A stretch of DNA of 64,000 nucleotides from NCBI GenBank assembly GCA_002422205.1, contig DITS01000009.1:124769-188768 (forward strand). The letters are read 5' to 3'. The position numbers and the translations under genes were made by a program. The DNA is from Alphaproteobacteria bacterium UBA6178 (GTDB taxonomy: Bacteria; Pseudomonadota; Alphaproteobacteria; Rickettsiales; UBA3002). The notes beneath the pieces are model-generated. The model was not told where the DNA came from, did not search any database, and saw only the letters and a list, made by a program, of their open reading frames with translations. This document shows, piece by piece, positions 1 through 64,000 of the stretch. Numbering within the stretch: the stretch's first letter is position 1; each line of letters begins with the position of its first letter.

Positions 1-2
1 AC

Positions 3-803
3 CGCGCTCAGCTGGGCTATGGCCCAACGGTGCAAGCCGCGCCTGCGGCGCCGGTGGCGATACAGCCATTGGAAGCGCCGAATGTGGTAACTGCCCCTGC
101 GCCTACGCCTTCGGCGGCGCGTACTCAGGCGGATATTGCCGAGTTGGAGCGTGAGTTGGCTGCGTCGAATGCACAACGTGCTGCGCTGATGCATGGTACG
201 GGCGTGACACAGGCAGCGCAATCGGCACAAGTGGCGCCATTGCAAGGGAATGAGCCTTACCCCTCGTTGCAGCCGGTTGATGCCACCCCGCAACCCGCGC
301 AGCCACAATTGATTGATCGCAGCAATGCGCCGGTGAGTTATAAGGCGGTGCGTTTGCCACCGCCACCTGCTGATTTGGGCCCCGTGCCGGTTGAACAAGC
401 GACGCCTTTGATGCAGTCGGCTCCGGCTGCTGCTCCGACGCCGGTGGCTGCGCCCGTGCCGCTCGCGTCCCCGGATATTTATTATGCGCCCGACCCACGC
501 CATTATGCACCGCAACCGGTGATGCCGCGTGAGGTGGAAGCGCCGGTGGCACCGCCCGCAGTTGCGCCGGTTGTCACACCTGCATCTGTACCTATGCCTC
601 CGGTGTTGAGCGAGCAAAGGGTTGAGCAACCCGCGCCTGTTTATTATGAGGCGCCACAGCCGGTGGACGTGCCGATGCCACCGCAGACAAGCTATAGCCC
701 CCCGATGCAACATAGCGCACCGATTCAGTTGACACCGCCGATGCAAGGTGGTTATTCGGGAGAAGGGTATCTGGGTGACTCACGCTATACGCGTCGCCGT
801 TAA
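3..803 (+). CDS. Pro/Ala-rich protein, C-terminal part (5' end outside window)
   Basis: The frame is open from the window edge; the listed start at 30 is GTG with no upstream stop. Translation is low-complexity and P/A/Q-rich. No family recognised. Confidence 0.4.
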   Translation, partial: RAQLGYGPTVQAAPAAPVAIQPLEAPNVVTAPAPTPSAARTQADIAELERELAASNAQRAALMHGTGVTQAAQSAQVAPLQGNEPYPSLQPVDATPQPAQPQLIDRSNAPVSYKAVRLPPPPADLGPVPVEQATPLMQSAPAAAPTPVAAPVPLASPDIYYAPDPRHYAPQPVMPREVEAPVAPPAVAPVVTPASVPMPPVLSEQRVEQPAPVYYEAPQPVDVPMPPQTSYSPPMQHSAPIQLTPPMQGGYSGEGYLGDSRYTRRR

Positions 804-867
804 TGGTGTTGCGGGCATGGGCTGCATGGATAGTATCGCGCTGTAATTCCTCGCTGTTGGTGTTGTT

Positions 868-2082
868 ATGAAAGATGATTTTTACCGTATTAAGCGCTTG
901 CCGCCCTATGTGTTTGCGGAGGTGAACGCTGTGAAAGCAGCGCACCGTGCGACGGGGCGCGACATTATTGATCTGGGCATGGGCAATCCTGACACGCCGC
1001 CTGCGCCGCATATTATCCAGAAGCTGAAGGAAACCGCCGCTGATCCGAAGGCGCATGGCTATTCGATGTCGCGCGGGATTGCGGGTTTGCGCCGTGCGCA
1101 ATGCGGCTATTACCAGCGCCGCTTTGGCGTGGAGCTGAACCCTGAAACGGAAATGATCGTGACGATCGGCTCGAAGGAAGGCCTGGCGAATCTGGCGCAG
1201 GCGATCACCTCGCCAGGCGATATGATTATGGTGCCCAATCCAAGCTATCCGATTCACCCGTATGGGGCGATCATTGCGGGGGCGTCGGTATGGAATCTGC
1301 CGAAAACATCCGGCGCGGATTTGATCGAGGAGCTGAAGACCGCGATCAAGCATTGCAACCCGAAGCCACTCGCGCTGATTTTGAATTATCCGTGCAACCC
1401 GACGGCGGAAGTGACCGATCTGGCCTTCTATGAGGAAGTGGTGGCGATCTGCCGTCAGCACGAGATTTATATTCTGTCCGATCTGGCTTATTGCGAGCTG
1501 TATTTTGACGACAATCCGCCGCCGTCGATTTTGCAGGTGAAGGGCGCGAAAGATCTGGCGATTGAATTTACGTCGATGAGCAAAACCTATTCGATGGCGG
1601 GCTGGCGCATTGGCTTTGCGGCGGGTTGCCCGACGCTGGTGAAGGCGCTGACCAAAATCAAATCCTACCTCGATTATGGTGCGTTCACGCCGATTCAGGT
1701 TGCGGCGACGGCTGCTATCAACGGGCCGCAGGATTGTGTGGCGGATTTGCGCAAAATGTATAAAGAGCGGCGCGATATTCTGGTCGAGGGTTTGCACAAG
1801 GCAGGGTGGATGGTGCCGGTGCCGACGGCGTCGATGTTTATCTGGGCGCCGTTGCCGGAGCAATATAAGGAGCTTGGCTCACTGGCATTTTCAAAACTGC
1901 TGCTCGATAAGGCCGAGGTGGCGGTGGCACCAGGCATTGGCTTTGGCCAATATGGCGACGGGCATGTGCGGATTGCGCTGGTGGAGAATAAGCACCGCCT
2001 GCGTCAGGCCGTGCGCAATATCAAACATTTCCTGTCGGAAGATGCGGAAGCGATCAAAGCGGAGTTGAAAAAAGCAGCATGA
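868..2082 (+). CDS. alaC: Class I/II PLP-dependent aminotransferase, AlaC (glutamate-pyruvate aminotransferase)-like
   Basis: Full-length resemblance to E. coli AlaC/YfdZ as I recall it (RLPPYVF..., DLGMGNPD, PNPSYPIH). PLP-lysine motif SMSKTYSMAGWRIGF. Sits upstream of hom as in many alphaproteobacteria. Confidence 0.85.
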   Translation: MKDDFYRIKRLPPYVFAEVNAVKAAHRATGRDIIDLGMGNPDTPPAPHIIQKLKETAADPKAHGYSMSRGIAGLRRAQCGYYQRRFGVELNPETEMIVTIGSKEGLANLAQAITSPGDMIMVPNPSYPIHPYGAIIAGASVWNLPKTSGADLIEELKTAIKHCNPKPLALILNYPCNPTAEVTDLAFYEEVVAICRQHEIYILSDLAYCELYFDDNPPPSILQVKGAKDLAIEFTSMSKTYSMAGWRIGFAAGCPTLVKALTKIKSYLDYGAFTPIQVAATAAINGPQDCVADLRKMYKERRDILVEGLHKAGWMVPVPTASMFIWAPLPEQYKELGSLAFSKLLLDKAEVAVAPGIGFGQYGDGHVRIALVENKHRLRQAVRNIKHFLSEDAEAIKAELKKAA

Positions 2083-3368
2083 GTACGCCACTGAAAATCG
2101 CGGTTGCAGGGCTGGGCACGGTGGGTGCCGGCACGCTGAAATTGCTGGCTGAGAATGCCGATATTCTGCGGATGCGCTGTGGTCGCGCTATTGACGTGGT
2201 GGCGGTGTCGGCGCGTGAGCGTGGCAAAGACCGTGGCGTGGATTTATCCGGCGTAAAGTGGGTCGATGATCCGCTGGCACTGCTGGATTGTGGCGCCGAT
2301 GTGATCGTGGAGCTGATGGGTGGCTCCGAAGGCGCGGCGCGCGCATTGGTCGAAGGGGCGCTGGCAAAAGGCACGCATGTGGTGAGCGCGAACAAGGCAC
2401 TGATTGCGCATCACGGACTGGCGCTGGCAAAGCTGGCGGAAGATAACCATGCCGTGCTGGCGTTTGAAGCGGCGGTGGCCGGAGGTATTCCGATTATTCA
2501 ATCCTTGCGCGACGGGCTGGGCGCAAACCGCTTTTCGCGTATTGCAGGCATTCTGAATGGCACCGGCAATTATATTCTGACCACGATGCAAAAGCAGGGG
2601 CGCGATTTTGATGATGTGCTGGCCGAAGCGCAGGCGCTGGGCTATGCCGAGGCCGATCCCTCCTTTGATGTGGATGGCATTGACGCGGCGCATAAGCTGG
2701 CGATTTTAACCTCGCTCGCCTATGGCGTTCCGGTGGATATTGCCAGCGTGCATATCGAGGGCATCCGCAGTATTTCGGCGGCGGATATTACCCATGCGCG
2801 TGAGCTGGGATACCGGATTAAATTGCTGGGCATTACCGAGATGACATCTGCGGGTGTGTTGCAGCGTGTGCATCCCTGTCTGGTGCGCGAAGCTGCGCCG
2901 ATTGCGGCGATTGATGGTGCGTTTAATGCGATTCATCTCGAAGGCAATGCGGTGGGGCGTGTGCTGCTCGAAGGCGCAGGCGCAGGTGCGGGGCCAACCG
3001 CGTCGTCGGTAGTCGCCGATATTTTGCAGATTGCGCGTGGCGCGCATTATTATCCGTTTACGGTGAAAAGCTCCGACATGAAGGCGGTCAAACATGCCGC
3101 CATTGCCGATATGACCAGTCGCTATTATTTACGCCTGAGCGTGAAGGATGAGCCGGGTGTGCTCGCACAAATCACGGCGATTTTTGCCAAGGCGGGCATT
3201 TCGGTGCAATCGCTGATTCAGCATGACCATACGCCGGATACGCCCGCGCGGATTGTGATGACCACGCATGATACGAAAGAATCGGCGATGCAGCAGGCCT
3301 TGCAACAGATTGCATCTTTGGCTACGGTGCTGGAAGCCCCGCAAATGATACGAATGGAGTCGTTATGA
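2079..3368 (+). CDS. hom: Homoserine dehydrogenase
   Basis: N-terminal NAD fold GLGTVG, central catalytic region (NGTGNYILT, AEADPSFDVDGIDAAHKL), C-terminal ACT-like domain. Start overlaps the alaC stop. Confidence 0.9.
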   Translation: MSTPLKIAVAGLGTVGAGTLKLLAENADILRMRCGRAIDVVAVSARERGKDRGVDLSGVKWVDDPLALLDCGADVIVELMGGSEGAARALVEGALAKGTHVVSANKALIAHHGLALAKLAEDNHAVLAFEAAVAGGIPIIQSLRDGLGANRFSRIAGILNGTGNYILTTMQKQGRDFDDVLAEAQALGYAEADPSFDVDGIDAAHKLAILTSLAYGVPVDIASVHIEGIRSISAADITHARELGYRIKLLGITEMTSAGVLQRVHPCLVREAAPIAAIDGAFNAIHLEGNAVGRVLLEGAGAGAGPTASSVVADILQIARGAHYYPFTVKSSDMKAVKHAAIADMTSRYYLRLSVKDEPGVLAQITAIFAKAGISVQSLIQHDHTPDTPARIVMTTHDTKESAMQQALQQIASLATVLEAPQMIRMESL

Positions 3369-4369
3369 GTGCCGCACCTGCTACCCACTATTCGGAAAGC
3401 CTGACGATGGATCGTAATTTTGCGCTCGAAGCTGTGCGCGTGACCGAGGCCGCCGCGCTGGCGTGTTCGAGCTGGATTGGTATGGGCCGTGAAAAAGACG
3501 CTGATCAGGCCGCGGTGAATGCGATGCGCGAGGCGCTGAACGGGCTGACGATTGACGGCACGGTGGTGATCGGCGAGGGAGAGCGCGACAAAGCACCGAT
3601 GCTCTATATCGGTGAAAAAGTCGGCACCGGCGAAGGCCCGGCGATTGATATTGCGCTGGACCCGCTGGAAGGCACGACGATTTGCGCCACCGGTGGCCCC
3701 AATTCGCTGGCGGTGATGGCGATGGCGGAGAAGGGCGGGTTTTTACACGCGCCCGATGTGTATATGGATAAAATCGCGGTGGGCGGCGGATTGCCCGAGG
3801 GCGTGATTGATCTGGATGCGTCGCCTGCTGAGAATTTGAAAAATCTGGCCAAGGCCAAAGGGTGCGACGTATCGGATTTGATGGTGGTAATTTTAGAGCG
3901 TGACCGCCACGCCGAGATGATCGCCAAAACGCGTGAGGCGGGTGCGCGGATTCAATTGATTGCCGATGGTGATGTGGCGGGGGTGATTGCCTGCTCGCGC
4001 AGCGGCACCGGCGTGGATATGTATATGGGCATTGGTGGCGCGCCGGAGGGTGTGTTGGCCGCAGCGGCATTGCGCTGTATTGGTGGGCAATTTCAAGGCC
4101 GTCTGTTGTTTAACAATGACGAGCAACGCGAGCGTGCGCGGCGCATGGGTGTGGTTGATCTGGATAAAAAATACGCACTGAATGAGTTGGCCAAAGGTGA
4201 TGTGATGTTTTCTGCTACGGGTGTGACCGATGGCTCGATGCTCAAAGGCGTCAAGCGCGGCGAGGGCTGGGCGACCACGCATTCGATCATCATGCGCAGC
4301 AAAACCGGCACGGTGCGACTGGTTGAAGCCGAGCATAATTTTACGCGCAAGAACTGGCTGGAAGGCTAG
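3365..4369 (+). CDS. glpX: Fructose-1,6-bisphosphatase class II (GlpX)
   Basis: Strong similarity to GlpX (RVTEAAALA..., VVIGEGERDKAPMLYIGEKVGTG). ATGA overlap with hom. An alternative start at 3407 (MDRNFALE) fits the GlpX N-terminus better. Confidence 0.9.
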   Translation: MSAAPATHYSESLTMDRNFALEAVRVTEAAALACSSWIGMGREKDADQAAVNAMREALNGLTIDGTVVIGEGERDKAPMLYIGEKVGTGEGPAIDIALDPLEGTTICATGGPNSLAVMAMAEKGGFLHAPDVYMDKIAVGGGLPEGVIDLDASPAENLKNLAKAKGCDVSDLMVVILERDRHAEMIAKTREAGARIQLIADGDVAGVIACSRSGTGVDMYMGIGGAPEGVLAAAALRCIGGQFQGRLLFNNDEQRERARRMGVVDLDKKYALNELAKGDVMFSATGVTDGSMLKGVKRGEGWATTHSIIMRSKTGTVRLVEAEHNFTRKNWLEG

Positions 4370-4965
4370 CGGAACAACAACTCGGTGCTATTTAGCTGAC
4401 GCCCTTGCTCAAAAGCCTGCTCGAAGCGTTGGGCGAAGAACGGGATGATGGGTGATTCATGCTGCTTCGCCTCTTCTATGATCTCATTAGACTCTATCAA
4501 GATAGCGCGGGCTTCATCCCGTGATTGAACCGTGGTATGATTAAACTCTTTATCAATCGCATCCATGGATTCCAATTTGGCACGCTCAGCGTTGGTTAGT
4601 TCCGCATCAAGCGGCGGGCCTGGCTGAGCTTGTGACTTTGGATGAGCGGGGAAAAGAGGGTTATTGTCCCTGAGCTCATGTGTCAGATATTTCAGCGCCT
4701 CACGCAGGCGATATAAACCGGGGGCGTAATCCTGCAGGAGCTTGACGTCTAAATCAGCTATTTCGATGAGCATATAAGCGGCCTGAATATTATCCGGTGT
4801 CCAGGCTATGGCTTTCGCCTGCTGCGTTGTGGCCGCATCGACGATTCGCTTGGGTTCCTGAAGCGGGCTGCTCCACGGAGATGGCCTATGGCGAGGTGGA
4901 GGCGACACTGGTTTTGGTTCCGGCGCGGACGGGGTCTTACTCCAAGGGCTTTCATTTTTGCTCAT
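4366..4965 (-). CDS. Hypothetical protein
   Basis: The ORF is 4366..5088; the internal Met (MSKNESPW) at 4965 avoids overlap with recJ. Plausible composition, no recognised domain. Its stop shares a CTAG with the glpX stop. Confidence 0.4.
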   Translation of the reverse strand: MSKNESPWSKTPSAPEPKPVSPPPRHRPSPWSSPLQEPKRIVDAATTQQAKAIAWTPDNIQAAYMLIEIADLDVKLLQDYAPGLYRLREALKYLTHELRDNNPLFPAHPKSQAQPGPPLDAELTNAERAKLESMDAIDKEFNHTTVQSRDEARAILIESNEIIEEAKQHESPIIPFFAQRFEQAFEQGRQLNSTELLFR

Positions 4966-4999
4966 GCTTGTTATTATGGCAGGTGAATATGACAGTTTT

Positions 5000-6796
5000 A
5001 TGATGAATTCATCCATTTCTTCTGATTTTACTTCCAACTTTCTGCTGGCATCGCCATCGGTGAATGGGGTGCGCTGGTTGCCGCGCATTGATTCGCCACA
5101 AGGCGAGCGGCAGGCGCTGGCGATGATGCAGCAACTGGGGCTGCCCGGTGCGTTGGCGCGCGTGCTGGCGGGGCGCGGTGTGGATGTGGAATCCGCCGAG
5201 CCATTTTTAAATCCGACCTTGAAAAACCTGCTGCCTGATCCGTCGCATCTGCGCGATATGGATGCGGCAGCGGCGCGGATTGCGCAAGCAATTGTGGCGG
5301 GGGAAACCGTGGCGGTGTTTGGGGATTATGATGTCGATGGGGCGACGTCTACTGCGCTGCTTAAGCGGTATTTTGCGGCGCTGGGGCGTGACATACTTGT
5401 GTATATTCCTGATCGTGCGAAGGAAGGATATGGCCCCAATATCGCGGCGTTTGAGCAGCTGAAAGCGCAAGGTGCGACGCTGATTTTGACCGTGGATTGC
5501 GGCACTGTTGCGCGTGAGCCGATTGCAGCGATTGTCGCGCAAGGCGTCGAGGTGATTGTGGTTGATCACCATATGGCGGAGCCGGAGTTGCCATCGGCAT
5601 TGGTGGTCAATCCCAACCGGCTGGATCAGGATAGTGAGTATGGGCATCTGGCAGCGGTGGGGATGGTGTTTTTGCTGCTGGTGGCGCTGAGCCGGACGTT
5701 ACGCACCATGCATTTTTTTGCCGATAAGCCGGAGCCGAATTTGTTGCAATGGCTGGATTTAGTTGCGCTGGGCACGGTGTGTGATGTGGTGCCGCTCAAA
5801 ACACTCAACCGTGCGTTTGTGGCGCAAGGATTGAAGGTGATGGCGCAGCGCGGCAATGCGGGTTTGCGGGCGCTGGCTGATGTGGCGCGGCTCGATGAAG
5901 CGCCCAATACGTATCATGCGGGATTCTTAATCGGCCCACGCATTAATGCGGGGGGGCGCGTGGGTGCGGCGAATCTGGGCACGCGGATTTTATCGAGCGA
6001 AGACGCCGCCGAATGCGAGCAGATCGCGCAGCAACTGGATGCGTATAATGCGGAGCGTCAGGCGATTGAGATGAGCGTGCTGGAAGCCGCGATGGCTCAG
6101 GCCGAGCGTCAGGCCAACATGCCTTGCAGCATTGTGGCAGGTGAGGGCTGGCATGAAGGTGTGATTGGGATTGTGGCGGGGCGGTTGAAAGAGGCGTTCA
6201 ACAAACCCGCAGCGGTGATTGCGGTAGCGAGTGGCAAAGGCAAAGGATCGGCGCGTTCGGTGAGTGGTGCTGATATGGGCGCGGCGATTACGGCGGCGCG
6301 CATCGATGGGCTGCTGAGTGCAGGCGGCGGCCATAGCATGGCGGCGGGGTTTAGTCTTGATATGGCGAATTATGACGCGTTTGTGGCGTATTTGAATGCG
6401 AGGCTGAGCGCCGCCGTGGATGCTTATGCGCATGAGCGGGCGTGGCTTTATGACGGGTTGCTCAGCGTGCGCGGGTTGACGCTGTCGTTGCTCGATCAGC
6501 TTGAACGTGCGGCACCGTTTGGCATGGGAAATCCGGCTCCGAAATGGGTGCTGAGTGATGTGCGGGTGAAGCAGTGCAGCCGGATGAAGGACAAGCATTT
6601 GCGCGTGATGTTGAGCGATAATACCGGCAATGGCTGGCTGAGTGCGGTGACGTTTAATAGCGTTGGCACACCGCTGGGTGATGTGCTGGAAAATGCAGGT
6701 AGCAAGGCGCTGCATGTGGCGGGTACGGCCAAACGCAACCGCTTTAATGGGACTGAGTCGGTGCAGTTCATGATCGAGGATGTGGCCTGGGTGTGA
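5000..6796 (+). CDS. recJ: Single-stranded-DNA-specific exonuclease RecJ
   Basis: DHH-family motifs (VFGDYDVDGATS, TVDCG, VVDHH) and DHHA1 region (GGGHSMAAG). Start chosen at the MMNSS Met pair, upstream of the conserved N-terminus. Confidence 0.9.
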   Translation: MMNSSISSDFTSNFLLASPSVNGVRWLPRIDSPQGERQALAMMQQLGLPGALARVLAGRGVDVESAEPFLNPTLKNLLPDPSHLRDMDAAAARIAQAIVAGETVAVFGDYDVDGATSTALLKRYFAALGRDILVYIPDRAKEGYGPNIAAFEQLKAQGATLILTVDCGTVAREPIAAIVAQGVEVIVVDHHMAEPELPSALVVNPNRLDQDSEYGHLAAVGMVFLLLVALSRTLRTMHFFADKPEPNLLQWLDLVALGTVCDVVPLKTLNRAFVAQGLKVMAQRGNAGLRALADVARLDEAPNTYHAGFLIGPRINAGGRVGAANLGTRILSSEDAAECEQIAQQLDAYNAERQAIEMSVLEAAMAQAERQANMPCSIVAGEGWHEGVIGIVAGRLKEAFNKPAAVIAVASGKGKGSARSVSGADMGAAITAARIDGLLSAGGGHSMAAGFSLDMANYDAFVAYLNARLSAAVDAYAHERAWLYDGLLSVRGLTLSLLDQLERAAPFGMGNPAPKWVLSDVRVKQCSRMKDKHLRVMLSDNTGNGWLSAVTFNSVGTPLGDVLENAGSKALHVAGTAKRNRFNGTESVQFMIEDVAWV

Positions 6797-7125
6797 TGAG
6801 GGAATGTGGTCTTTTCGCTGTCTGTCACTTTCATAAGCGCTGGGTTATCTGTTTGGGTTGAAACAATCAGCAGGTGACGAGCCGCTACTGCCACTTTGCG
6901 ACAGCAACACATGCGGTCGCATAGCATTTAGAGGGTTATGCAGATGAAGCATCCGCTCCATTGGGTCCGAGCTGCCCCAAGCCTGAACAAGGCGGCTTAA
7001 ATCCAGTATTTTCAATATGGCGACGGCCATCATTCATCAAGTTTTGCAGTGTTTAGCTGCATTATGCTATATTTTGATTGACTAACGGGCGCATAAATGG
7101 TGTATCTGCCCTCTTAATTTGCGCT

Positions 7126-7200
7126 GGCCCCTTCGTCTAAGGGTTAGGACACCACCCTTTCACGGTGGTAATACGGGTTCGAATCCCGTAGGGGTCACCA
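7126..7200 (+). tRNA. tRNA-Glu (anticodon UUC), CCA encoded
   Basis: Cloverleaf folded by hand. Acceptor GGCCCCT/AGGGGTC, anticodon loop CTTTCAC, T arm ACGGG-TTCGAAT-CCCGT, discriminator A plus CCA. Confidence 0.9.
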
Positions 7201-7427
7201 AGCACACGCTCCGATAGCGTCCAAACCAATCCAAAAAGCCTTGAAAATACAGTGAAAATGTGGCAAAGCTTGTCCGTTAGGCCACAGGAATGTCCAACCA
7301 CATCCGAGCGATTTGTTGGTATTTTTTGTTGGTATCTGGAAAACGGAGGTGAAAAATACCAACAATGAAGCTGACCAACATCCAATGCAAGAATGCCGTT
7401 TATGATCCTTCAGGCGCAGGCAACAAG
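7184..7427 (+). repeat. Long direct repeat, copy A (tRNA 3' end, integrase leader, first about 21 int codons)
   Basis: Aligns by eye with 23702-23945 with few substitutions. Confidence 0.85.
7327..7364 (+). promoter_or_regulatory. 9-bp-stem inverted repeat ending at the integrase start codon
   Basis: tgttggtat (7327-7335) pairs with ataccaaca (7356-7364). The 20-nt loop holds GGAGG. The homologous copy at 23844-23881 keeps the stem through compensatory changes (tgttggttc / gaaccaaca). Confidence 0.4.
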
Positions 7428-8600
7428 CTCTCTGACGGCGGCGGGCTGTATCTGCAAATCAGCGAGACGGGCAAATACTGGCGCTTGAATTACCGATTTC
7501 TGGGCAAACAGAAGACGCTGGCTATCGGTACTTATCCCCTTATCAGCCTTGCAGAGGCTCGCACCAAGCGCGACGAGGCTAAAAAGAAGCTTATTGCAGG
7601 GCAAGACCCATCCACCGAGAAGAAGCTGACCAAGCTGGCATTGCAGACCAATCACGATAACAGCTTCGAGGCGATTGCGCGGGAGTGGCATGGCCAGAAG
7701 CTGCACACATGGAAGCCTGATCATGCCGAGACCATCCTCAAGCGGCTGGAGACCAATGTGTTCAGCAAAATTGGCCGCCGCCCGATTGCCGATGTAACCG
7801 CGCCCGAATTGTTGGATGCGCTACGTGTGCTGGAGCGTGAGGGCAAGCGTGATCTGGCGCACCGACAATTGCAGCATTGCAATCAGATATTTCGCTATGC
7901 CATTGCTACGGGACGCGCAAAACAGAACATTGCGCCCCACCTGAAAGGGGCGCTGCAGCCAGCCAAGAGCAGGGGCATGGCGTATCTGCCCGAATCGGAA
8001 TTGCCGGAGTTTCTCTCCAAGCTGGAGCATTATGACAGTGAGTATAAGGGCAGCATTCTCACCAAGCTGGCATTCAAGCTGATGATCCTGACCTTTGTGC
8101 GCTCCGGTGAGATACGTGGCGCGAAATGGGAGGAAATTGATTGGAACAAGGCGCAATGGCGCATCCCTGCCGAGCGCATGAAAATGAAGGTGGTGCATAT
8201 TGTACCCTTGTCGCGCCAGAGCATAGCGATATTAAAGCAGCTGCGCGACATTACAGGCCGCAGTATCAGCGGCTATATCTTCCCCAGCCAGAAAGACCCG
8301 CGCAACATCATGAGCGAAAACACTTTCCTGCGTGCGATTGAAGTGATGGGATACAAGGGCAAAACCACTGGCCATGGTTTCCGCTCGACTGCTTCAACCA
8401 TCCTCAATGAAAGTGGCTTCAAGGGTGATGTCATCGAGAGCCAGCTTGCCCATGCGGAGCGCGACAGCGTGCGTGCGGCCTATAACCATGCCAAGTATCT
8501 GCCGGAGCGTGCAGATATGATGCAGTGGTGGGCGGATTATATTGAGAAGGCGACGAAGGGGAGTAAGATTGTACCCTTAAGGCGCTCTGTTAAAGGGTAG
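7365..8600 (+). CDS. int: Tyrosine-type site-specific integrase, P4-like (DUF4102 N-terminal domain)
   Basis: N-terminus typical of P4-family integrases (KLSDGGGLYLQISETGKYWRLNYRF, AEARTKRDEAKKLIAGQDP). Catalytic region has GHGFRSTAST and a C-terminal HAERDSVRAAYNH. Confidence 0.9.
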   Translation: MKLTNIQCKNAVYDPSGAGNKLSDGGGLYLQISETGKYWRLNYRFLGKQKTLAIGTYPLISLAEARTKRDEAKKKLIAGQDPSTEKKLTKLALQTNHDNSFEAIAREWHGQKLHTWKPDHAETILKRLETNVFSKIGRRPIADVTAPELLDALRVLEREGKRDLAHRQLQHCNQIFRYAIATGRAKQNIAPHLKGALQPAKSRGMAYLPESELPEFLSKLEHYDSEYKGSILTKLAFKLMILTFVRSGEIRGAKWEEIDWNKAQWRIPAERMKMKVVHIVPLSRQSIAILKQLRDITGRSISGYIFPSQKDPRNIMSENTFLRAIEVMGYKGKTTGHGFRSTASTILNESGFKGDVIESQLAHAERDSVRAAYNHAKYLPERADMMQWWADYIEKATKGSKIVPLRRSVKG

Positions 8601-8686
8601 TCTCTTTGGTTATGTTGAATTATCGTTCCAATGAACGGATTCTGCCATTAAAGTTAATCCAATCTATCAAATAGAAAGGGTGTGTA

Positions 8687-9367
8687 ATGGCGAAAAAGAC
8701 TCAGGTAGCAAATCAGAAAGCACGCGCAAAACCCGACCAATTAACTGATGAGTTAAAGCGACATGAAGAAAAGCTGTTCTTCTATTCAAAAGCAGCTAAT
8801 GCTGATTTTGAATGGTGGGCGAAATATCCACATTGGACTCCGGAGGAGTCAATTGCTCTCTCCTTTGGAAAGAATCCGGATACGGTTAACTGGAGTTTTG
8901 TACAATCCTTTACGGTCAATCACATCTCAAACGTTACACCTTTCTCACAATCGACCTTTGCAAGCGAGTATAAGAAACGTCGTGAATTAATATTGCGTTC
9001 GGTGGAGTCTGGTCAGCTGGGGGAGCGTATTACACCTGAAGATTTTTTATCTTGGACAAGGCGAGTTGATATTGCTTTACCACCAGAACTAGAGAGGCTG
9101 ATTACTGCGCATGGAATGCAAAACCCTGATGTCGGGGTTTCCAATTACCAGTCGCCTTATCTCCGCCTGATGGAACATGCTATTGAAGAGAATCAGATCA
9201 GTGTTGGCAATCAAGGAAAACAGGAGGCTCTTGCGGAATGGTTCCTTAAGAATGCACCGAGCGAATTAAAAATGTCAAAGCACAAGGCGAGCATGATGGC
9301 GACGTTTGTTCGGCTTCCTGAATCAGGTAAAGGTGGTAATAGAAAGATGCCTAAGAAGGGTTCATAG
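8687..9367 (+). CDS. Hypothetical protein (island cargo)
   Basis: 226-aa ORF with normal composition; no domain recognised. Confidence 0.5.
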   Translation: MAKKTQVANQKARAKPDQLTDELKRHEEKLFFYSKAANADFEWWAKYPHWTPEESIALSFGKNPDTVNWSFVQSFTVNHISNVTPFSQSTFASEYKKRRELILRSVESGQLGERITPEDFLSWTRRVDIALPPELERLITAHGMQNPDVGVSNYQSPYLRLMEHAIEENQISVGNQGKQEALAEWFLKNAPSELKMSKHKASMMATFVRLPESGKGGNRKMPKKGS

Positions 9368-9531
9368 GTTCATCTAATTCTCTTATAGAACAAAGCCATT
9401 AAAGCAGAAGAATAACTGGCCTTTCTAAAAGGCATGAACCCTTCAACCCATAACCCCTGAACCCTTTGGACGTATTATGTGGGAGTGTATCTTATAGGAT
9501 GACTCTGTAATTAATTGCACGGAGTTGTCCA

Positions 9532-9732
9532 ATGACTAAACCAATCAATCTTCCCGAAACCGGATTCTTACGCCTACCTGAAATCCTGAAACTCATCCCC
9601 GTCAGCAAGTCCACTTGGTGGGCTGGGGTGAAATCTGGGCGCTTTCCCGCTCCTGTGAAGCTCGGTGCACGAATCACTGCTTGGCGCGTGGAAGACATCC
9701 GTGCGCTCATCAGTGAATACGCGACTCAGTAG
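9532..9732 (+). CDS. alpA: AlpA-family transcriptional regulator / excisionase-like protein
   Basis: 66 aa; the pattern FLRLPEILKLIPVSKSTWWAGVKSGRFPAPVKLGARITAWRVEDI is typical of AlpA/CP4-57 regulators. Confidence 0.8.
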   Translation: MTKPINLPETGFLRLPEILKLIPVSKSTWWAGVKSGRFPAPVKLGARITAWRVEDIRALISEYATQ

Positions 9733-9742
9733 AGATTATCCG

Positions 9743-10228
9743 ATGGCGAAGAAATACAATTCGCGACTGATTCGTGATGACTACAGCTACTATGTTGAGC
9801 AGGTGGCGGAGTTGTTCGGAATTGATGAGGCGACGGTGCGGCGCTGGATGAAGGATGGCGGGTTGGAGCGCATCCCCAATACACGCCCTCACCTGATTCA
9901 CAGCAGCAAGTTGAGACCTTTTATCGAGAAACTAGGCACGGCACGCAAGAAGCCCTGCGCCAGCCATGAGATGTTTTGTATGCGCTGCCAGTCTCCCCGC
10001 ACTCCTGCACATGCTACCGGAGCCGTCACCATTCTCGCCAATAGGAGCGTCAGGCTCAAGGCAGCTTGCTCTGTTTGTGGGGGAGCAATGTGTCGCGCGA
10101 TCAGGCAATCAGAATGGACAAAAAATCATCCGCTTGCGGTGTGTCTGAGTGACGCATCGGAAGAACATAAGGGTGTGGAACCACTGCACCGTGAATGTTC
10201 ATTTCAGATGGAGGAAAATCATGACTGA
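9743..10228 (+). CDS. HTH DNA-binding protein with C-terminal CxxC...CxxC zinc-ribbon-like motif
   Basis: Start at the MAKKYNS Met within ORF 9665..10228. HTH-like VAELFGIDEATVRRWMKDGG. Cys pairs CMRCQ and CSVCGGAMC. Overlaps the next gene by 8 nt. Confidence 0.55.
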   Translation: MAKKYNSRLIRDDYSYYVEQVAELFGIDEATVRRWMKDGGLERIPNTRPHLIHSSKLRPFIEKLGTARKKPCASHEMFCMRCQSPRTPAHATGAVTILANRSVRLKAACSVCGGAMCRAIRQSEWTKNHPLAVCLSDASEEHKGVEPLHRECSFQMEENHD

Positions 10229-11309
10229 ATATAATGCACTCAATGAGCGGCTGAAAAAGCAGTATGAAGACACATTGCTGCATGAGAATTACCGCGAAGT
10301 GCGAACCGCCGAAGCCGTGTGGAAGGCGATCAATCTGTTCGAGCGATATACGGGCAGAAAGGACTTCACCAGCTTTGATGCAGAGCAGGCAAAAGGCTTC
10401 AAACGTTGGCTTATAAAGCAGCAGAATGCCAAGGGCGAGTTGCTCAGCCTGTCCACGGTGCGCTCCACGCTCAAAATGCTGCGGGATTTCTTTTGCTGGT
10501 TATCTATCCACCCCAAATACATCCGCAAGATAGATGGCAGAGCGGCAGCCTATTTCCGCCTTTCCAACAATGATGAAAGGGCAGGGCGTGCCACCAAAGC
10601 ATTGCCCGTCCCTACAGTGGAGCAGGTGCAGCAAATATTGTTGGCCATGCCAAATGGTACGGATATTGAAAAGCGCGATAGAGCAATCATTGCATTTATG
10701 GCGCTAACGGGTGTGCGGGATGCGGCGCTGATAAGCCTGAAAATGAAAGACGTGGACAGGGTTAAGAGTGAGGTTTGGCAAGACCCCAAGCATGTCAAAA
10801 CGAAGAATCGCAAAGCGATTTTGACATCCTTTATGCTCTTTGACCCGCTATGGCTGGATATTGTGATGGAGTGGCTGGATCATGCGCAGCAGGTGCTCAT
10901 ATTGGAGCCTGATGCTCCACTTTTTCCCAAAACACAGATGCGGTGCAATCCTGATACGTTGCAATTTGAGACAGCAGGGCTTTCACGAGAGCATTGGGCA
11001 AACACCACCCCGATACGCGATATATTCAAAACGGGGTTCATGCGTGCGGGGCTGCCATACTACAATCCGCATTCATTCCGCAAGATGCTGGCTATTTGGG
11101 CGCTGGAGCACTGCACCCAGATGGAGTTTAAGGCGATCAGCGAGAATATCGGGCATGAAAATGCCATGACTACCTATAATTCCTATGCCACGCTCACTGA
11201 CCATACGCGCCGGAATGTGATTAACGGGATTGGTAAAGCGCATGGGGAGCTGAGCAATGTGCCGTCAGATGTGCTCATGCAGGAAATGCAAAAAAGAATG
11301 CAGCGGTGA
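10221..11309 (+). CDS. Second tyrosine recombinase (phage integrase family)
   Basis: Start at MTEYNALNERL within ORF 10149..11309. N-terminal SAM-like domain. Catalytic-domain elements GVRDAAL (Arg), HSFRKM (His-x-x-Arg) and GHENAMTTYNSY (His...Tyr). Confidence 0.75.
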   Translation: MTEYNALNERLKKQYEDTLLHENYREVRTAEAVWKAINLFERYTGRKDFTSFDAEQAKGFKRWLIKQQNAKGELLSLSTVRSTLKMLRDFFCWLSIHPKYIRKIDGRAAAYFRLSNNDERAGRATKALPVPTVEQVQQILLAMPNGTDIEKRDRAIIAFMALTGVRDAALISLKMKDVDRVKSEVWQDPKHVKTKNRKAILTSFMLFDPLWLDIVMEWLDHAQQVLILEPDAPLFPKTQMRCNPDTLQFETAGLSREHWANTTPIRDIFKTGFMRAGLPYYNPHSFRKMLAIWALEHCTQMEFKAISENIGHENAMTTYNSYATLTDHTRRNVINGIGKAHGELSNVPSDVLMQEMQKRMQR

Positions 11310-11584
11310 GTCGAAATGCTTTCAAGTTAGCAGCATGACCAATAGCGCTTGACCCTACGCTTACGCGGTGGCACTTTGATGGCGAGGCATGGCTTGGTAG
11401 CCGTCCTTGGGGCTTAAGAACCTCTCTAAATGCGGCTTGTGCGCCGTGAATGCACTCCTCGACTTTGGTCGGGGAGGCGCTGGTGTATGTCCAAGGTCTT
11501 CCTAAAGACCAGCGCGTGCCTTCATTTAGGGTATTCTTAACTCCCCGATCACCAGTCGTTTGTCTGGTGATCGCTGATTGGTGA

Positions 11585-11968
11585 ATGAAGCTAAACGAGG
11601 ATCGAATGCAGTATCTTCCTCCTATGGAGTTAGTAGGCTTGATTATCCTGCACTGCGTGCTGGCCTTTGCAAATACCAAAGCAGCTGTCCAGTATAAAGG
11701 GGCTCAACCACTTATGCCCTTGCTGCTTAACATCGTCGGCATTGGCTGCGGTATCAATCGGTATGTCTTCTTGGCGTACTATGGGTATGCTGTATCCGTT
11801 ACGTATGCGGTAATTCTTTTGCTGGTAGGGCTTGTGACTCCCATGCTGTCCGTTCGGCTGGAACGTGCGGTATTCGGCACTGTAAGAAACGCTACTTTCT
11901 GGCTATCCATGATTAGCCTTATCGTGTTGCCAGTCATCGCTGTCTATCTATGGAGCTTTATACCATGA
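11585..11968 (+). CDS. Small integral membrane protein (about 4 predicted TM helices)
   Basis: Four hydrophobic stretches in 127 aa. The stop overlaps the next start (ATGA at 11965-11968). Confidence 0.5.
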   Translation: MKLNEDRMQYLPPMELVGLIILHCVLAFANTKAAVQYKGAQPLMPLLLNIVGIGCGINRYVFLAYYGYAVSVTYAVILLLVGLVTPMLSVRLERAVFGTVRNATFWLSMISLIVLPVIAVYLWSFIP

Positions 11969-12693
11969 GTGAAGTGATAGAGTCTGTATCACGATATGCG
12001 CTGTACGACAGTGACCGCGATATGGTTGCACGCTTGTATGACCTGACCAGTGAGTTGTTGCGGCCTTCCTTATCGCCGCTGATGTTGTTCCGCATCGCCA
12101 AGTTACAGCTGGCACTGGCGCGGCTCCCGCATACCACCGAGGAAGCGAACCTGCGCCTGACCTTCTCACGTGAAAGCGGCGGCGAAAGTAGTCATTATAG
12201 CCTGCTTCTTGGCTTTGAAGACTTCCTGCTGGACTATATGCACACCTCCTATGATCCTGAGTTTGGCGGCGATCATTATTCCGCAGACTATTTCATGGCC
12301 AACACCACAGGAAGCAGACGTGAAGAGGATGTGCATGAGTGGTTCTGGCAGGTGGAGACGCTGTTGGCCGATAACCCGAGATGCTGGGATATTGCTGATG
12401 ACTTTGAGGGGGACAATGCTGCGATAGACTGGCATGCCGAATATAGTGGGACGCTGCTGAATATCCTGCCCGAGCCGGATCAGTCTGTCTTGCGCAAAGC
12501 AGAGCATTCCGCTCCGGTGATCACATTGGAGGAGTGGGATCGCATGGATCGGGGGGTATGCCCCAAATGTGGCTCGAAGCTGCCGCAGGTGAAATCGTCG
12601 CCTTGCACAAAGTGCAGTGCCACGCTCCACTTGCATGATGCGTTTACACTAGAGATACCTGCAGACTCACATATTTACAGGCCGAAAGGGTAG
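11965..12693 (+). CDS. Hypothetical protein with C-terminal zinc-ribbon (CPKCG...CTKCS)
   Basis: Start at the MSEVIES Met, which overlaps the upstream stop. Acidic central region. Two CxxC pairs near the C-terminus. Confidence 0.55.
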   Translation: MSEVIESVSRYALYDSDRDMVARLYDLTSELLRPSLSPLMLFRIAKLQLALARLPHTTEEANLRLTFSRESGGESSHYSLLLGFEDFLLDYMHTSYDPEFGGDHYSADYFMANTTGSRREEDVHEWFWQVETLLADNPRCWDIADDFEGDNAAIDWHAEYSGTLLNILPEPDQSVLRKAEHSAPVITLEEWDRMDRGVCPKCGSKLPQVKSSPCTKCSATLHLHDAFTLEIPADSHIYRPKG

Positions 12694-12917
12694 CTTGGGG
12701 ATTTGCCGACCAATAGATACGCTTTCAGGGAACTCATCATTTTTTCTCTGTGAACTGCAGTTGCTCTTTATATGTTTTTGCCTGCCTTTACGCTTCTGTG
12801 CCACATGCAAGCAACTCAAAATATGGGTTTTTCATACAACCTCATTCCCTACATTTCTTGTTTTTTCTCTCCCCTTCTGTATTGTAAGGCGCTATTGCAC
12901 AAATAAGAGGCTGAGTA

Positions 12918-13100
12918 ATGCATAGTGACATAATGACCATGAAGGAAGTCGCAGACTACCTGAAGATCAATGACAAAACGGCCTATAAGCTCACAGCAGA
13001 AGGTAAAATTCCCGGTTTCAAAGTCGGTGGCGCATGGCGTTTCAAAAAAAGTGAGATTGATAGCTGGATCGCGCAGCAGGGAAAAAGGGAGGCAAAGTGA
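12918..13100 (+). CDS. Excisionase-family helix-turn-helix DNA-binding protein (leader gene of the type I R-M operon)
   Basis: MTMKEVADYLKINDKTAYKLTAEGKIPGFKVGGAWRFKKSEIDSWI matches the MerR/excisionase-type HTH_17 pattern. Its stop overlaps the hsdM start. Confidence 0.7.
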   Translation: MHSDIMTMKEVADYLKINDKTAYKLTAEGKIPGFKVGGAWRFKKSEIDSWIAQQGKREAK

Positions 13101-14671
13101 TGGCTGACACAAAAAAAGAGCAAGAACGAGCAGCGCTGCATTCCACCATTTGGCGCATCGCCAATGATATGCGCGGCAGCGTTGATGGTTGGGATTTCAA
13201 GCAATATGTTCTTGTTATCTTATTTTACCGCTTCATCTCAGAAAATCTCAGCTCTTACGTTAATGAGAAGCAAAAAGAAGCTGGCGAAAAAAATTTCAAT
13301 TACGCCGCATTGAGCGATAGCGATGCGGAACGTGCTCGCGCACTTATCTTGGAAGAAAAAGGGTTCTTCATCCACCCAAGTGAATTGTTTGAAAATGTTC
13401 GCAAACACGCCGCAGGTGATGCAAACTTGAATGAAACACTAGAAAAAGTGTTCAAAAATATCGAGGCCTCTGCTCAAGGCACGGACAGCGAAAACGATAT
13501 GAAAGGCCTGTTTGATGATATTGATGTTAATAGCAACAAACTTGGCGCAACGGTCGTAAGGCGTAACGAAAAGCTGGTAAAACTGCTGAATGCCATCGGC
13601 GATCTGCCGATTGGAAATTACGATGACAACTCCATCGACCTATTTGGTGATGCCTATGAATATCTGATGACCATGTACGCGGCTAATGCGGGCAAATCGG
13701 GTGGTGAATTCTTCACCCCCCAGGAGGTTTCCGAGCTGCTGGCACGCATTACCGTTGTTGGCAAAAAGGAAGTGAACAAGGTCTATGACCCTGCCTGCGG
13801 TTCTGGCTCACTTCTGCTAAAATTTGCTAAGGTGCTGGGCAAGGAGTGCGTGCGCAATGGCTTTTACGGGCAAGAGATCAACATCACCACCTACAACCTT
13901 TGCCGTATCAACATGTTCTTGCACGATATTAACTACGAGCAGTTTGATATTGCGCACGGTGACACACTGACCGACCCGCACCACTGGGATGATGAGCCAT
14001 TTGAAGCCATCGTTTCTAATCCTCCATACTCCATCAAATGGGATGGCGATGCCAACCCGCTAATTATCAACGATGACCGCTTCACGCCAGCCGGTGTGCT
14101 TGCGCCAAAATCAAAGGCTGATCTGGCGTTTGTGATGCACGCGCTTTCATGGCTGGCGGTCGATGGCACAGCCGCCATCGTTTCTTTCCCCGGTGCGATG
14201 TATCGCGGTGGCGCGGAGCAGAAAATCAGAAAGTATCTGGTGGATAATAACTATGTCGATGCCGTCATTCAGCTGCCAACCGATTTGTTTTTCGGCACTA
14301 CCATCGCCACCTGCATTCTGGTGCTGAAAAAGAATAAGTCCGACAGCAAGGTGCTGTTCATTGATGCCACCAATGAATTTGTGCGCGGTTCGGCCAAGAA
14401 CAAGCTGAATGACGATCACATGAAGCGCATTCTGGCTTGCTATGCCAGCCGCTCCACGGAAGAACACTACTCCCGCCTTGTGCCGCATAAAGAGATTGAG
14501 GAAAAAGAATATAACATCAGCGTCGGCACCTACGTTGCTGTGAAGGACAATCGCGAGGTGGTGGATATTACCGAGCTGAACGCCCGCATTGAAACCATCG
14601 TTGCACGGCAAAATGAGCTACGCACACAGATCGACGCCATCGTCGCAGATTTGGAGGGAAAAGCAGCATGA
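13097..14671 (+). CDS. hsdM: Type I restriction-modification system, DNA methyltransferase subunit M
   Basis: HsdM N-terminal domain ([30 protein letters not shown]). SAM motif [12 protein letters not shown]. Catalytic NPPY ([11 protein letters not shown]). GTG at 13097 or ATG at 13100. Confidence 0.93.
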
Positions 14672-15273
14672 CCTTAGAAAACAAATTAAACATCACCAAT
14701 CAGGTGGAGCTGGCTAAGGCGGAAGAAAAAATCAGCAAGCAAAAGGCCAAACAGCTTTTTGACTCCGGCGACATTGCCAAAGTTGAGGTTGGCACCTTCA
14801 AAGGGCTGGCCTTCATCCACGCCTATTTGTTTGAAGATATTTATGACTTTGCTGGAAAAATCCGTGAGGTGAACATCGCCAAAGGCAATTTCCGCTTTGC
14901 GCCGCTGATGTATTTGCAAGCCTCGCTGGAGCATATCGACGCTATGTCACAAAGCAGCTTTGATCAGATCATCGAGAAATATGTGGAGATGAACATTGCC
15001 CACCCGTTCCGCGAAGGAAACGGACGCGCCACCCGCATCTGGCTGGATTTGATTTTGAAGAAAGAACTGAAACAGGTGGTGGATTGGAACAAGGTGGATA
15101 AAGACGAGTATCTTTCTGCCATGCAGCGCAGCGTGGTGAAAGATGTGGAGATCAAAACCCTGCTGAAAGCAGCGCTGACAGACCAGATTGACGACCGCGC
15201 CCTGTTTATGAAGGGTATTGATGTGAGCTATTACTATGAAGGCTATAGTGAATTCAAAACCGAGGAGCTTTAG
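14668..15273 (+). CDS. fic: Fic-domain protein, class III-like (NmFic-type AMP transferase)
   Basis: Canonical Fic motif [14 protein letters not shown]-terminal S-Y-Y-Y-E-G matches the [S/T]xxxE[G/N] inhibitory-helix motif. 201 aa. ATGA overlap with hsdM. Confidence 0.9.
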
Positions 15274-15275
15274 CT

Positions 15276-16466
15276 ATGAGCCGAATTGACGACTTGATTA
15301 AAGAGCATTGCCCTGATGGGGTGGAGTCTGAACCATTACATAAATTTTTGGATTATTCTCAGCCTACTAAATACATCGTGGAATCTACAAAGTATGACGA
15401 TAACTACTCCACGCCTGTATTAACGGCGGGTGATAGTTTTATTCTCGGTTATACCAATGAAACCGATGGCATATATGAGGCCAGCGAAAATAGCCCTGTA
15501 ATTATATTTGATGATTTCACCACATCATTTCACTGGGTTGATTTTGATTTTAAGGTAAAAAGCTCTGCCATGAAGATGTTGACGCCTAAAGAAGGTGTGA
15601 ACTTTCGATATGTTTATTATGCAATGAAAAATATTCGCTACAAGCCATCAAGCCATGCACGGCAATGGATATCAACATATTCAGAAATTGAAATTCCGAA
15701 CCCACACCCTAGAATACAGCAAGAAATTGTTGACATCCTCGATGCGTTTACCAAGCTGGAGGCGGAGCTGGAGGCGGAGCTGGAGGCGGAGCTGGAAGCA
15801 CGTCGTCAGCAATACTCCCACTACCGCGACGAACTCCTCAATTTTGATGGAAAAGATGTTGCTTGGAAGGCTCTGGATGATGTTGCCATAAAAGTTTCTT
15901 CTGGTGGCACCCCACTATCGACCCGTAAAGATTATTATGGTGGTGATATTCCGTGGCTGCGTACACAAGAAGTTATTTTTGGGGCAATCAACGACACTGA
16001 AATGCGAATCACAGAGAAGGCTGTAAAAGAAACTTCTGCTAAATGGATACCTGCAAACTGCGTTATTATCGCAATCTCTGGGGCTACTGCAGGCCGTTCT
16101 GCGTTTAACACCATTCCACTGACCACTAATCAGCACTGTTGTAATCTGGAAGTAGACGGAAGAAAGGCGCATTGGAAATATGTATTTTATTGGGTGAGAA
16201 ATGAGTATGAACGAATTAAGGCTAAAGGCCGTGGTGCACGCTCTGATCTGAATGCAGGTATTATCAAAGCACACCCCATTCCAATTCCTTTCGCTAATGA
16301 CCCTAAAAAGTCCCTTGAAGAACAAGAGCGCATTGTTGGGATTCTCGATAAATTCGATGCGTTGGTAAACGATATTTCCAGCGGCTTACCTGCCGAGATC
16401 ACTGCCCGCCGCAAGCAATATGAGCATTACCGCAACCAGCTTCTAACATTCCAAGGGGCTGCTTAA
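15276..16466 (+). CDS. hsdS: Type I restriction-modification system, specificity subunit S
   Basis: Two target-recognition domains separated by a central coiled-coil region. Conserved C-terminal helix (RRKQYEHYRNQLLTF). Positioned between hsdM and hsdR. Confidence 0.9.
   Translation: MSRIDDLIKEHCPDGVESEPLHKFLDYSQPTKYIVESTKYDDNYSTPVLTAGDSFILGYTNETDGIYEASENSPVIIFDDFTTSFHWVDFDFKVKSSAMKMLTPKEGVNFRYVYYAMKNIRYKPSSHARQWISTYSEIEIPNPHPRIQQEIVDILDAFTKLEAELEAELEAELEARRQQYSHYRDELLNFDGKDVAWKALDDVAIKVSSGGTPLSTRKDYYGGDIPWLRTQEVIFGAINDTEMRITEKAVKETSAKWIPANCVIIAISGATAGRSAFNTIPLTTNQHCCNLEVDGRKAHWKYVFYWVRNEYERIKAKGRGARSDLNAGIIKAHPIPIPFANDPKKSLEEQERIVGILDKFDALVNDISSGLPAEITARRKQYEHYRNQLLTFQGAA
15756..15800 (+). 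repeat. Tandem 12-bp repeat (ctggaggcggag x3 plus partial) encoding (LEAE)n in the HsdS central spacer
   Basis: Three perfect 12-nt units at 15756-15791, followed by ctggaagca. Confidence 0.9.
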
Positions 16467-17578
16467 TGGCCAAGGGAAAATTCAAATCCATTGAAAGCGT
16501 ATGCGCTCGCATAAAGAAAGATTTGGACACCCCAAATCCAAAAAAACCGGACGATACAAAAGTCTCCATTCTCTATGCATGCAATGCTTCTGGAAAAACC
16601 AGAATCTCTAAGCGATTTGCTGATCAATATGACAAGCAAGTTATTTATTATAATGCATATACTGAAGATTTATTCAGCTGGGACAATGAAAATAATATTC
16701 TAAAAATTAATAACAACAAAGCCTGGATTTTTAGATTTATTCAGGAGCAAGATATTGATGGCGATATAGTCGATAATTTCAAAAAATTTACAGGATCAAA
16801 ATTAGAGCCAACACTCGATATTACCAATAGCCAAATTACTTTTGGAATCCATACTGGCGATAATCAAGGTATTAAAAATATTAAAATATCAAGAGGCGAA
16901 GAAAGTATTTTAATATGGTCTATATTTTTTACAGTATTAGAGACTGGGGTATCTGCCTTAAATGAAACTACCCTTGATAAAAGATTAACCAGAGATTTCG
17001 ATAATATCCATTATATTGTGATTGATGATCCGGTTTCCTCAATGGATGATACACGGATTATCACCGTAGCCCTTGAACTGGCGAGGCTGATCAAAAAATC
17101 GAAGAATCAGCTGAAGTTTTTGATCACCACTCACCATGCGCTATTCTTTAACGTGCTGTTTACTAGCGGAAAGAATGCGGGAAACTGGGACAGAAAAAAC
17201 TATATCCTCTCCAAATCAGGAGCAGAGTTTCTTCTGGAAGGCCAAGGCAGCGAATCACCCTTTGCTTATCATCATGTTGCTATGGCGGACATCGAAAAAG
17301 CAATTAAAGACAAAGACATCAAAAAATATCACTTTAACATTTTCCGTGCGCTCATGGAGAAAACAGCTAATTTCTATGGCTACGACCATTGGAAGAAATG
17401 CTTAGAAGGTGGCAAGCATAGAGAAGAATTCATAAAAATTATCGATCATTACAGCCATAACAAGCTATCAGAGTTGGAATATCGCGACATAACAAACGAT
17501 GATAAGAAAGAATTTGAAACGACATTCCGCTTTTTTATGAAAGAATTTTTCAAGCAGGAAGTAAGAACAAATGGCTAG
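16466..17578 (+). CDS. PrrC/RloA-like ABC-type ATPase (AAA_13-like), putative anticodon nuclease
   Basis: Walker A-like NASGKT, ABC-signature-like ISRGEES, Walker B IVIDDPVSSMD, H-loop ITTHH. The C-terminus has R-x3-E (FRALME) and HYSH about 35 residues later. It occupies the hsdS-hsdR position known for prrC, and its start overlaps the hsdS stop. Confidence 0.6.
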   Translation: MAKGKFKSIESVCARIKKDLDTPNPKKPDDTKVSILYACNASGKTRISKRFADQYDKQVIYYNAYTEDLFSWDNENNILKINNNKAWIFRFIQEQDIDGDIVDNFKKFTGSKLEPTLDITNSQITFGIHTGDNQGIKNIKISRGEESILIWSIFFTVLETGVSALNETTLDKRLTRDFDNIHYIVIDDPVSSMDDTRIITVALELARLIKKSKNQLKFLITTHHALFFNVLFTSGKNAGNWDRKNYILSKSGAEFLLEGQGSESPFAYHHVAMADIEKAIKDKDIKKYHFNIFRALMEKTANFYGYDHWKKCLEGGKHREEFIKIIDHYSHNKLSELEYRDITNDDKKEFETTFRFFMKEFFKQEVRTNG

Positions 17579-20500
17579 CACATCCTTCAACACCATCGCA
17601 GAAAACCCCAACAGCACCGTGGTTGCGGAATATGTGCCGGATAAGAAAGACGCCACGCATTACCAGTCTGAGAATGAGTTGGAGCTGGAGTTTATTCGCT
17701 TGCTGGAAACTAACGGCTATGACTATCTGAACATCACCAAGGAGGCAGATTTACTGCGTAACCTTCGCGTTCAGCTTTCAAAGCTCAATGAGATGGAATT
17801 CTCTGAAAATGAATGGCAACAGATGCTGACGAATTATCTGGCCAATAAAAACGAAGGCATAGAGGAAAAGACCACCAAGGTTCAGGAAGATCATATCTTC
17901 AACCTTAAGCGCGATGATGGCACCACCAAAAATATACGGATTCTGGATAAGGATAACATCCACAACAACAGCGTGCAGGTGATCAACCAATATGAAACAG
18001 AAGGCGCACGCAAGAACCGCTATGATGTGACGGTGCTAGTCAATGGCCTGCCGATGGTGCATGTGGAAATAAAAAGACGCGGCGTGGCTATTCGTGAGGC
18101 GTTCAACCAGATCAATCGTTATCAGCGCGATAGCTTCTGGGCAGACAGCGGCCTGTTTGAGTATGTGCAGCTTTTCGTGATCTCGAATGGCACGCATACC
18201 AAATACTATTCCAATACCACCCGCAGCGCTCATTTGAAGGAACAACAAGGCCGGAAATCACGCAAGAAAACCAGCAATAGCTTTGAATTTACCTGCTGGT
18301 GGACGGATGCGCAGAATAAACGCATTTCTGACCTTGTCGATTTTGGCAAAACCTTTTTTTCAAAGCATTCCATGCTTTCAATTCTGACGCGCTATTGTGT
18401 GTTCACCTCGGACAAACTCTTGCTGGTGATGCGTCCGTATCAAATTGCCGCAGCCGAGCGGATTATGACTCGCATTGCCATGTCTACCAACCATAAGAAG
18501 CTAGGCACTGTAGATGCTGGCGGGTATATCTGGCACACCACTGGCAGCGGCAAAACCCTGACCAGCTTCAAAACCGCGCAGCTCGCCACGCGCCTTGAGG
18601 GTATGGATAAGGTGCTTTTCGTCGTCGATAGAAAAGACCTCGATTACCAAACGATGAAAGAATATGACAAGTTTCAAAAAGGTTCGGCTAACTCTAACAC
18701 TAGCACAGCCATATTAACGAAACAGCTTGCTGACCCGAACGCTAAGATCATCATTACCACTATTCAGAAATTGGCAAAGTTCATCTCTGCTAATAAAGGT
18801 CATAGTATTTTTGATGGGCATATTGTGTTGATATTTGATGAATGTCATCGCTCTCAGTTTGGCGAAATGCACACGGCCATCACCAAAGCATTCAAAAAAT
18901 ATCATATTTTTGGTTTTACCGGTACGCCCATTTTTGCCGCGAACTCTTCTTCTGGTGGCAATCCGCATCTAAAAACTACGGAACAAGCCTTTGGCCAGAA
19001 ACTCCATGCCTACACGATTGTTGATGCCATTAATGATGAAAATGTGTTGCCGTTCCGGATTGATTATATCAACACGCTAAAAATGAAGCATGAAATTAAA
19101 GACAAAAAAGTCCGCGCTATTGATATAGAGGCCGCGGCCAATTCACCTGAGCGCATCAGGCAGATAACGGATTATATTCTGGAGCACTTCGAGCAAAAAA
19201 CAAAGCGCAATGGAGGGTTTTACTCTTTCAGTAAGCTCGCCAACATTGCTGAGATTGTTTCAGATAAAGAGAAGGATGCTACCAAGAAGATCAAAGAAAT
19301 AAGAAACCAAGTGCGCCTTAATGGGTTTAACTCCATTTTTGCGGTTAGCTCCATTGAGGTGGCAAAGAAATACTATGCGGAATTTAAGTCACGAGATTCA
19401 GGGCTGAAAATTGCCACCATCTTTAGCTTTGGAGCAAACGAAGAGGAAAATGAAGACGGTATTTTACCAGATGAAGACTTCGATACTGGCGGCTTAGATA
19501 AGCTGTCTCGCGACTTCTTGGATATGGCCATTGATGATTACAACCAGCATTTCAGCACAAGCTATGACACCAGCGCGGATAAGTTTGAGAACTACTACAA
19601 AGATCTTTCACAACGCATGAAAAACCGGGAGATTGACTTGCTGATCGTCGTAAATATGTTCCTGACTGGTTTTGATGCAACTACTCTTAACACATTATGG
19701 GTTGATAAAAACTTGCGTCACCACGGGTTACTTCAGGCTTTTTCACGCACCAATCGCATTCTAAATTCGGTTAAAACATTCGGGAACATCATCTGCTTCC
19801 GCGATCTGGAACAAGCCACAAATGATGCGCTTTCTATTTTTGGAAACAAAGAGGCGGGTGGCATCGTTCTGCTGAAATCATTTAAAGAATATTATAATGG
19901 CTGGGAAAAAGAGGGTAAGCGGCAAAGAGGGTATGTTGACTTAATAGCCGAGCTTCAAGAGCGCTTTCCTCTACCGGTCTTTATTGAAGGCGAGCAGGCA
20001 GAAAAAGATTTCATTAAGCTGTGGGGTTCTATCCTGAGGCTTCGCAATATCCTTACTTCGTTTGATGAGTTTGCTGGGAATGAAATTCTGTCTGAGCGAG
20101 ATTTCCAAGATTACCAGAGCGCTTATCTCGACCTTTACGACAAGCTCAGAAAGCATAAAGATGCTGACAAAGAGAATATCAATGATGATATTGAATTTGA
20201 AATAGAGCTGGTGAAGCAAGTCACAATTAACATTGATTACATCCTTCAACTTGTCGCCAAATATCATAAATCTAAGATGAGGGATAAAGAGGTACTAACT
20301 GCTATTGATAAAGCGATTGATTCAAGTATTGAGCTGAGAAGCAAAAAAGAGTTAATCGAGCGCTTCATCAACACCCTAAATGTTCATAGCGATGTAGATA
20401 AAGATTGGCGTACATTTACAGATAAAAGCAGATCTGAGGAACTTGAGAGGATTATTGAAGAGGAAAAACTAAAACCAGAAGAAACGCGAAAATTTATTGC

Positions 20501-20660
20501 TAATGCTTTCCGTGAGGGAGAATTGAAATCCACAGGAACCAGCTTTGCTAGCATTATGCCCCCAGTATCTATGTTTGATGAGAACAATACGCTTGCAAAA
20601 AAGAAATCGCTCGTGCTCGAAAGACTGCGTGCATTCTTTGAAAAATATATAGGAGTATAG
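17571..20660 (+). CDS. hsdR: Type I restriction enzyme, endonuclease/translocase subunit R
   Basis: N-terminal nuclease region (RYDVTVLVNGLPMVHVEIKR), SF2 helicase motifs (HTTGSGKT, IFDECHRSQ, FTGTP), C-terminal helical domain. 1029 aa. Confidence 0.93.
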   Translation: MASTSFNTIAENPNSTVVAEYVPDKKDATHYQSENELELEFIRLLETNGYDYLNITKEADLLRNLRVQLSKLNEMEFSENEWQQMLTNYLANKNEGIEEKTTKVQEDHIFNLKRDDGTTKNIRILDKDNIHNNSVQVINQYETEGARKNRYDVTVLVNGLPMVHVEIKRRGVAIREAFNQINRYQRDSFWADSGLFEYVQLFVISNGTHTKYYSNTTRSAHLKEQQGRKSRKKTSNSFEFTCWWTDAQNKRISDLVDFGKTFFSKHSMLSILTRYCVFTSDKLLLVMRPYQIAAAERIMTRIAMSTNHKKLGTVDAGGYIWHTTGSGKTLTSFKTAQLATRLEGMDKVLFVVDRKDLDYQTMKEYDKFQKGSANSNTSTAILTKQLADPNAKIIITTIQKLAKFISANKGHSIFDGHIVLIFDECHRSQFGEMHTAITKAFKKYHIFGFTGTPIFAANSSSGGNPHLKTTEQAFGQKLHAYTIVDAINDENVLPFRIDYINTLKMKHEIKDKKVRAIDIEAAANSPERIRQITDYILEHFEQKTKRNGGFYSFSKLANIAEIVSDKEKDATKKIKEIRNQVRLNGFNSIFAVSSIEVAKKYYAEFKSRDSGLKIATIFSFGANEEENEDGILPDEDFDTGGLDKLSRDFLDMAIDDYNQHFSTSYDTSADKFENYYKDLSQRMKNREIDLLIVVNMFLTGFDATTLNTLWVDKNLRHHGLLQAFSRTNRILNSVKTFGNIICFRDLEQATNDALSIFGNKEAGGIVLLKSFKEYYNGWEKEGKRQRGYVDLIAELQERFPLPVFIEGEQAEKDFIKLWGSILRLRNILTSFDEFAGNEILSERDFQDYQSAYLDLYDKLRKHKDADKENINDDIEFEIELVKQVTINIDYILQLVAKYHKSKMRDKEVLTAIDKAIDSSIELRSKKELIERFINTLNVHSDVDKDWRTFTDKSRSEELERIIEEEKLKPEETRKFIANAFREGELKSTGTSFASIMPPVSMFDENNTLAKKKSLVLERLRAFFEKYIGV

Positions 20661-20902
20661 TTCTACTAATATGAATTTTTACAGGAATAGACAGGCTATG
20701 ATCGCAAAAATCAAATGGCGATTGAATGATTGTTGTTGCTTGTTATTGGGTATAGAGGGCATCCTTAAAATTATGATATGCAGAAAAAGGAACTGCTGGG
20801 TAAGGTATGGGCAGAGAAGTCCGGCATCTGTTTTTTATAGGGTGGATGTTTATCAGCAGATTAATCAGGTGTTGACCACGTGAGGAAGAAACAGGAGACC
20901 CA

Positions 20903-21772
20903 ATGACTCAAGCAGATAAATTCCCCACCCATATCGATCTGACATGGCCAACATTGCTTGCACTTAAGCAGCTTGGCGGGTCTGGGACGATTGAGGAAAT
21001 CTTTGACAAGATGGTTGAGATCCAACAATTCCCCGAGTCAATCCAGCAAGTGCCTGCTTCGCGTGGCAACCGATCTAAGCTAGAGTATCGAGCGGCATGG
21101 GCGCGCTCTTATTTGAAACTAGTGGGCGCGGTGGAGAATAGTCAGGTGGGTGTATGGTCAATTACACCCTTAGGGGAGGCGATTGCTCAGGAAGAGTTGC
21201 TGGCCAAACTGAAAGCAGTAAATCGGGATTATTATCAGAAGCGCAAAGAGGGAAAAGAAGCGGCAGTTGCCGATCAGGATGACTCGGAAGAGTCGATAGT
21301 TGACGAGCTTCTGGATGATTGGCGTGCGCAGCTGCTGAATGTGTTAAAGGCCATTGACCCCAGTGCCTTTGAGCGTTTGTGTCAGCGCGTGTTACGTGAG
21401 TCGGGTTTTACCAAGGTTGAGGTGACGGGGCGAAGCGGTGACGGTGGTATTGATGGCGTAGGCGTATTGCGTGTGAACTTGCTATCGTTTCAAGTATCCT
21501 TTCAATGCAAGCGGTATGCTGGCAGCGTTGGGTCTGGAGTAGTGAGGGACTTTCGTGGCGCAATGATTGGGCGCTGTGACAAAGGACTGATCATCTCGAC
21601 TGGCTCATTCACGTCAGAGGCACGCAAAGAGGCCACCCGCGATGGAGCACCTGCCATTGATTTGATTGATGGGGATGAGCTGTGTGACTTACTGAAACGC
21701 CTCAAATTGGGGGTTGAGACCAAACTGATCGAGCAGGTAGAGGTTACGCCCGACTGGTTTGGGGCGTTGTAA
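20903..21772 (+). CDS. mrr: Mrr-family type IV restriction endonuclease
   Basis: Mrr_N winged-helix N-terminus. The C-terminal Mrr catalytic core has GDGGIDGVG ... QCKRY. Confidence 0.85.
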   Translation: MTQADKFPTHIDLTWPTLLALKQLGGSGTIEEIFDKMVEIQQFPESIQQVPASRGNRSKLEYRAAWARSYLKLVGAVENSQVGVWSITPLGEAIAQEELLAKLKAVNRDYYQKRKEGKEAAVADQDDSEESIVDELLDDWRAQLLNVLKAIDPSAFERLCQRVLRESGFTKVEVTGRSGDGGIDGVGVLRVNLLSFQVSFQCKRYAGSVGSGVVRDFRGAMIGRCDKGLIISTGSFTSEARKEATRDGAPAIDLIDGDELCDLLKRLKLGVETKLIEQVEVTPDWFGAL

Positions 21773-21988
21773 ATAAAGCCATGAGGCCACCTTTTCCAGT
21801 TAACACTATGTAAGATAAAAGCTTTATTTTTATGGCCACTTTTCTTGGAGGCTTGTATAGCTTGTTAACTAGGTGTTTAGGGGACACACCGTTTTCTAAA
21901 AACGCTCTTAATCCAAGATTTTTTTTTTATACGCTTGGTAATAAAATGTTCACAATATATTGCTATAATTAGCATGAGGGAGGCAATT

Positions 21989-22150
21989 ATGAATAACGCA
22001 TACGCCTATACATCGTTAGCTTGTGCTACTAGAGATGCTCAACAAAAGTTGGCAAAACTCAAAAAAGTCGTGATTAGTAGACAAAAGAGAGATGCTGAGG
22101 ATGGCTCATTAACATCTAGCAAAGCAATAAATAAAAAGAAGTCGGCTTAA
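21989..22150 (+). CDS. Small basic hypothetical protein
   Basis: A strong SD (GAGGGAGG) precedes the ATG at 21989, inside ORF 21935..22150. 53 aa, Lys-rich. Weak support otherwise. Confidence 0.3.
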   Translation: MNNAYAYTSLACATRDAQQKLAKLKKVVISRQKRDAEDGSLTSSKAINKKKSA

Positions 22151-22195
22151 CAGGGCTTAGTAGACATTTAATCTCAGTAACATATAGTTGCGCTT

Positions 22196-23581
22196 ATGAG
22201 CGCAAACAAACTTTACAGTGATGCGGATTGGCAGAGAGTATTCCTTGCTCCAGAATCTCTTAATGAGCCATACAGGACGCCAGCTAGAAAAGATTATGCA
22301 CGCATTATACATTCGCCATGCTTTAGGCGTTTGCAGGGTAAGACTCAATTGTATCAAGGCTATGAGTCTGATTTTTTTCGCAATCGACTTACTCATTCAT
22401 TGGAAGTTGCACAAATCTCTAAAGGGATAGCAATCAAGCTTAATTACGAGCATAAAGAGCTATCGTCCAACCCAATAGATCTTGATGTAGCAGAAGCGGC
22501 AGGGCTTATCCATGATTTGGGGCATCCCCCTTTTGGACATAATGGTGAGGATGCTTTAGATGAATGTATGATGAAGCTGGGGGGATTTGAAGGAAATGCC
22601 CAAACTTTGCGAATGCTTGCTCGGTTAGAGAAAAAAGAACTGAATTGCCCTAAAATAGTGAACGGCGTTGATCAAAGGTCGGGTCTCAATCTATGCTATC
22701 GTACGCTCGCTTCCGCGCTTAAATACGATAAAAAGATTCCTTTGATAAGGAATAAAAGATCAAAACCTACAAAAGGATATTACATCTCTGAAGAAGAGAT
22801 CGTATCAAAAATTAAGAGTCATGTTGCACCTTCTTTGTCGGATGATCAGGGTTTTAAAACCCTTGAATGTCAAATTATGGATTTGGCAGATGATATTGCG
22901 TACTCAACATATGACTTAGAAGATTCTTTTAAGGCAGGTTTTTTGTCGCCGTTGGGACTGTACTCTAGTGCAAGTAATAACCTTTTACTCGATAGAGTGG
23001 TGAGCACTATCAAAAGGCGCACAAAGCTAAAAATAAATAACTCGGATGTATTGAAGGTATTAGATCGGGTATTTAGCTTTTTAGGAAATATCGATTCTGT
23101 AGAGCCCATGTTTGATGCAAGCGTTATATACACAGCATCTACGCGTATTAAAGAATGTGGTTACTATCGTTCTGCGTTTACTTCTGAAAGAATTAAGCAG
23201 GCTTTAGATGGAGTGGAATTTATTTATAATCCTCAGCACCCTTGTTTGAGTGAAGTGAAATTCAATAATGAGATGTTGCTAGAAATAGAGGTGCTAAAAA
23301 ATCTTACATTTGTTTCGATGATTATGTCTCCCCGACTAAAAATTGTTGAGCATCGTGGAAAGCAAATTGTTAGGGAAATTTTTGAGGCACTTTATGATCA
23401 AGCTGATGGATATTTATTTATGCCGGATGACTTTCAACAGCTTTATCGTGATATGGAGCGCGAAGAGGACAGGGCTAGGGTCATTTGTGATTTTATAGCA
23501 GGAATGACCGATCGCTATGCATTGGAATTTTATGGCAGGCTAAAATCAGCAAGCCCAGAGAGCATCTTTAAGCCTATTTGA
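22196..23581 (+). CDS. dgt: dGTPase-family dNTP triphosphohydrolase (HD domain)
   Basis: RKDYARIIHSPCFRRLQGKTQL, FRNRLTHSLEVAQI, HDLGHPPFGH and a C-terminal DFIAGMTDRYALEFY are hallmarks of the Dgt family. The gene is visibly AT-rich compared with the core genes. Confidence 0.85.
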   Translation: MSANKLYSDADWQRVFLAPESLNEPYRTPARKDYARIIHSPCFRRLQGKTQLYQGYESDFFRNRLTHSLEVAQISKGIAIKLNYEHKELSSNPIDLDVAEAAGLIHDLGHPPFGHNGEDALDECMMKLGGFEGNAQTLRMLARLEKKELNCPKIVNGVDQRSGLNLCYRTLASALKYDKKIPLIRNKRSKPTKGYYISEEEIVSKIKSHVAPSLSDDQGFKTLECQIMDLADDIAYSTYDLEDSFKAGFLSPLGLYSSASNNLLLDRVVSTIKRRTKLKINNSDVLKVLDRVFSFLGNIDSVEPMFDASVIYTASTRIKECGYYRSAFTSERIKQALDGVEFIYNPQHPCLSEVKFNNEMLLEIEVLKNLTFVSMIMSPRLKIVEHRGKQIVREIFEALYDQADGYLFMPDDFQQLYRDMEREEDRARVICDFIAGMTDRYALEFYGRLKSASPESIFKPI

Positions 23582-23618
23582 GAAACTTGTTATTAAGTAA
23601 TGCTCTCTAAGAGAAGGA

Positions 23619-23639
23619 TTTGTTGGTCTTTTTGTTGGT
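23619..23639 (+). promoter_or_regulatory. Doublet of TTTGTTGGT motifs (candidate arm-type recombinase sites) at the right end of island 1
   Basis: tttgttggt occurs at 23619-23627 and 23631-23639, about 65-85 bp left of the att core. The same doublet is at 7312-7333 and 23829-23850, next to each integrase start. Confidence 0.35.
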
Positions 23640-23701
23640 GTATGGAAATAGCCGCCAAGATTATTTGGTTATAAATCATGATCATAATCCATTTCGGCGT
23701 G

Positions 23702-23945
23702 TCCCGTAGGGTCACCAAGCACACGCTCCGATAGCGTCCAAAACAATCCAAAAATCCTTGAAAATACAACGAAAATGTGGCAAAGCTTGTCCGTTAGGCC
23801 ACAGGAATGTCCAACCACATCCGAGCGATTTGTTGGTTCTTTTTGTTGGTTCCTGAGCACCAACAGAGGAAAGAACCAACAAATGAAGCTGACCAACATC
23901 CAATGTAAGAATGCTGTGTATGACCCTTCCGGCGCTGGCAACAAG
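23702..23945 (+). repeat. Long direct repeat, copy B (tRNA 3' end fragment, integrase leader, int 5' stub)
   Basis: Aligns with 7184-7427. The tRNA portion is only the last 16 nt, so there is no second functional tRNA. Confidence 0.85.
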
Positions 23946-23975
23946 GCGGTGGAAGCTTTGTCTATTGCGAGTTGA
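23883..23975 (+). pseudogene. Truncated P4-type integrase (first about 21 codons only)
   Basis: MKLTNIQCKNAVYDPSGAGNK is identical to the N-terminus of the intact integrase at 7365. It then diverges and stops 9 codons later. Confidence 0.8.
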
Positions 23976-24265
23976 TGGAATGGAATGAGGGCGTTGTCCA
24001 GCGCATCCGCCATGCCAAAACCTCCAAAGATTTGCAATCTATCTACAATGACATAAAAGGGTCTTCATTCCTTCGTTATGATGTGGATATGAAGGCGTAT
24101 GAAACGGATGACTTCACCGCACTGGAATTGGATGACCAGAAAAAAGCATTGTTGGCATGTTTAGAGATGAATCATCTTTATGTGAACATCCGCGAAATTG
24201 ATGACAAGGAATATGCTGTTTCCGATGAAGACAAGCAGCTAAACAAAAAATTCTATGGGAAGTAG
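23975..24265 (+). pseudogene. Probable 3' fragment of a type III R-M mod (methyltransferase) gene
   Basis: The 97-aa ORF ends 3 nt before res. Its tail (LEMNHLYVNIREIDDKEY...DKQLNKKFYG) resembles Mod C-termini as I remember them. No methyltransferase motifs are present, so the gene is 5'-deleted. Confidence 0.45.
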
Positions 24266-24268
24266 GCT

Positions 24269-25309
24269 ATGTCTGAATCGATTAGCCTAAAACAGGATTA
24301 TGATGCGCTAGAACGCCGTGGGATGCTTAAAAGGGACATCCCCGCGTATATTGCTGACAACATTGCTAGCGCTATTACTCTCCGTCCTTATCAAGATAGA
24401 GTATTGCAGCGCTTCTTCTTTTACATGGAAGAAGAACAGCGTCAGCGTCCCTCCCATTTGCTATTCCACATGGCCACTGGTAGCGGAAAAACAGTGCTTA
24501 TGGCCAGTCTGATTCTTCATCTTTATGCTCAAGGCTACCGAAATTTTCTGTTTTTCGTCAATTCCAGCAATATCATTGATAAAACTAAAGAGAACTTTCT
24601 GAACCCAGTTTCAAGCAAGTATCTCTTTGCACCAGATGTAACGATTAATGATAAGCGAGTGAACATTCGCGAAGTTGCCAATTTTGATGAAGCGGTGGAT
24701 ACAGACATCAATATCCATTTTTCTACCATTCAGGGGCTGCATACCCGCCTTCAGAATCCCAAGGAAAACGCAGTTACGCTGGAAGACTTTGAAAACCGTA
24801 AGATTGTGCTGATTTCAGATGAAGCTCATCACATCAACACGCTAACCAAGAAGTCTTTGGGTAAAGAAGAGCAAGCAGAGGTCAATAGCTGGGAATCTAC
24901 AGTCAGCAAGATATTCCAGTCTGACATGAATAATCTTTTGTTGGAATTTACGGCCACCATTGAATTAGAACATTCGGCAATCAAAGCCAAATATCATGAC
25001 AAGATTCTCTATGATTATTCGTTGCGTCAGTTTCGAGAAGATGGATATTCCAAAGATGTGGAAGTGCGGCAAGCAGACCTTCCCCCGTTAGAGCGCATGT
25101 TCCAAGCTGTGATTCTGAGTCAGTATCGCCGTAAGGTTGCAGAAGCCCACGGATTGCATATTAAACCAGTGATTTTGATGAAGTCTAAGACCATAGCAGA
25201 ATCCAAAGCAAATGAAGAAGCCTTTCATAACTACATTGCCGGATTGAAGGAAGTAATCAGTGATTTCATTGCTGGCATGACTGACCGTTACCCGCATCAG
25301 GAAGTGTAG
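24269..25309 (+). pseudogene. res: Type III restriction enzyme Res subunit, N-terminal about one third only, fused to a dGTPase-gene scar
   Basis: Has helicase motif I MATGSGKT and motif II LISDEAHHIN, but no later helicase motifs or nuclease domain. The last residues, VISDFIAGMTDRY, copy the dGTPase C-terminal motif. Confidence 0.75.
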
Positions 25310-26135
25310 AGAACGTGCCAGTCGCAATCAACCAAAGGAGCTTATCTGCAGCATAGGGAGTAACGTCTGTATTGTTTTTTGCGAGGCGTATAATAGCGAG
25401 AAATGCGGTATAGTTATTTATGCTTTCCCCTGCTTCAAATAATCCTAATCTGTAACATATTTTGATTATATGCGTATCGGGTTTAGGGAAGCCATCATAT
25501 CCAATTTCTTTTAAGAAATCGCACGCCAAGGGAAAACCAAATCCGTCGATTTTCAAAGATAAAAGCATTGGTAATGCAATACGTGCTTCTTCATGCTTAT
25601 ACAACTCACTCGCCCACGAATTGAAATCTTAAATATTCTTAAATTTTGTAACGAATTTGGCAGCAGAGATAATGGTTTTACAATATCTTGACCATATCCC
25701 CTCTTTTCTGCCCGTTTCTATGATATTGATTGGTGCCTTAATATCCAGCAGCTTTAATTTTGTATTAATTGTCTGAAGAACAGCTGACGATGAGGTGTAC
25801 TGCTTTAATACTTTATACGGATCGAAATTTTCTAATATATGCTCGCCGATCTTTTCTAAACGTGTCTGTTGTGTTCCACCAATGACATTAGGCCGTCTCT
25901 CAGCATTTTGTGCTGAAACGAGTATTTGCTTATATAGCTCATGAAGGCATTTTGGGATTGGTCTGCTTACTCCGGGTTTTAGATGCAGTCTGATGATGTT
26001 TATTGCTGCGTCTGGCGTATCTGCGCACTGTTTCCGTGGTGGCAGTGTATTTTGTAGCTGTGCGGCAAGCCAGTCATGGGCGAGCTTGTACACTAATTGA
26101 TCGCGTTTGATAATGTAGTCTGGTTCTATTGACAT
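25266..26135 (-). pseudogene. HhH-GPD-like (DNA glycosylase-like) gene interrupted by one in-frame TAA
   Basis: ORFs 25629..26135 and 25266..25604 are in the same frame, separated only by the stop at 25629-25631. The distal part, IDGFGFPLACDFLKEIGYDGFPKPDTHIIKI, fits the helix-hairpin-helix pattern of EndoIII/AlkA-type enzymes. Confidence 0.5.
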
Positions 26136-26161
26136 TTCGAGTCCTTTAATCTTGTTGAATC

Positions 26162-27154
26162 TCAGCTGTTACGTAAGCTGCTATGGCATAGCTCACGCAT
26201 GGTTTGCAGTAGGCTATCCGGTTCTAAAATGGTGACGCTGTCGCCCCAGGTGAATAAGTGCCAGCATAATTCGCTGAGGCCACCTGCGGTGAAGCGGACG
26301 ATGATATCGCCATTATTTTGTTGCTCGATTTGTTGCGTGGGGTGGAAGTGAAAGTTCAGTACATCGCTTGCCGCTTCGGCATTAAAACGAAGCACCACGG
26401 ATTGCGGCTCTTCCTGATACACTCCGAAAGAACGTGCGGCATAATCCTGTAAGGAGAAAGCGGCATCGCGTTGATAGGCGTTGCCGGTTTTTTTGGCGGA
26501 GCGAATATTGGAAAGTAACCACAGACGCCAATCCTGCATGGCAGGGCTGTAGGCCACCAGGTAGGCTTTGCGACCATAGAGGAAGCCATAGGGGTGGATG
26601 GTTTGTTTGCTGTCTTTGCCGCTGCTGCGTGCGGTGTATTCGATGCATATCTCCTGCATGCCGAGGATGGCGTGCCGTAGCGCTGCCAGTATGTCGTTAT
26701 TTAGTCGTCGTCGGGGGCCGGGCTGCAATGCCAGTCCTTCGGCTAGCGTGAGTGCCTCTAGGTCGGGTTCCATGCGGCGCAGCAGGTCGGGGCGCATCGC
26801 TCCGAGTAGCGACAGCCGCAATTGTTCGAGCTTGCCTGCCTGTTCTTGTAGCCCTTCTTTGGATAGCAGGGCGCTGGCGGTTTGCAGGGCGATCAATTGG
26901 TCGCTCGAGCAATCCAGCAAGCGTGACAGCGTGCCGGTTGGCAGACGCCAGCGTTTGGTGCGCTCCTCATCCGGCACTTCCTCCATCTGCGGAAAGACGC
27001 GCCACAGCGCATCGCGCAGCCGCTCGGCGGTGCGGCGTGAGATGCTGAGCGCTTCCTGTATATCGGCCAGTGACAGGCCTGAGCGGGTGGCCTGCATTCT
27101 CAGAGCGAGGGTGAGTAACATCTCCGCTTTCTCATGACGTGGGCCGGTGGTCAC
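26162..27154 (-). CDS. HTH-WYL-domain transcriptional regulator (BrxR/CapW-like architecture)
   Basis: N-terminal HTH (LSLADIQEALSISRRTAERLRDAL). Central WYL-like segment (IHPYGFLYGRKAYLVAYSP...WRLWLLSNI). C-terminal extension. GTG start 3 nt after the upstream stop. Confidence 0.8.
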   Translation of the reverse strand: MTTGPRHEKAEMLLTLALRMQATRSGLSLADIQEALSISRRTAERLRDALWRVFPQMEEVPDEERTKRWRLPTGTLSRLLDCSSDQLIALQTASALLSKEGLQEQAGKLEQLRLSLLGAMRPDLLRRMEPDLEALTLAEGLALQPGPRRRLNNDILAALRHAILGMQEICIEYTARSSGKDSKQTIHPYGFLYGRKAYLVAYSPAMQDWRLWLLSNIRSAKKTGNAYQRDAAFSLQDYAARSFGVYQEEPQSVVLRFNAEAASDVLNFHFHPTQQIEQQNNGDIIVRFTAGGLSELCWHLFTWGDSVTILEPDSLLQTMRELCHSSLRNS

Positions 27155-27157
27155 GAT

Positions 27158-27853
27158 TTAATATCCATGTTCACTCAGCACCTCATCCACTGCTTCGGCA
27201 CAGCTGGTGAATAGCGGTATGATGGCATTTATCAATGAGGCATGCTTATCTTTTTTATATGACTCATAGAAGTAGAGCAATGCCTCGTCACTTGTAAAGG
27301 ACGATGGCAAGCCATCAAAGCCCTCTGCGCGAAGCAGCGTGTCCAAGTAAGTGTAGGTTGGCCACCAGTTACTTTGTTCTGCCATAGGAATCGGGCTTTG
27401 GAGTTTTGAAAATATTAGACTCCGTATATCCTTGTCTGCAAGATATGCAACGTCATCTTCTGGATGCCAGTAATTTTCATTTTTTGTCGCTTTCTTATCC
27501 TTTGGTGCGCGGAACCCGAATTCAATCCTAGCTTCATGACATAAGGCAATGCCAGATAATTTGGGCCATGTTTTTCGGCGTAGGCGGATAGAAGAATGGA
27601 TCTGCAGGGGCGAGTCCTTCCATTGTGTCTTGTTGCACCAGTCGCTAACTACCCAGTATCTAAGCTCTTCTTTGCTTCCGCGGTTCATATCTCTGCATTT
27701 TGACTCCAGTTGCTCTGTCAATGCGCAGAGAAACTCCCCCAGATATTTGCTCTTAATAGCGTTGCCCTGCGTGATAATAGCCAGTGCAATTTTGTAATTA
27801 TCGGTGTTTTTAAATGCATTGTTGACAACCAATTCTTGTAAGACTTTGGTCAT
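27158..27853 (-). CDS. Hypothetical protein (third gene of the AAA+/nuclease operon)
   Basis: The MTKVLQEL Met overlaps the upstream stop (ATGA). 231 aa, Trp-rich, no domain recognised. AT-richer than its neighbours. Confidence 0.55.
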   Translation of the reverse strand: MTKVLQELVVNNAFKNTDNYKIALAIITQGNAIKSKYLGEFLCALTEQLESKCRDMNRGSKEELRYWVVSDWCNKTQWKDSPLQIHSSIRLRRKTWPKLSGIALCHEARIEFGFRAPKDKKATKNENYWHPEDDVAYLADKDIRSLIFSKLQSPIPMAEQSNWWPTYTYLDTLLRAEGFDGLPSSFTSDEALLYFYESYKKDKHASLINAIIPLFTSCAEAVDEVLSEHGY

Positions 27854-28533
27854 TCGATTTCCTCCTCTGGTAATTGCCATTGCAGCACAGGAAAATTCTG
27901 CGCGACATATTCTTCAAAATCACAGAGGAAGCAGCGCAGTTTTTCGGCGCGGGTTTCCTGTATGCAGCGTGTGAGCCAGCCTTTCAGACTGGGACTGCCC
28001 TCGGTGCTGTGATAAGGTAGTGTGATCCCAATCTCCGCCCATGTTTCGGTATCAATGCTGGTGGGTGTAAGGGTCTGGCCTGTCAGGAAGACCAGCTTGT
28101 ATCGCTCTGTAGCGCCGCATTGTTCCCTTAAATGATTGGAATAATCTTCGAGTTGGTTTGTTTGCTCCAATGCCCATGGTTTATTCTCGATTGCCAGCCG
28201 GAATCGATTCCGGCTTGTGAGCAATAAATCTATGCGCTGCCTACCGTTGGCTTGTACTTCGCATGTCACTTTGACTTTCTCATCGACCGGGAAAGTGTCA
28301 AAGCCGATGGTCTCAATAAAAAGCCGGAGGAGCAGATCACCCTGCCCATGTGGGCCGAGTGGGTCGAGCAGATCACGCAGGATGGTGGAGAGTGCCATTT
28401 CGTTGCGGGCTAGATACAGCGAAAACAGATTTAACCGCCTTGCGGTGGCGCGGTCAATATCGCGTTGGGCGCGTTCAACATAGGGTAGCATACCGCTTAG
28501 CTCGGCAAAGAATTGTTCCACATTTTGTTTCAT
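27850..28533 (-). CDS. PD-(D/E)XK superfamily nuclease-like protein
   Basis: N-terminal NLFSLY...E...S..LRDLLDP.GPHGQG motif. Core GRQRIDLLL ... RLAIENKPWA gives the D...E-x-K arrangement. Confidence 0.7.
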   Translation of the reverse strand: MKQNVEQFFAELSGMLPYVERAQRDIDRATARRLNLFSLYLARNEMALSTILRDLLDPLGPHGQGDLLLRLFIETIGFDTFPVDEKVKVTCEVQANGRQRIDLLLTSRNRFRLAIENKPWALEQTNQLEDYSNHLREQCGATERYKLVFLTGQTLTPTSIDTETWAEIGITLPYHSTEGSPSLKGWLTRCIQETRAEKLRCFLCDFEEYVAQNFPVLQWQLPEEEIE

Positions 28534-28545
28534 TTTTTACTCTCT

Positions 28546-30567
28546 TTACGATGCCATACGGAATCCGAGTGGTTGTTTAATGCCGTGCCGATCACGCTGC
28601 TCCTTTAGTAGCATGGATAAGAGCTCTGTTACATCCTTTTGTAAACCTAAAATGATCGCTTTGCGTTTGACGACGGCAAAATCGGCAGGTGTCAGGCATG
28701 TTAGCTGCGCGATGGCTGCCGGTGGCTTTTTGCCAAAATAATGTCGAAAGCACGCGGCAGCCTGCTCTGCTGTGAGATAGTGAAACCCGATTTTGAATGT
28801 GAAGCGACGCAGGGATGCGGTATCCAGATGCTGCATCAGATTGGTGGTGCAGGCAAAAGGCAGCGGGTGCGATTCCATCCATGTCAGCATTTCATTTACC
28901 TGTGTGACTTCCCATGAGCGCTGCGCATTCTGGCGATCCTGCAATAGGCTGTCGGCTTCATCAAACACAAGAAAAGCGTTTTCTTCTATTGCTTCACGGA
29001 ATGCGGCGGCAATGCGTTTCTCAGTATCTCCGACCCATTTAGACAGCAGGTCTGACGCACGTAATTGTTTCAGCTCCAGCCCCATTTGCTGTGCAAGGTA
29101 GCGTGTGTAGGCCGTTTTACCCGTGCCGGGAGGGCCATAAAGACACAGAGAGAAATGTTGTCCCGCATCGGGACGAATGAGCTGGGTTGTGAGATGATCG
29201 AGGTTGGTATCGGCATGGGCAAATGCAGGGTTGAATGCCACCGAATCATGGGTGGGGAGTTTGCTTTTTCCTTCCATTAGCTTATGGGCATTGGCCAGGG
29301 CAAAACGCACCTGCTCGATGCCGCCATCGGCCAGTTGGGCGGCTTTGATCGCGTGTTCGGCAATGGCGGGCGCTTCATTGAAATCGCGTGCGAGCCGGTC
29401 GATGTCCTGGGTTGAGAGCGAAAGCTTCTGCGTCTGCGCCAGACGTTGCCAGATGCGCCGACGATTCTGCTCAGGCGGTGCTTTCATTTCAATGGCAATG
29501 GTCATACGGCGCAATAATGCCGGATCGAAATGCCCGATAGCGTTGGTCGTCCAAAATGTCGGGAGTGGGTTATTTTCCAGCATGCGATTCAGGAATACTT
29601 TGGAGCCACCCATTACCATGCGGCCATAACCGGCATCGAGTAAATCCTCCATTTCGTCAAACAGCAAGAGCGCGGGTTTGGCATTGAGGAGCAGTTTGTT
29701 AGCCAGTCGCAGGGCGCGCATGCGCTCGATGCGCGTTGCCTCGTCTCCGGCCTCATCGGTTTCGGCGATGCTGTATAGGGGGGTGCGTAACCGCGCAGCA
29801 AGGGCTTTGCACAATTCGGTCTTGCCCGTGCCGGGCGGGCCGTAAAGCAGAATGTTAATGCCTTTGGCTTGGGTGCGCAGCGCGCCACTGAGCATTCGTT
29901 CGAGAAAATCACGCGCTTCGCTCAGATGTTCAAAATCGGACCATGATAAGCTGCTGCGCTGTGCTTCACCGAGCAGTCCGGCATAGGAGGATTTGCCTTT
30001 GCCGGGCTGTGAGGCAAGCCAGCTATAAATACGTGAGGATAGCTGGATGATGTCGTCAAGGTCGGATGCGCCTATTAAGCGGTCTTCATGCAGGATGCCT
30101 GTGTTTTTCAAAACGGCACTTTGTTGCAGGCTCATCATGATATCGGTGCGCTTGCATCGCAGCATCAATGCCAATGCATCCGTGGTGTTGCAACGGTGGA
30201 AGGCCATCAGAAAACCACCCATCACCGGATTGAAGCGGAGCGCCGCACCCATCGTCAGAATGGCGGCTTCGGTTTCGTTTAGTTTGAGCAGGCTGGTCAG
30301 TCTGTTCACATTGGTTTGCACCGGTGGTAATGATTGTCGTGCTGTATGCTGCAGCATAGGCGCGAGCAATTGGATAATCCGGCTGCGCTGTTCGTCGCTA
30401 TCGGTCTGTGCATTGAGATCTGCACGATTGGGTTCGGGGAGTATACTGTCGCCATCACTTTGCAGCCAGTCGATAAGGCAGCGTGCAATGCGGCTTTGTT
30501 TGGGGGCGGCGCGCAGAATATGGGTGCTGTAGCGGGCAATCAGCGTCGGGGTGGTCAGATCAATCAT
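28546..30567 (-). CDS. Tandem classical-clade AAA+ ATPase with about 235-aa N-terminal domain of unknown function
   Basis: Two modules. Each has Walker A GPPGTGKT, a Walker B (LLLFDEMED; FLVFDEADS) and SRH-like Arg pairs (DPALLRRM; DTASLRRF). A strong SD (AAGGAGAG) precedes the ATG. Confidence 0.85.
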   Translation of the reverse strand: MIDLTTPTLIARYSTHILRAAPKQSRIARCLIDWLQSDGDSILPEPNRADLNAQTDSDEQRSRIIQLLAPMLQHTARQSLPPVQTNVNRLTSLLKLNETEAAILTMGAALRFNPVMGGFLMAFHRCNTTDALALMLRCKRTDIMMSLQQSAVLKNTGILHEDRLIGASDLDDIIQLSSRIYSWLASQPGKGKSSYAGLLGEAQRSSLSWSDFEHLSEARDFLERMLSGALRTQAKGINILLYGPPGTGKTELCKALAARLRTPLYSIAETDEAGDEATRIERMRALRLANKLLLNAKPALLLFDEMEDLLDAGYGRMVMGGSKVFLNRMLENNPLPTFWTTNAIGHFDPALLRRMTIAIEMKAPPEQNRRRIWQRLAQTQKLSLSTQDIDRLARDFNEAPAIAEHAIKAAQLADGGIEQVRFALANAHKLMEGKSKLPTHDSVAFNPAFAHADTNLDHLTTQLIRPDAGQHFSLCLYGPPGTGKTAYTRYLAQQMGLELKQLRASDLLSKWVGDTEKRIAAAFREAIEENAFLVFDEADSLLQDRQNAQRSWEVTQVNEMLTWMESHPLPFACTTNLMQHLDTASLRRFTFKIGFHYLTAEQAAACFRHYFGKKPPAAIAQLTCLTPADFAVVKRKAIILGLQKDVTELLSMLLKEQRDRHGIKQPLGFRMAS

Positions 30568-30627
30568 GCTCTCTCCTTTGGGTGATGAAGTGAGTATAGG
30601 CTATGCGTGCGTCAGAATCGGACGTAT

Positions 30628-30849
30628 TCATCGCAATCTATTAAGCTGATCCCATTGTCCCGCTTCATCGATTTCTTCAGCGGTATGGAGCACAGCTATT
30701 CGGGAAGCCTCGAATTGAATCGATCTGCCCGATTTGGGCTTGGGGTTAGGGTTGGACTCGGCGGGAAAATGCTCACCGGCCCAGTTGGTCCACTGTGCTA
30801 ACGCGTTCTCAAAGCCCTTGGGGGGCTCTGTCTGTTTGCCATGACTCAT
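30628..30849 (-). CDS. Small protein carrying the conserved MSHGKQTEPPKGFENALAQWTNWAGEHFP N-terminal module
   Basis: Start at the MSHGK Met within ORF 30628..30882. The first 29 codons and the upstream DNA are identical to those of the 507-aa gene starting at 34362. Confidence 0.45.
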   Translation of the reverse strand: MSHGKQTEPPKGFENALAQWTNWAGEHFPAESNPNPKPKSGRSIQFEASRIAVLHTAEEIDEAGQWDQLNRLR

Positions 30850-31127
30850 TTGCACCACGCTTGCGCAATGAACCACTCTCACCGAACTGACGTTTTTCGT
30901 TTTTTTGCTTGCGTGTTTCGGATGGGTTACAGGTTTTGGGGGAGGGGTATGAGAGGCGGGAAGGGTGCGCTGAGCGCGGATTTGGGAGCTGGAAGCATAG
31001 CGCTAAAATAGTTAAGAATTAGTTAGCTTCCAAATATCTTCACAAAAGCTTCATACTTCTCAATAGAATAGTTTGTTAGAAATTTCTCACCTTCGCACAC
31101 AAAAACATGGGAGAGTGTTATGGGAGA
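30762..31127. repeat. Divergent promoter / 5' cassette, copy 1 (complete)
   Basis: The left part matches 34275-34417 (minus-gene N-terminus and leader). The right part (30901-31127) matches 31842-32068 (leader, GGGAGAG SD and the ATGGGAGA start of plus genes). Contains TTCACA-N19-TAGAAT (31039-31069). Confidence 0.8.
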
Positions 31128-31401
31128 CGCAACGGCAAAACATATTCCGACGGATATAGCAGAAGCGGCAAGGGAAGCAGGGCGACCCGTTCAGTTAGCG
31201 CAGGCAAGTGGTAGAGCTGCACCGCGCACCGGTAGGGAATCGTGGGAGATCAGTGTTGAAACATCGTCCGATTTCACACTTCTGATTGACCAGTTTAACT
31301 GCGCTTTTGGTAATGCCCCTGCACAACTAGATAAGGATAGACAGCGGCAGCCAAATGCCAATTTTCCTACTGCAGATGTATATCTGCAATCGCGTTATTA
31401 A
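31120..31401 (+). CDS. Hypothetical protein expressed from cassette copy 1
   Basis: Begins at the conserved SD-ATGGGAGA. 93 aa. Overlaps the next ORF in another frame. Confidence 0.4.
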   Translation: MGDATAKHIPTDIAEAAREAGRPVQLAQASGRAAPRTGRESWEISVETSSDFTLLIDQFNCAFGNAPAQLDKDRQRQPNANFPTADVYLQSRY

Positions 31402-31789
31402 AGTAAGTCAACAACGTGATCCACAACTGATCGCATTATATGAAAGAATAGCTGAGAGATTAGGTGGGAAAGCTAATCAAGCTAAATCACTGCACGATGT
31501 GATTGCCGAGCATGCTTATAATAACAGGCCTAATTATCCATTTAACGGCCAAAATGGAAAGTTGTCGAATGAGTTAGCGTTTCATGCCGGTGTACGCGAT
31601 GTGCTGATTAATCCCAAGATGCAAGGAGAGAAACTTGTTCCTGACTCATCTGTGACGCCAGAGATTATGGCTGAAATTACGCGTGACTGCTATCGGCCTG
31701 GTTATAAAAGCGATACTCAGGTTTGTTATGGAGCGGGTATGGAGTTGGGTAAGCAAATTAAGCTAAATAGTGGAAGAGCAAAAAACTGA
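31355..31789 (+). CDS. Hypothetical protein (possibly the frameshifted continuation of 31120..31401)
   Basis: 144-aa ORF overlapping the previous one by 47 nt in the +1 frame. No obvious SD of its own. Confidence 0.35.
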   Translation: MPIFLLQMYICNRVIKVSQQRDPQLIALYERIAERLGGKANQAKSLHDVIAEHAYNNRPNYPFNGQNGKLSNELAFHAGVRDVLINPKMQGEKLVPDSSVTPEIMAEITRDCYRPGYKSDTQVCYGAGMELGKQIKLNSGRAKN

Positions 31790-31841
31790 GACGCATCCGC
31801 GCTGTACCTATGCAATGCATTTTTTTAGCAGACAGATGTTT

Positions 31842-32068
31842 TTTTTGCTTGCGCTGTTTCGGTTGGGTTACAGGTTTTTGGGGGAGGGTGCTGAAGGACG
31901 CGAGGGGTGCGCTGAGTGCGGATTTGGGTGGCGGGAGCATAGCGCTAAAATGGTTAAGAAATAGTTAGCTTCCAAATATCTTCACAAAAGCTTCATACTT
32001 CTCAATAGAATAGTTTGTTAGAACATTCTGACCTTCGCACACAAAAACATGGGAGAGTGTTATGGGAG
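31842..32068. repeat. Divergent promoter cassette, copy 2 (plus-side half only)
   Basis: Near-identical to 30901-31127. The minus-side gene is absent. Confidence 0.8.
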
Positions 32069-32841
32069 AAACGGTAGCCAAGAGTCCTCATCAAGATGTG
32101 ATTGATGGCCTTATCAAAATAGCAAAAGAAGATAAAACTCTTGATTTTATTCGCTTCAAATGCTCGGTTGGTTTAATGGGACATGATTTAAAAAAGGGCA
32201 TTAATTCTATAGCTGGTGCTGCCCCTGTAACTCCTAATGATACGGGTATGTTATGCCGAGCTATTATGAAGTTAGATGTACCAAACGACCCCTATAGTTT
32301 TTATGATCTGTATCTTCTAGAATTAAAAAAAGCGTTCCCTATTACCAAAGAAGCGGTGCAAGAAGCGATTTATCAACGCGCTACACGTGGCCGTGATAAT
32401 GAAGGCGCTTTTAATGTGGAAGTAGTTGGAACTGATGGAAAGAAATATACTATACCCGTAGCGGCGGGTCCGGCTAGTGCCTATGATGCCGGGTATGTGC
32501 AGGAGCATGAAAACCTGACGCAAAAAAACGCGACTCCACCGAGCAAACCCGATGCAACAAATCGCTTTTACCATGATGTGATGCAGTTATTTGCTTCACA
32601 GCCTCAGGATAAGCAAGAAGTTATCGCTCGTGAGATAGGTAATGCTTGCTTTAATAACGCAATACCCAGCTTGGGGGCTGGTAAAACCAGTGTGGGGACT
32701 TGCGCTGTAGCAGGTAGGCTGCAGCGTCGATTGGATGGGGCAAGTAATGCATCGGCTGCAGACACGGGTCGTTTGTCTCCCGATAGCGCTGGTGGTATAC
32801 CACCAAAGGCAAGCACTGTGATTGTACTCAATCCGCAATAA
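32062..32841 (+). CDS. Hypothetical protein expressed from cassette copy 2
   Basis: Same SD and MGE start as 31120, but an unrelated 259-aa body. No domain recognised. Confidence 0.55.
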   Translation: MGETVAKSPHQDVIDGLIKIAKEDKTLDFIRFKCSVGLMGHDLKKGINSIAGAAPVTPNDTGMLCRAIMKLDVPNDPYSFYDLYLLELKKAFPITKEAVQEAIYQRATRGRDNEGAFNVEVVGTDGKKYTIPVAAGPASAYDAGYVQEHENLTQKNATPPSKPDATNRFYHDVMQLFASQPQDKQEVIAREIGNACFNNAIPSLGAGKTSVGTCAVAGRLQRRLDGASNASAADTGRLSPDSAGGIPPKASTVIVLNPQ

Positions 32842-34362
32842 CTAGGCTCTTCCAATATTGGTATCGGCCGAAGCTATTTTTTGTGGAATATTAGGGCTTT
32901 TGTTTTCGTCTACGTTTGCTTCCTCACCACCCGTTACTGCTACCTTATCATTGGATTGAGTAGACGCTGATGTTGAAAGCTTTGCAATAGATATATCCAT
33001 TAAGGGTACAATGATATCCTGTGTCTTTGGGCTTTCATTAACTGTTAAAACTGAAAGCTCTTTCGCTTTAGCACTTTCCTTAGTATCGCTAATTGCATTG
33101 CTATAAGAATTCATTATCCGCGTTTGTTTTTCAGCTGAATCTACGTCTGCTGCAGGCTTTTCTTCCAAAGATTTTATGGCTGCTTCAGCTCTGGGATTTA
33201 ATGATTGAGCTTTTCGTTCATTGTTTGCCTGACTTTTGTCATTTTCTTGCTTTTGCCTTTTAAGCTGCTCCTGCTTTTGCACTAAACCTTCTTCTTTTTT
33301 GGCGGATTCTTTTTTGGCTTCTTCAACCTTCTTTTCTGCCTCCGCCTTTTCTTCGGGGGTTGAGTTGGGGTCATTGCGTACTTTCTCGCGATTGCGTTCA
33401 GCATCGATGATTTTCAGCTGAGCGGCAGCGATTTCGGCTTTGCCTTCTTCTTCGGTTTTTTTCTTTGCTTCTTCTATTTGCTTTTGTTCGGCTTGTAGCT
33501 GTTGCTGTTTCTCTTCGACTTCCTTTTTTGCCAGCGCCTGCGTTTCGGCCAGTACTCGGCGGGCTTCGGCAAGGCGGCGTTCGGCATCTTCGATGTCACG
33601 CTCAGAGGCACCGCGCTTGCGTAATTCCTCGACGGTGGCTTCGGCGGCGTCGACATCGTTTTGCGCCATGTCGGTGCGGATGAGGGCGCGGTCGACGCGG
33701 TCTTCGGTTTGATTGAGCTTTTCTTCCAGTGCCGCACGCTCGTTGCGGAAGGGTGAAAGGTCGATGCCGTATTTGCCAGCCAGTTGATCGATGGCGGCGT
33801 TATTCGCTGCGGCGCGTTGCTCCAGCGCAGCCCATTGCGCGTCATAGGCTTCCATTTTCGCCTGAAATATTTCCGTGGCGGTGGCACCGAGCTGGAAACC
33901 GGCTTCCTGTTTGACTGCAGTAGCGTTGGCCATGCTCATCTCAATCACGCTTTTGGCACTGGCTACTGCCATTTTGATCTCACTCGGGGTGCGGGCTTGT
34001 GCTGCCAGATCGCGCACACTGCGCAATGCGCTGAGCGAGCCCTCCAGCCCCGTGGCGGCATTATTGGCGGCGTCGGCGGATTCCTCGCGTAGCGCTTCAT
34101 CAATGATTTCGGCCATTAAGCGTTCGAGCTCATTTATCTGGGCATCCAAAGTGGTGAGGGTTTCGTCACGCATGGCTTGCATCAAGGCTTCGCTGGTGCG
34201 GTCTTCACCCAATATTTCGGTAATGCTTGCGAGTCGTGCTTCTGAGTCAGAGGATAGAGCAGGCGCAGGTTCAACGGGAAAATGCTCACCGGCCCAGTTG
34301 GTCCACTGTGCTAACGCGTTCTCAAAGCCCTTGGGGGGCTCTGTCTGTTTGCCATGACTCAT
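32842..34362 (-). CDS. Large coiled-coil, E/K/A-rich protein with the conserved MSHGKQTEPP... N-terminal module
   Basis: Start at MSHGK within ORF 32842..34380. Long heptad-like E/K/Q-rich central region. S/N/T-rich C-terminal tail. Confidence 0.7.
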   Translation of the reverse strand: MSHGKQTEPPKGFENALAQWTNWAGEHFPVEPAPALSSDSEARLASITEILGEDRTSEALMQAMRDETLTTLDAQINELERLMAEIIDEALREESADAANNAATGLEGSLSALRSVRDLAAQARTPSEIKMAVASAKSVIEMSMANATAVKQEAGFQLGATATEIFQAKMEAYDAQWAALEQRAAANNAAIDQLAGKYGIDLSPFRNERAALEEKLNQTEDRVDRALIRTDMAQNDVDAAEATVEELRKRGASERDIEDAERRLAEARRVLAETQALAKKEVEEKQQQLQAEQKQIEEAKKKTEEEGKAEIAAAQLKIIDAERNREKVRNDPNSTPEEKAEAEKKVEEAKKESAKKEEGLVQKQEQLKRQKQENDKSQANNERKAQSLNPRAEAAIKSLEEKPAADVDSAEKQTRIMNSYSNAISDTKESAKAKELSVLTVNESPKTQDIIVPLMDISIAKLSTSASTQSNDKVAVTGGEEANVDENKSPNIPQKIASADTNIGRA

Positions 34363-34417
34363 TTGCACCTCCCTGTGCAATGAACCACTCTCACCGAACT
34401 GACGTTTTTCGTTTTTT
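34275..34417. repeat. Divergent promoter cassette, copy 3 (minus-side half)
   Basis: Identical to 30762-30857 and then near-identical for about 50 more nt. Confidence 0.8.
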
Positions 34418-34966
34418 GTCTTTTTGCTTGCCCCGTCCCTGTTTTGTTACAGGTTTTAGGGAGGTTTTCTCTTGTTTTTCTCGCTTTTCGCTTCGTGTTT
34501 ATTGTTATGATTCTATTTTGTGTTTCGGTGGTTTACGCCAACTATCCACAATGCTATTTGAACATGAAAGGGTAAATAAATAGTTAAAGTTTTAGCGATT
34601 TGCTGGGGAAATTGTGAATGTCATGAAAGGTTCATAAAAGGGGTGGTTAGTGGCTAGGGGCTTGGTGGCTAGTAGGGATACTGGCGTCGAGGCCAGTATA
34701 CGGTTTTAAGGGGGGCTAAGTTATTTAGTGTCATTCCCGCTTCACGCCGCCTCCTGAGATCCTGCGCTCTTGCTTTGCAAGCCGCAGGATGACGCTATTC
34801 TTTTAATTCCCGCCTTCCCGTCTTCGTTTCGTTCCTGCATCCTAGCGCGAGTGTCACAAAAGCTTCATAAAAATCAGGCGGATTTGTGGGGGAATTGGGG
34901 TATACTGGGGTGGCTGGGAAAATAAAGACTGTGGGCGCATGGGCGCTTGCATGATGGGTTTGAATT

Positions 34967-36592
34967 ATGCCGTTTGATGGAGAGATGGATCAGCAGGATG
35001 GGGCGCAGGGCCACCGGCCTCAGCATGCCGTGATTTCTGAGATTCCGCAGCGCACACCGGTGGAAGTGCGGCTGGGGCTGGCATTACTGCCGGCGCGTTA
35101 TTTGCTGCGTGGGTTGTTTAAAACCCTTACCGATTCGTCGCTGCCCGAGGCTATGCAGAAAATTCTGGTAGACCCGTGGCGCAATCCGATTTTTGCCGAG
35201 CCGCTATATCAAAAGCTGCAAAGCAAATTGTCGCAGGTGGATGCGCATGATTTGTTTATGGGCAAAATTCCCGATGATGCGTATGAGATTGCGCATCAGC
35301 TGCATGATTCGCCCAAGGCGCAGGCGCTGCTGAAAGAGTTTCATCAGATTTTGCGGCCATGGGATGCCAAAGGCGTGGCGCATAATATGCTGCAATATGC
35401 GATTGCCGATCGTGATAAAGCCACCGATCTGCTGACGCTGACGGAAGAGTCTAAGGGGCGCATTCGCGGGGCGATGGCTGAGCCATTATTTGAATCGCTC
35501 TATGATCATTCGCTGGGGATGGGTAGTCTGGCGATGACATTTGCCATTCGCAAACGCGTGCGCAATGATATTCAGAATTTATACACCGAGGCGGTGGGCT
35601 ATGAGATGGGCAAGCCTGCCAGCCGCGTGACGATGGAAGATATTTTCAACAGTGACAACACCATTATTCAATCGACGGTGCATAATTACCGCAATAAATT
35701 TGCGCAGCGGCTGGGCATTAGTGTGCTGCCGTTTTTGCGTAATGTGCCGGGCTTTCGTAGCTGGCAATTTGGCGAGGCGGCGATTGGCCTGTGGGGCGCG
35801 ATGTGGGTGTTTGATGTGTGGGGACGGCAACCCACCAATCTGGAAATGCTCAGCGATTTTGTGAATGACAAGCTGAATCCGAAATTCGGGATTAGCGACC
35901 CGATCCGCACCGCCGATATTATCAATCTGTATCAGCGTTATGCGACGAAATTTAAGCCGGAAGTGGCATTTAAAAGCGTGCTCAGCTCCGATATCGGCGA
36001 GGGGCATGTGTGGGCGCAGAGCGAGAAAATCTATCAGCGTATCGCCGATCTGATGAATGATACCTATAGCTATAAACATACGGTGCGGCTGGATGAGGAG
36101 ACCGGATTGCCGGTGAATCTGGCGAATTTTACGGTGCCGAAATTTATTTATCTGATGGGGCATGACATGATCAACCCTTATCAGCCTGACTGGAGCATGG
36201 CCTATGTGCAGATGGCGGATAAATATGGCATGGATGTGGTGCGGCAGGTGCGCAAAGAGCAGCAAAGCGGCATGCAGTTGTCGGAAATACTCAAGCGTTA
36301 CCCGGTGGATTTGAACCCGCCGCGTACCGGACGCAACAGCCTGTCTGCGGCACCGGTGGTGGTGGATGAGCCGAAAGCGGACGTCGCAAAGGCTGAACAG
36401 GTGTCAGTGCCGGTTGCGGCCAATGACGACGAGCGGGAAGCGGACGTGGTAAAAGCAGTGCGCATGACGGGTAAAGTGCCGGTGCCGGTGCCCGCTAATG
36501 ACCCTGAGCCACACACGCAGGTGGATGCAGCCAGCGCCGCCAAACATGGCACAACGCAGCACACGAAAACACACGCCAACCTCAGCGCATAA
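34967..36592 (+). CDS. Hypothetical protein (ORFan, 541 aa)
   Basis: Long ORF with core-like codon usage. The C-terminus has a degenerate repeat (KADVAKAEQVSVPVAAND / EADVVKAVRMTGKVPVPVPAND). No domain recognised. Confidence 0.65.
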   Translation: MPFDGEMDQQDGAQGHRPQHAVISEIPQRTPVEVRLGLALLPARYLLRGLFKTLTDSSLPEAMQKILVDPWRNPIFAEPLYQKLQSKLSQVDAHDLFMGKIPDDAYEIAHQLHDSPKAQALLKEFHQILRPWDAKGVAHNMLQYAIADRDKATDLLTLTEESKGRIRGAMAEPLFESLYDHSLGMGSLAMTFAIRKRVRNDIQNLYTEAVGYEMGKPASRVTMEDIFNSDNTIIQSTVHNYRNKFAQRLGISVLPFLRNVPGFRSWQFGEAAIGLWGAMWVFDVWGRQPTNLEMLSDFVNDKLNPKFGISDPIRTADIINLYQRYATKFKPEVAFKSVLSSDIGEGHVWAQSEKIYQRIADLMNDTYSYKHTVRLDEETGLPVNLANFTVPKFIYLMGHDMINPYQPDWSMAYVQMADKYGMDVVRQVRKEQQSGMQLSEILKRYPVDLNPPRTGRNSLSAAPVVVDEPKADVAKAEQVSVPVAANDDEREADVVKAVRMTGKVPVPVPANDPEPHTQVDAASAAKHGTTQHTKTHANLSA

Positions 36593-36630
36593 TCGCTTGC
36601 CTTCTGCTGTGTGAGTGCCACACTGCGGGC

Positions 36631-37944
36631 ATGAGTAATGCTTATCATATTCTGCGTCGGCGCCCTGCTCAGGATGTGCATGCGCTGGCCCCTGAGCTGG
36701 AAGCGCTGGCGCGGCAGCTGATTGCGTCGGGCCGTTTGCGCATCAATGCCGATCATGCGCGTAATTATGTGATTTATTCCGGTTCGTCTTTCGATAAAAG
36801 TTTCAGCAAGCGCGAGCTGAGTACACCGGCATTTATGGACGGGGTGCGGCGGGTGATTGCTGATACCTTGCCAGGATCAGCAGGGGCGCAGGGGGTGGAG
36901 GATGTGCTGTTGCGGCTGCAGCAGGATTTGAAGCGCGGCGGTGAGATTTCGCATGAGCGGGAATTGCAGATTGCGCGGCTGCTGGTGCAATCGACGCATC
37001 CGGTGGTGCTGATGCTGGCGATGCTGGAGGGTGTCGATATTTTTGTGTCATACTCGCATAATGTGGCGGATTTGATGGGGGTGCATTTTTGGGAATGCAT
37101 TGGCCAAAGCAGCGGGCTGCAAAGCATCAGCGGCGATGGCACCGCGGTGTATGTCTCGTGCGGGGGGGACCCGTTTATTACCGAGGATAAACATAAGACC
37201 TATACCACCGACGGGTTTGGCGCCTTGTCGCGGCTGATGGTGATTGCGGCGCAGGAGTTGGGGCATTTTGCTGATATTGTGCGCGATGCGCAAGGTAGGC
37301 AGGTGGGGCGGCATAGCGCGTCGCTGGCCCCGTTGCGCGCGCGGGTGATGATGCAGCAAGCACGCAAGCGCGACATGGAACAGATGCGTGTGTTATATGC
37401 GCAGTTGAGTCAGTTGCAGGTGGGGGCGGTGGTGAAGAAGGAGCGGGCACAGGCTTTTGCGCGCAAGCACCGGCCCGGCTCGCCGGTGCTGCTGTGGCAT
37501 GCGTTGCAAGTGAGGCTGGCGGTGCGGCAGCTGAAGCAACGCGCGGCCAAGGCGGGGGCGGCGATGGTGACGCATTTTCCGACGGATTTGGTGAGCGAGG
37601 ATAGCCAAGGGTTTGCTACGCAGCTGAGCGAATTTGTGCGTGATATGGCGTTTAATCTGGCGCCGGATGCGGAGGTGTATAAGCGCCCCGATCCGGTGGA
37701 GGAGGAAGCCATTGCGGTGATTGAGGCGCTAGCGCGGGTGCCGCAACAGGCGGTGAAATGGGGACATCATCACACACAGCTGGCATGGCCGAATTTGTAT
37801 AAGGCGTATTATCAGGTGGTGATTCCGTCGTGCATTGCGGCGTATGAGCAGATTAGCGGCAAGCGCTATCATTTTACGCTGTCGCCGCCGCCGCGCAAAG
37901 GGGTGATAACCCAGCTGAAATTGCTGAGGAAAAAGCGGTCGTAA
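36631..37944 (+). CDS. Hypothetical protein (ORFan, 437 aa)
   Basis: Long ORF; no domain recognised. Confidence 0.65.
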   Translation: MSNAYHILRRRPAQDVHALAPELEALARQLIASGRLRINADHARNYVIYSGSSFDKSFSKRELSTPAFMDGVRRVIADTLPGSAGAQGVEDVLLRLQQDLKRGGEISHERELQIARLLVQSTHPVVLMLAMLEGVDIFVSYSHNVADLMGVHFWECIGQSSGLQSISGDGTAVYVSCGGDPFITEDKHKTYTTDGFGALSRLMVIAAQELGHFADIVRDAQGRQVGRHSASLAPLRARVMMQQARKRDMEQMRVLYAQLSQLQVGAVVKKERAQAFARKHRPGSPVLLWHALQVRLAVRQLKQRAAKAGAAMVTHFPTDLVSEDSQGFATQLSEFVRDMAFNLAPDAEVYKRPDPVEEEAIAVIEALARVPQQAVKWGHHHTQLAWPNLYKAYYQVVIPSCIAAYEQISGKRYHFTLSPPPRKGVITQLKLLRKKRS

Positions 37945-38034
37945 GGGCGCAATCTTCATACAATCGTCACATAATGCAAAAGCAGAAATGCTATACTGCT
38001 AGTAAGTGATAATTTGTAGGATACAGGCCCTTTA

Positions 38035-39888
38035 ATGGCAGCTGAGTTAACATCAGAAGAAATTGCAGCAGGTGGCTATACCCCCGATCAGGTAGCCGCG
38101 ATTAATGCTGACCGCCGTAAAAAGGCGCAGGAGAATGCGCCTGGTGGCTCGGGTGGTTTCAGCTTTGGTGATCTGCTCACCTATGGTTTTTGGGGTATGT
38201 TGGGTGCCGCTATTGTAGGCGGGCTTGGTCTTGGTGGTTTATTTGGTGATGGCTTTGGCGTGATGGTTAAAGGCTTGATCAATAAAATTGCTGAAGCTTT
38301 TAACATGGATCCGATATTTGAAAAGCCGGTGGAAGAATTTTTAACCGCTACCGCAGCGGACCCTGCGAAATTTAAGGAATTGCTGCAAAATGAAACGTTC
38401 GGTGCGGGCTTGTCGGAAGAATCGGCAGCGATACTGGCAACGGAAGGACCGCAGTTGCTCAAGGCGCTGAAAGAGGCAGGCGTTGATTTAGAGAAACTGC
38501 AAAGCGATGGATTGTCAGTGATTCAGAAGGAAGGTGTGTTGAACAAACTGGCGCGCAGTAATTTATCGCTGCCAGTGAAGCAAACTTTGTTTTATGAATC
38601 GCTGGTTAAGCAGAATATATCGCCCAAGCTGGCGCGTGAGCTGGCGAATCAGACCGAGGCGCTGTTGCTGGTGGTCAATGATGGCACCAAGGGTATTGAT
38701 CTGGAAGCGCTGATCCGTGAAGGGGTGGGGGCGCTGAAATCGAAAAGCATGCTGGCCATGCTGCAAGGCAGCCCTGAGCTTGCCAAATTGATGAGTGTAT
38801 TACCGGAAGCGAGCCAATCAGCAATTTTGGCGGCGGCGGGTTATGAGAATGTTAAGGATATGCTGGTATGGTTAAACCAGCCGTCGGAGATTGCCGGTGC
38901 GAGCAATATGCAGGTGCTCACGCAATCCATCAAAAACATGAATTTATCGGAGGCAGATATGAAAGAATTTGAAGCGTTAGTGAGCAAGGTTGGTACCGCG
39001 TTTTCGTCGGGCAATGCCGCGCAGATTAAAGAAGCTGTGAATGATGTATTCAATTCGCCCTTGCTGAAGAATGAGAAGATATTGCCGGAATTCGCGGCGG
39101 CACTGCAAAAGATGAGCCTGCCTGCGCTGACGCCTGAGCAGATGAAAACGCTGACCGAGGCAACGGGTAAAAATGCGGCTGAAGTGACCCAGATGATGGC
39201 AGATGCGAAAGCGGTGTTTGCGAATACGGGTAATTTACGTATATTCCGTGATTTGACCTTGTCGGTAGGGCCACAGGTTTCCAATGCAGTGGTGGATATG
39301 GTGATGCCCAGTGGCGGCGGAAAAGTGGATATGGGTGCCGTGGCGGCGTTGGCCGGGCAGCATATTGATAAGTTGGCTCCTTTGGCTAAGTTGGATGTGA
39401 GTGCAATCCGTGATCCGCAAACAAGAGCGCTGGCGGAAGCAAGTTTACACAATTTGGGTGCTTTGGTTAGTTTTGCGGAAAAGCTGACACCTCAGAATCG
39501 TGAAAAGCTGAGTAACGTTTTAGCAAGTAGAGCAGACAGCAAAGACTCTTCACTGGGTTCTTTGCTTGCGACAGCAACTCAACTATTGCCGATATTACAA
39601 GCTAATCCTGAAGGCTTTCATGTTTTTGCAGACAGTCTTAAATTAGATGCATATGCGACTTTATCAGATAAATCAAAAGAACAGGTCGCTGGCATTAAGC
39701 AAGCGATTGATTTTCTAAAAATGGCTATTCCTAAGCCCCAAAAACAAAGCGCTGTTGATTCCCCCGATAAAGCACAGCTTGCAGCGGCAGATGCGGTGAA
39801 GGATTTGGGCAGTAAAGTGGCATTGAGTGATTCAGGTGCGCCAGCTTTTGTGCCTTCCGGCGGTGGTTCGGCTCCGGCGATTGGTTAG
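38035..39888 (+). CDS. Hypothetical helical protein with an N-terminal Gly-rich hydrophobic segment (617 aa)
   Basis: GFWGMLGAAIVGGLGLGGLFGDGFGVMV near the N-terminus. The rest is Ala/Leu/Lys-rich and helical-looking. Confidence 0.65.
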   Translation: MAAELTSEEIAAGGYTPDQVAAINADRRKKAQENAPGGSGGFSFGDLLTYGFWGMLGAAIVGGLGLGGLFGDGFGVMVKGLINKIAEAFNMDPIFEKPVEEFLTATAADPAKFKELLQNETFGAGLSEESAAILATEGPQLLKALKEAGVDLEKLQSDGLSVIQKEGVLNKLARSNLSLPVKQTLFYESLVKQNISPKLARELANQTEALLLVVNDGTKGIDLEALIREGVGALKSKSMLAMLQGSPELAKLMSVLPEASQSAILAAAGYENVKDMLVWLNQPSEIAGASNMQVLTQSIKNMNLSEADMKEFEALVSKVGTAFSSGNAAQIKEAVNDVFNSPLLKNEKILPEFAAALQKMSLPALTPEQMKTLTEATGKNAAEVTQMMADAKAVFANTGNLRIFRDLTLSVGPQVSNAVVDMVMPSGGGKVDMGAVAALAGQHIDKLAPLAKLDVSAIRDPQTRALAEASLHNLGALVSFAEKLTPQNREKLSNVLASRADSKDSSLGSLLATATQLLPILQANPEGFHVFADSLKLDAYATLSDKSKEQVAGIKQAIDFLKMAIPKPQKQSAVDSPDKAQLAAADAVKDLGSKVALSDSGAPAFVPSGGGSAPAIG

Positions 39889-40511
39889 GCCAATCCAAAT
39901 AACTTCATGGCCATGTGCGGGCCCAAAATGATGATGGCACCGGTGAGGGCTACACCGACGCTGCCGATTGCAATACCAATTAATATGGTGACGCCGTCGC
40001 GGCTGAGCAGGCCGAGTGACATCACCAATATGCCGATGCCGGGGATGAAATTGGTCCAGGGCAGGGGCAGGGCGATGGAAATGGCAAAGAGCATACAAAA
40101 CACGCCGACCACGCGTTCACCGGTATTGCTTGAGGCAAAAGACAGGCGGGCGCGTAATAATTTTTCGACCTTTTTCATGCGCGGGGCGGCTTTGGCGATC
40201 ATCATCGCCAGTGTGGTGCGGCGGATGGTTTTATTGGCAATCCAGCTGGGCAGCCATGGCGCGTCACGGCCAACGATGAGCTGATAGGCCAAAAACATAA
40301 TCGGGATAGCGGTGAGGCTGGTGAGGCCGGGGGCCGGAATGGGTACGCAATTGGGCAATACGAAGATAATCAATAGCAGGCCGAATCCCCGCTCATGCAG
40401 GGCGTGCATCAGCTCGTCGACGCTCACCCGATCATTTTGATTGTTGTTGATAGCATCTTCCAGCACATCGGAAGCGGCGCGATTCTTTTTTTTCAAGCGT
40501 TTGATAACCAT
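39885..40511 (-). CDS. exoD: ExoD-family exopolysaccharide synthesis membrane protein
   Basis: VSVDELMHALHERGFGLLLIIFVLPNCVPIPAPGLT and the following TM pattern are typical of ExoD. Confidence 0.8.
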   Translation of the reverse strand: MVIKRLKKKNRAASDVLEDAINNNQNDRVSVDELMHALHERGFGLLLIIFVLPNCVPIPAPGLTSLTAIPIMFLAYQLIVGRDAPWLPSWIANKTIRRTTLAMMIAKAAPRMKKVEKLLRARLSFASSNTGERVVGVFCMLFAISIALPLPWTNFIPGIGILVMSLGLLSRDGVTILIGIAIGSVGVALTGAIIILGPHMAMKLFGLA

Positions 40512-40574
40512 GCACTCTATATAAGCGATTCGCAGCGTGGCTGCAAAGGTGATATGCGTAAAAACTCAAAATAA

Positions 40575-41561
40575 TTAGAGCCGCAACAAAGCTGCCACTG
40601 CCAGCGATAAACCCAGCAGTAAAACCGACACCACATACAGCCATTGCGCGCGCGATAAATCACGCGGGGAGGCTTTGACCGTGCCTTTGCCGATCCATGC
40701 ATCGGGCACCACGCCTTCGCCAACCTCGCGCGGGCCGCCGAGGGTGACATGCAGCGCGCCAGCGGTGGTGGCAATGGGCCAGCCGCTATTGGGCGAGGCG
40801 GTTTTGTGCGCCTGCGCCAATGCGGTGCGCAAGCCCGCCAGCGGCTTGCTGCGAGGTACGAAAAAAGCGGCGAGGCAGAGATAGAAGGCGCTGAGGCGGG
40901 CGGGCAGCCATTGCAGCAGATCGTCGAGTTTGGCGGTGGCCCAGCCGAAAGCGATATAGCGTTTGGAGCGGTGGCCGATCAGCCCGTCGAGCATGTTGAT
41001 CATGCGTAGCGCCATGATGCCGGGCAGGCCCAGCAGCAGATACCAACAAACCGGACTGACGATTTTATCGGCGAAATTTTCGGCCAGATATTCGATGCCC
41101 AGCCGCGCCAGCGTATGGTCATCCAATTGACGGTCATGGCGGCGGGCGATAGGTTTGGCGGCGAGGATGGCTTGTTTGGTATCGCGCTTTTTGAGTGCGT
41201 GGCTGAGGGTGCGGGTGTCATTCCATAGCGGGCGGGCGGGGATGAGCCATGCCAGTAGTATAATTTCGGCGTAGGCCAGTGGTGGCCAGCCGCGCACGGC
41301 CATTTGGCATAGCAAGGCCACGCCGATGGTGAGGGCCAGCATAAAACCCAGCAGCACAATGCCGCGATAGACACGCGTGGCGGCGTTGCGGCGCGAGCGG
41401 TTGAGCTTGGATTCGAGCAGTAGGGAAAAGCGGGTGAGGAAGCGGGCCGGCTTGTTTAAGTGATGGGTGAGCGCAGGAACAAACAGGATTACCGAGACCA
41501 GTAAGGCCAGCACCAGCATCAGCTGGCGCTCGGTCAGGGTGTGGATGTAGAATAGTTCCAT
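40575..41561 (-). CDS. cobD: Adenosylcobinamide-phosphate synthase CobD/CbiB family
   Basis: Multi-TM protein with LDGLIGHRSKRYIAFGWATAKLDDLLQWLPARLSA, the CbiB signature region. Confidence 0.85.
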   Translation of the reverse strand: MELFYIHTLTERQLMLVLALLVSVILFVPALTHHLNKPARFLTRFSLLLESKLNRSRRNAATRVYRGIVLLGFMLALTIGVALLCQMAVRGWPPLAYAEIILLAWLIPARPLWNDTRTLSHALKKRDTKQAILAAKPIARRHDRQLDDHTLARLGIEYLAENFADKIVSPVCWYLLLGLPGIMALRMINMLDGLIGHRSKRYIAFGWATAKLDDLLQWLPARLSAFYLCLAAFFVPRSKPLAGLRTALAQAHKTASPNSGWPIATTAGALHVTLGGPREVGEGVVPDAWIGKGTVKASPRDLSRAQWLYVVSVLLLGLSLAVAALLRL

Positions 41562-41618
41562 CGGGGGATGATGGCGTAATTTGGAATTAGAGTCCAGAGT
41601 TCAGAGTGCAGAGTTCAG

Positions 41619-42227
41619 TTAACGCGGGATTTGTTTATCCGGTTCTACGCGTGGCTCGGTCTTGTTTTGCAGTTGTGATTTCACTTCTCCGCCAGCGTCG
41701 CCGCAGGAAAGCTCGCCACTCAAATAACCCGCTACTTTGGCGGCTAGTTCGGGGGTGATGGGATTAAACTCATCTTTGATAGGCAGGTGACAGCTGGGGT
41801 TATCTATGGCATGGTATATACCATCTTCGATGGCTAATTGGATTTTAAGTTTTTCCACGGCGATGTATTTACGTTCGGCTTCTTCATAATTATTGGCTAA
41901 GGCGTCCCAATCTATTTGTTGGCCCGTGGTTTTGTCGACCACTAAGGCATTTAATTCATTAAGCTGACTATATAAAGCGTCGACCTGATCATGATCTCTT
42001 ACGTCGCGATAATGGGTATAGCTTACCATTAACTTTTCAAAATCGTTGCTGAGGGCTTGTTTAAATTTCTCTGTGTCTACCTTACCATTTGCAATCATGC
42101 TGGTAAAATCAATCCGATCAGCGTGAATTTCGTCATAACGCGTCCCTATCTCATGAGACTGTTTTATATCCACCAAGATATTATATTCCTCTGGAGTCGC
42201 TGACTCGGTGTTTTGGGTGCTGGACAT
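41619..42227 (-). CDS. Hypothetical acidic protein
   Basis: 202 aa with a good SD (AAGGAA). AT-richer than neighbours. No domain recognised. Confidence 0.55.
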   Translation of the reverse strand: MSSTQNTESATPEEYNILVDIKQSHEIGTRYDEIHADRIDFTSMIANGKVDTEKFKQALSNDFEKLMVSYTHYRDVRDHDQVDALYSQLNELNALVVDKTTGQQIDWDALANNYEEAERKYIAVEKLKIQLAIEDGIYHAIDNPSCHLPIKDEFNPITPELAAKVAGYLSGELSCGDAGGEVKSQLQNKTEPRVEPDKQIPR

Positions 42228-42292
42228 CAGTTATTCCTTATTAGAAGCTTAATTTAAAAGCTTACTTTACCCTTAAAAGGTTAACATTTTAT

Positions 42293-43123
42293 TTATTCGA
42301 TGAAAATTTCGACGCGGCGGTTTTGGGGTTCGCGGATGCCGTCTTCGGTGGGGATTTTAGGGTCGGACTCGCCGAAGGCAAAATAGCTGATGCGGGTGAA
42401 GGCGACGCCCTTGGACACTAATTCGTCGCGGATGAATTCGGCGCGTTTACGCGATAGTTCCATATTATAGCTGTCGGAGCCGGAACGATCGGCATGGCCG
42501 TTGATGACGACTTCGTAGGGTTTATCGCTTTCGATCAGGCTGGCGGCGATGTATTTCAGCTCTTCGGCACCATCGCCTTGAATGCGGTTGGCATCCCACG
42601 GGAAGTAAAACAAATAAGAGGAGGATAAGCCGCCACCGAGTGACAGATGTGCGCCATTATCGAGCTGGCGGTAGAATTCGCGGCGGCATTTGTCGATATC
42701 GGCGGTTTGCCAACCTTCTTCGGCCTGCTCGACCCAGCAATCAAAATTAAATTGCAATGCGGCGGCACGTTGTGGGTTGGCGGATTTGAGCGCGGGGGTG
42801 AGCACCTCATGCAGGCGGGCATGCGCGTCGCGCAGTTCGGCGCGCATGGCGGGCTCGAGGCTCCAGTTTTCCAGATGTTCGGGGGCGACGTCTTGTCCGT
42901 AGGCGGCCATCAGGCCTTTATCGGCGAAATATTTGCTGCTCCACCAATCATATTGTGCTTCTTCGCTGGCAGCAAAGTCGCGGTAGTATTTGGCGAGGGT
43001 GAGATGGAACGAGTCGCCGCTTAAATCGGCCTTACGCAGGTCGCCGAGGCTGCGCGTGGTGTCGCAGCCCGCAAGGAATACGAGCAAGGACAGACATGCG
43101 AGATACAGTACCGATGGTGACAT
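42293..43123 (-). CDS. OmpA-family (peptidoglycan-associated) lipoprotein
   Basis: Lipobox LVFLAGC after the Met at 43123. C-terminal OmpA-like domain (INGHADRSGSDSYNMELSRKRAEFIRDEL...NRRVEI). Confidence 0.8.
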   Translation of the reverse strand: MSPSVLYLACLSLLVFLAGCDTTRSLGDLRKADLSGDSFHLTLAKYYRDFAASEEAQYDWWSSKYFADKGLMAAYGQDVAPEHLENWSLEPAMRAELRDAHARLHEVLTPALKSANPQRAAALQFNFDCWVEQAEEGWQTADIDKCRREFYRQLDNGAHLSLGGGLSSSYLFYFPWDANRIQGDGAEELKYIAASLIESDKPYEVVINGHADRSGSDSYNMELSRKRAEFIRDELVSKGVAFTRISYFAFGESDPKIPTEDGIREPQNRRVEIFIE

Positions 43124-43274
43124 TGCCGATTCATTTTCGTTGTTTTTATGGCCACAGATTAGCCAAGGGGCGAGCACAATTCAATCGACAAGGTGAAAAG
43201 GGTTGCAAGCCTGTGGGCAACTGCGTATAAGGACGCGAAATTAAAACCTAAAATAATTCACTGTGGAGAATAAT

Positions 43275-43697
43275 ATGGCTGTTGAACGCACCTTGTCTAT
43301 CCTGAAACCCGATGCAACCGAGCGTAACCTGACGGGTCGCATCAATGCCATGTTTGAAGAAAACGGCTTTCGTATTGTAGCGCAAAAGCGTTTGAAACTC
43401 AGCGATACACAAGCGGGTGAGTTTTATGCTGTGCATAAAGAGCGCCCCTTTTATGGCGAGCTGGTGGCGTATATGACGTCGGGCCCGGTGGTGGTGCAAG
43501 TGCTGGAGCGCGAGGATGCGGTGGCTAAAAACCGTGAGATTATGGGCGCGACGAATCCTGATAATGCTGCGCTTGGCACGATCCGTAAGGTGTTTGCTGA
43601 AGGCATTGAGCGTAATTCGGTGCATGGATCGGATAGCCTTGACAATGCCAAGACCGAGATTGATTTCTTCTTTAAGGCGGATGAGATTGTTGGGTAA
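43275..43697 (+). CDS. ndk: Nucleoside diphosphate kinase
   Basis: [14 protein letters not shown]..., the active-site region NSVHGSDS and a length of about 140 aa. Confidence 0.95.
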
Positions 43698-43739
43698 GCT
43701 GGTTGCTGGTTGCTGGTTGCTGGTTGCTAGTTTCTAGTT
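43698..43739. repeat. Tandem heptamer repeat (gctggtt x4, gctagtt, tctagtt)
   Basis: Six consecutive 7-nt units starting directly after the ndk stop codon. Confidence 0.9.
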
Positions 43740-43740
43740 T

Positions 43741-43890
43741 AGGCCAGACCCCGTCATGCGACGGGGTGACAGTTTCAACTGGCCTCTAGTCCATAGACTC
43801 TGACTCACCATAGCTGTCATGCCGTCTTTATGACGGCATCCGGCTTGCTTAAGTCCAGACCCCGTCATTCGACCGGGTGACGGGTTAAGA
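43741..43890. repeat. Cluster of REP-like palindromic units between convergent ndk and purN
   Basis: Hairpins ccccgtc-atgc-gacgggg (43749-43766) and atgccgtc-tttat-gacggcat (43819-43839). A second ccagaccccgtcat unit lies at 43855-43883. Confidence 0.6.
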
Positions 43891-43906
43891 GCAGCGGGGT
43901 GATAAA

Positions 43907-44551
43907 TCAGCTTGGGTAGATGAGCGCAGCGGGGGTTTTGTGCTCGCCGCGAATCTGTACGGTGTTATTTATTATTTCCAAATCGCCTTGGGCCAGCCAT
44001 TTGAGGGCTTGCGGGAACATGCTGTGTTCTTGTTGCAGCACCCGCTCGGACAGGCTTTGCGGGGTGTCGTCGGGCAGGATGGGCACGACGGCCTGGGCGA
44101 TGATGGGGCCGGCATCCATATCGGCGCTGACGAAATGAATGGTGCAACCGGCGAAGCGCACACCCGCCTCGATAGCGCGGGCATGGGTGTGTAATCCTTT
44201 GAAGGCGGGCAGCAGCGAGGGGTGAATATTGATCATCCGTCCTTCCCACTTGGCGGTGAATTCGGGCGTGAGCAGGCGCATGAATCCAGCGAGGCAGACC
44301 AGCTCGGCGTCGCATTCTTCCAGCGCGGCCTGCAAGGCGGCGTCGAAGCTGGCGCGATCCATAAAGCCGCGATGATCGATCACCAATGTGTTAATGCCTA
44401 CTTTATCGGCGCGCACCAACCCAAAGGCTTCGGCACGATTGGAAATGACACGCACGATTTCGGCGGGAAAATCGGGGGCGGTGCAGGCATCAATCAGGGC
44501 TTGAAGATTCGTTCCGTTGCCGGAAATTAATACGGCTACGCGCTTTTTCAT
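43907..44551 (-). CDS. purN: Phosphoribosylglycinamide formyltransferase
   Basis: [19 protein letters not shown] and NIHPSLLP motifs. The start overlaps the purM stop. Confidence 0.9.
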
Positions 44552-45618
44552 CGTAGCGAGCCTGAGCATTGCACGGCGTCGCCCTTACGTGGAGACAGGG
44601 TGCCGATGACGAATGCAGATTCGCCTGCGGCGTTGAGTGCGGTGACCGCATCGGCCACATCGGCAGCAGCGGTGATGAGCACCATGCCGATGCCGCAATT
44701 AAAGGTGCGCAGCATTTCGGTTTGCTCGATCAAGCCGGTGTTGATTATCCATTCGAAAATAGGAGGCAGGGGCCATGTGCCCAGCGCAATGTCGCAGCCC
44801 AGATGCGCAGGCAGCACGCGCGGGATATTTTCGAGCAAGCCGCCACCCGTGATATGGGCAAGGGCTTTGAGCGTGCCGGTTTTGGCCAGCGGCAGGCAGG
44901 ATTTAACATAAATACGCGTGGGGGTGAGTAATGATTCGCCCATGGTTTGGGTGGTATCAAACGGGGATGGAGCGTCGAGCGCTATATTTTGCGCGTCAAG
45001 CAGTTTGCGCACCAGTGAGAAGCCGTTGGAATGCACCCCGCTGGATGCCAGCCCTATCAATACATCGCCCGCTTCGAGTAATTCGCGGCGTGGTAGCATG
45101 GCGTCGCGCTCGACAGCGCCGACAGCGAAGCCTGCTAAATCATAATCATCATCATGGTACATGCCGGGCATTTCGGCGGTTTCGCCGCCGATGAGTTGGC
45201 AGCCTGCCTGACGGCACCCTTGCGCGATGCCTTCGATGACGGCGGCGGCTTGTTCGGTTTTGAGCGATCCGCAGGCGAAATAATCGAGGAAGAATAGCGG
45301 TTCGGCGCCTTGCACAATAAGATCGTTTACGCACATGGCGACGAGGTCGATGCCGACGGTGTCGTGTTTATTCATGGCGAAGGCGAGTTTGAGTTTGGTG
45401 CCTACCCCGTCGGTAGCGGAGACTAAAATGGGGTCGGCATAGCCGCAGGCTTTGAGATCAAACAGGCCACCAAAGCCCCCCAGCCCGTCCATGCTGCCTT
45501 GGCGCATGGTGGATTTTGCGGCGGGTTTAATACGCTCGATCAAGGCATTACCGGTGTCGATGCTGACGCCCGAATCGGCATAGGAGATGGTGCGGGAGGT
45601 GTTGTCTTTTGTTGTCAT
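44548..45618 (-). CDS. purM: Phosphoribosylformylglycinamidine cyclo-ligase (AIR synthetase)
   Basis: Full-length PurM pattern ([34 protein letters not shown]). Confidence 0.93.
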
Positions 45619-45684
45619 TTACTATAATCAGCTAATTACACGCCCATTCATAGGGCAGCAAAACAGGATTGGCAAGGACAGCAT

Positions 45685-46761
45685 ATGCGGAAATTGGGGT
45701 GGTTGGCAGTTGTGGCGTTGGTTTTGGGGTGGCAGGCACCTGCTTTGGCCGCAATCCAGACGATTGAAGTGATGGTGGATGTGACGGGTAATACGCCCGA
45801 GGATGCGCGCGCGAAGGCGTTGGAATATGTTAAAAAACGTGCCTTTTATCTGATGCTGAGCAAGACCAACCCCGAGCAGGCGGATGAGATTGTTAAAACC
45901 ATGACCACCGAGCAGATTTACCAGCATATTCGCGGGGCGCAGGTGATGCAGGAGCTGCAAAACGGCAATCAGTATATCGCGCGTTATAGTGTGAGCGTGT
46001 CGGAAGATATGATGGCGCGGCTGAAAGCGACCGATGATGCGGGTGCCAGTAAGGCCAATCCGACATTGGTGATTCCGGTATTGCGCACGGCGGAGCATCA
46101 ACTGCTATGGGAGCCGAGCAATATCTGGCGTTCCTTGTGGAATACCACGGCGCTGGAGCAGGGCGAGGGGATTTTGGTGGTGCCTTATGGCGATCCGACG
46201 GATATGCAGATTACGGATAGCGCGACGATTTTATCGTATAATTTTGAACCGCTGAAAGCGATGGCGGAGCGCTATGGTGCGGGGGAAATTGTGGTGGTGC
46301 TGGCAGAATATGAAACCGCGCAAGAGCCGCATGGTGTGTCGGTGACGATGCGCAGGCTGGCGCCTAATTTTGATAAAATGAAGGACATGTTCTTTGAAGT
46401 GAATGAGCAGTTTGAAACACCGGAATCGCTGCTGGCGGAAGCGGCGCGCGTGGTGGCGTTACAGATTAAAGATATTGCCAAAAATTATCAGGGCGAAGAA
46501 GAGCGGCGGATTGCCGATGCTACCAAACAGGCGATCAGCGTGCCGTTTACGCGGATGAATGAATGGGTGCGGATTCAGCAGATTATAAAAGAATTGCCAC
46601 GTGTAGTGCGGTTTGATGTGAATACTATCAGTATTAACCATGCCAGCGGGCTTTTGATGTATGACGGCACGCCTGAGCTGATGTTGCAGGTAATGGAAGC
46701 GAAAGGCTTACGGGTGGAGCCGACCGGCGATAGCTGGCAGCTGACGCTGATGACACGATAG
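45685..46761 (+). CDS. Secreted protein, DUF2066-like
   Basis: Signal peptide (LVLGWQAPALA-A). Its position between purM and the AI-2E transporter/hda is where DUF2066 genes usually lie. Confidence 0.6.
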   Translation: MRKLGWLAVVALVLGWQAPALAAIQTIEVMVDVTGNTPEDARAKALEYVKKRAFYLMLSKTNPEQADEIVKTMTTEQIYQHIRGAQVMQELQNGNQYIARYSVSVSEDMMARLKATDDAGASKANPTLVIPVLRTAEHQLLWEPSNIWRSLWNTTALEQGEGILVVPYGDPTDMQITDSATILSYNFEPLKAMAERYGAGEIVVVLAEYETAQEPHGVSVTMRRLAPNFDKMKDMFFEVNEQFETPESLLAEAARVVALQIKDIAKNYQGEEERRIADATKQAISVPFTRMNEWVRIQQIIKELPRVVRFDVNTISINHASGLLMYDGTPELMLQVMEAKGLRVEPTGDSWQLTLMTR

Positions 46762-46769
46762 GAGCGACT

Positions 46770-47852
46770 ATGCCATTTTCTTCCTCTTCAACGCGGCGGT
46801 GGGTTTTCTGGCTGGTGATTGGTGCGTTATTTTTTGCGTTTATGTATGCGATTAAAGCCATTTTACTGCCTTTCGTGGTGGGCATATTGGTTGCGTATTT
46901 TCTCGATCCGGCGGCGGACCGGTTGGAGCGAGCCGGATTGTCACGCAATATCTCGACGGCGATTATTACACTCGGATTTTTTACAATGGTGATTGTGCTG
47001 ATTTTGGTGCTGTCGCCGATGGTGTATAACCAGATGGCGGGCTTTGTGGCGATGATTCCGCAGATGATTGCCGATTGGCGGCTGGCGATTGAGCCAAAGC
47101 TGGAGCTGCTGTTTAACGGGGTGGGCGGCGAGTCGCTGGAATCGGCTAAAGCGGCGGTGAGTGATGCCAGCAGTAATATTTTTGGTAAAGTAGGCGAAAT
47201 GGTGGCCAATCTGTTGCAATCGGGTGTGGCGATTATCAATCTGATTTCGTTGCTGGTGATTACGCCGGTGGTGTCGTTTTATATGCTGCGCGACTGGGAC
47301 AAGCTGGTGGCCAAGATTGATGATTTATTGCCGCTGGCCTATGCGGATACGATCCGTGAGCAGGTGCGTATTATTGATGATACGATTTCCGGTTTTATTC
47401 GCGGCACGCTGAATGTGATGATTGTACTGGGAACGTTTTATGCGGTGACGCTCAGCATTGTAGGGCTGAATTTTGCCATTGTGATTGGTCTGATTGGCGG
47501 GGTGATGATTATTATTCCGTATATCGGCACTTTTGTGAGTGGTGCAGCGGCGGTCGGCATGGCGTATTTTCAGTTTGATACGTTGCCACCGGTGCTGATT
47601 GTGCTGGGCATTTTTGTGGCAGGGCAGGTGCTGGAAGGCTATGTGCTGACGCCCAAACTGGTGGGTGAAAAGGTGGGGCTGCATCCGTTATGGCTGATAT
47701 TCGGGATGCTGGCCGGTGCAACCTTGTTTGGCTTTGTAGGGATTTTCCTTGCGGTGCCGGTAACTGCGATTATCGGGGTATTGGTGCGGTTTGCAATTAC
47801 GCAGTATAAACAAAGCAGCTATTACCGCGAGACGGTGTCTTTGCCGCAATGA
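46770..47852 (+). CDS. AI-2E family transporter (PerM-like permease)
   Basis: Eight-TM-type profile with the conserved LLPFVVGILVAYFLDP N-terminus and GLHPLWLIFGMLAG near the C-terminus. Confidence 0.85.
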   Translation: MPFSSSSTRRWVFWLVIGALFFAFMYAIKAILLPFVVGILVAYFLDPAADRLERAGLSRNISTAIITLGFFTMVIVLILVLSPMVYNQMAGFVAMIPQMIADWRLAIEPKLELLFNGVGGESLESAKAAVSDASSNIFGKVGEMVANLLQSGVAIINLISLLVITPVVSFYMLRDWDKLVAKIDDLLPLAYADTIREQVRIIDDTISGFIRGTLNVMIVLGTFYAVTLSIVGLNFAIVIGLIGGVMIIIPYIGTFVSGAAAVGMAYFQFDTLPPVLIVLGIFVAGQVLEGYVLTPKLVGEKVGLHPLWLIFGMLAGATLFGFVGIFLAVPVTAIIGVLVRFAITQYKQSSYYRETVSLPQ

Positions 47853-48505
47853 CGCAGCAGATTCCCATGGCGTTTGATGCTCCGCCCAGCTATGGCTGCG
47901 AGGATTTTGTGGTGAGCAGCAGTAACCATGCCGCCTATGATCAGGTGATGGCATGGCCGCAATGGTCTGCACCCGCGATGTGGCTGTGCGGCGAGGCGGG
48001 CAGCGGCAAAACCCATTTGGCGCGCATTTGGGCGGCGAAAGCCCAAGCGCGCATGGGCGAGGGGGCTTTGCCTGCCCATTCGGCGGAGGCTTTTGGGCAG
48101 GCGCGTGCGTTGCTGCTCGATAATTTGCCAATCGAGGAGCACGAGGAAACGTTGTTTCATTTGCTCAATTTTGTTAAGGAAACGCGCTTTTCGCTACTGC
48201 TGGTGCAGGAAAAAACACCCGCTCAGATGGAGATATCTTTGCCGGACTTAGCGTCGCGGTTGCGGGCATTGCCGGTGTCGCTGATCGCCCCGCCGGATGA
48301 TTTGCTGCTGCAGGCGGTGATGGTTAAGCAGCTGACCGATAAGCAATTAAGGGTGGCACCGGAGGTGATTCACTATTTGTTAAGACGTATTGACCGCTCA
48401 TGTTTGGCGGTACGGCTGGCAGTTGAGCACATGGACCGGCAAGCACTGGAGCAGGGCCGTAGCATCACCTTGCCTTTTGTAAAGAAAATCTTTACACATT
48501 ACTGA
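47849..48505 (+). CDS. hdaA: DnaA-related regulatory protein HdaA
   Basis: EDFVVSSSN..A, Walker A GEAGSGKTHLARIW and about 218 aa. Synteny with perM. Confidence 0.75.
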   Translation: MTQQIPMAFDAPPSYGCEDFVVSSSNHAAYDQVMAWPQWSAPAMWLCGEAGSGKTHLARIWAAKAQARMGEGALPAHSAEAFGQARALLLDNLPIEEHEETLFHLLNFVKETRFSLLLVQEKTPAQMEISLPDLASRLRALPVSLIAPPDDLLLQAVMVKQLTDKQLRVAPEVIHYLLRRIDRSCLAVRLAVEHMDRQALEQGRSITLPFVKKIFTHY

Positions 48506-48540
48506 TATGTTATACTGCGTTTATATCGCAGAGGGAACAC

Positions 48541-49608
48541 ATGCTCAGTCAGGACTTTATGAAGCAGGTTGCTACACGTAAGAAACGTCAACGACTTGCA
48601 AAGATTCAAGTGCTGGTTGTTGATCAGGATGTGCGTATTGCGACATTAGTGCGTGATGTGCTGGAAAGCTTTGGTTTTCGCCATATTAAACTTGCCACCA
48701 ATTCTGCCGGTGCTGCGGAAGCAGTCGCGGGGGCGCTGGATCTGATTATTTCCGAATGGCCGATGACCATGCCCTCAGGTGAGGATTTTGTGCGCTATGT
48801 AAGGCGCAATGACAAATCGCCGCGCCGCGATATTCCGATTGTGATGCTGACGGCGCGCGCGGAGCAGGCGGACGTGGAAACCGCGCGTGATGCGGGGGTG
48901 ACGGAATTTCTGGCTAAGCCCTTTACCGCTAAAATGCTGAGTAACCGATTGGTGCAGGTGATTGACAATCCGCGCTCCTTTATTCTGACACGCGATTTTG
49001 CCGGACCGGACCGCCGCCGTAAGGGCGAGCCACCGCTGGGCGAGGCGGATCGGCGTTTGCCGGAGGAGGTGTTGCAACAGCATGCGACGCCGAAAGGTGA
49101 CGGGGTGATTTATAATATTCATAACCAGCAGGTGCTGGTGAAAAATCCGAACCGTAAGCTGAAAGAAGCGATTGGTTCAGATTTGAGCGCCGAGAAGATT
49201 TTTGATCCGGATAATATCCGTCAGGCGCAACAAGTGATTATGAATATGAAAGACGATTATACCTCTTGGGTGCAGGCCGATGTGGGTAAAATGGATGCGA
49301 TTTATGTGGCGCTGAGTAGCGATATGGATTCGGCGGAGCCATGGGCGATATTGTCGCGCACGGCCTTTGCGATGATGGGGCAGGCGGGCACATTTGGCTA
49401 TCATATGGCATCGGCAGTGGCGAAATCGCTTTATAATTATGTTGAAAGCAAGCCCAAGCCCGACGCGACGAGTCTGGTGATTTTGCGCAAACATATTGAT
49501 ACGCTCTATGTGATTTTCAGTCAGGAAATGACCGGTGGCGACGAGGCGCTGGGCCAAGAAGTGGTGGATACGCTGCGCAGCCTGATTGAAAAATATCAAT
49601 CGTCATAG
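48541..49608 (+). CDS. Response-regulator receiver-domain protein with Glu at the phospho-acceptor position and a C-terminal helical domain
   Basis: CheY-like fold signatures (VLVVDQD, VMLTA, FLAKPF), but beta3 ends DLIISEW, with E in place of D. Confidence 0.7.
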   Translation: MLSQDFMKQVATRKKRQRLAKIQVLVVDQDVRIATLVRDVLESFGFRHIKLATNSAGAAEAVAGALDLIISEWPMTMPSGEDFVRYVRRNDKSPRRDIPIVMLTARAEQADVETARDAGVTEFLAKPFTAKMLSNRLVQVIDNPRSFILTRDFAGPDRRRKGEPPLGEADRRLPEEVLQQHATPKGDGVIYNIHNQQVLVKNPNRKLKEAIGSDLSAEKIFDPDNIRQAQQVIMNMKDDYTSWVQADVGKMDAIYVALSSDMDSAEPWAILSRTAFAMMGQAGTFGYHMASAVAKSLYNYVESKPKPDATSLVILRKHIDTLYVIFSQEMTGGDEALGQEVVDTLRSLIEKYQSS

Positions 49609-49623
49609 CCAAGGGAATTCCCA

Positions 49624-50151
49624 TCAGGCGACGCGGTCGGCTTGGGCGTGGTGATAATGAAATTGGGTGAGAATGCCTTGCGAGGGGTTGATGTCTTCCC
49701 AGCGGTCGCAATCGACGGTGATGACGGCCAGCGCGCAGGTGGGGAATTGGATTTCCAGCTCGTTGAGCAGTGATTTTTCGCCGCTACCCACCAAGGTGAA
49801 TGCCAGATGATGCAAGCCCGGATTATGGCCCACCAGCATGAAGGACTGGCAGTTATTATCGAGTTGGTGCAGCTCATGCAGTAAATCGCCGGTGGTGGCC
49901 AGATAGAGCTTGTCGGAAAACTGAGCTGGCGGGGTGTGTGTCCATTGCAGGCTAAGCTGCTCCCATGTTTGTTTTGCGCGCGCGGCGGTGGAGCAGAGCA
50001 CCCAATCTATCGATGGCGCGTTGCTTGCCATCAGTTTGCCTAAGGCGGCGGCATCTTCGGCACCGCGCGGGGTGAGTGCGCGGTCAAAATCCTGCATCTC
50101 GAGGGCCCCGTTTTCGGCCTTGGCGTGACGTAGTAAATAGATGGTTTTCAT
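49624..50151 (-). CDS. sixA: Histidine phosphatase family protein, SixA-like
   Basis: N-terminal catalytic motif LLRHAKA, LTPRG and a later H in VGHNPG. 175 aa. Confidence 0.7.
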   Translation of the reverse strand: MKTIYLLRHAKAENGALEMQDFDRALTPRGAEDAAALGKLMASNAPSIDWVLCSTAARAKQTWEQLSLQWTHTPPAQFSDKLYLATTGDLLHELHQLDNNCQSFMLVGHNPGLHHLAFTLVGSGEKSLLNELEIQFPTCALAVITVDCDRWEDINPSQGILTQFHYHHAQADRVA

Positions 50152-50255
50152 TGCGTCCTATTGGAAAGGATGATCTAATAAACCCGTACTCTGGCAGGTT
50201 ATTACAGACCGTTACGCTAACACAGCCACTTGGAAACACACAAGAAGAATCCATC

Positions 50256-52442
50256 ATGAGCAAGCAGCTGCGCCTATCTGAAACGGTTATTCACAAATAT
50301 TTTAATAAGGCCAAAGATCGCTTCATTAATCGCGAATTGTCATGGCTGGCGTTTAACAGCCGTGTGCTGGAAGAAGCTAAAAATGACGCTAACCCGTTGC
50401 TGGAGCGCATTAAATTTTTGTCGATCAGCGCTTCGAATCTGGACGAGTTTACCATGGTAAGGGTGGCGGGGCTGAAAGACCAGATTCGCCATGGTGTGAG
50501 CGTGACCAGCACCGATGGCTTGAGCCCGCAGCAACAGCTGGATGCGGTGCATGAGGCGGCGGAAGTGCTGATTCGTGATCAGCAAAGCTGCTGGCTGGCT
50601 TTGCGTGAGGCGCTGAGGGCGGCGAAAATTACGGTGGCGCGTCCGGCTGATTTGGATGCGGGGGAAATACGCTGGTTGAAGAAATATTATCTGGATAATA
50701 TTTTTCCAGTGCTGACGCCGATTGCAGTGGATCCGGCGCATCCGTTTCCATTTATTCCCAATCTGGGGATTGCCTGCCTGTTTGAGCTGTGCCCCGAAGG
50801 CTCGCAGAAAAAGCGAGTGGCGCTGGTGTCTTTTCCGCCCAAGCTGGCGCGGTTTGTGCTGATTGAGCCGCGCAATGGCAAGTCGCACCGGCTGGTGTTT
50901 TTAGAAGATTTAATCGAGATGTTTTTCAATACGTTATTTCCGGGTTATTCGCTCACGGATTCAACCATGTTTCGGGTGGTGCGTGATTCGGATCTGGAGA
51001 TTGAAGAAGAAGCGGAAGATTTGGTGCGCTATTTTGAAAATGCCGTGAAGCAACGGCGGCGCGGGCGCATGGTGCGGGTGAAGGTGCAATCGCCGATTTC
51101 AGACAATCTGCGCCATTTTCTGATTGAAAATCTGGCTGTTACGGCGCAGGACGTATTTGAAGTGGATGGGATGATCGGCATGGCTGCGCTTTCGGAGCTG
51201 TATGATTGCGAGCGGCCCGATTTGAAATTTGCGCCGTTTAAGGTGCGGTTTCCCGAGCGGATTAATGATTATAATGGTGATTGTTTCGCTGCCATTCAGG
51301 CCAAGGATATTGTGGTGCACCACCCGTTTGAGAGTTTTGACGTGGTGGTGCAGTTTTTGCGTCAGGCTGCTGCTGATCCGGATGTCGTGTCGATTAAGCA
51401 GACTTTGTACCGTACCAGCAATGATTCGCCGATTGTGAGGGCGCTGATTGAGGCGGCGGAAGCGGGTAAATCAGTGACGGCACTGGTGGAGCTGAAAGCG
51501 CGGTTTGACGAAGAGGCGAATATTAAATGGGCGCGCGATATGGAGCGTGTGGGCATTCAGGTGGTGTATGGGTTTGTGAGTCTGAAAACCCATGCCAAAG
51601 TGTCGCTGGTGGTGCGGCGGGTGGATGGCAAGCTGAAATCCTATGCGCATTTTGGTACCGGCAATTACCATCCGATGACGGCGAAGGTATATACGGATTT
51701 ATCGTATTTCACCTGTGATGCGGATTTATGTCAGGATGCGTCGTATTTATTTAATTTTATTACCGGTTATGCGAAGCCCAAACAATTCAAGAAGCTGGTG
51801 GTGGCACCGCTGGAAATGCGCGCCGGATTGCTGGAACTGATTGAGGCCGAAATGGCGCATGCCAAAGCGGGCAGGCCCGCCGCAATCTGGGCGAAAATGA
51901 ACGCGCTGATTGACCCGCAGCTGATGGATGCGCTGTATGCCGCGTCGCAGGCGGGGGTGCAGATTGATCTGGTGGTGCGTGGCATGTGCGGGTTGCGGCC
52001 CGGTGTGGCGGGTTTTTCGGATAATATCCGCGTGAAAAGCGTAATCGGACGGTTTCTGGAGCATTCGCGTATTTTCTGTTTTGGCAATGGCGAAGCGATG
52101 CCGTCGCCCAATGCCCGCGTGTTTATCAGCTCGGCGGATTGGATGATGCGGAATTTTGACCACCGTGTTGAGGTGATGGTGCCGATTGAGAATCCGACCG
52201 TGCATGCGCAGATTCTGGATCAGATTATGATGGCGAGTTTGAAAGATGAGCGGCAAAGCTGGACGCTGGACGCCAAGGGCCATTATACACGGGTGAATGG
52301 TGATCCTTCCAGCTTCTGCGCGCATGATTATTTTATGGTGAATCCCAGCCTGTCGGGGCGTGGCAAGGCGTTGCGCAAGGGCAAATTTCCGACCGAGGCT
52401 GCACGCACAGTGAAAAGCAAACCCCGCCGTAAAAAGGCGTGA
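50256..52442 (+). CDS. ppk1: Polyphosphate kinase 1
   Basis: Start at MSKQLRL within ORF 50076..52442. YFNRELSWLAFNSRVLEEA N-terminus, two PLD-like HKD-type regions (KTHAKVSLV...) and about 730 aa. Confidence 0.93.
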   Translation: MSKQLRLSETVIHKYFNKAKDRFINRELSWLAFNSRVLEEAKNDANPLLERIKFLSISASNLDEFTMVRVAGLKDQIRHGVSVTSTDGLSPQQQLDAVHEAAEVLIRDQQSCWLALREALRAAKITVARPADLDAGEIRWLKKYYLDNIFPVLTPIAVDPAHPFPFIPNLGIACLFELCPEGSQKKRVALVSFPPKLARFVLIEPRNGKSHRLVFLEDLIEMFFNTLFPGYSLTDSTMFRVVRDSDLEIEEEAEDLVRYFENAVKQRRRGRMVRVKVQSPISDNLRHFLIENLAVTAQDVFEVDGMIGMAALSELYDCERPDLKFAPFKVRFPERINDYNGDCFAAIQAKDIVVHHPFESFDVVVQFLRQAAADPDVVSIKQTLYRTSNDSPIVRALIEAAEAGKSVTALVELKARFDEEANIKWARDMERVGIQVVYGFVSLKTHAKVSLVVRRVDGKLKSYAHFGTGNYHPMTAKVYTDLSYFTCDADLCQDASYLFNFITGYAKPKQFKKLVVAPLEMRAGLLELIEAEMAHAKAGRPAAIWAKMNALIDPQLMDALYAASQAGVQIDLVVRGMCGLRPGVAGFSDNIRVKSVIGRFLEHSRIFCFGNGEAMPSPNARVFISSADWMMRNFDHRVEVMVPIENPTVHAQILDQIMMASLKDERQSWTLDAKGHYTRVNGDPSSFCAHDYFMVNPSLSGRGKALRKGKFPTEAARTVKSKPRRKKA

Positions 52443-53941
52443 TGCGCATGTCTGTCTTCCCCGCATCGCCTTTGATTCATTCGCACCAGCATGCGCATGC
52501 GGTGATTGATATTGGCTCGAATTCGGTGCGGATGGTGGTGTATCATGCGCCGGTGCGGGTGCCGCTACCCCTCTATAACGAAAAATATTATTGCGGGCTG
52601 GGGAGCGGGCTGGCGGCGACGGGCAAGTTGAGCCCCGAGGGGGTGAAAAAAGCACAGGCGGCGATTGCGCGCTTTGTGGTGATGGCCAACCGATTGGGGG
52701 TGAATGCGATGACGGTGCTGGCCACCGCAGCGATTCGTGATGCGCGCGACGGTGAGGCATTTGTGCGCATGATCAGCAAAAAATATCAGATTGAGGTGCA
52801 AGTTATTTCGGGTCCGAAAGAAGCGGAGCTGGCGGCGATGGGCGTGCTGGGCTCGATTCATGATCCGGTGGGAATATCGGCGGATTTGGGGGGCGGTAGT
52901 ATCGAGCTTGCCAGCTTGCGCCATGACAAGATTGCGCATCAATCGAGTTTTGAGCTGGGGGTGTTGCGCATGGCCGATGAATCGGGCGGCGATCCGGTAG
53001 TGATCGGCGAGATGATCGATGCGGAGCTGGCATCACTTGAGTGGCTACCGCAGGTGCGGGCGCGGATGATTTATGCGATTGGCGGGAGCTTTCGGACATT
53101 GGCTAAAACGCACATGAAACAAACGGGCTATCCGCTACCGATTTTGCATGAATACACGCTGAGTAAACGCACGATTGACAAGATGGTGAAGCATTTGATG
53201 CCGATGGGGGTGAAGGATATTGGCGAATTGCCCGGTATTCCAGCCAAGCGCGCGGCAACGATTTTGCCAGCGGCGATGATGTTGCAGCGGCTGATGGAGC
53301 GCTCGGGCGCGAATAAGGTGATGTTTAGTGTGAGCGGAATTCGTGAGGGATTGCTTTACAGCCAGCTGCCGCCAAAGCAACAAAAGCAAGACCCGTTGCT
53401 GGCCTCGGCGCTGGATTTGGCGTCGCTGGCGGGGCGGCAGGGGCGTTATGCGCAGGAGCTGTTTGACTGGATGCAGCCCTTGTTTAAAGAGGAATCGGAC
53501 CGGCGAAAGCGCTTGCGTATGGCGCTTTGTTGCGTAAGCGAAATGGCGTGGACGATTGATCCCAACTTCCGTGGTGAATGGGCGTATCTGCGGATATTGC
53601 ATTCGGCGATCAAGGGGGTGGATCATCGTGAGCGGGTGTTGCTGGCTTTGGCATTGTATCATCGCCATCACAGTAAATGGAAGCAGGACCGCGAGGAGCT
53701 GGCGCTGCTGGATGAACGTGACCGGCTGTGGGCACGCTGTGTGGGCATGGCGGCGAATCTGGCGTTTCAATTATCGGGCGGTAAGCAGGGCAATCTGCAT
53801 CACGCACGGCTGACATTGTCGGGTAAACAAGTGAAACTTGCACTTGATTCGGAAGCGAAACCTTTGCGCACTGATACGGTGGAGAAAAAGCTGGAAGGGT
53901 TGGGCGAGACCTTTAAGGCTTTGTCGAGCTTTGTCATATAG
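52439..53941 (+). CDS. ppx: Exopolyphosphatase (Ppx/GppA family)
   Basis: AVIDIGSNSVRMVVY, ADLGGGSIEL and a C-terminal HD-like helical domain. Overlaps the ppk1 stop. Confidence 0.88.
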   Translation: MMRMSVFPASPLIHSHQHAHAVIDIGSNSVRMVVYHAPVRVPLPLYNEKYYCGLGSGLAATGKLSPEGVKKAQAAIARFVVMANRLGVNAMTVLATAAIRDARDGEAFVRMISKKYQIEVQVISGPKEAELAAMGVLGSIHDPVGISADLGGGSIELASLRHDKIAHQSSFELGVLRMADESGGDPVVIGEMIDAELASLEWLPQVRARMIYAIGGSFRTLAKTHMKQTGYPLPILHEYTLSKRTIDKMVKHLMPMGVKDIGELPGIPAKRAATILPAAMMLQRLMERSGANKVMFSVSGIREGLLYSQLPPKQQKQDPLLASALDLASLAGRQGRYAQELFDWMQPLFKEESDRRKRLRMALCCVSEMAWTIDPNFRGEWAYLRILHSAIKGVDHRERVLLALALYHRHHSKWKQDREELALLDERDRLWARCVGMAANLAFQLSGGKQGNLHHARLTLSGKQVKLALDSEAKPLRTDTVEKKLEGLGETFKALSSFVI

Positions 53942-54489
53942 CTGCGTTTGAGGATTTCGCGCACGCCGAATTGTTTGAGATGGTCGTTGACAAACTGGGT
54001 GTCGAGCAGGGTGTAGCCCGCCTCGTTTAAAATATCGACCAGTGTTACCAATGCCACTTTGCTGGCTTCCGGCTCGAGGCTGAACATGCTTTCGCCGAAG
54101 AAGGCGCCGCCCAGTGATACACCATAGAGGCCGCCGACCAGTGCGCCATCGCGCCAGCTTTCTACGCTGTGGGCGTGGCCCATCTGGTGGAGCTGGCAAT
54201 AAAGTTCGATGATGGGCTCGTTGATCCATGTTTCGTTGCTTTTGCGTTTGCTGTCGGCGCAGGCGCGGATTGTGGCTTCAAAAGCGCTGTCGGTGCGCAT
54301 CGTGAAGGGGTGTTTGCGGAGAAATTTGCGGAAGCTGCGCGGGATATTGAAGGTATCGAGCGGGAGAATGCCGCGACGCGCGGGGTTGAACCAGTAAAGC
54401 TCAGCATTATCGCGGCTCTCAGCCATGGGAAAGTAGCCGGAGGTGTAAGCGGCCAGCAGCGCGTCGGTAGTGATGGGTTGCGGCTTCAT
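53800..54489 (-). CDS. aat: Leucyl/phenylalanyl-tRNA--protein transferase
   Basis: GYFPMAESRD..., WFNPARRGILPL, GGAFFGESMFS...ASKVAL. Confidence 0.88.
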   Translation of the reverse strand: MKPQPITTDALLAAYTSGYFPMAESRDNAELYWFNPARRGILPLDTFNIPRSFRKFLRKHPFTMRTDSAFEATIRACADSKRKSNETWINEPIIELYCQLHQMGHAHSVESWRDGALVGGLYGVSLGGAFFGESMFSLEPEASKVALVTLVDILNEAGYTLLDTQFVNDHLKQFGVREILKRSYMTKLDKALKVSPNPSSFFSTVSVRKGFASESSASFTCLPDNVSRA

Positions 54490-55190
54490 GATTTGAGAGC
54501 GGGCAGCGTCGGGTCGGCGGTGATGATGTATTCGACGCCCAGTTTTTTGGCTTTCTGAATGCTGGCGGCATCGTCGCAGCCCCAGCTCATGACTTTGAGG
54601 CCGCGTGATTGCGCGTCTTTCATGAAGGCGGGGGTGAGAATATCGATGGCGGGGACGACGAAGCGCGAGCCGGTAAATTCGCCGCAGGCGGCAAGGCTAT
54701 CGGGCATGTCTTTCAAGCTGGCGCCGGTGATGATTTTGGGGAATTGCTCATGCACGCGGGCAAGGGCCTGATGGAAGAAGGACACCATGATCAGATGCGT
54801 GAAATTATAGCCCTTTTCGCGCGCGTAATGATCGAGGATTTTGGCGGCGGGCAGGGCGACTTTGGGGTGTTTAATGTCGATGATGAGGATGGGGTTGAGC
54901 AGGGCCAACTCGTCGAGCACATGGATGAGGCTGGGGGGGGTGGAGCCATCGTCCAAATGCAACCATTGGATTTCTTCGAGCGAGAGCGCTTCGATCATGC
55001 CTTCACCATTGGTAGTGCGATTGACGCTGGTATCATGCATCACCACCACCTCGTCGGAGAAGGTGAGCTGGACATCAAGTTCGATGCCATGTGCGCCGTT
55101 TTTCAATGATCGTTTCATGGTCGGAATAGAATTTTCCGGCCCTAATGCGGTGCCGCCACGATGGGCGATGATTTTAGTCGGGTGGCTCAT
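54486..55190 (-). CDS. Glycerophosphodiester phosphodiesterase family protein
   Basis: IIAHRGG...ENS...[19 protein letters not shown]. Start at MSHPTK, overlapping the aroQ stop. Confidence 0.85.
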
Positions 55191-55624
55191 GCGGATGCAC
55201 CCCATGCGTGCATAGCGTCGAGTGCCATGCAATAGCCCTGTGCGCCGAAACCGCACAGTACGCCACGTGCCGGAACCGAAATATAGGAGTGGTGGCGGAA
55301 GGCTTCGCGTTTGAAAATATTGCTAAGATGCACTTCGATGATGGGTTGCTTCAGCGCCATCAACGCATCATGGATGGCGACGGAGGTGTGGGTGAAGGCG
55401 CCAGCATTGATGATCAGCCCGTCGGCCTGCTCACGCAGCTGCTGAATCCAGTCGACCAGCTCACCTTCATGATTGCTTTGCTTAAAATCGAGCGTTATAG
55501 ATAGGGCTTCGGCGCGTTTTTCGCATTGGGTGCGGATATCGTCGAGCGTGGTCGAACCATAGATTTCGGGCTCACGCGTGCCGAGCAGGTTCAGGTTTGG
55601 GCCGTTTAGAATAGATATATGCAT
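55187..55624 (-). CDS. aroQ: 3-dehydroquinate dehydratase, type II
   Basis: [45 protein letters not shown]. Confidence 0.93.
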
Positions 55625-55683
55625 GTCATGTTCCGTTATCTGTTATCAGATTATCACGGAGTGGCGGTGCGAGGATAGAAAAA

Positions 55684-55884
55684 ATGCAGATTTTGCTTAA
55701 TGGCGCGGCGCATGAAGTGGCACAAGGGGCCACGCTTGGGATTTTGTTGCAACAGTTAGGGCTAGAGCCTGAGCAGGTGGCGATTGAGCATAACCGTGTG
55801 ATTGTGCCGCGCGGGGCATTTGAGACGAAGGAGATACGAGATGGCGACAGCATTGAAATGGTCGAATTCATCGGCGGTGGCTGA
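55684..55884 (+). CDS. thiS: Thiamine biosynthesis sulfur-carrier protein ThiS
   Basis: 66 aa, a ubiquitin-like pattern ending in GG, directly upstream of thiG. Confidence 0.85.
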
Positions 55885-55900
55885 AGGCGATGACCCGCTG

Positions 55901-56662
55901 ATGGTGGCGGGGCGGGCGTTTCACTCGCGCTTGCTGGTAGGCACGGGCAAATATAAAGACTTCGTCGAGACCAAGCTGGCCATTGAAGCCAGCGGCGCCG
56001 AGATTGTTACGGTGGCGGTTCGGCGTACGAATTTGGCGGCGCCCAAGGGGGAGCGGTTGCAGGACGCGATTGATCCGGCGGTTTATACCTATTTGCCGAA
56101 TACGGCGGGGTGTTACAGTGCCGATGAGGCGGTGCGCACGTTGCGGCTGGCGCGTGAGCTGGGCGGATGGACGCTGGTGAAGCTGGAGGTGATCGGCGAT
56201 AAGGTGAGCCTGTATCCCGATGTGGTGGCTACGCTGGAGGCGGCACAAATACTGGTGGCGGAAGGGTTTGAGGTGATGGCGTATAGCAATGACGACCCGC
56301 TGATAGCGAAAAAGCTGGAGGATGCGGGCTGCGTGGCGGTGATGCCGCTGGCAGCGCCGATTGGTTCCGGTCTTGGCATTCAGAACCCGCTGAATATTGA
56401 GATGATTTGTCAGTCGCTATCGGTGCCGGTGCTGGTGGATGCGGGGGTGGGCACGGCGTCGGATGCGGCGATTGCGATGGAGCTGGGCTGCGATGGGGTG
56501 CTGATGAATACCGCGATTGCCGAGGCGCAGCACCCTGTGCTGATGGCGGAAGCGATGAAGCTGGCGGTGCAGGCGGGGCGCAAAGCCTATTTAGCCGGGC
56601 GGATGCCCAAGCGGCGCGTGGCCAGCGCCAGCTCGCCGCAGACGGGGATGATTGAAGGGTGA
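55901..56662 (+). CDS. thiG: Thiazole synthase
   Basis: [19 protein letters not shown] and [11 protein letters not shown] motifs. The start is uncertain: 55901 lies after the thiS stop, and 55841 is also possible. Confidence 0.9.
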
Positions 56663-56682
56663 CGCGATGAAGAGCGAAGTGA

Positions 56683-57438
56683 TTAAAAATACATCATTGG
56701 GTTACAGTTTTTGCCCGTGAACGCGAAATTATATTCGGCGGCTAGATCAGCCGGCCCTGCTGGCTGGTTGGCACGAGTGGTTAAAGGGATTGCCGCGCTT
56801 CCTTTAAAAGCCATCATTATGCCGGTAGCGGGTTTGCCATCATCCAGCTTGGTATCGACATTCCAGCATTCCTCCGATGTTAGTACATTGCCTGTAAACC
56901 TAAGCATATGACCAGCGGAATAAGCAAAATTGGTTAGCGATCCGCTGCTGGCGCTTTGCCATGTGATGAGCCAAAATCCGTTGGGCATTTTTGACGCGGG
57001 CATATTGATGCCAGCGACATAAGCGGATGCTCCGCCAGATAAGGTGGCGTTGGCTCCGGTATATTGGCCCTCGATCAGGCCAGCATTGGCCAGATGCTGC
57101 CATACGCGGTAAGGTTCAGAGAAATTGGGTGCGATACCTAAGATTTGCCCATCTCCATTGCCATTGCAGGTTTCGGTACCGGCGGAGGGAGTGGTTTCGC
57201 AGGTGGCCTGGTCGGCGTCGGCTGCGCCCCAGAAATCAGTGGCTTTGGTGAAGTCGCCGGGAAGCGCGAAATATTTATCGCGGAAGGTGTAGATGGCAGC
57301 GCTATAGCGCTGAAACTCGGTGCTGACAGAGCGGATTTCGGCAGCGCGGATGAGGCTTTGACCGGAGAGAATACCGCCGGTGAGCAGGCCTAAGATGACG
57401 AGTACGATGGATAGTTCGACTAGTGAAAAGCCTTGCAT
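56683..57438 (-). CDS. Prepilin-type N-terminal cleavage/methylation domain protein, paralogue 1
   Basis: MQ-G/FSLVELSIVLVILGLL (G-1, F+1, E+5) and about 225-aa C-terminal domain with conserved Cys and CNGNGDGQI. An SD (GGGGAGAA) precedes the ATG. Confidence 0.8.
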   Translation of the reverse strand: MQGFSLVELSIVLVILGLLTGGILSGQSLIRAAEIRSVSTEFQRYSAAIYTFRDKYFALPGDFTKATDFWGAADADQATCETTPSAGTETCNGNGDGQILGIAPNFSEPYRVWQHLANAGLIEGQYTGANATLSGGASAYVAGINMPASKMPNGFWLITWQSASSGSLTNFAYSAGHMLRFTGNVLTSEECWNVDTKLDDGKPATGIMMAFKGSAAIPLTTRANQPAGPADLAAEYNFAFTGKNCNPMMYF

Positions 57439-57579
57439 GAATAGTTTCTCCCCGAATTATTCATAATGTCTGTAATGTTATTCCTATCAACGAGATAGGC
57501 TGTTTAGTGTAGCATAAATATGCATCTTTTAAAAGTTAGAAGCAGATGTTCAATCTCATAGCATCATAAGCGTAAAAAG

Positions 57580-58332
57580 TTATAAAGACGCATGAATGCT
57601 GCACACTTTACTCGTGGTGGCGAAATTATACTCAGCATCCAAATCGGCTGGTCCAGCAGGCTGACCAAAACGTGTTGTGTTGGGTTGTGCCGCACTTCCC
57701 TTATTCGCCCTTACTTTGCCAGTTGGTGGCTTCCCATCATCAAGTTTGGTGTCGATATTCCAACATTCTTCAGGGGTCAGTGCGTTGGCGAGTATTGTTA
57801 GTGCGTTGCGTGCGGATTGCGCAAAGCTAGATGTCGTTCCTGTACTAGCGTCAATCCATGTCAATAACATTGTGCTGCCTATTTTTGTAGTGGGAGTATT
57901 CACTCCAGCGACATAAGGAGTGGCGTGGCCGGATAAAGTAGCAGCCGCTCCTGTAAATTGTCCTTCGATCAGGCCCGCATTAGCCAGATGCTGCCATGAG
58001 CGGTGTCGTTCATGGAAATTAGGCGCAGCGCCTAAGATTTGTCCATCTCCATTGCCATTGCAGGTCTCAGAACCGGTGGAGGGGGTGGTTTCACAGGTGG
58101 CTTGGTCAGCATCGGCCGCGCCCCAGAAATCGGTGGCTTTGGTGAAGTCGCCGGGAAGCGCGAAATATTTATCGCGGAAGGTGTAGATGGCAGCGCTGTA
58201 GCGTTGGTAATCGGTGCTGACAGAGCGGATTTCGGCAGCGCGGATGAGGCTTTGGCCGGAGAGAATACCGCCGGTGAGCAGGCCTAAGATGACGAGTACG
58301 ATGGATAGTTCGACTAACGAAAAGCCTTGCAT
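57580..58332 (-). CDS. Prepilin-type N-terminal domain protein, paralogue 2
   Basis: The 5' half and the upstream flank are nearly identical to paralogue 1. The C-terminal half diverges. Confidence 0.8.
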   Translation of the reverse strand: MQGFSLVELSIVLVILGLLTGGILSGQSLIRAAEIRSVSTDYQRYSAAIYTFRDKYFALPGDFTKATDFWGAADADQATCETTPSTGSETCNGNGDGQILGAAPNFHERHRSWQHLANAGLIEGQFTGAAATLSGHATPYVAGVNTPTTKIGSTMLLTWIDASTGTTSSFAQSARNALTILANALTPEECWNIDTKLDDGKPPTGKVRANKGSAAQPNTTRFGQPAGPADLDAEYNFATTSKVCSIHASL

Positions 58333-58450
58333 GAATAGTTTCTCCCCTCATTATTCATAATGTCTGTAAATGTTGTTCCTATCAACGGGATAGCTGTTTA
58401 GTGTAGCATAAATATGCCCTTTATAAAAGGCTTTCTAATCTGGGCTAAGC

Positions 58451-58499
58451 AGCGTGGGGCCAGCGGCAGCTCGCCGCAGACGGGGATGATTGAGGGGTG
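58451..58499 (+). repeat. Duplicated copy of the last about 47 nt of thiG
   Basis: gcgtggggccagcggcagctcgccgcagacggggatgattgaggggtga compared with 56616-56662. Confidence 0.85.
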
Positions 58500-58614
58500 A
58501 GGGAAGCGGTCGCCCGTAGGGCGGAGTGACCGAACATTAAAAACCAAGTAGAAGAAGATTCCCGACACTCGCGGTGCTCGGTCGAGAATGACAACAGTGA
58601 GGGAAGCGGTCGCC
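58496..58614. repeat. Small inserted element: 19-bp direct repeats (gtgagggaagcggtcgccc) exactly 100 bp apart, with internal palindromes
   Basis: The repeats are at 58496-58514 and 58596-58614. This segment is absent from the parental thiG-pilin junction (56663-56678). Confidence 0.7.
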
Positions 58615-58646
58615 CTTTACATTGTCATTATGCGGGACATGTGTGA

Positions 58647-59423
58647 TTAAAAATACATCATTGGGTTACAGTTTTTGCTCGTAAACGCGAAATTATATTC
58701 GGCGGCTAAATCATCTGGCCCTGCTGGCTGATTGGCGCGGGTGGTTACGGGGATTGCGGCACTTCCTTTAATCGCCATCATTTTACCGGTTGCGGGTTTG
58801 CCATCATCCAGCTTGGTATCGACATTCCAGCATTCTTCTGGTGTCATCACACCACCGGTAATACGGAGCACATGACCAGCGGAATGAGCAAAATTGGTTA
58901 ATGATCCGCTGGAGGCGGGTTGCCATGTAGTGAGCCAAAACCCGTTCGGTATTTTGGACGCGGGCATATTGATACCGGCGACATAAGCGGATGCTCCGCC
59001 CGACAGGGTGGCATCGGCTCCCGTATAGTGACCCTCGATCAGGCCCGCATTTGCCAGATGCTGCCATGCGCGGTGAGGTTCAGAGAAATTGGGCGCAAGG
59101 CCAGTGATCTGCCCATCTCCATTACCATTACAGGTCTCAGAACCGGTAGAGGGGGTGGTTTCGCAGGTAGATTGGTCAGCATCGGCTTCGCCCCAGAAAT
59201 CGGTGGCCCGGTTAAAATCGCCGGGGACGGCGAAATATTTGTCGCGGAAGGTGTACATGGCGGCAGTGTAGCGCTGAAACTCCGTGCTGGCGGCGCGAAC
59301 TTCCGCTGCGCGGATGAGGCTTTGGCCGGACAGGATGCCACCGGTGAGCAAGCCCAAGATGACGAGTACGATGGATAGTTCGACTAACGAAAAGCCGTGC
59401 TGAGCGATGTCTTTTTTGTGCAT
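58647..59423 (-). CDS. Prepilin-type N-terminal domain protein, paralogue 3
   Basis: MHKKDIAQH-G/FSLVE leader. The C-terminal half and the 3' flank are nearly identical to paralogue 1. Confidence 0.8.
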   Translation of the reverse strand: MHKKDIAQHGFSLVELSIVLVILGLLTGGILSGQSLIRAAEVRAASTEFQRYTAAMYTFRDKYFAVPGDFNRATDFWGEADADQSTCETTPSTGSETCNGNGDGQITGLAPNFSEPHRAWQHLANAGLIEGHYTGADATLSGGASAYVAGINMPASKIPNGFWLTTWQPASSGSLTNFAHSAGHVLRITGGVMTPEECWNVDTKLDDGKPATGKMMAIKGSAAIPVTTRANQPAGPDDLAAEYNFAFTSKNCNPMMYF

Positions 59424-59633
59424 AATTTATTATACTAAATCTGACCGTCTATTGCTAGTGATAATGGATGAATCTGGGCTGTTATACGTGGGTTGTCTTT
59501 TGAAGGGCAGATTGTTTGTTGCAAGGCGCTGTGACAGAGCCTTAAAAGACAAACGTTAACAAAACCTTTATAAAATTGCTTTGTGATGGGAGGGGTTTGT
59601 GGCATACTCCGGCGCTATAGAGGAGTGGCCAGC

Positions 59634-60095
59634 ATGGCATTCAGGCGGCAGAAGCAGGAAAAATTATATCTGGATGAGGCGCCGGAGCCGCGTCGGCGGC
59701 CTGCTGCGAGCTATCCGGTGGCGCCGAGTCAGGCGCCGTCGCTGGAATATGCCGCGCCGAGCATGCAGCCGCCGCCGCTTACGCCTCCGGTTGCTAATTT
59801 GCCGATGATATTACCGCAGGATTCGGACCGGCATTCGCCGTGGCGGCGCGATGTGCGCTTTGCGGTGCTGCTGGTGGCCGTGGTATTGGGATTGAATCTG
59901 GGGCTGTATTATGTGTTTAATCATCCGCTGGGTAGCGCGCCGGAGCGTATGACGATGGCGCTGGAGCAAACTGGCTATGATTATAAAACGCTGAGTCTGG
60001 AAGAGCGGGTGCTGACCTATAGCAATGTGCCTTCGCAGGGCATGGCGATTCCACATACGCCGCGACCGGCGCTGTATCCGAGTGTGGCGAAATAA
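59634..60095 (+). CDS. Pro-rich single-pass membrane protein
   Basis: Start at MAFRRQKQ, preceded by GAGGAG. Pro-rich N-terminal part, then one TM segment (FAVLLVAVVLGLNLGLYYV). Confidence 0.5.
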   Translation: MAFRRQKQEKLYLDEAPEPRRRPAASYPVAPSQAPSLEYAAPSMQPPPLTPPVANLPMILPQDSDRHSPWRRDVRFAVLLVAVVLGLNLGLYYVFNHPLGSAPERMTMALEQTGYDYKTLSLEERVLTYSNVPSQGMAIPHTPRPALYPSVAK

Positions 60096-60100
60096 TTTTT

Positions 60101-60715
60101 ATGGCACTGCCGATCGTGCATTTGCAAAATATACCCATCGCGTTGGCGCAGGATATGGTGCGTTTTGCACAGCTGCATGCGATTGAAGCGCTGATTGATG
60201 CACCGGAGTCTGCGGGTGCGATTACGGTGATGCCGGTGCAGGCATGGGGGGAACACAAATCGCAAACGACGCAGGCTGCGGGGCTGATTCTATTGGGCGC
60301 AGGCGAGCTGCCTGAGCTGCCGATTCCGGTGCTGCAGCTGACGTTACCCGTGGCATTACCCGCATGGCTGTCTGCGGTGCGCCGTTGCATGGCGGCTGCG
60401 CAAGCGGCGGATGTGATGTTGGACGAGGGGTGGATATTTTCCCTTTCGCAGCGGCATTTGCAGCATGATGAACAGATTATCAGCCTGACGGACAAGGAAG
60501 CAGAGTTGCTGGCGGTGCTGCTTGGCACTGCGCCGGAGGCGGTTGCCAAGGAGCGGCTGCTGGCATTGGTGTGGGGCTATGGTGCCGGCGTGGATACGCA
60601 CACGTTAGAGACGCATATCTACCGCTTGCGCGGAAAGCTTGCGCAGCTGGGGGCAGCTGCTGCAGAGATATTGACATCGGCGGATGGCTATAGTTTGCTG
60701 CGGCGACACTCGTAA
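60101..60715 (+). CDS. OmpR/PhoB-type winged-helix DNA-binding protein with a degenerate N-terminal domain
   Basis: The C-terminus, LTDKEAELLAVLL...RLLALVWGYGAGVDTHTLETHIYRLRGKL, is a trans_reg_C pattern. I could not identify a receiver acidic pocket. Confidence 0.65.
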   Translation: MALPIVHLQNIPIALAQDMVRFAQLHAIEALIDAPESAGAITVMPVQAWGEHKSQTTQAAGLILLGAGELPELPIPVLQLTLPVALPAWLSAVRRCMAAAQAADVMLDEGWIFSLSQRHLQHDEQIISLTDKEAELLAVLLGTAPEAVAKERLLALVWGYGAGVDTHTLETHIYRLRGKLAQLGAAAAEILTSADGYSLLRRHS

Positions 60716-60744
60716 CACTCAAAAAATGATCGGGAGGATTTATC

Positions 60745-61239
60745 ATGCGCGGGATCGTATGGCTGATGGTATTATTGATAGCTGGCGGCGTGGCGAGCGC
60801 GGCGCAGGCGCAGATGCTGCAAGATAGTTTTGGTGCATGGCGGGTGTTTATGGCGGAAAAGGGTGGCAATATGACTTGCTATATCGCCAGTGTGCCGACC
60901 AAGCAGGAAGGCAATTTCACCGCGCGCTCAGAGCCTTATTTATTGGTGACGCATAAATCGCCGACGCAGGATGAGGTGAGTGTATCATCGGGTTATCGCT
61001 ATCAAAACAATAGCGAACTGGAATTGCGCTTTGGTCAGCGCGTGCATAAATTATTTGTGAAAGAGGAGCTGGCATGGGCCTATGACGCGGCGGCGGACAA
61101 GGTGCTGGTGAAAGAAATGATTCGCGGTGCCAATATGGTAGCTAAAGGGACATCATGGAAGGGCACGCATTCGGTGGATACCTATTCGCTCAATGGGTTT
61201 ACAGCGGCGCACCGGCGGATGAAACAACTGTGTAAATAG
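60745..61239 (+). CDS. Invasion-associated locus B (IalB)-family periplasmic protein
   Basis: Signal peptide, FGAWRV...C pattern, and a size and position upstream of rlmN typical for alphaproteobacterial IalB-like genes. Confidence 0.7.
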   Translation: MRGIVWLMVLLIAGGVASAAQAQMLQDSFGAWRVFMAEKGGNMTCYIASVPTKQEGNFTARSEPYLLVTHKSPTQDEVSVSSGYRYQNNSELELRFGQRVHKLFVKEELAWAYDAAADKVLVKEMIRGANMVAKGTSWKGTHSVDTYSLNGFTAAHRRMKQLCK

Positions 61240-61329
61240 CTCGATTTTTAGACGATTTATAATGATTTATATTACGTTTGTCAGCAGAAACGCTGGTGAA
61301 TTCCATATTTATTTGATAGAATAATTTTA

Positions 61330-62094
61330 ATGCGTGCTGGATTTACACTTGTCGAATTAGCGATTGTACTGGTTATCCTAGGGTTGATAACCGGTGGTAT
61401 TCTATCGGGTAAAAGCCTTATCCGGGCGTCGCAGGTTCGATCAATATCGACAGATTTCTCACGGTATGATATGGCAGTGAATGGCTTTGTTGATCAATAT
61501 GCGGCGTTGCCTGGGGATATGAGTGATGCAACGGAGTTTTGGACTGCCGCACATGGGACGCATGCAACTTGCGTGATTACCCCTGCAGTAGGCACCGAAA
61601 CGTGCAATGGCGATGGTAACGGGTTTGTGAGTGGCGCTGCTGTTACGCTTTATAATGAACAGGACCGATTTTGGCAGCATTTAGCTAATGCCGGATTGAT
61701 CGAGGGGAAATATACCGGTGCGAACGCGACCTATTCTGGGCATAGCACGGCCTTTGTGGCAGGTGTAAATATGCCCGCGCTTAAAATTGATGCTACCGGT
61801 TTCTGGATTGCGGCAGCGGTGACTGCTTTTAGTGGTTCAACATCGATATTTGCGTATCCTGCAGGTAATATGTTACGCATTACCAGTAATATTACACCGA
61901 AAGAATGTTGGAATATTGATAATAAAATTGATGATGGCAGGCCGGCTACCGGCTATATGATGTCGAATAAAGGCACCGCGGCTAGCCCGACTACAACCGT
62001 TGCAGGCCAGCCCACCTCGGAGGATCATAATGCAGCATATAATCTGGCGGTTAACAGCGCTATTTGTAACCCACGCTTTTTGGGCATGTGGTAA
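61330..62094 (+). CDS. Prepilin-type N-terminal domain protein, paralogue 4
   Basis: MRA-G/FTLVELAIVLVILGLITGG. Conserved ETCNGDGNGFV, WQHLANAGLIEGKYTG and ECWNIDNKIDDGRPATG. Confidence 0.8.
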   Translation: MRAGFTLVELAIVLVILGLITGGILSGKSLIRASQVRSISTDFSRYDMAVNGFVDQYAALPGDMSDATEFWTAAHGTHATCVITPAVGTETCNGDGNGFVSGAAVTLYNEQDRFWQHLANAGLIEGKYTGANATYSGHSTAFVAGVNMPALKIDATGFWIAAAVTAFSGSTSIFAYPAGNMLRITSNITPKECWNIDNKIDDGRPATGYMMSNKGTAASPTTTVAGQPTSEDHNAAYNLAVNSAICNPRFLGMW

Positions 62095-62168
62095 TCGCTA
62101 ATTGATGGGATAAGCCTTGCTTTTCAGTGGTTTTTGAGGCAGATTGCGCGCCACTTTACGAGAGCGGA

Positions 62169-63329
62169 ATGACACAAGCATTGATTATGAAAGAGGCCGA
62201 GCAGGCCGAACCACTGCAGGTGGTAAATCGGCGCGCCAATCTGCTGGGCATGAACCGTGCAGACATGACCGAGGCGATGGCGGCGCTTGGCATTAAGCCG
62301 TTTCGCGCCAAGCAAGTATGGAACTGGATTTACCGTAATGGCATTACCGATTTTGCATCGATGAGCAATATTGGCAAAGAAATGCAAGCCTTGCTGGAAC
62401 AGCATTTTTTTATGGCGCGGGCGCGGATTGACAAAGACCTTGTGTCGTTTGATGGCACGCGTAAATGGTTGCTTGAATTCTCGGACGGGCAAAAGGTTGA
62501 GACGGTGTTTATCCCTGAGGGTAATCGCGGGACGTTGTGTATTTCGTCGCAGGTGGGCTGCACATTAGCATGCACCTTCTGCCATACCGGTACGCAGCGG
62601 CTGGTGCGTAATCTGGTGGCGGGGGAGATTGTTGATCAGGTGCTGGTAGCGATGGATGCGCTGGGCGGCTGGCAGCAAGGGCCGCGCGGCGCTAAGCGTG
62701 ATGAGGATGACAGCCAGCAACGCATTACCAATATTGTGTTTATGGGTATGGGTGAGCCGATGTTTAATTATGCGCATGTGGCGCGTGCCTGTGAGATATT
62801 GATTGACGAGCAGGGGTTGCAATTATCGCGGCGGAAGGTGACGATTTCGACCTCGGGCGTGGTGCCGCGCATCCGGCAGATGGCGGATGAGCTGGGGGTG
62901 AATCTGGCGATTTCGCTGCATGGGGTGCGCGACGAGCTGCGCGACGAAATTGTGCCGATTAACCGCAAATACAAAATGGATGCGTTGATGGAGTCGCTGC
63001 ATTATTACGCCAGCAAGCACCCTACGCGTAGCATTTTGATTGAATATGTGATGTTGAAGGATGTGAATGACTCGGATGCGGATGCGCATATTTTAGCGGA
63101 TTTACTGGAAGGGTTGAATGTGAAGGTGAATCTGATTCCGTTTAATCCGTGGCCGGGCTCGCCTTATGTGTGCTCGTCGAATAACCGCATTCATGCCTTT
63201 GGCAATATTCTGATCCGGCGCAAAATTCCCTGCCCGATTCGCACCACGCGCGGGGCGGATATTTTAGCGGCTTGCGGCCAGCTCAAATCGGATTCGGAGC
63301 TGAAAAAGGGGCAGAAAGTGGCGCTGTAG
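62169..63329 (+). CDS. rlmN: 23S rRNA/tRNA (adenine-C2)-methyltransferase RlmN (radical SAM)
   Basis: Start at MTQALIM. FRAKQVWNWIY, radical-SAM CTLACTFCHTG, GMGEP, and a C-terminal ACGQL. Confidence 0.93.
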   Translation: MTQALIMKEAEQAEPLQVVNRRANLLGMNRADMTEAMAALGIKPFRAKQVWNWIYRNGITDFASMSNIGKEMQALLEQHFFMARARIDKDLVSFDGTRKWLLEFSDGQKVETVFIPEGNRGTLCISSQVGCTLACTFCHTGTQRLVRNLVAGEIVDQVLVAMDALGGWQQGPRGAKRDEDDSQQRITNIVFMGMGEPMFNYAHVARACEILIDEQGLQLSRRKVTISTSGVVPRIRQMADELGVNLAISLHGVRDELRDEIVPINRKYKMDALMESLHYYASKHPTRSILIEYVMLKDVNDSDADAHILADLLEGLNVKVNLIPFNPWPGSPYVCSSNNRIHAFGNILIRRKIPCPIRTTRGADILAACGQLKSDSELKKGQKVAL

Positions 63330-63421
63330 GTGCATGTTCATCTGGATAAGGCGGCACTTATAAGAATGAGATCTAAGCTAGATATTTGGCGCAAAATTTG
63401 TTAATATTATGATATATGCAC

Positions 63422-64000
63422 ATGGGCTTTTCACTTGTTGAGCTGTCGATTGTTCTGGTGATTCTGGGGCTGCTTACTGGGGGTATTTTGTCGGGGCAGT
63501 CATTGATTCGGGCGGCGGAGTTGCGCTCTGTCTCGACAGACTATCAGCGCTATGTAGCGGCGACTTATGCATTTCGGGACCGATATTTTGCCATGCCGGG
63601 TGACTTTGCCAGAGCGACGGATTTTTGGGGGATCGCTGGTGGGACTGGTGCCGATGTTACTTGCCGGGAAACGATTAGTACGGGCCGTGAAACCTGTAAT
63701 GGTGACGGCGATGGCTGGATTCGGGGCGATTTACCCCATGAGAATGAGATACTACGGTTTTGGCAGCATTTGGCTAATGCGGGGCTGATTGAAGGGCAGT
63801 TTAAAGGGGTGCAAGGTACGGTATTAGGTTATGCTGGTATGTATGCTCCGGGAGAAAATATACCTATGTCCAAGATCAGTGGTGCCTCATGGGCTGCATA
63901 TTATGTCGCTGCTTCGGCGGGTACGACGACTAACTTTATCTTCCCTGCCTCTAATTGGTTGATTCTGCGAGGCAATCAGCTGACGCCGGAAGAATGCTGG
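63422..64000 (+). CDS. Prepilin-type N-terminal domain protein, paralogue 5 (3' end outside window)
   Basis: Translated by hand: M-G/FSLVELSIVLVILGLLTGG...ETCNGDGDGWI...WQHLANAGLIEGQFKG...PEECW. The frame is open to the window end, so it is not in the ORF track. Confidence 0.8.
   Translation, partial: MGFSLVELSIVLVILGLLTGGILSGQSLIRAAELRSVSTDYQRYVAATYAFRDRYFAMPGDFARATDFWGIAGGTGADVTCRETISTGRETCNGDGDGWIRGDLPHENEILRFWQHLANAGLIEGQFKGVQGTVLGYAGMYAPGENIPMSKISGASWAAYYVAASAGTTTNFIFPASNWLILRGNQLTPEECW

Follow-up and report, generated by a model that had tools for sequence, protein, structure and literature searches.

What a tandem AAA+ ATPase, a nuclease and a WYL regulator do together in one bacterial operon is the question raised by a locus of Alphaproteobacteria bacterium UBA6178, located within a 64,000-nucleotide stretch of contig DITS01000009.1 (the window, to which all coordinates refer). 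A preliminary description had read the locus as a single four-gene operon within a defence island, with no match to a named system, and this much was borne out. An open reading frame check returned four intact genes, all on the minus strand, with the spacing given earlier: gene 1 (28546..30567, 673 aa), gene 2 (27850..28533, 227 aa), gene 3 (27158..27853, 231 aa) and gene 4 (26162..27154, 330 aa, GTG start). Genes 1 and 2 are 12 nt apart and genes 3 and 4 are 3 nt apart; genes 2 and 3 are joined by an ATGA overlap and are translationally coupled, with GAGGAGG preceding the ATG of gene 3. Every motif quoted earlier was found in the translations, both in gene 1 (GPPGTGKT twice, LLLFDEMED, FLVFDEADS, ALLRRM and SLRRF) and in gene 2 (RIDLLL...AIENK and LLDPLGPHGQG), and the domain calls made then agree with Pfam (AAA in gene 1, PDDEXK_4 in gene 2 and WYL in gene 4). 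Neither PADLOC nor NCBIfam assigned the genes to a named multi-gene system.

The surrounding region is a genuine defence island. It contains type I restriction-modification (R-M) genes with embedded PrrC (4e-100) and PDC-S04, as well as Mrr, a dGTPase (1e-117) and a truncated type III Res gene. Three metagenome contigs encode a protein identical to that of gene 1; at least two of them also carry genes 2 and 3. A co-directional ORF of 168 aa (25629..26135, minus strand) begins 26 nt 3' of gene 4; with 40% GC and no homologue in related loci, its membership of the operon is uncertain. It has no Pfam or PADLOC match and is dissimilar to the gene at the same position in a close relative (L001). 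A promoter/terminator scan found no terminator-like site between it and gene 4.

The regulator gives the first indication of how the operon might work. Gene 4 consists of a wHTH domain, a three-helix bundle, a WYL domain (Pfam, 1.6e-11) and a WCX domain (8.6e-15). Structures of BrxR and CapW, the WYL repressors to which it had been likened, are deposited in the PDB. Nonetheless, a sequence search of the whole PDB with gene 4 returned only DriD chains and, weakly, PafBC; BrxR and CapW were absent from the matches at E up to 0.01. The DriD match (chains 9pfq_Q and 8tp8_A, E 1.6e-70) spans residues 1-319 and is full-length, with 41% identity, and the N-termini pair residue for residue in the alignment, the recognition helix reading SRRTAERLRDALW in gene 4 and GRRTAERMRDAVW in DriD. 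Of the DriD residues listed in PMC10853764, all eight that contact DNA are kept in gene 4, as are 7 of the 11 that contact ssDNA, the four changes (DriD to gene 4) being R176D, R178K, R207L and R288S. The alpha-CTD contact motif R-R-x-x-P-x-x-E (contacts from PMC13004042) is also kept (R121, R122, P125 and E128). Where DriD has the small residues G18 and A20, at its interface with RNA polymerase, gene 4 has A and R. Because ssDNA-contact and polymerase-interface residues have changed, the signal and activation step of gene 4 could differ from those of DriD. The preliminary description was thus right to call gene 4 a WYL protein; its assignment to the BrxR/CapW repressor type did not stand, given the DriD homology and an operator in activator geometry, and gene 4 is a DriD-type protein.

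The operator in question, ATACGTCCGATTCTGACGCA (30608..30627, minus strand), lies 57 nt upstream of the ATG of gene 1. It contains the core palindrome CGTC-N7-GACG (30610-30624) and shares 18 of 20 bases with the experimentally defined didA operator, ATACGTCCGTTTCTGGCGCA (PMC10853764). A -10 element, TATACT (30593..30598, minus strand), follows 11 nt downstream, a spacing shared by the didA probe and the CCNA_03891-type promoter of C. segnis. A promoter scan found neither a sigma-70 consensus promoter nor a -35 consensus at the operon promoter. The operator sits at the -35 position, which is the geometry of DriD-activated promoters. A duplicated 5' gene fragment (30628-30882) abuts the operator. 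Similar boxes recur in the family. Of the 44 WYL-linked loci, 26 have one 5' of the ATPase gene, versus 5 of the 39 loci without a WYL gene; box density upstream of ATPase genes is 5.4 times that in the rest of the loci, and TAnnnT stands at exactly +11 in 20 of the 35 boxes upstream of ATPase genes.

Gene 3 had been listed as a protein with no recognisable domain. Pfam is indeed blank for it (231 aa counted from the ATG overlapping the gene 2 stop; the longest ORF is 240 aa), yet it corresponds to the C-terminal half of PDC-S26/PDDEXK_4 proteins. Gene 2, a PD-(D/E)XK nuclease domain (PDDEXK_4, PF14281 family, 5.6e-21), matches positions 19-191 of the 413-position PADLOC profile PDLC04983 (PDC-S26) at 2.7e-28, and gene 3 matches positions 224-377 of the same profile at 1.5e-5. 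Proteins of 413 and 419 aa also gave weak, collinear matches to gene 3 in their C-terminal halves. The gene 3 sequence is rare and evolves fast; a search of 1.84 billion proteins found only three other representatives (a 229-aa stand-alone, a 441-aa fused and a 144-aa protein). Single-chain, full-length relatives of both genes are P0126 (419 aa) and P0252 (441 aa). Genes 2 and 3 are thus the N- and C-terminal halves of a split PDC-S26-like nuclease. PDC-S26 is already listed in PADLOC as a defence candidate, but as a single stand-alone protein of about 400 aa, whereas here it takes the form of two coupled genes flanked by those for an AAA+ ATPase and a WYL regulator. A pipolin preprint was the sole mention of PDC-S26 in the literature searched.

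Gene 1 is a type II (tandem) AAA+ ATPase with two PF00004 stretches (Pfam, 3.6e-43). Its N-terminal domain, noted earlier as unrecognised, comprises residues 1-232, is all-helical and family-specific, and has no counterpart in the PDB by sequence or by fold. D1 (about 233-440) has Walker A/B motifs and an Arg finger without an aromatic pore loop, and D2 (about 455-660) has a canonical pore loop, SKWVGDTEK. The Walker A/B and Arg-finger residues of both modules are invariant in 30 homologues, among which the D2 pore-loop consensus is SMWVGxTEK, with V512 in at least 90% and G513 in 30 of 30. The top structural matches, NVL, Rix7, Cdc48 and p97, align over both modules at about 1e-17, and gene 1 most likely forms a hexamer that unfolds or remodels proteins. 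Like Cdc48/p97/VAT and Rix7/NVL, it stacks two classical-clade AAA modules with a K-W-V-G pore loop in D2; however, identity is about 20%, the N-domain is unrelated, D1 lacks the aromatic loop, and the setting is bacterial, island-borne and WYL-controlled. The profiles of Iet (IetA ATPase plus IetS protease) and of CBASS TRIP13/HORMA match a single AAA module of gene 1, D2, and only partially in PADLOC; the NCBIfam IteA model scored 108 bits against a cut-off of 510, and neither Pfam nor PADLOC detected a protease, HORMA or cyclase domain in genes 2-4. The CDC48-like tandem ATPases of type III-A CoCoNuT are likewise tandem AAA+ proteins of the p97 type, and they occur in a predicted defence context beside a PD-(D/E)XK-fold protein (PMC11090510). 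However, these have Walker motifs in the C-terminal module only and carry C-terminal LRR and beta-barrel domains, whereas gene 1 has both modules intact and its extra domain at the N-terminus, and McrBC-like genes are absent here.

Neighbourhood conservation had been proposed as a check on the four-gene set. The neighbourhoods of 83 non-redundant family loci were compared, their genes being called crudely as longest ORFs in high-GC DNA. In 44 loci the ATPase gene has a WYL gene nearby, in 21 directly 3' of it; the WYL gene is the final gene of the operon in 21, and about 29 loci have none within 8 kb. The similarity scores of ATPase and WYL protein co-vary (rho 0.57, p 1e-4). The ATPase-WYL association is thus conserved, but the four-gene set is not, since the enzymes beside or between the two differ by locus; they are mostly nucleases (PDDEXK_4, PDDEXK_13/REase-ARP, HNH and DUF2779/Cas4-like), with DUF8426 and a phosphatase fused to an ADP-ribosylglycohydrolase among the other partners. 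The conserved unit is the ATPase-WYL pair with a DriD-type promoter, and the nuclease is interchangeable cargo. One diverged locus, L093, has the same complement (ATPase, PDDEXK_4, gene 3 homologue, WYL and the same box), genes 1-3 being 33-45% identical.

We estimate at roughly 0.55 the probability that the locus is a self-contained inducible operon, built around the conserved ATPase-WYL core, that responds to ssDNA, amplifies its own expression and acts in defence or conflict. Gene 4 would bind the 20-bp operator, which takes the place of a -35 element in the sole recognisable promoter of the operon. With ssDNA in its WYL/WCX pocket, arising through DNA damage or as an intermediate when phages or plasmids replicate and recombine, gene 4 would recruit RNA polymerase, as Caulobacter DriD does. 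The ATPase would thread a substrate, selected by its helical N-domain, via the D2 pore loops; the product of genes 2 and 3 would act as a two-subunit PD-(D/E)XK nuclease; and the additional gene 4 regulator made would provide positive feedback, which nuclease-generated ssDNA could reinforce. Judging from the setting among defence genes and, in related loci, integrases, the most likely role is to defend against phages or mobile elements, perhaps through abortive infection. An alternative in line with the preliminary description is that a BrxR/CapW-like repressor silences a toxic ATPase-nuclease defence until infection. BrxR and CapW (from BREX, CBASS and others) are, like gene 4, WYL-WCX factors encoded with defence genes, and those WYL regulators adjoining defence systems that have been tested, these two, are repressors. 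A site overlapping the -35 position could equally serve repression, as bound protein there could block RNA polymerase; moreover, G18 and A20, changed in gene 4, are required for contact between DriD and the polymerase, and CapW senses ssDNA too (PMC11662680). Repression is nevertheless improbable here, as the PDB matches are to DriD and, weakly, PafBC, gene 4 has the three-helix bundle with its alpha-CTD contact motif, both the sequence of the operator and the 11 nt to the -10 element are typical of DriD-activated promoters, which characteristically lack a -35 element, and the WYL gene stands last in the operon, at 21 loci, rather than upstream as a separately transcribed gene.

A DNA-damage or nucleic-acid-stress response, with incidental placement in the island, is conceivable, though we consider it on the unlikely side. 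The DriD-like activator would then induce a Cdc48-like ATPase that pulls trapped or cross-linked proteins off damaged DNA, with the nuclease processing the lesion or the ends. The close relatives of the regulator that have been characterised, DriD, DdaA and PafBC, all govern responses to DNA damage; DriD (Caulobacter crescentus CCNA_01151) and DdaA (Acinetobacter) are ssDNA-activated WYL activators of SOS-independent responses, and DriD controls a nuclease (bapE) and repair genes. In addition, some ATPase subclades lie in conserved chromosomal synteny (Comamonadaceae) or beside the RNA-repair genes RtcA/RtcB, and a DriD-like box precedes ATPase genes without a nearby WYL gene in L016, L033 and L046, suggesting membership of a global DriD regulon; the WYL-less loci and these settings are as compatible with a general function in stress or repair as with defence. 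Gene 4 shares with DriD its architecture, DNA-reading residues, near-identical operator and operator to -10 spacing, but not its genomic position or all of its contacts, four to ssDNA and two at the RNA polymerase interface being different. Canonical DriD acts globally, and its gene adjoins a TonB receptor operon or didA; no ATPase gene neighbours it in Caulobacter and Phenylobacterium, which counts against the inducible-operon reading. Against a damage response, gene 4 is no global regulator but is co-transcribed with the ATPase-nuclease operon of a defence island, to which it is apparently dedicated. In addition, the close relatives L001 and L002 and a Rhodobacterales clade adjoin integrases, AbiE and other defence genes, L003/L004 adjoin a serine recombinase and a DNA methyltransferase, six family loci come from IMG/VR provirus predictions, partner enzymes are swapped among loci in the manner of conflict systems, and PDDEXK_4/PDC-S26 is, by the criterion of PADLOC itself, enriched in defence islands. 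That the operon is an inactive, decaying remnant, with genes 2 and 3 a frameshift-broken PDC-S26-type gene, is very improbable. Truncated neighbours (a type III Res fragment at 24269-25309 and the duplicated 5' fragment) and the single-chain relatives of genes 2 and 3 would fit decay, but genes 1 and 2 retain all their catalytic motifs, neither gene 1 nor gene 4 is shortened relative to its homologues, gene 3 starts behind a strong ribosome-binding site, and promoter and operator are intact. In L093, too, the gene 2 and gene 3 homologues are separate, overlapping genes within an ATPase-nuclease-WYL operon, the gene 2 orthologue being 41% identical; because the split is kept there at only 33-41% identity, it is old and maintained.

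No description of the operon was found in PADLOC, Pfam, NCBIfam or the literature searched, and the pairing of a tandem ATPase with a DriD-type switch, recurring in many bacteria with different nucleases, appears to have been undescribed so far.

Four co-directional open reading frames (ORFs) on the minus strand make up the operon: gene 1 (28546-30567, 673 aa), gene 2 (27850-28533, 227 aa), gene 3 (27158-27853, 231 aa), and gene 4 (26162-27154, 330 aa). An ORF check of the window found all four at the positions given in the preliminary description, with the spacings it reported (a 12-nt gap, an ATGA overlap preceded by GAGGAGG, and a 3-nt gap), and every motif it quoted was present in the translations. 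Pfam recognized two AAA (PF00004) stretches in gene 1, a PDDEXK_4 domain in gene 2, and WYL and WCX domains in gene 4. Gene 1 recurs as an identical protein on three metagenome contigs, at least two of which carry genes 2 and 3 as well; a search of plasmid DNA gave no match.

The WYL protein encoded by gene 4 had been placed in the BrxR/CapW type. That placement did not hold: a PDB-wide search with gene 4 (E up to 0.01) returned only chains of DriD, the single-stranded (ss)DNA-triggered WYL activator of Caulobacter crescentus, and, weakly, PafBC, with no BrxR or CapW entry, and in a published phylogeny the BrxR/CapW clade is separate from DriD and DdaA (PMC12392091). DriD, itself activated by ssDNA, switches on a damage response that does not depend on SOS (PMC9186387, PMC10853764, PMC13004042). 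Gene 4 is homologous to DriD over its full length (chains 9pfq_Q and 8tp8_A, phmmer E 1.6e-70, residues 1-319, 41% identity), and has the same architecture of wHTH, three-helix bundle, WYL, and WCX. All eight DNA-reading residues (R36, R37, T38, E40, R41, R43, T61, and K62, from the operator-contact list of PMC10853764) are identical in gene 4, the recognition helix being SRRTAERLRDALW versus GRRTAERMRDAVW in DriD. The alpha-CTD motif of the three-helix bundle (R121, R122, P125, and E128), whose joint mutation in DriD abolishes alpha-CTD binding (PMC13004042), is kept at 4/4 positions, while G18 and A20 of the polymerase interface are A and R in gene 4. Seven of the 11 residues of the ssDNA pocket (Y168, S172, R176, R178, R189, Y192, R204, W206, R207, Y240, and R288) are conserved, and the other four are changed (R176D, R178K, R207L, and R288S). 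Since the canonical driD loci in Caulobacter segnis and Phenylobacterium have no ATPase neighbour, gene 4 appears to be a DriD-family paralogue dedicated to the operon.

A consensus scan upstream of gene 1 found no sigma-70 promoter and no site with a -35 element, and a search of the window for CGAC-N7-GTCG with one mismatch gave only chance-level matches, none of them at the promoter. Allowing A or T at the third position (CG[AT]C-N7-G[AT]CG) brought the operator to light. The sequence ATACGTCCGATTCTGACGCA lies at 30627-30608, 57 nt upstream of the ATG of gene 1, and matches at 18/20 positions the experimentally defined operator of the promoter of didA, a DriD target (ATACGTCCGTTTCTGGCGCA; PMC10853764). 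Its core palindrome is separated by 11 nt from a downstream TATACT. In the didA probe for binding assays, the box is followed by 11 nt and then CAATCT (PMC13004042), and the same 11-nt spacing is found in the C. segnis equivalent of the cryo-EM (CCNA_03891) promoter. At DriD-activated promoters, the site lies over the -35 position and the -35 consensus is weak or absent; the gene 1 promoter likewise carries a cognate CGxC-N7-GxCG site at the -35 position, at the fixed distance from the -10. As read from the sequence, this geometry is that of activation; gene 4 is transcribed together with the gene that it targets, so that the circuit would be positively autoregulated.

Gene 1 has two AAA modules (D1 and D2), as in the Cdc48/p97 type, with Walker A/B and Arg-finger residues that are invariant in both modules across an alignment of 30 homologues. 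Its AlphaFold model (pLDDT 82.9) matches NVL, Rix7, Cdc48, and p97 across both modules (~1e-17), and its sequence matches VAT, Cdc48, and p97 in the PDB through D2. D2 carries a canonical pore loop, SKWVGDTEK (family consensus SMWVGxTEK), in which V512 is present in at least 90% of the 30 homologues and G513 in all 30. D1 has intact ATPase motifs and lacks the aromatic pore loop, which is confined to D2. The N-terminal 232 residues form an all-helical domain that is confidently modelled separately (pLDDT 84.9), and a profile search of the PDB with this domain gave nothing significant, while the best Foldseek hit, with an E of 0.6, was no match. Gene 1 therefore differs from Cdc48 and p97, which combine an N-terminal double-psi-barrel/beta-clam domain with aromatic pore loops. 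On these models, the most economical reading is that gene 1 would be a D2-driven hexameric unfoldase or remodeller, with its N-domain choosing the substrate.

Gene 2 matches PF14281 (5.6e-21) and the PADLOC profile PDLC04983 of the defence candidate PDC-S26 (2.7e-28, profile positions 19-191 of 413), and thus contains the N-terminal PDDEXK_4 part of PDC-S26 with its D...ExK motif (RIDLLL...AIENK). Gene 3 had been described as having no recognizable domain. This is still true for Pfam, which gave no match, but gene 3 does match the C-terminal half of the same PDC-S26 profile (positions 224-377, 1.5e-5). BLASTP also gave weak collinear matches of gene 3 to the C-terminal halves of a 413-aa PDDEXK_4 protein at the related locus L013 and of a 419-aa one (P0126). 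Searched exhaustively with HMMER, a set of 1.84 billion representatives yielded only three relatives besides the query: a stand-alone 229-aa protein on contig L093, a 441-aa protein whose N-terminal half resembles gene 2 (2e-18) and whose residues 236-416 resemble gene 3, and a 144-aa fragment. With genes 2 and 3 fused as the query, a word-indexed search gave nine proteins. The collinear profile and BLASTP matches, and the fused relative, argue that genes 2 and 3 each correspond to one half of a PDC-S26-type protein. In PDC-S26, the C-terminal domain of ~200 aa belongs to a single polypeptide of ~400 aa, whereas here it is encoded by a separate gene. A 219-aa gene that follows a split PDDEXK_4 gene at L086 was considered as a further relative of gene 3 and was set aside, as it has no detectable similarity.

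The same split is found on contig L093, which encodes, in order, an ATPase (680 aa, 45% identity to gene 1), a Sel1-repeat protein (233 aa), a PDDEXK_4 protein (243 aa, 41% to gene 2), a gene 3 homologue (229 aa, 33%) overlapping the preceding PDDEXK_4 gene, and a WYL-WCX protein (330 aa). Because L093 carries the same set, the ATPase-nuclease-WYL arrangement is a recurring operon; and because the two-gene nuclease is kept at this divergence, the split is not a fresh frameshift. Each of the two closest diverged relatives encodes a Sel1-repeat protein: in L093 (3242-3943), its gene separates those of the ATPase and PDDEXK_4, and in L001 (12403-13080), it comes two genes after the WYL gene. These proteins might serve the ATPase as adaptors.

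Homologues of gene 1 number more than 4000; many of them, from several phyla, are full length (660-720 aa) with 40-50% identity. The first three neighbourhoods (L001, L002, and L003) each have a WYL-WCX gene downstream of the ATPase gene, with a 250-aa protein of no assigned function, DUF8426, and nothing in between, respectively; L002 is flanked by an integrase, DUF2779, and AbiEii. A locus scan with one genome per species gave 80 loci, and the search for WYL genes with an iterated profile covered 83 non-redundant loci. A gene 4-like gene lies near the ATPase gene in 44 of these 83; it is directly downstream and co-directional in 21, and upstream, co-directional or divergent, in the other WYL-linked loci, while about 29 of the 83 have no WYL gene within 8 kb. 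Moreover, the similarity scores of the ATPase and WYL proteins co-vary (rho 0.57, p 1e-4). There is no universal third gene, and the middle genes of L001 and L093 are unrelated to each other. Most of the recurrent partners are nucleases: DUF2779, whose N-terminus is Cas4-like (nine loci), PDDEXK_4 (L011, L013, and L093, besides the window), REase-ARP/PDDEXK_13 (L007), and HNH_2 (L006). DUF8426 also recurs, as does, in Rhodobacterales, a 522-aa protein that joins a DSP-phosphatase ("Swiss Army Knife") domain to an ADP-ribosylglycohydrolase. Thus, the four-gene set proposed earlier recurs as an ATPase-nuclease-WYL operon, but the invariant core is the pair of ATPase and WYL, with an exchangeable accessory enzyme. 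At four loci (L028, L029, L034, and L045), the order is ATPase, WYL, and the 522-aa fusion (cut by the contig end in L028), and L034 has an integrase upstream. In a Boseongicola MAG (L024, 2373-3947), a TnpB/Cas12f-like gene separates the ATPase gene from the WYL gene; presumably an IS element inserted there and split the pair.

Among the related loci, the density of CG[AT]C-N7-G[AT]CG boxes is 5.4 times as high around the starts of ATPase genes as elsewhere, and such boxes are present in 26/44 WYL-linked loci versus 5/39 others. TAnnnT occurs at exactly +11 after 20 of the 35 boxes upstream of ATPase genes, and at any other offset no more than twice; L093, for example, has CGTCCTATTCTGACG, then 11 nt, then TACCAT. 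This enrichment and fixed spacing point to the ATPase gene as the conserved regulated target of a DriD-like protein. Some ATPase genes without a WYL gene within 8 kb (L016, L033, L046, and L052) nonetheless have a box of the DriD type where one would be expected (in a Caulobacteraceae MAG, for example, CGACCGTATTTGACG), which suggests control in trans by a chromosomal DriD.

The operon lies in a real defence island. Upstream, on the plus strand, are a type I restriction-modification (R-M) locus (HsdM, HsdS, and HsdR) with embedded PrrC and PDC-S04 genes and, beyond it, Mrr, a dGTPase (1e-117), and a truncated type III Res subunit. The R-M genes had been taken for debris, but the type I locus (13097-20660, plus) looks intact. 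Its PrrC-like anticodon nuclease gene (16466-17578, PADLOC PrrC 4e-100) lies between hsdS and hsdR, the same arrangement as in the E. coli prr locus, and a PDC-S04 gene (14668-15273, 1.8e-106) lies between hsdM and hsdS. The truncated Res ORF (24269-25309, plus) covers profile positions 21-331 of 873 and ends in ...SDFIAGMTDRY, and the same 10-residue motif occurs in the C-terminal region of the neighbouring dGTPase (22196-23581, plus; ...CDFIAGMTDRYALEF). This shared motif looks like the mark of a deletion or recombination joint at which a Res gene meets the 3' end of a second copy of the dGTPase gene. On the other side, an 84-aa ORF (30628-30882, minus) abuts the operator, its stop codon lying 3 nt before the core box. 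It repeats the N-terminus, MSHGKQTEPPKGFENALAQWTNWAGEHFP, of a coiled-coil, Glu/Lys-rich 512-aa protein encoded ~2 kb away (32842-34380, minus); this ORF is a duplicated 5' gene segment at the upstream edge of the module. Two low-GC ORFs follow gene 4 in the same direction (25629-26135, minus, 168 aa; and 25266-25604, minus, 112 aa), beginning 26 nt on, with no terminator-like site in between, and transcription of the operon may run on into them. The 112-aa ORF gave a weak match to an Ogg-HhH glycosylase (6e-4); the 168-aa ORF has no matches and is not homologous to the gene at the same position in L001.

Scans of the four proteins with PADLOC, Pfam, and NCBIfam bore out the view that no named multi-gene system fits. 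PADLOC gave only partial IetA/TRIP13 matches to the second AAA module of gene 1, and NCBIfam IteA scored 108 bits (cut-off 510) over D2 only, so that gene 1 falls outside Iet; nor did a protease domain, as expected of an IetS partner, turn up in genes 2-4 or in the flanking genes scanned. The CDC48-like ATPases of CoCoNuT systems have a domain make-up unlike that of gene 1, and profile libraries and full-text literature searches yielded no description of an AAA+ plus DriD-like module. The regulator comes from a known family, and PDC-S26 already stands on the list of candidates. The apparent novelty lies in the combination, in the use of activator logic by an island-borne module, and in a Cdc48-like effector that is conserved and has a new N-domain.

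In the best-supported model, the module amplifies itself: ssDNA would trigger it through gene 4, which would amplify its own expression, the invariant output being the Cdc48-like ATPase and the exchangeable accessory, here, a two-subunit PD-(D/E)XK nuclease. Gene 4 acting as a repressor, as its earlier BrxR/CapW placement implied and as BrxR and CapW, the tested WYL regulators of defence systems, do act, is less likely, given its DriD-type relationship, DNA-reading residues, and alpha-CTD motif, and an operator sequence, 11-nt spacing, and missing -35 element that fit activation. That the locus is made up of pseudogenes, with gene 3 broken off gene 2, is also unlikely, as the operon recurs and the nuclease split is kept in L093 at 33-41% identity.

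The main rival to a defence function is a role in DNA damage or nucleic-acid stress. All characterized relatives of the regulator run damage responses, and some ATPase subclades lie in conserved synteny or beside RtcA (in Sphingomonas) or RtcB. In Sphingomonas, a WYL-less ATPase homologue lies directly downstream of RtcA (RNA 3'-phosphate cyclase), and in a Clostridium MAG, the WYL gene is immediately preceded by one for an RtcB ligase (Rtc-associated loci: L056 6059-7165, L061 6617-7696, and L036 12010-13131); these neighbours link part of the ATPase family to RNA repair. A PADLOC and Pfam survey of 150 neighbouring ORFs found integrases, GmrSD, HEC-05, AbiE, Abi_2, a DRT, and PDC families, with housekeeping genes mixed in. 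Six ATPase-WYL loci (L094-L099) lie in IMG/VR provirus predictions, five of them with the operator box; one of the six is on the same contig as L026 (Gemmobacter). The context favours a role in defence or inter-element conflict: the operon lies in a defence island here, other loci are associated with integrases, Abi genes, and proviruses, and effectors are swapped between loci. In its broadest form, the proposal is that the ATPase and its DriD-like WYL partner form the core of a class of immune or conflict modules that is widespread, in several bacterial phyla and in proviruses, and so far undescribed, and in which an activator, not a repressor, would sense invader- or damage-derived ssDNA and set off a self-amplifying burst, with a Cdc48-like unfoldase as the conserved effector and nucleases, the phosphatase-ADP-ribosylglycohydrolase fusion, and others as interchangeable accessories. 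We hold this tentatively, at a probability of about 0.35. It is directly testable, since the operator, regulator residues, and ATPase motifs are precisely defined.

The activators DriD, DdaA, and PafBC have been studied as chromosomal regulators of DNA damage. The locus described here, together with the several dozen relatives sampled, suggests that this type of activator has been recruited as the dedicated, co-transcribed switch of a mobile ATPase-nuclease module. A second implication is that the conserved effector would be a bacterial double-ring ATPase of the Cdc48 type, with a new domain for substrate recognition; to our knowledge, no established defence system uses such an ATPase in this way. 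If true, a positive-feedback circuit would link DNA-damage sensing with immunity.

Follow-up and report, generated by a model that had tools for sequence, protein, structure and literature searches.

By definition, putative mobile promoters precede unrelated coding sequences of the same genome and share 80% identity or more across 50 nt or more between positions -150 and -50 (Matus-Garcia, Nijveen and van Passel 2012; PMC3575422). In a 64-kb window (the whole stretch of DNA that was analysed) from an uncultured alphaproteobacterium, three copies (A, B and C) of a two-way promoter region were found within 4 kb. As in mobile promoters, similar upstream regions occurred with no known mobile element attached. 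Stretch 30942-31127, which covers positions -150 to -50 of the start codons at 31120 and 32062, was identical between copies A and B at 72 of 85 plus 98 of 101 positions, and the proteins encoded behind these copies were not paralogous (BLASTP E=0.67; Smith-Waterman z=-1.3 versus shuffles). Unlike mobile promoters, the unit described here is two-way, its copies are tandem and local, it covers the first 8 nt of one gene and the first 29 codons of the other, and its promoter bears an identifiable regulon box. No inverted repeat of the kind found in MITEs or IS-derived elements linked the two ends of any of the three copies.

Terminal reassortment of type III effectors, with orphan effector termini, was reportedly described by Stavrinides, Ma and Guttman in 2006 (cited in PMC3136466). 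The locus resembles that system in that a promoter and N-terminal segment are common to proteins with unrelated C-termini, and short ORFs consisting of an N-terminus only exist there too. In contrast, the 64-kb window contained neither a type III system nor an hrp- or tts-type box, there is only one truncated carrier, and the N-terminus is passed on inside one gene family. Polymorphic toxin systems likewise combine a constant start with a variable remainder, but no trafficking or toxin domain, immunity gene or alternative C-terminal cassette array was found at this locus. The bodies consisted of an all-helical protein and a unique 44-residue tail, neither of which matched a toxin or immunity family, and searches against Pfam, NCBIfam, PADLOC, PHROGs and PDB sequences yielded no secretion system and no domain for trafficking, toxicity or immunity. 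In Legionella and Coxiella, effector regulons under a response regulator are marked by PmrA boxes. Such regulons share with this locus a tandem-repeat box, a fixed distance to the -10 hexamer and many lineage-specific proteins of unknown function; they differ in box sequence and bacterial class. The proteins at this locus lack a known secretion system or host, and nothing marks them as effectors.

Anatomy of the repeated control region

The features of the locus, with positions counted from the first nucleotide of the window, are as follows.

28546-30567, minus: double AAA+ ATPase (IetA-like), first gene of a defence-type run
30628-30849, minus: 73-aa ORF; starts with a copy of 29 codons of the 506-aa gene, followed by 44 unique codons
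30762-30945, minus: left part of copy A; first 29 codons (30762-30849) and leader of the leftward gene, with identity to copy C
30994-31026, minus: predicted leftward promoter of copy A; box cTAA-N7-TTAAC (31011-31026), 11-nt spacer, -10-like TATGCT (30994-30999)
31038-31082, plus: predicted rightward promoter of copy A; tandem repeat CTTCACAAAAG/CTTCATA (31038-31055), -10 candidates TAGAAT (31064-31069, 8 nt past the repeat) and TAGAAA (31077-31082, 21 nt past)
31109-31127, plus: shared translation start, GGGAGAG, 4 nt, ATGGGAGA; identical in A and B, where homology stops
31120-31789, plus: 93-aa ORF (31120-31401) and overlapping 144-aa ORF (31355-31789) in another frame
31842-32069, plus: copy B, 942 nt to the right of A; start of leftward gene absent
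31953-31968, 31980-31997, 32006-32011, 32019-32024: CtrA-type box, repeat box, TAGAAT and TAGAAC of copy B
32051-32057 and 32062, plus: Shine-Dalgarno sequence and ATG of copy B
32062-32841, plus: 259-aa orphan gene behind copy B, convergent with the 506-aa gene
32842-34362, minus: 506-aa all-helical protein, intact owner of the 29-residue N-terminus (homologues and AF2 model)
34275-34966, no strand: copy C, a diverged full intergenic region; 5' coding segment and leader at 34275-34461
34572-34587, minus: CtrA-type box TTAA-N7-TTtAC of copy C
34621-34636 and 34854-34869: repeat boxes of copy C (3 mismatches and exact, respectively)
34901-34906: -10-like hexamer TATACT of copy C
34967-39888, plus: genes downstream of copy C, for 541-aa, DUF2748 (36631-37944) and 617-aa proteins

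The repeats noticed in an earlier sequence-only reading of this DNA were recovered at their positions. Copy A spans 30762-31127; its right half corresponds to copy B and its left half to 34275-34461 in copy C. Identity between A and B was 98/101 over 31027-31127, 72/85 over 30942-31026 and, single-base indels aside, 40/41 over 30901-30941; approximately 230 nt at 91% identity lie upstream of unrelated genes. The best-conserved stretch (98/101) comprises exactly the box, -10 hexamer, leader, Shine-Dalgarno sequence and ATG, as compared with 85% identity in the flanking 85 nt, and similarity stops 8 nt inside both ORFs, past ATGGGAGA. Between A and C, positions 30762-30849 and 34275-34362, which span the 29 codons, were identical (88/88), the leader (30850-30910) was identical at 57 of 61 positions, and identity fell to random level past approximately 30945. 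The homology break at 30761/30762 was sharp, and all copies shared one orientation. The match of the left half at 34275 held, but its description as a left half only did not, since copy C is a diverged full-length intergenic copy.

A JGI metagenome contig (L001, 7551 bp) contained all three copies in identical arrangement with 1 mismatch. This independent contig makes a one-off assembly artefact unlikely. The repeats were confirmed, and the reading of the module as a genuine repeated two-way control region was supported.

Leftward gene family and its predicted CtrA-type promoter

The sequence-only reading had correctly noted that two minus-strand genes share 29 codons and then diverge: the encoded proteins have 31 of 34 N-terminal residues in common and no similarity beyond. 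The length given for the shorter protein (73 aa) was correct, while the longer one measures 506 rather than 507 aa from the shared ATG. When 1.84 billion representative proteins were searched exhaustively with HMMER, carriers of the module were limited to these two ORFs (P0001 and P0002), and one full-length homologue of the 506-aa protein had a related N-terminus; a metagenome scan yielded no further carriers. The 506-aa protein itself had only three, distant, homologues (P0004-P0006) among the same proteins. Homologue P0006 starts with MSQGKHTGPDFGFP, as compared with MSHGKQTEPPKGFE in the window proteins, and a 5' leader GAGAGTGGTTCATTG..GGGAGG..CAA(A/G)TGAGT was common to the window and the locus of one homologue (L126). 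Occurrence on two ORFs, with a related start on a full-length homologue, demonstrated that the module is the native start of one gene family. The 29-residue N-terminus is thus native to the 506-aa family, and the proposal that it acts as a secretion or adaptor tag largely fails with its restriction to two sites among the sequences searched, in which the genome of the window was absent or masked.

AF2 structure prediction yielded an all-helical model of the 506-aa protein, with a confident core (residues 170-385) and low-confidence ends; Foldseek found no match to this model in the PDB below E=0.1. Neither the 73-aa nor the 506-aa protein matched Pfam, NCBIfam, PADLOC or PHROGs. The 73-aa ORF had no homologue except itself in a 5.8-billion-protein database, and its 44-residue tail matched nothing in any sequence searched. 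Two substitutions destroyed the Shine-Dalgarno sequence of the leftward start in copy A (AGGGAGGTG in copy C, where it remains good, to AGCGTGGTG). The reading frame is still open and borders the defence-gene island, whose gene run starts 60 nt past the ORF. The unique tail, the damaged Shine-Dalgarno sequence and the abutting island indicate that the 73-aa ORF is probably a truncated copy or remnant of the 506-aa gene, and it would presumably be inert.

Upstream of P0004, P0005 and P0006 (loci L126, L129 and L131), a perfect TTAA-N7-TTAAC was observed, the sole perfect match in each locus (5-15 kb), with TAnnnT 10 nt further on. Copies A, B and C each carried this CtrA-type box with 1 mismatch. 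The hexamer TAnnnT followed 10-11 nt past the box everywhere but in copy C, where the candidates are TCAAAT, 10 nt away, and TAGCAT, 15 nt away. As at CtrA-dependent promoters, for which consensus and -35 placement have been described (PMC11264516), the -35 position is covered by TTAA-N7-TTAA(C) and the host is an alphaproteobacterium, as judged by PurM similarity; CtrA sites are known from mobile DNA too, including phages (PMC9437464). The window does not contain ctrA itself. Unlike at those promoters, each window copy has one mismatch, and neither a cell-cycle nor a polar role is known for the 506-aa target family. On this basis, we infer that CtrA may be the factor that binds the leftward box.

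Rightward genes and their predicted Pho-box-like promoter

As the sequence-only reading had proposed, the shared rightward half provides a promoter, ribosome-binding site and start codon, predicted from sequence, to unrelated bodies (BLASTP E=0.67 for the 144-aa versus the 259-aa protein; Smith-Waterman shuffle z of approximately -1.3 when the 93-aa and 144-aa ORFs were fused and compared with the 259-aa protein). Behind copy A, the 93-aa and 144-aa ORFs are probably one gene of approximately 223 aa, split by a frameshift; no Shine-Dalgarno sequence precedes 31355. These ORFs had no family match in Pfam, NCBIfam, PADLOC or PHROGs and no homologue to support the frameshift reading. Behind copy B, the 259-aa ORF is intact, and its length at 44% GC makes a chance open frame unlikely. 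Its product had no homologue except itself and no family or PDB sequence match, and its AF2 model (pLDDT 46) was unusable. Behind copy C, the DUF2748 protein was assigned to PF10871 (E=1.5e-108). The DUF2748 family is known mainly from Rickettsia. MAG UBA3002 (L156) contained homologues of the 541-aa and DUF2748 proteins (44% and 51% identity, respectively) in unchanged order and both on one strand, with one opposite-strand ORF between them; its 540-aa homologue was preceded by the same class of box, with TATACT 21 nt past it.

The shared string TCACAAAAGCTTCATA is a Pho-box-like tandem repeat of 11 nt (TTCACA-N5-TTCATA), after which a -10 hexamer, a short leader, a Shine-Dalgarno sequence and ATGGGAGA follow. 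A candidate promoter TTCACA-N19-TAGAAT had been ascribed to both halves of the module, but it is located in the right half only and hence in copies A and B only. The recurrence of the string upstream of the gene at 34967 was borne out by an exact copy at 34855: the 15-mer CACAAAAGCTTCATA occurred exactly three times (31041, 31983 and 34855; 0.16 expected at up to 2 mismatches), with a fourth, degenerate copy at 34621-34636.

The box recurred across the lineage. An exact 16-mer box with a -10 hexamer 20-21 nt downstream was found at approximately 23 places in MAGs labelled 'Rickettsiales/Alphaproteobacteria bacterium', mostly ahead of proteins without a known family. Approximately 23 of 45 genome matches to the box came from such related alphaproteobacterial MAGs, several of which were matched 2-3 times. 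In a metagenome search that did not require a TAnnnT hexamer, all six matches that were of related composition or, in the case of the short L122, unscored had one 20-21 nt downstream. Further near-matches in 178 kb numbered 13 versus approximately 1.4 expected, and 9 of these shared the geometry. In organisms outside this lineage, the exact 22-mer also preceded PstS genes (L090, L116) as well as a gene of the PHO4/PiT type (L109), and canonical Pho boxes were located before partner genes beside P0004 and P0005. The window boxes deviate from the canonical geometry: TAGAAA (A) and TAGAAC (B) at +21, both of them weak hexamers, are accompanied by TAGAAT at +8, and TATACT lies at +31 in C. The PHO consensus NTKTMAYHWWHYNKTMAY (PMC8601176) was matched at 17 of 18 positions by box C2 and at 16 of 18 by A, B and C1, although in degenerate form this consensus was unspecific in the window (8 matches versus 3.2 expected).

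The predicted rightward promoter resembles PHO box promoters (PMC4415409, PMC3131613, PMC8601176) in its apparent pair of 11-nt direct repeats, whose TGTCA/TTCA core is joined to an A-rich spacer, and in having a -10 hexamer after the repeats but apparently no -35 hexamer. Its half-sites, however, are mostly TTCA rather than TGTCA, the -10 hexamer lies, across the lineage, 20-21 nt past the 16-mer (approximately 22-23 nt past a classical 18-bp box), and the regulon is dominated by orphan proteins. In E. coli phoA the -10 hexamer lies 10 nt past the PHO box, so that the distance in this lineage is about one helical turn longer. Lineage-wide enrichment and a fixed position relative to -10 hexamers support the interpretation of the shared string as a real regulatory element. 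Its controller is probably a PhoB-like response regulator, and the predicted promoters would presumably fire.

Origin of the copies

The locus is probably a case of ordinary promoter re-use and not a secretion-tag system. We assign a probability of about 0.6 to an origin in which a two-way control region was duplicated locally and subjected to gene conversion. According to this explanation, A, B and C would be paralogous copies of one region. The leftward half would natively supply promoter, leader and start to a small family of helical proteins of approximately 500 aa, with a CtrA-type box at -35, a -10 hexamer 10-11 nt on and a long leader, while the rightward half would be an activator-type promoter with a tandem 11-nt repeat. 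In the order of events that we infer, local segmental duplication, then gene conversion limited to still-similar non-coding parts, would have produced the copies and would keep homogenising them. The uneven identity (88/88 and 98/101 versus approximately 85%, then random) fits conversion tracts between older paralogues. The leftward gene remains intact at copy C alone; at copy A 29 of its codons are fused to unrelated sequence, beside an apparently frameshifted rightward gene, and copy B would have lost its start entirely. The unrelated rightward bodies need extra replacement events, the course of which cannot be reconstructed, a point that counts against this explanation.

An origin as pure duplication debris, in which recent, unselected leftovers carry unexpressed A and B promoters and small ORFs, is unlikely. 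The surrounding island is decaying and contains a second, truncated copy of an integrase gene (23709-23945), copy A has a truncated leftward gene and an apparently frameshifted rightward one, and the canonically placed -10 hexamers of A and B are weak. Against this stand the peak of A/B conservation on the elements of expression, the intact 259-aa ORF, and a box class that, judged from sequence, appears clearly functional elsewhere in the lineage. A constant secretion module with swapped cargo, either as a polymorphic effector or toxin locus or by terminal reassortment with the 73-aa ORF as a short effector or orphan terminus, is decidedly unlikely. The sharp switch from a common promoter, leader and N-terminus to unrelated sequence would fit such a module, as would residues 1-56 of the 506-aa protein, whose low AF2 confidence is compatible with the disorder frequent in secretion signals, and orphan proteins resembling effector sets, including the DUF2748 protein, are abundant in the neighbourhood and box regulon. 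However, the module has only two carriers among the proteins searched, one with a damaged Shine-Dalgarno sequence and a homologue-less tail, the domain and secretion-system searches of the 64-kb window were negative, and the related N-terminus on a full-length homologue indicates vertical inheritance within a single family. The earlier interpretation was partly supported, in its repeated control region, its shared rightward start and its shared string, but not in the reading of the 29 residues as a tag on swapped cargo.

Insertion before genes of an autonomous or mobilisable small element with outward promoters (MITE, Correia-like or another 'mobile promoter') is very improbable. Copies A and B agree with the published definition of putative mobile promoters (PMC3575422), but copy ends showed neither terminal inverted repeats nor target-site duplications, plasmid and phage collections contained no similar sequence, and the 44+45 box-containing loci resembled the copies only in the 16-27-nt box. 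Moreover, the copies are confined to 4 kb in one orientation, and the unit has one end inside a coding sequence. Short repeats can be mis-joined in draft or metagenome assemblies, yet an artefact of collapsed or chimeric repeats is hardly credible: the independent 7.5-kb contig spans all three copies, ORFs continue cleanly across the junctions, and the copies differ from one another and are thus not collapsed.

Under the favoured explanation of duplication and gene conversion, the rightward promoter would have been re-used for unrelated orphan genes, namely the 93/144-aa pair, the 259-aa gene and the 541-aa operon. Such re-use would place these orphan genes in a lineage-wide regulon, whose promoter class is found throughout the lineage ahead of unknown proteins.

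Structure and genomic setting of the repeat

Reading of positions 30000-35400, combined with a repeat finder and pairwise alignment of the copies, confirmed three related stretches, which represent one two-way control region.

Copies of the control region
30762-31127, copy A
31842-32069, copy B, corresponding to the right part of A, 942 nt downstream
34275-34461, copy C, corresponding to the left part of A, 3513 nt downstream

Identity among the copies was very uneven. A and B agreed at 98 of 101 positions over 31027-31127, a segment that contains a tandem-repeat box (31038-31055 in A, 31980-31997 in B), the -10 hexamer, the leader, the Shine-Dalgarno sequence and ATGGGAGA. Agreement was 72/85 over 30942-31026 and 40/41 over 30901-30941, and fell to random level left of 30901 and past the eighth coding base. 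A and C were identical across the 29 codons of the leftward start (88/88, 30762-30849), followed by 57/61 in the next 61 nt (leader), 25/35 and then random-level likeness. The repeated module described in the sequence-only reading was thus confirmed as an observation, and its interpretation as a repeated expression cassette was supported. As that reading had also held, the plus-strand gene bodies were mutually unrelated and the two minus-strand proteins, which had 31 of 34 N-terminal residues in common, were otherwise unlike; the 15-mer it had seen again near 34857 (CACAAAAGCTTCATA) occurred exactly three times (0.16 matches expected at ≤2 mismatches). Since L001, a metagenome contig of a different assembly, matches the region over 7.5 kb save for a single mismatch, the repeat structure is not a one-off assembly error.

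The host is a deep-branching alphaproteobacterium, whose PurM is at most 64% identical to that of any species representative (61-63% for the top-ranked loci). Dense defence-gene content was observed over positions 7365-30567.

Features left of the cassette
7126-7200, tRNA-Glu; an integrase and a defence island come next
13097-14671, HsdM (type I restriction-modification)
17571-20660, HsdR (type I restriction-modification)
20903-21772, Mrr
22196-23581, HD/dGTPase-like protein
27850-28533, PD-(D/E)XK protein, PDC-S26-like
28546-30567, double AAA+ ATPase, IetA-related

The type I restriction-modification, Mrr and HD genes belong to the first island. Recurrence of the final ~17 nt of the tRNA and of the integrase 5' region (7126-7427) at 23694-23945, with 84-97% identity, indicates that a second, decayed island follows, giving two tandem integrative islands. 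In this second island the integrase is truncated and no att site could be recognised on the right-hand side; a search for a third att copy that would place its right end found none. Its cargo comprises a ResIII helicase, a WYL regulator, PD-(D/E)XK and the double AAA+ ATPase related to IetA. Between this minus-strand defence run and the stop codon of the 73-aa ORF of copy A lie 60 nt.

On the right flank, genes for a 541-aa protein, a DUF2748 protein (E=1.5e-108) and a 617-aa protein precede the core genes ExoD and CobD. Homologues of the 541-aa and DUF2748 proteins (44% and 51% identity) occur in the same order and strand in L156, from the MAG 'Alphaproteobacteria bacterium UBA3002', with one opposite-strand ORF between them. 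This conservation marks both genes as native to the lineage, which places the cassette where island and native genes meet. DUF2748 (PF10871) is a family mainly known from Rickettsia. It was full-length at 36631-37944 and in L156 (81-1340), in a host genome of free-living type with purine, cobalamin and polyphosphate genes; a literature search by family name found nothing.

Three further features of the window were observed. A multi-copy family of ~250-aa proteins (56679-59426, 61330-62094, 63413-64000), with DNA repeats 82-86% identical at 56.7-59.3 kb, has homologues in L136, L139, L154 and L156. A 38-nt GC-rich hairpin-like repeat occurs intergenically in two copies 111 nt apart (43738-43886). 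GC skew was positive across 1-64000 regardless of gene orientation, and the steady climb of its cumulative value is consistent with a single replichore strand.

The leftward gene family and its CtrA-type promoter

A role as secretion or adaptor tag for polymorphic cargo had been proposed for the constant 29-residue N-terminus. When the 73-, 506- and 259-aa proteins were used in word-index searches of 5.8 billion proteins, each retrieved only itself. With residues 1-300 of the 506-aa protein as query, HMMER run exhaustively over 1.84 billion representatives yielded, besides the 73-aa ORF, three distant homologues (P0004, P0005 and P0006; 25-30% identity). The alignment with P0006 ran from residue 1 (MSQGKHTGPDFGFP, as compared with MSHGKQTEPPKGFE in the window), and the leader GAGAGTGGTTCATT..GGGAGG..CAAGTGAGT was kept directly upstream of it. 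These homologues, with the N-terminus of P0006 and its retained leader, show that the module is the normal N-terminus of a single small gene family and not a tag that moves between families, leaving the tag proposal unsupported. A C-terminal (A/S/G)PN motif was common to all four family proteins. An exact 36-mer from the module had no match among species-representative genomes, where the window's own genome is absent or masked, nor did the 506-aa protein in a metagenome scan from which the window's own sequence is likewise absent or masked. A profile-based locus search was dropped, the family alignment being too divergent. The AF2 model of the 506-aa protein, built from four sequences, was all-helical with a confident core (170-385) and low-confidence ends; this generic helical bundle retrieved nothing below E=0.1 with Foldseek.

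The nearest homologue whose N-terminus is similar, P0006, sits on plasmid- or ICE-like DNA (L126/L127) encoding a MobA/MobL relaxase, TraG, an H-NS-like protein, integrases, and KlcB-like and DUF2958 proteins. This DNA showed weak matches to Azospirillum and Roseivivax plasmids; a search of a plasmid collection with P0006 gave no match.

Family-wide alignment of upstream regions revealed one invariant block.

Invariant block upstream of the leftward genes
L126 (P0006 locus), TTAACTATTTATTAAC
L129 (homologue locus), TTAACCATTGCTTAAC
L131 (homologue locus), TTAACCGTTCATTAAC
Window, copy A, cTAACTAATTCTTAAC
Window, copy B, cTAACTATTTCTTAAC
Window, copy C, TTAACTATTTATTtAC

In the three homologue loci the block is a perfect TTAA-N7-TTAAC, the sole perfect match on both strands of each 5-15 kb locus. 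A TAnnnT hexamer follows 10-11 nt 3' of the block, except in copy C, which has TCAAAT at 10 nt and TAGCAT at 15 nt. The CtrA consensus is TTAA-N7-TTAA at the -35 position (PMC11264516), and we infer that the leftward block is a CtrA site.

In three of the four loci, the helical gene with its CtrA-type box adjoins a 229-265-aa orphan gene behind a Pho-like box.

Sites where a Pho-like box precedes an orphan partner gene
L129, 3925-4030
L131, 11318-11408
Window, 31980-32062

The helical and orphan genes may form a conserved two-gene module whose partner has diverged past recognition; pairwise z was 2.5 or below.

Homology between the 73-aa ORF and the 506-aa gene stops abruptly at 30761/30762, and the 44 unique codons of the former had no match in any search, including that of 5.8 billion proteins. 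Among the few substitutions in the leader, two turn the good Shine-Dalgarno sequence of copy C (AGGGAGGTGCAA-ATG) into AGCGTGGTGCAA-ATG in A. The 73-aa ORF is most likely a stub. To the right of copy A, the 93- and 144-aa ORFs, which lie in different frames, share 47 nt, and the latter has no Shine-Dalgarno sequence, so the pair looks like one ~223-aa gene broken by a frameshift. With a likely stub on the left and an apparent frameshift on the right, unit A appears to be decaying on both sides. In copy B the leftward start is missing entirely.

Pfam, NCBIfam, PADLOC and PHROGs gave zero matches for any cassette gene, nothing credible came from PDB sequence searches with the 259-, 541-, 437- and 617-aa proteins, and the 259-aa structure model was unusable. 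Comparison of the rightward proteins with each other and with the homologues' partner genes for hidden homology produced nothing convincing; the best candidate (z=4.0, with the 617-aa protein) was rejected for its gappy alignment.

A Pho-like promoter class on the rightward side

Like the PHO box (PMC4415409, PMC3131613), this box is built as a pair of 11-nt direct repeats (TGTCACAAAAG/CTTCATAAAAC). The degenerate consensus NTKTMAYHWWHYNKTMAY (PMC8601176), which is unspecific in the window, was matched at 17/18 positions by the string at 34854-34869 (C2) and at 16/18 by A and B. A metagenome scan for the box, which imposed no -10 requirement, gave 44 loci, none of them the window's own sequence (L001 included) and about twenty of them one unrelated conserved gene. 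In other bacteria the identical 22-mer lay intergenically, directly upstream of genes for PstS-type phosphate-binding proteins (L090, L116) and a PHO4/PiT transporter (L109). Canonical Pho boxes likewise stand ahead of the genes adjoining P0004 (CTGTCATATTTCTGTCAT) and P0005. The box thus resembles a Pho box, and PhoB is the likeliest candidate regulator of these promoters, as judged from sequence. A generic promoter/terminator scan performed at chance level, Rfam found no family, and the leaders folded no better than shuffled sequence (z of -2 or weaker).

A TAnnnT hexamer occurred 20-21 nt after the box in L118, L121, L091, L104 and L082, whose tetranucleotide correlation with the window core was 0.86-0.93, and in L122, a contig too short to score; four of these contigs contained another near-match, independent of the first, with identical geometry. 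A genome scan requiring both box and -10 geometry returned 45 loci, about 23 from MAGs titled 'Rickettsiales bacterium' or 'Alphaproteobacteria bacterium', with two or three loci in several MAGs. The 178 kb of these loci held 13 extra near-matches (~1.4 expected), nine with the same geometry. The resulting promoter class (L133-L176, L082, L091, L104, L118, L121) has TCACAAAAGCTTCATA, a 20-21 nt distance and a -10 hexamer that is most commonly TATAGT, TATAAT or TAGAAT, often preceded by TGG. The window copies are atypical: A and B have TAGAAA/TAGAAC at +21 and TAGAAT at +8, and in C, TATACT lies at +31, farther out by one helical turn. Recurrence across MAGs at a fixed -10 distance argues that the shared string is a genuine promoter element belonging to a large regulon of this lineage.

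Pfam assigned no family to nine of ten downstream proteins tested, nor to any of five tested earlier, and many downstream proteins contain glycine-rich (Gly/Ala-rich) hydrophobic stretches. Some box-downstream proteins form families conserved across MAGs (for example L172/L175, L134/L153, L170/L176, L082/L091/L133).

Origin of the cassette and significance of the promoter class

An ancestral two-way region, with a CtrA-type promoter and family gene on the left and the box promoter on the right, would have been duplicated locally. A and C would be old paralogues; their 88/88 identity beside random-level divergence points to recent homogenisation of the proximal 150 nt. The right half of A and B may be younger or better maintained. 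Both A, at or near the island junction, and B would have lost the leftward gene. The rightward promoters now stand ahead of unrelated orphan genes. A mobile element was rejected as an explanation, because no terminal inverted repeats were found at the copies and no copies beyond the 4-kb stretch occurred in any collection searched, in which the rest of the window's genome is absent or masked; megablast of 30600-34900 against plasmids and phages gave no match. The cassette falls within an operational definition of promoter re-use (PMC3575422), and the repeat is ordinary promoter re-use plus a gene stub. As direct repeats, A, B and C could mediate 942-bp and 3513-bp deletions.

The repeat offers a clean, dissectable case of promoter re-use and stub formation via local duplication and conversion. 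For annotation, the 73-aa ORF, and probably also the 93/144-aa pair, should not count as independent effector genes. It is the promoter class, rather than the repeat itself, that is worth following up. A broader reading, to which as a whole we give roughly one chance in four, holds jointly that TCACAAAAGCTTCATA with a TATAGT-like -10 at 20-21 nt is an undescribed, lineage-wide promoter class of which the cassette is one instance; that in an uncultured 'Rickettsiales'-labelled alphaproteobacterial clade it marks a large regulon whose orphan proteins evolve fast and in many cases have glycine-rich hydrophobic segments; that these proteins form a repertoire of effector type controlled by a PhoB-like response regulator, a counterpart to the PmrA regulon of Legionella; that cassette duplication recruits new genes; and that the helical family under its CtrA box is a linked partner with separate timing.

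Dozens of uncharacterised genes in uncultured alphaproteobacterial MAGs share a 16-nt motif whose promoter geometry is fixed. If a single regulator acts on them, this would provide a sequence-only definition of co-regulated unknown proteins in unculturable organisms and would permit testing whether phosphate sensing has been co-opted for their control.
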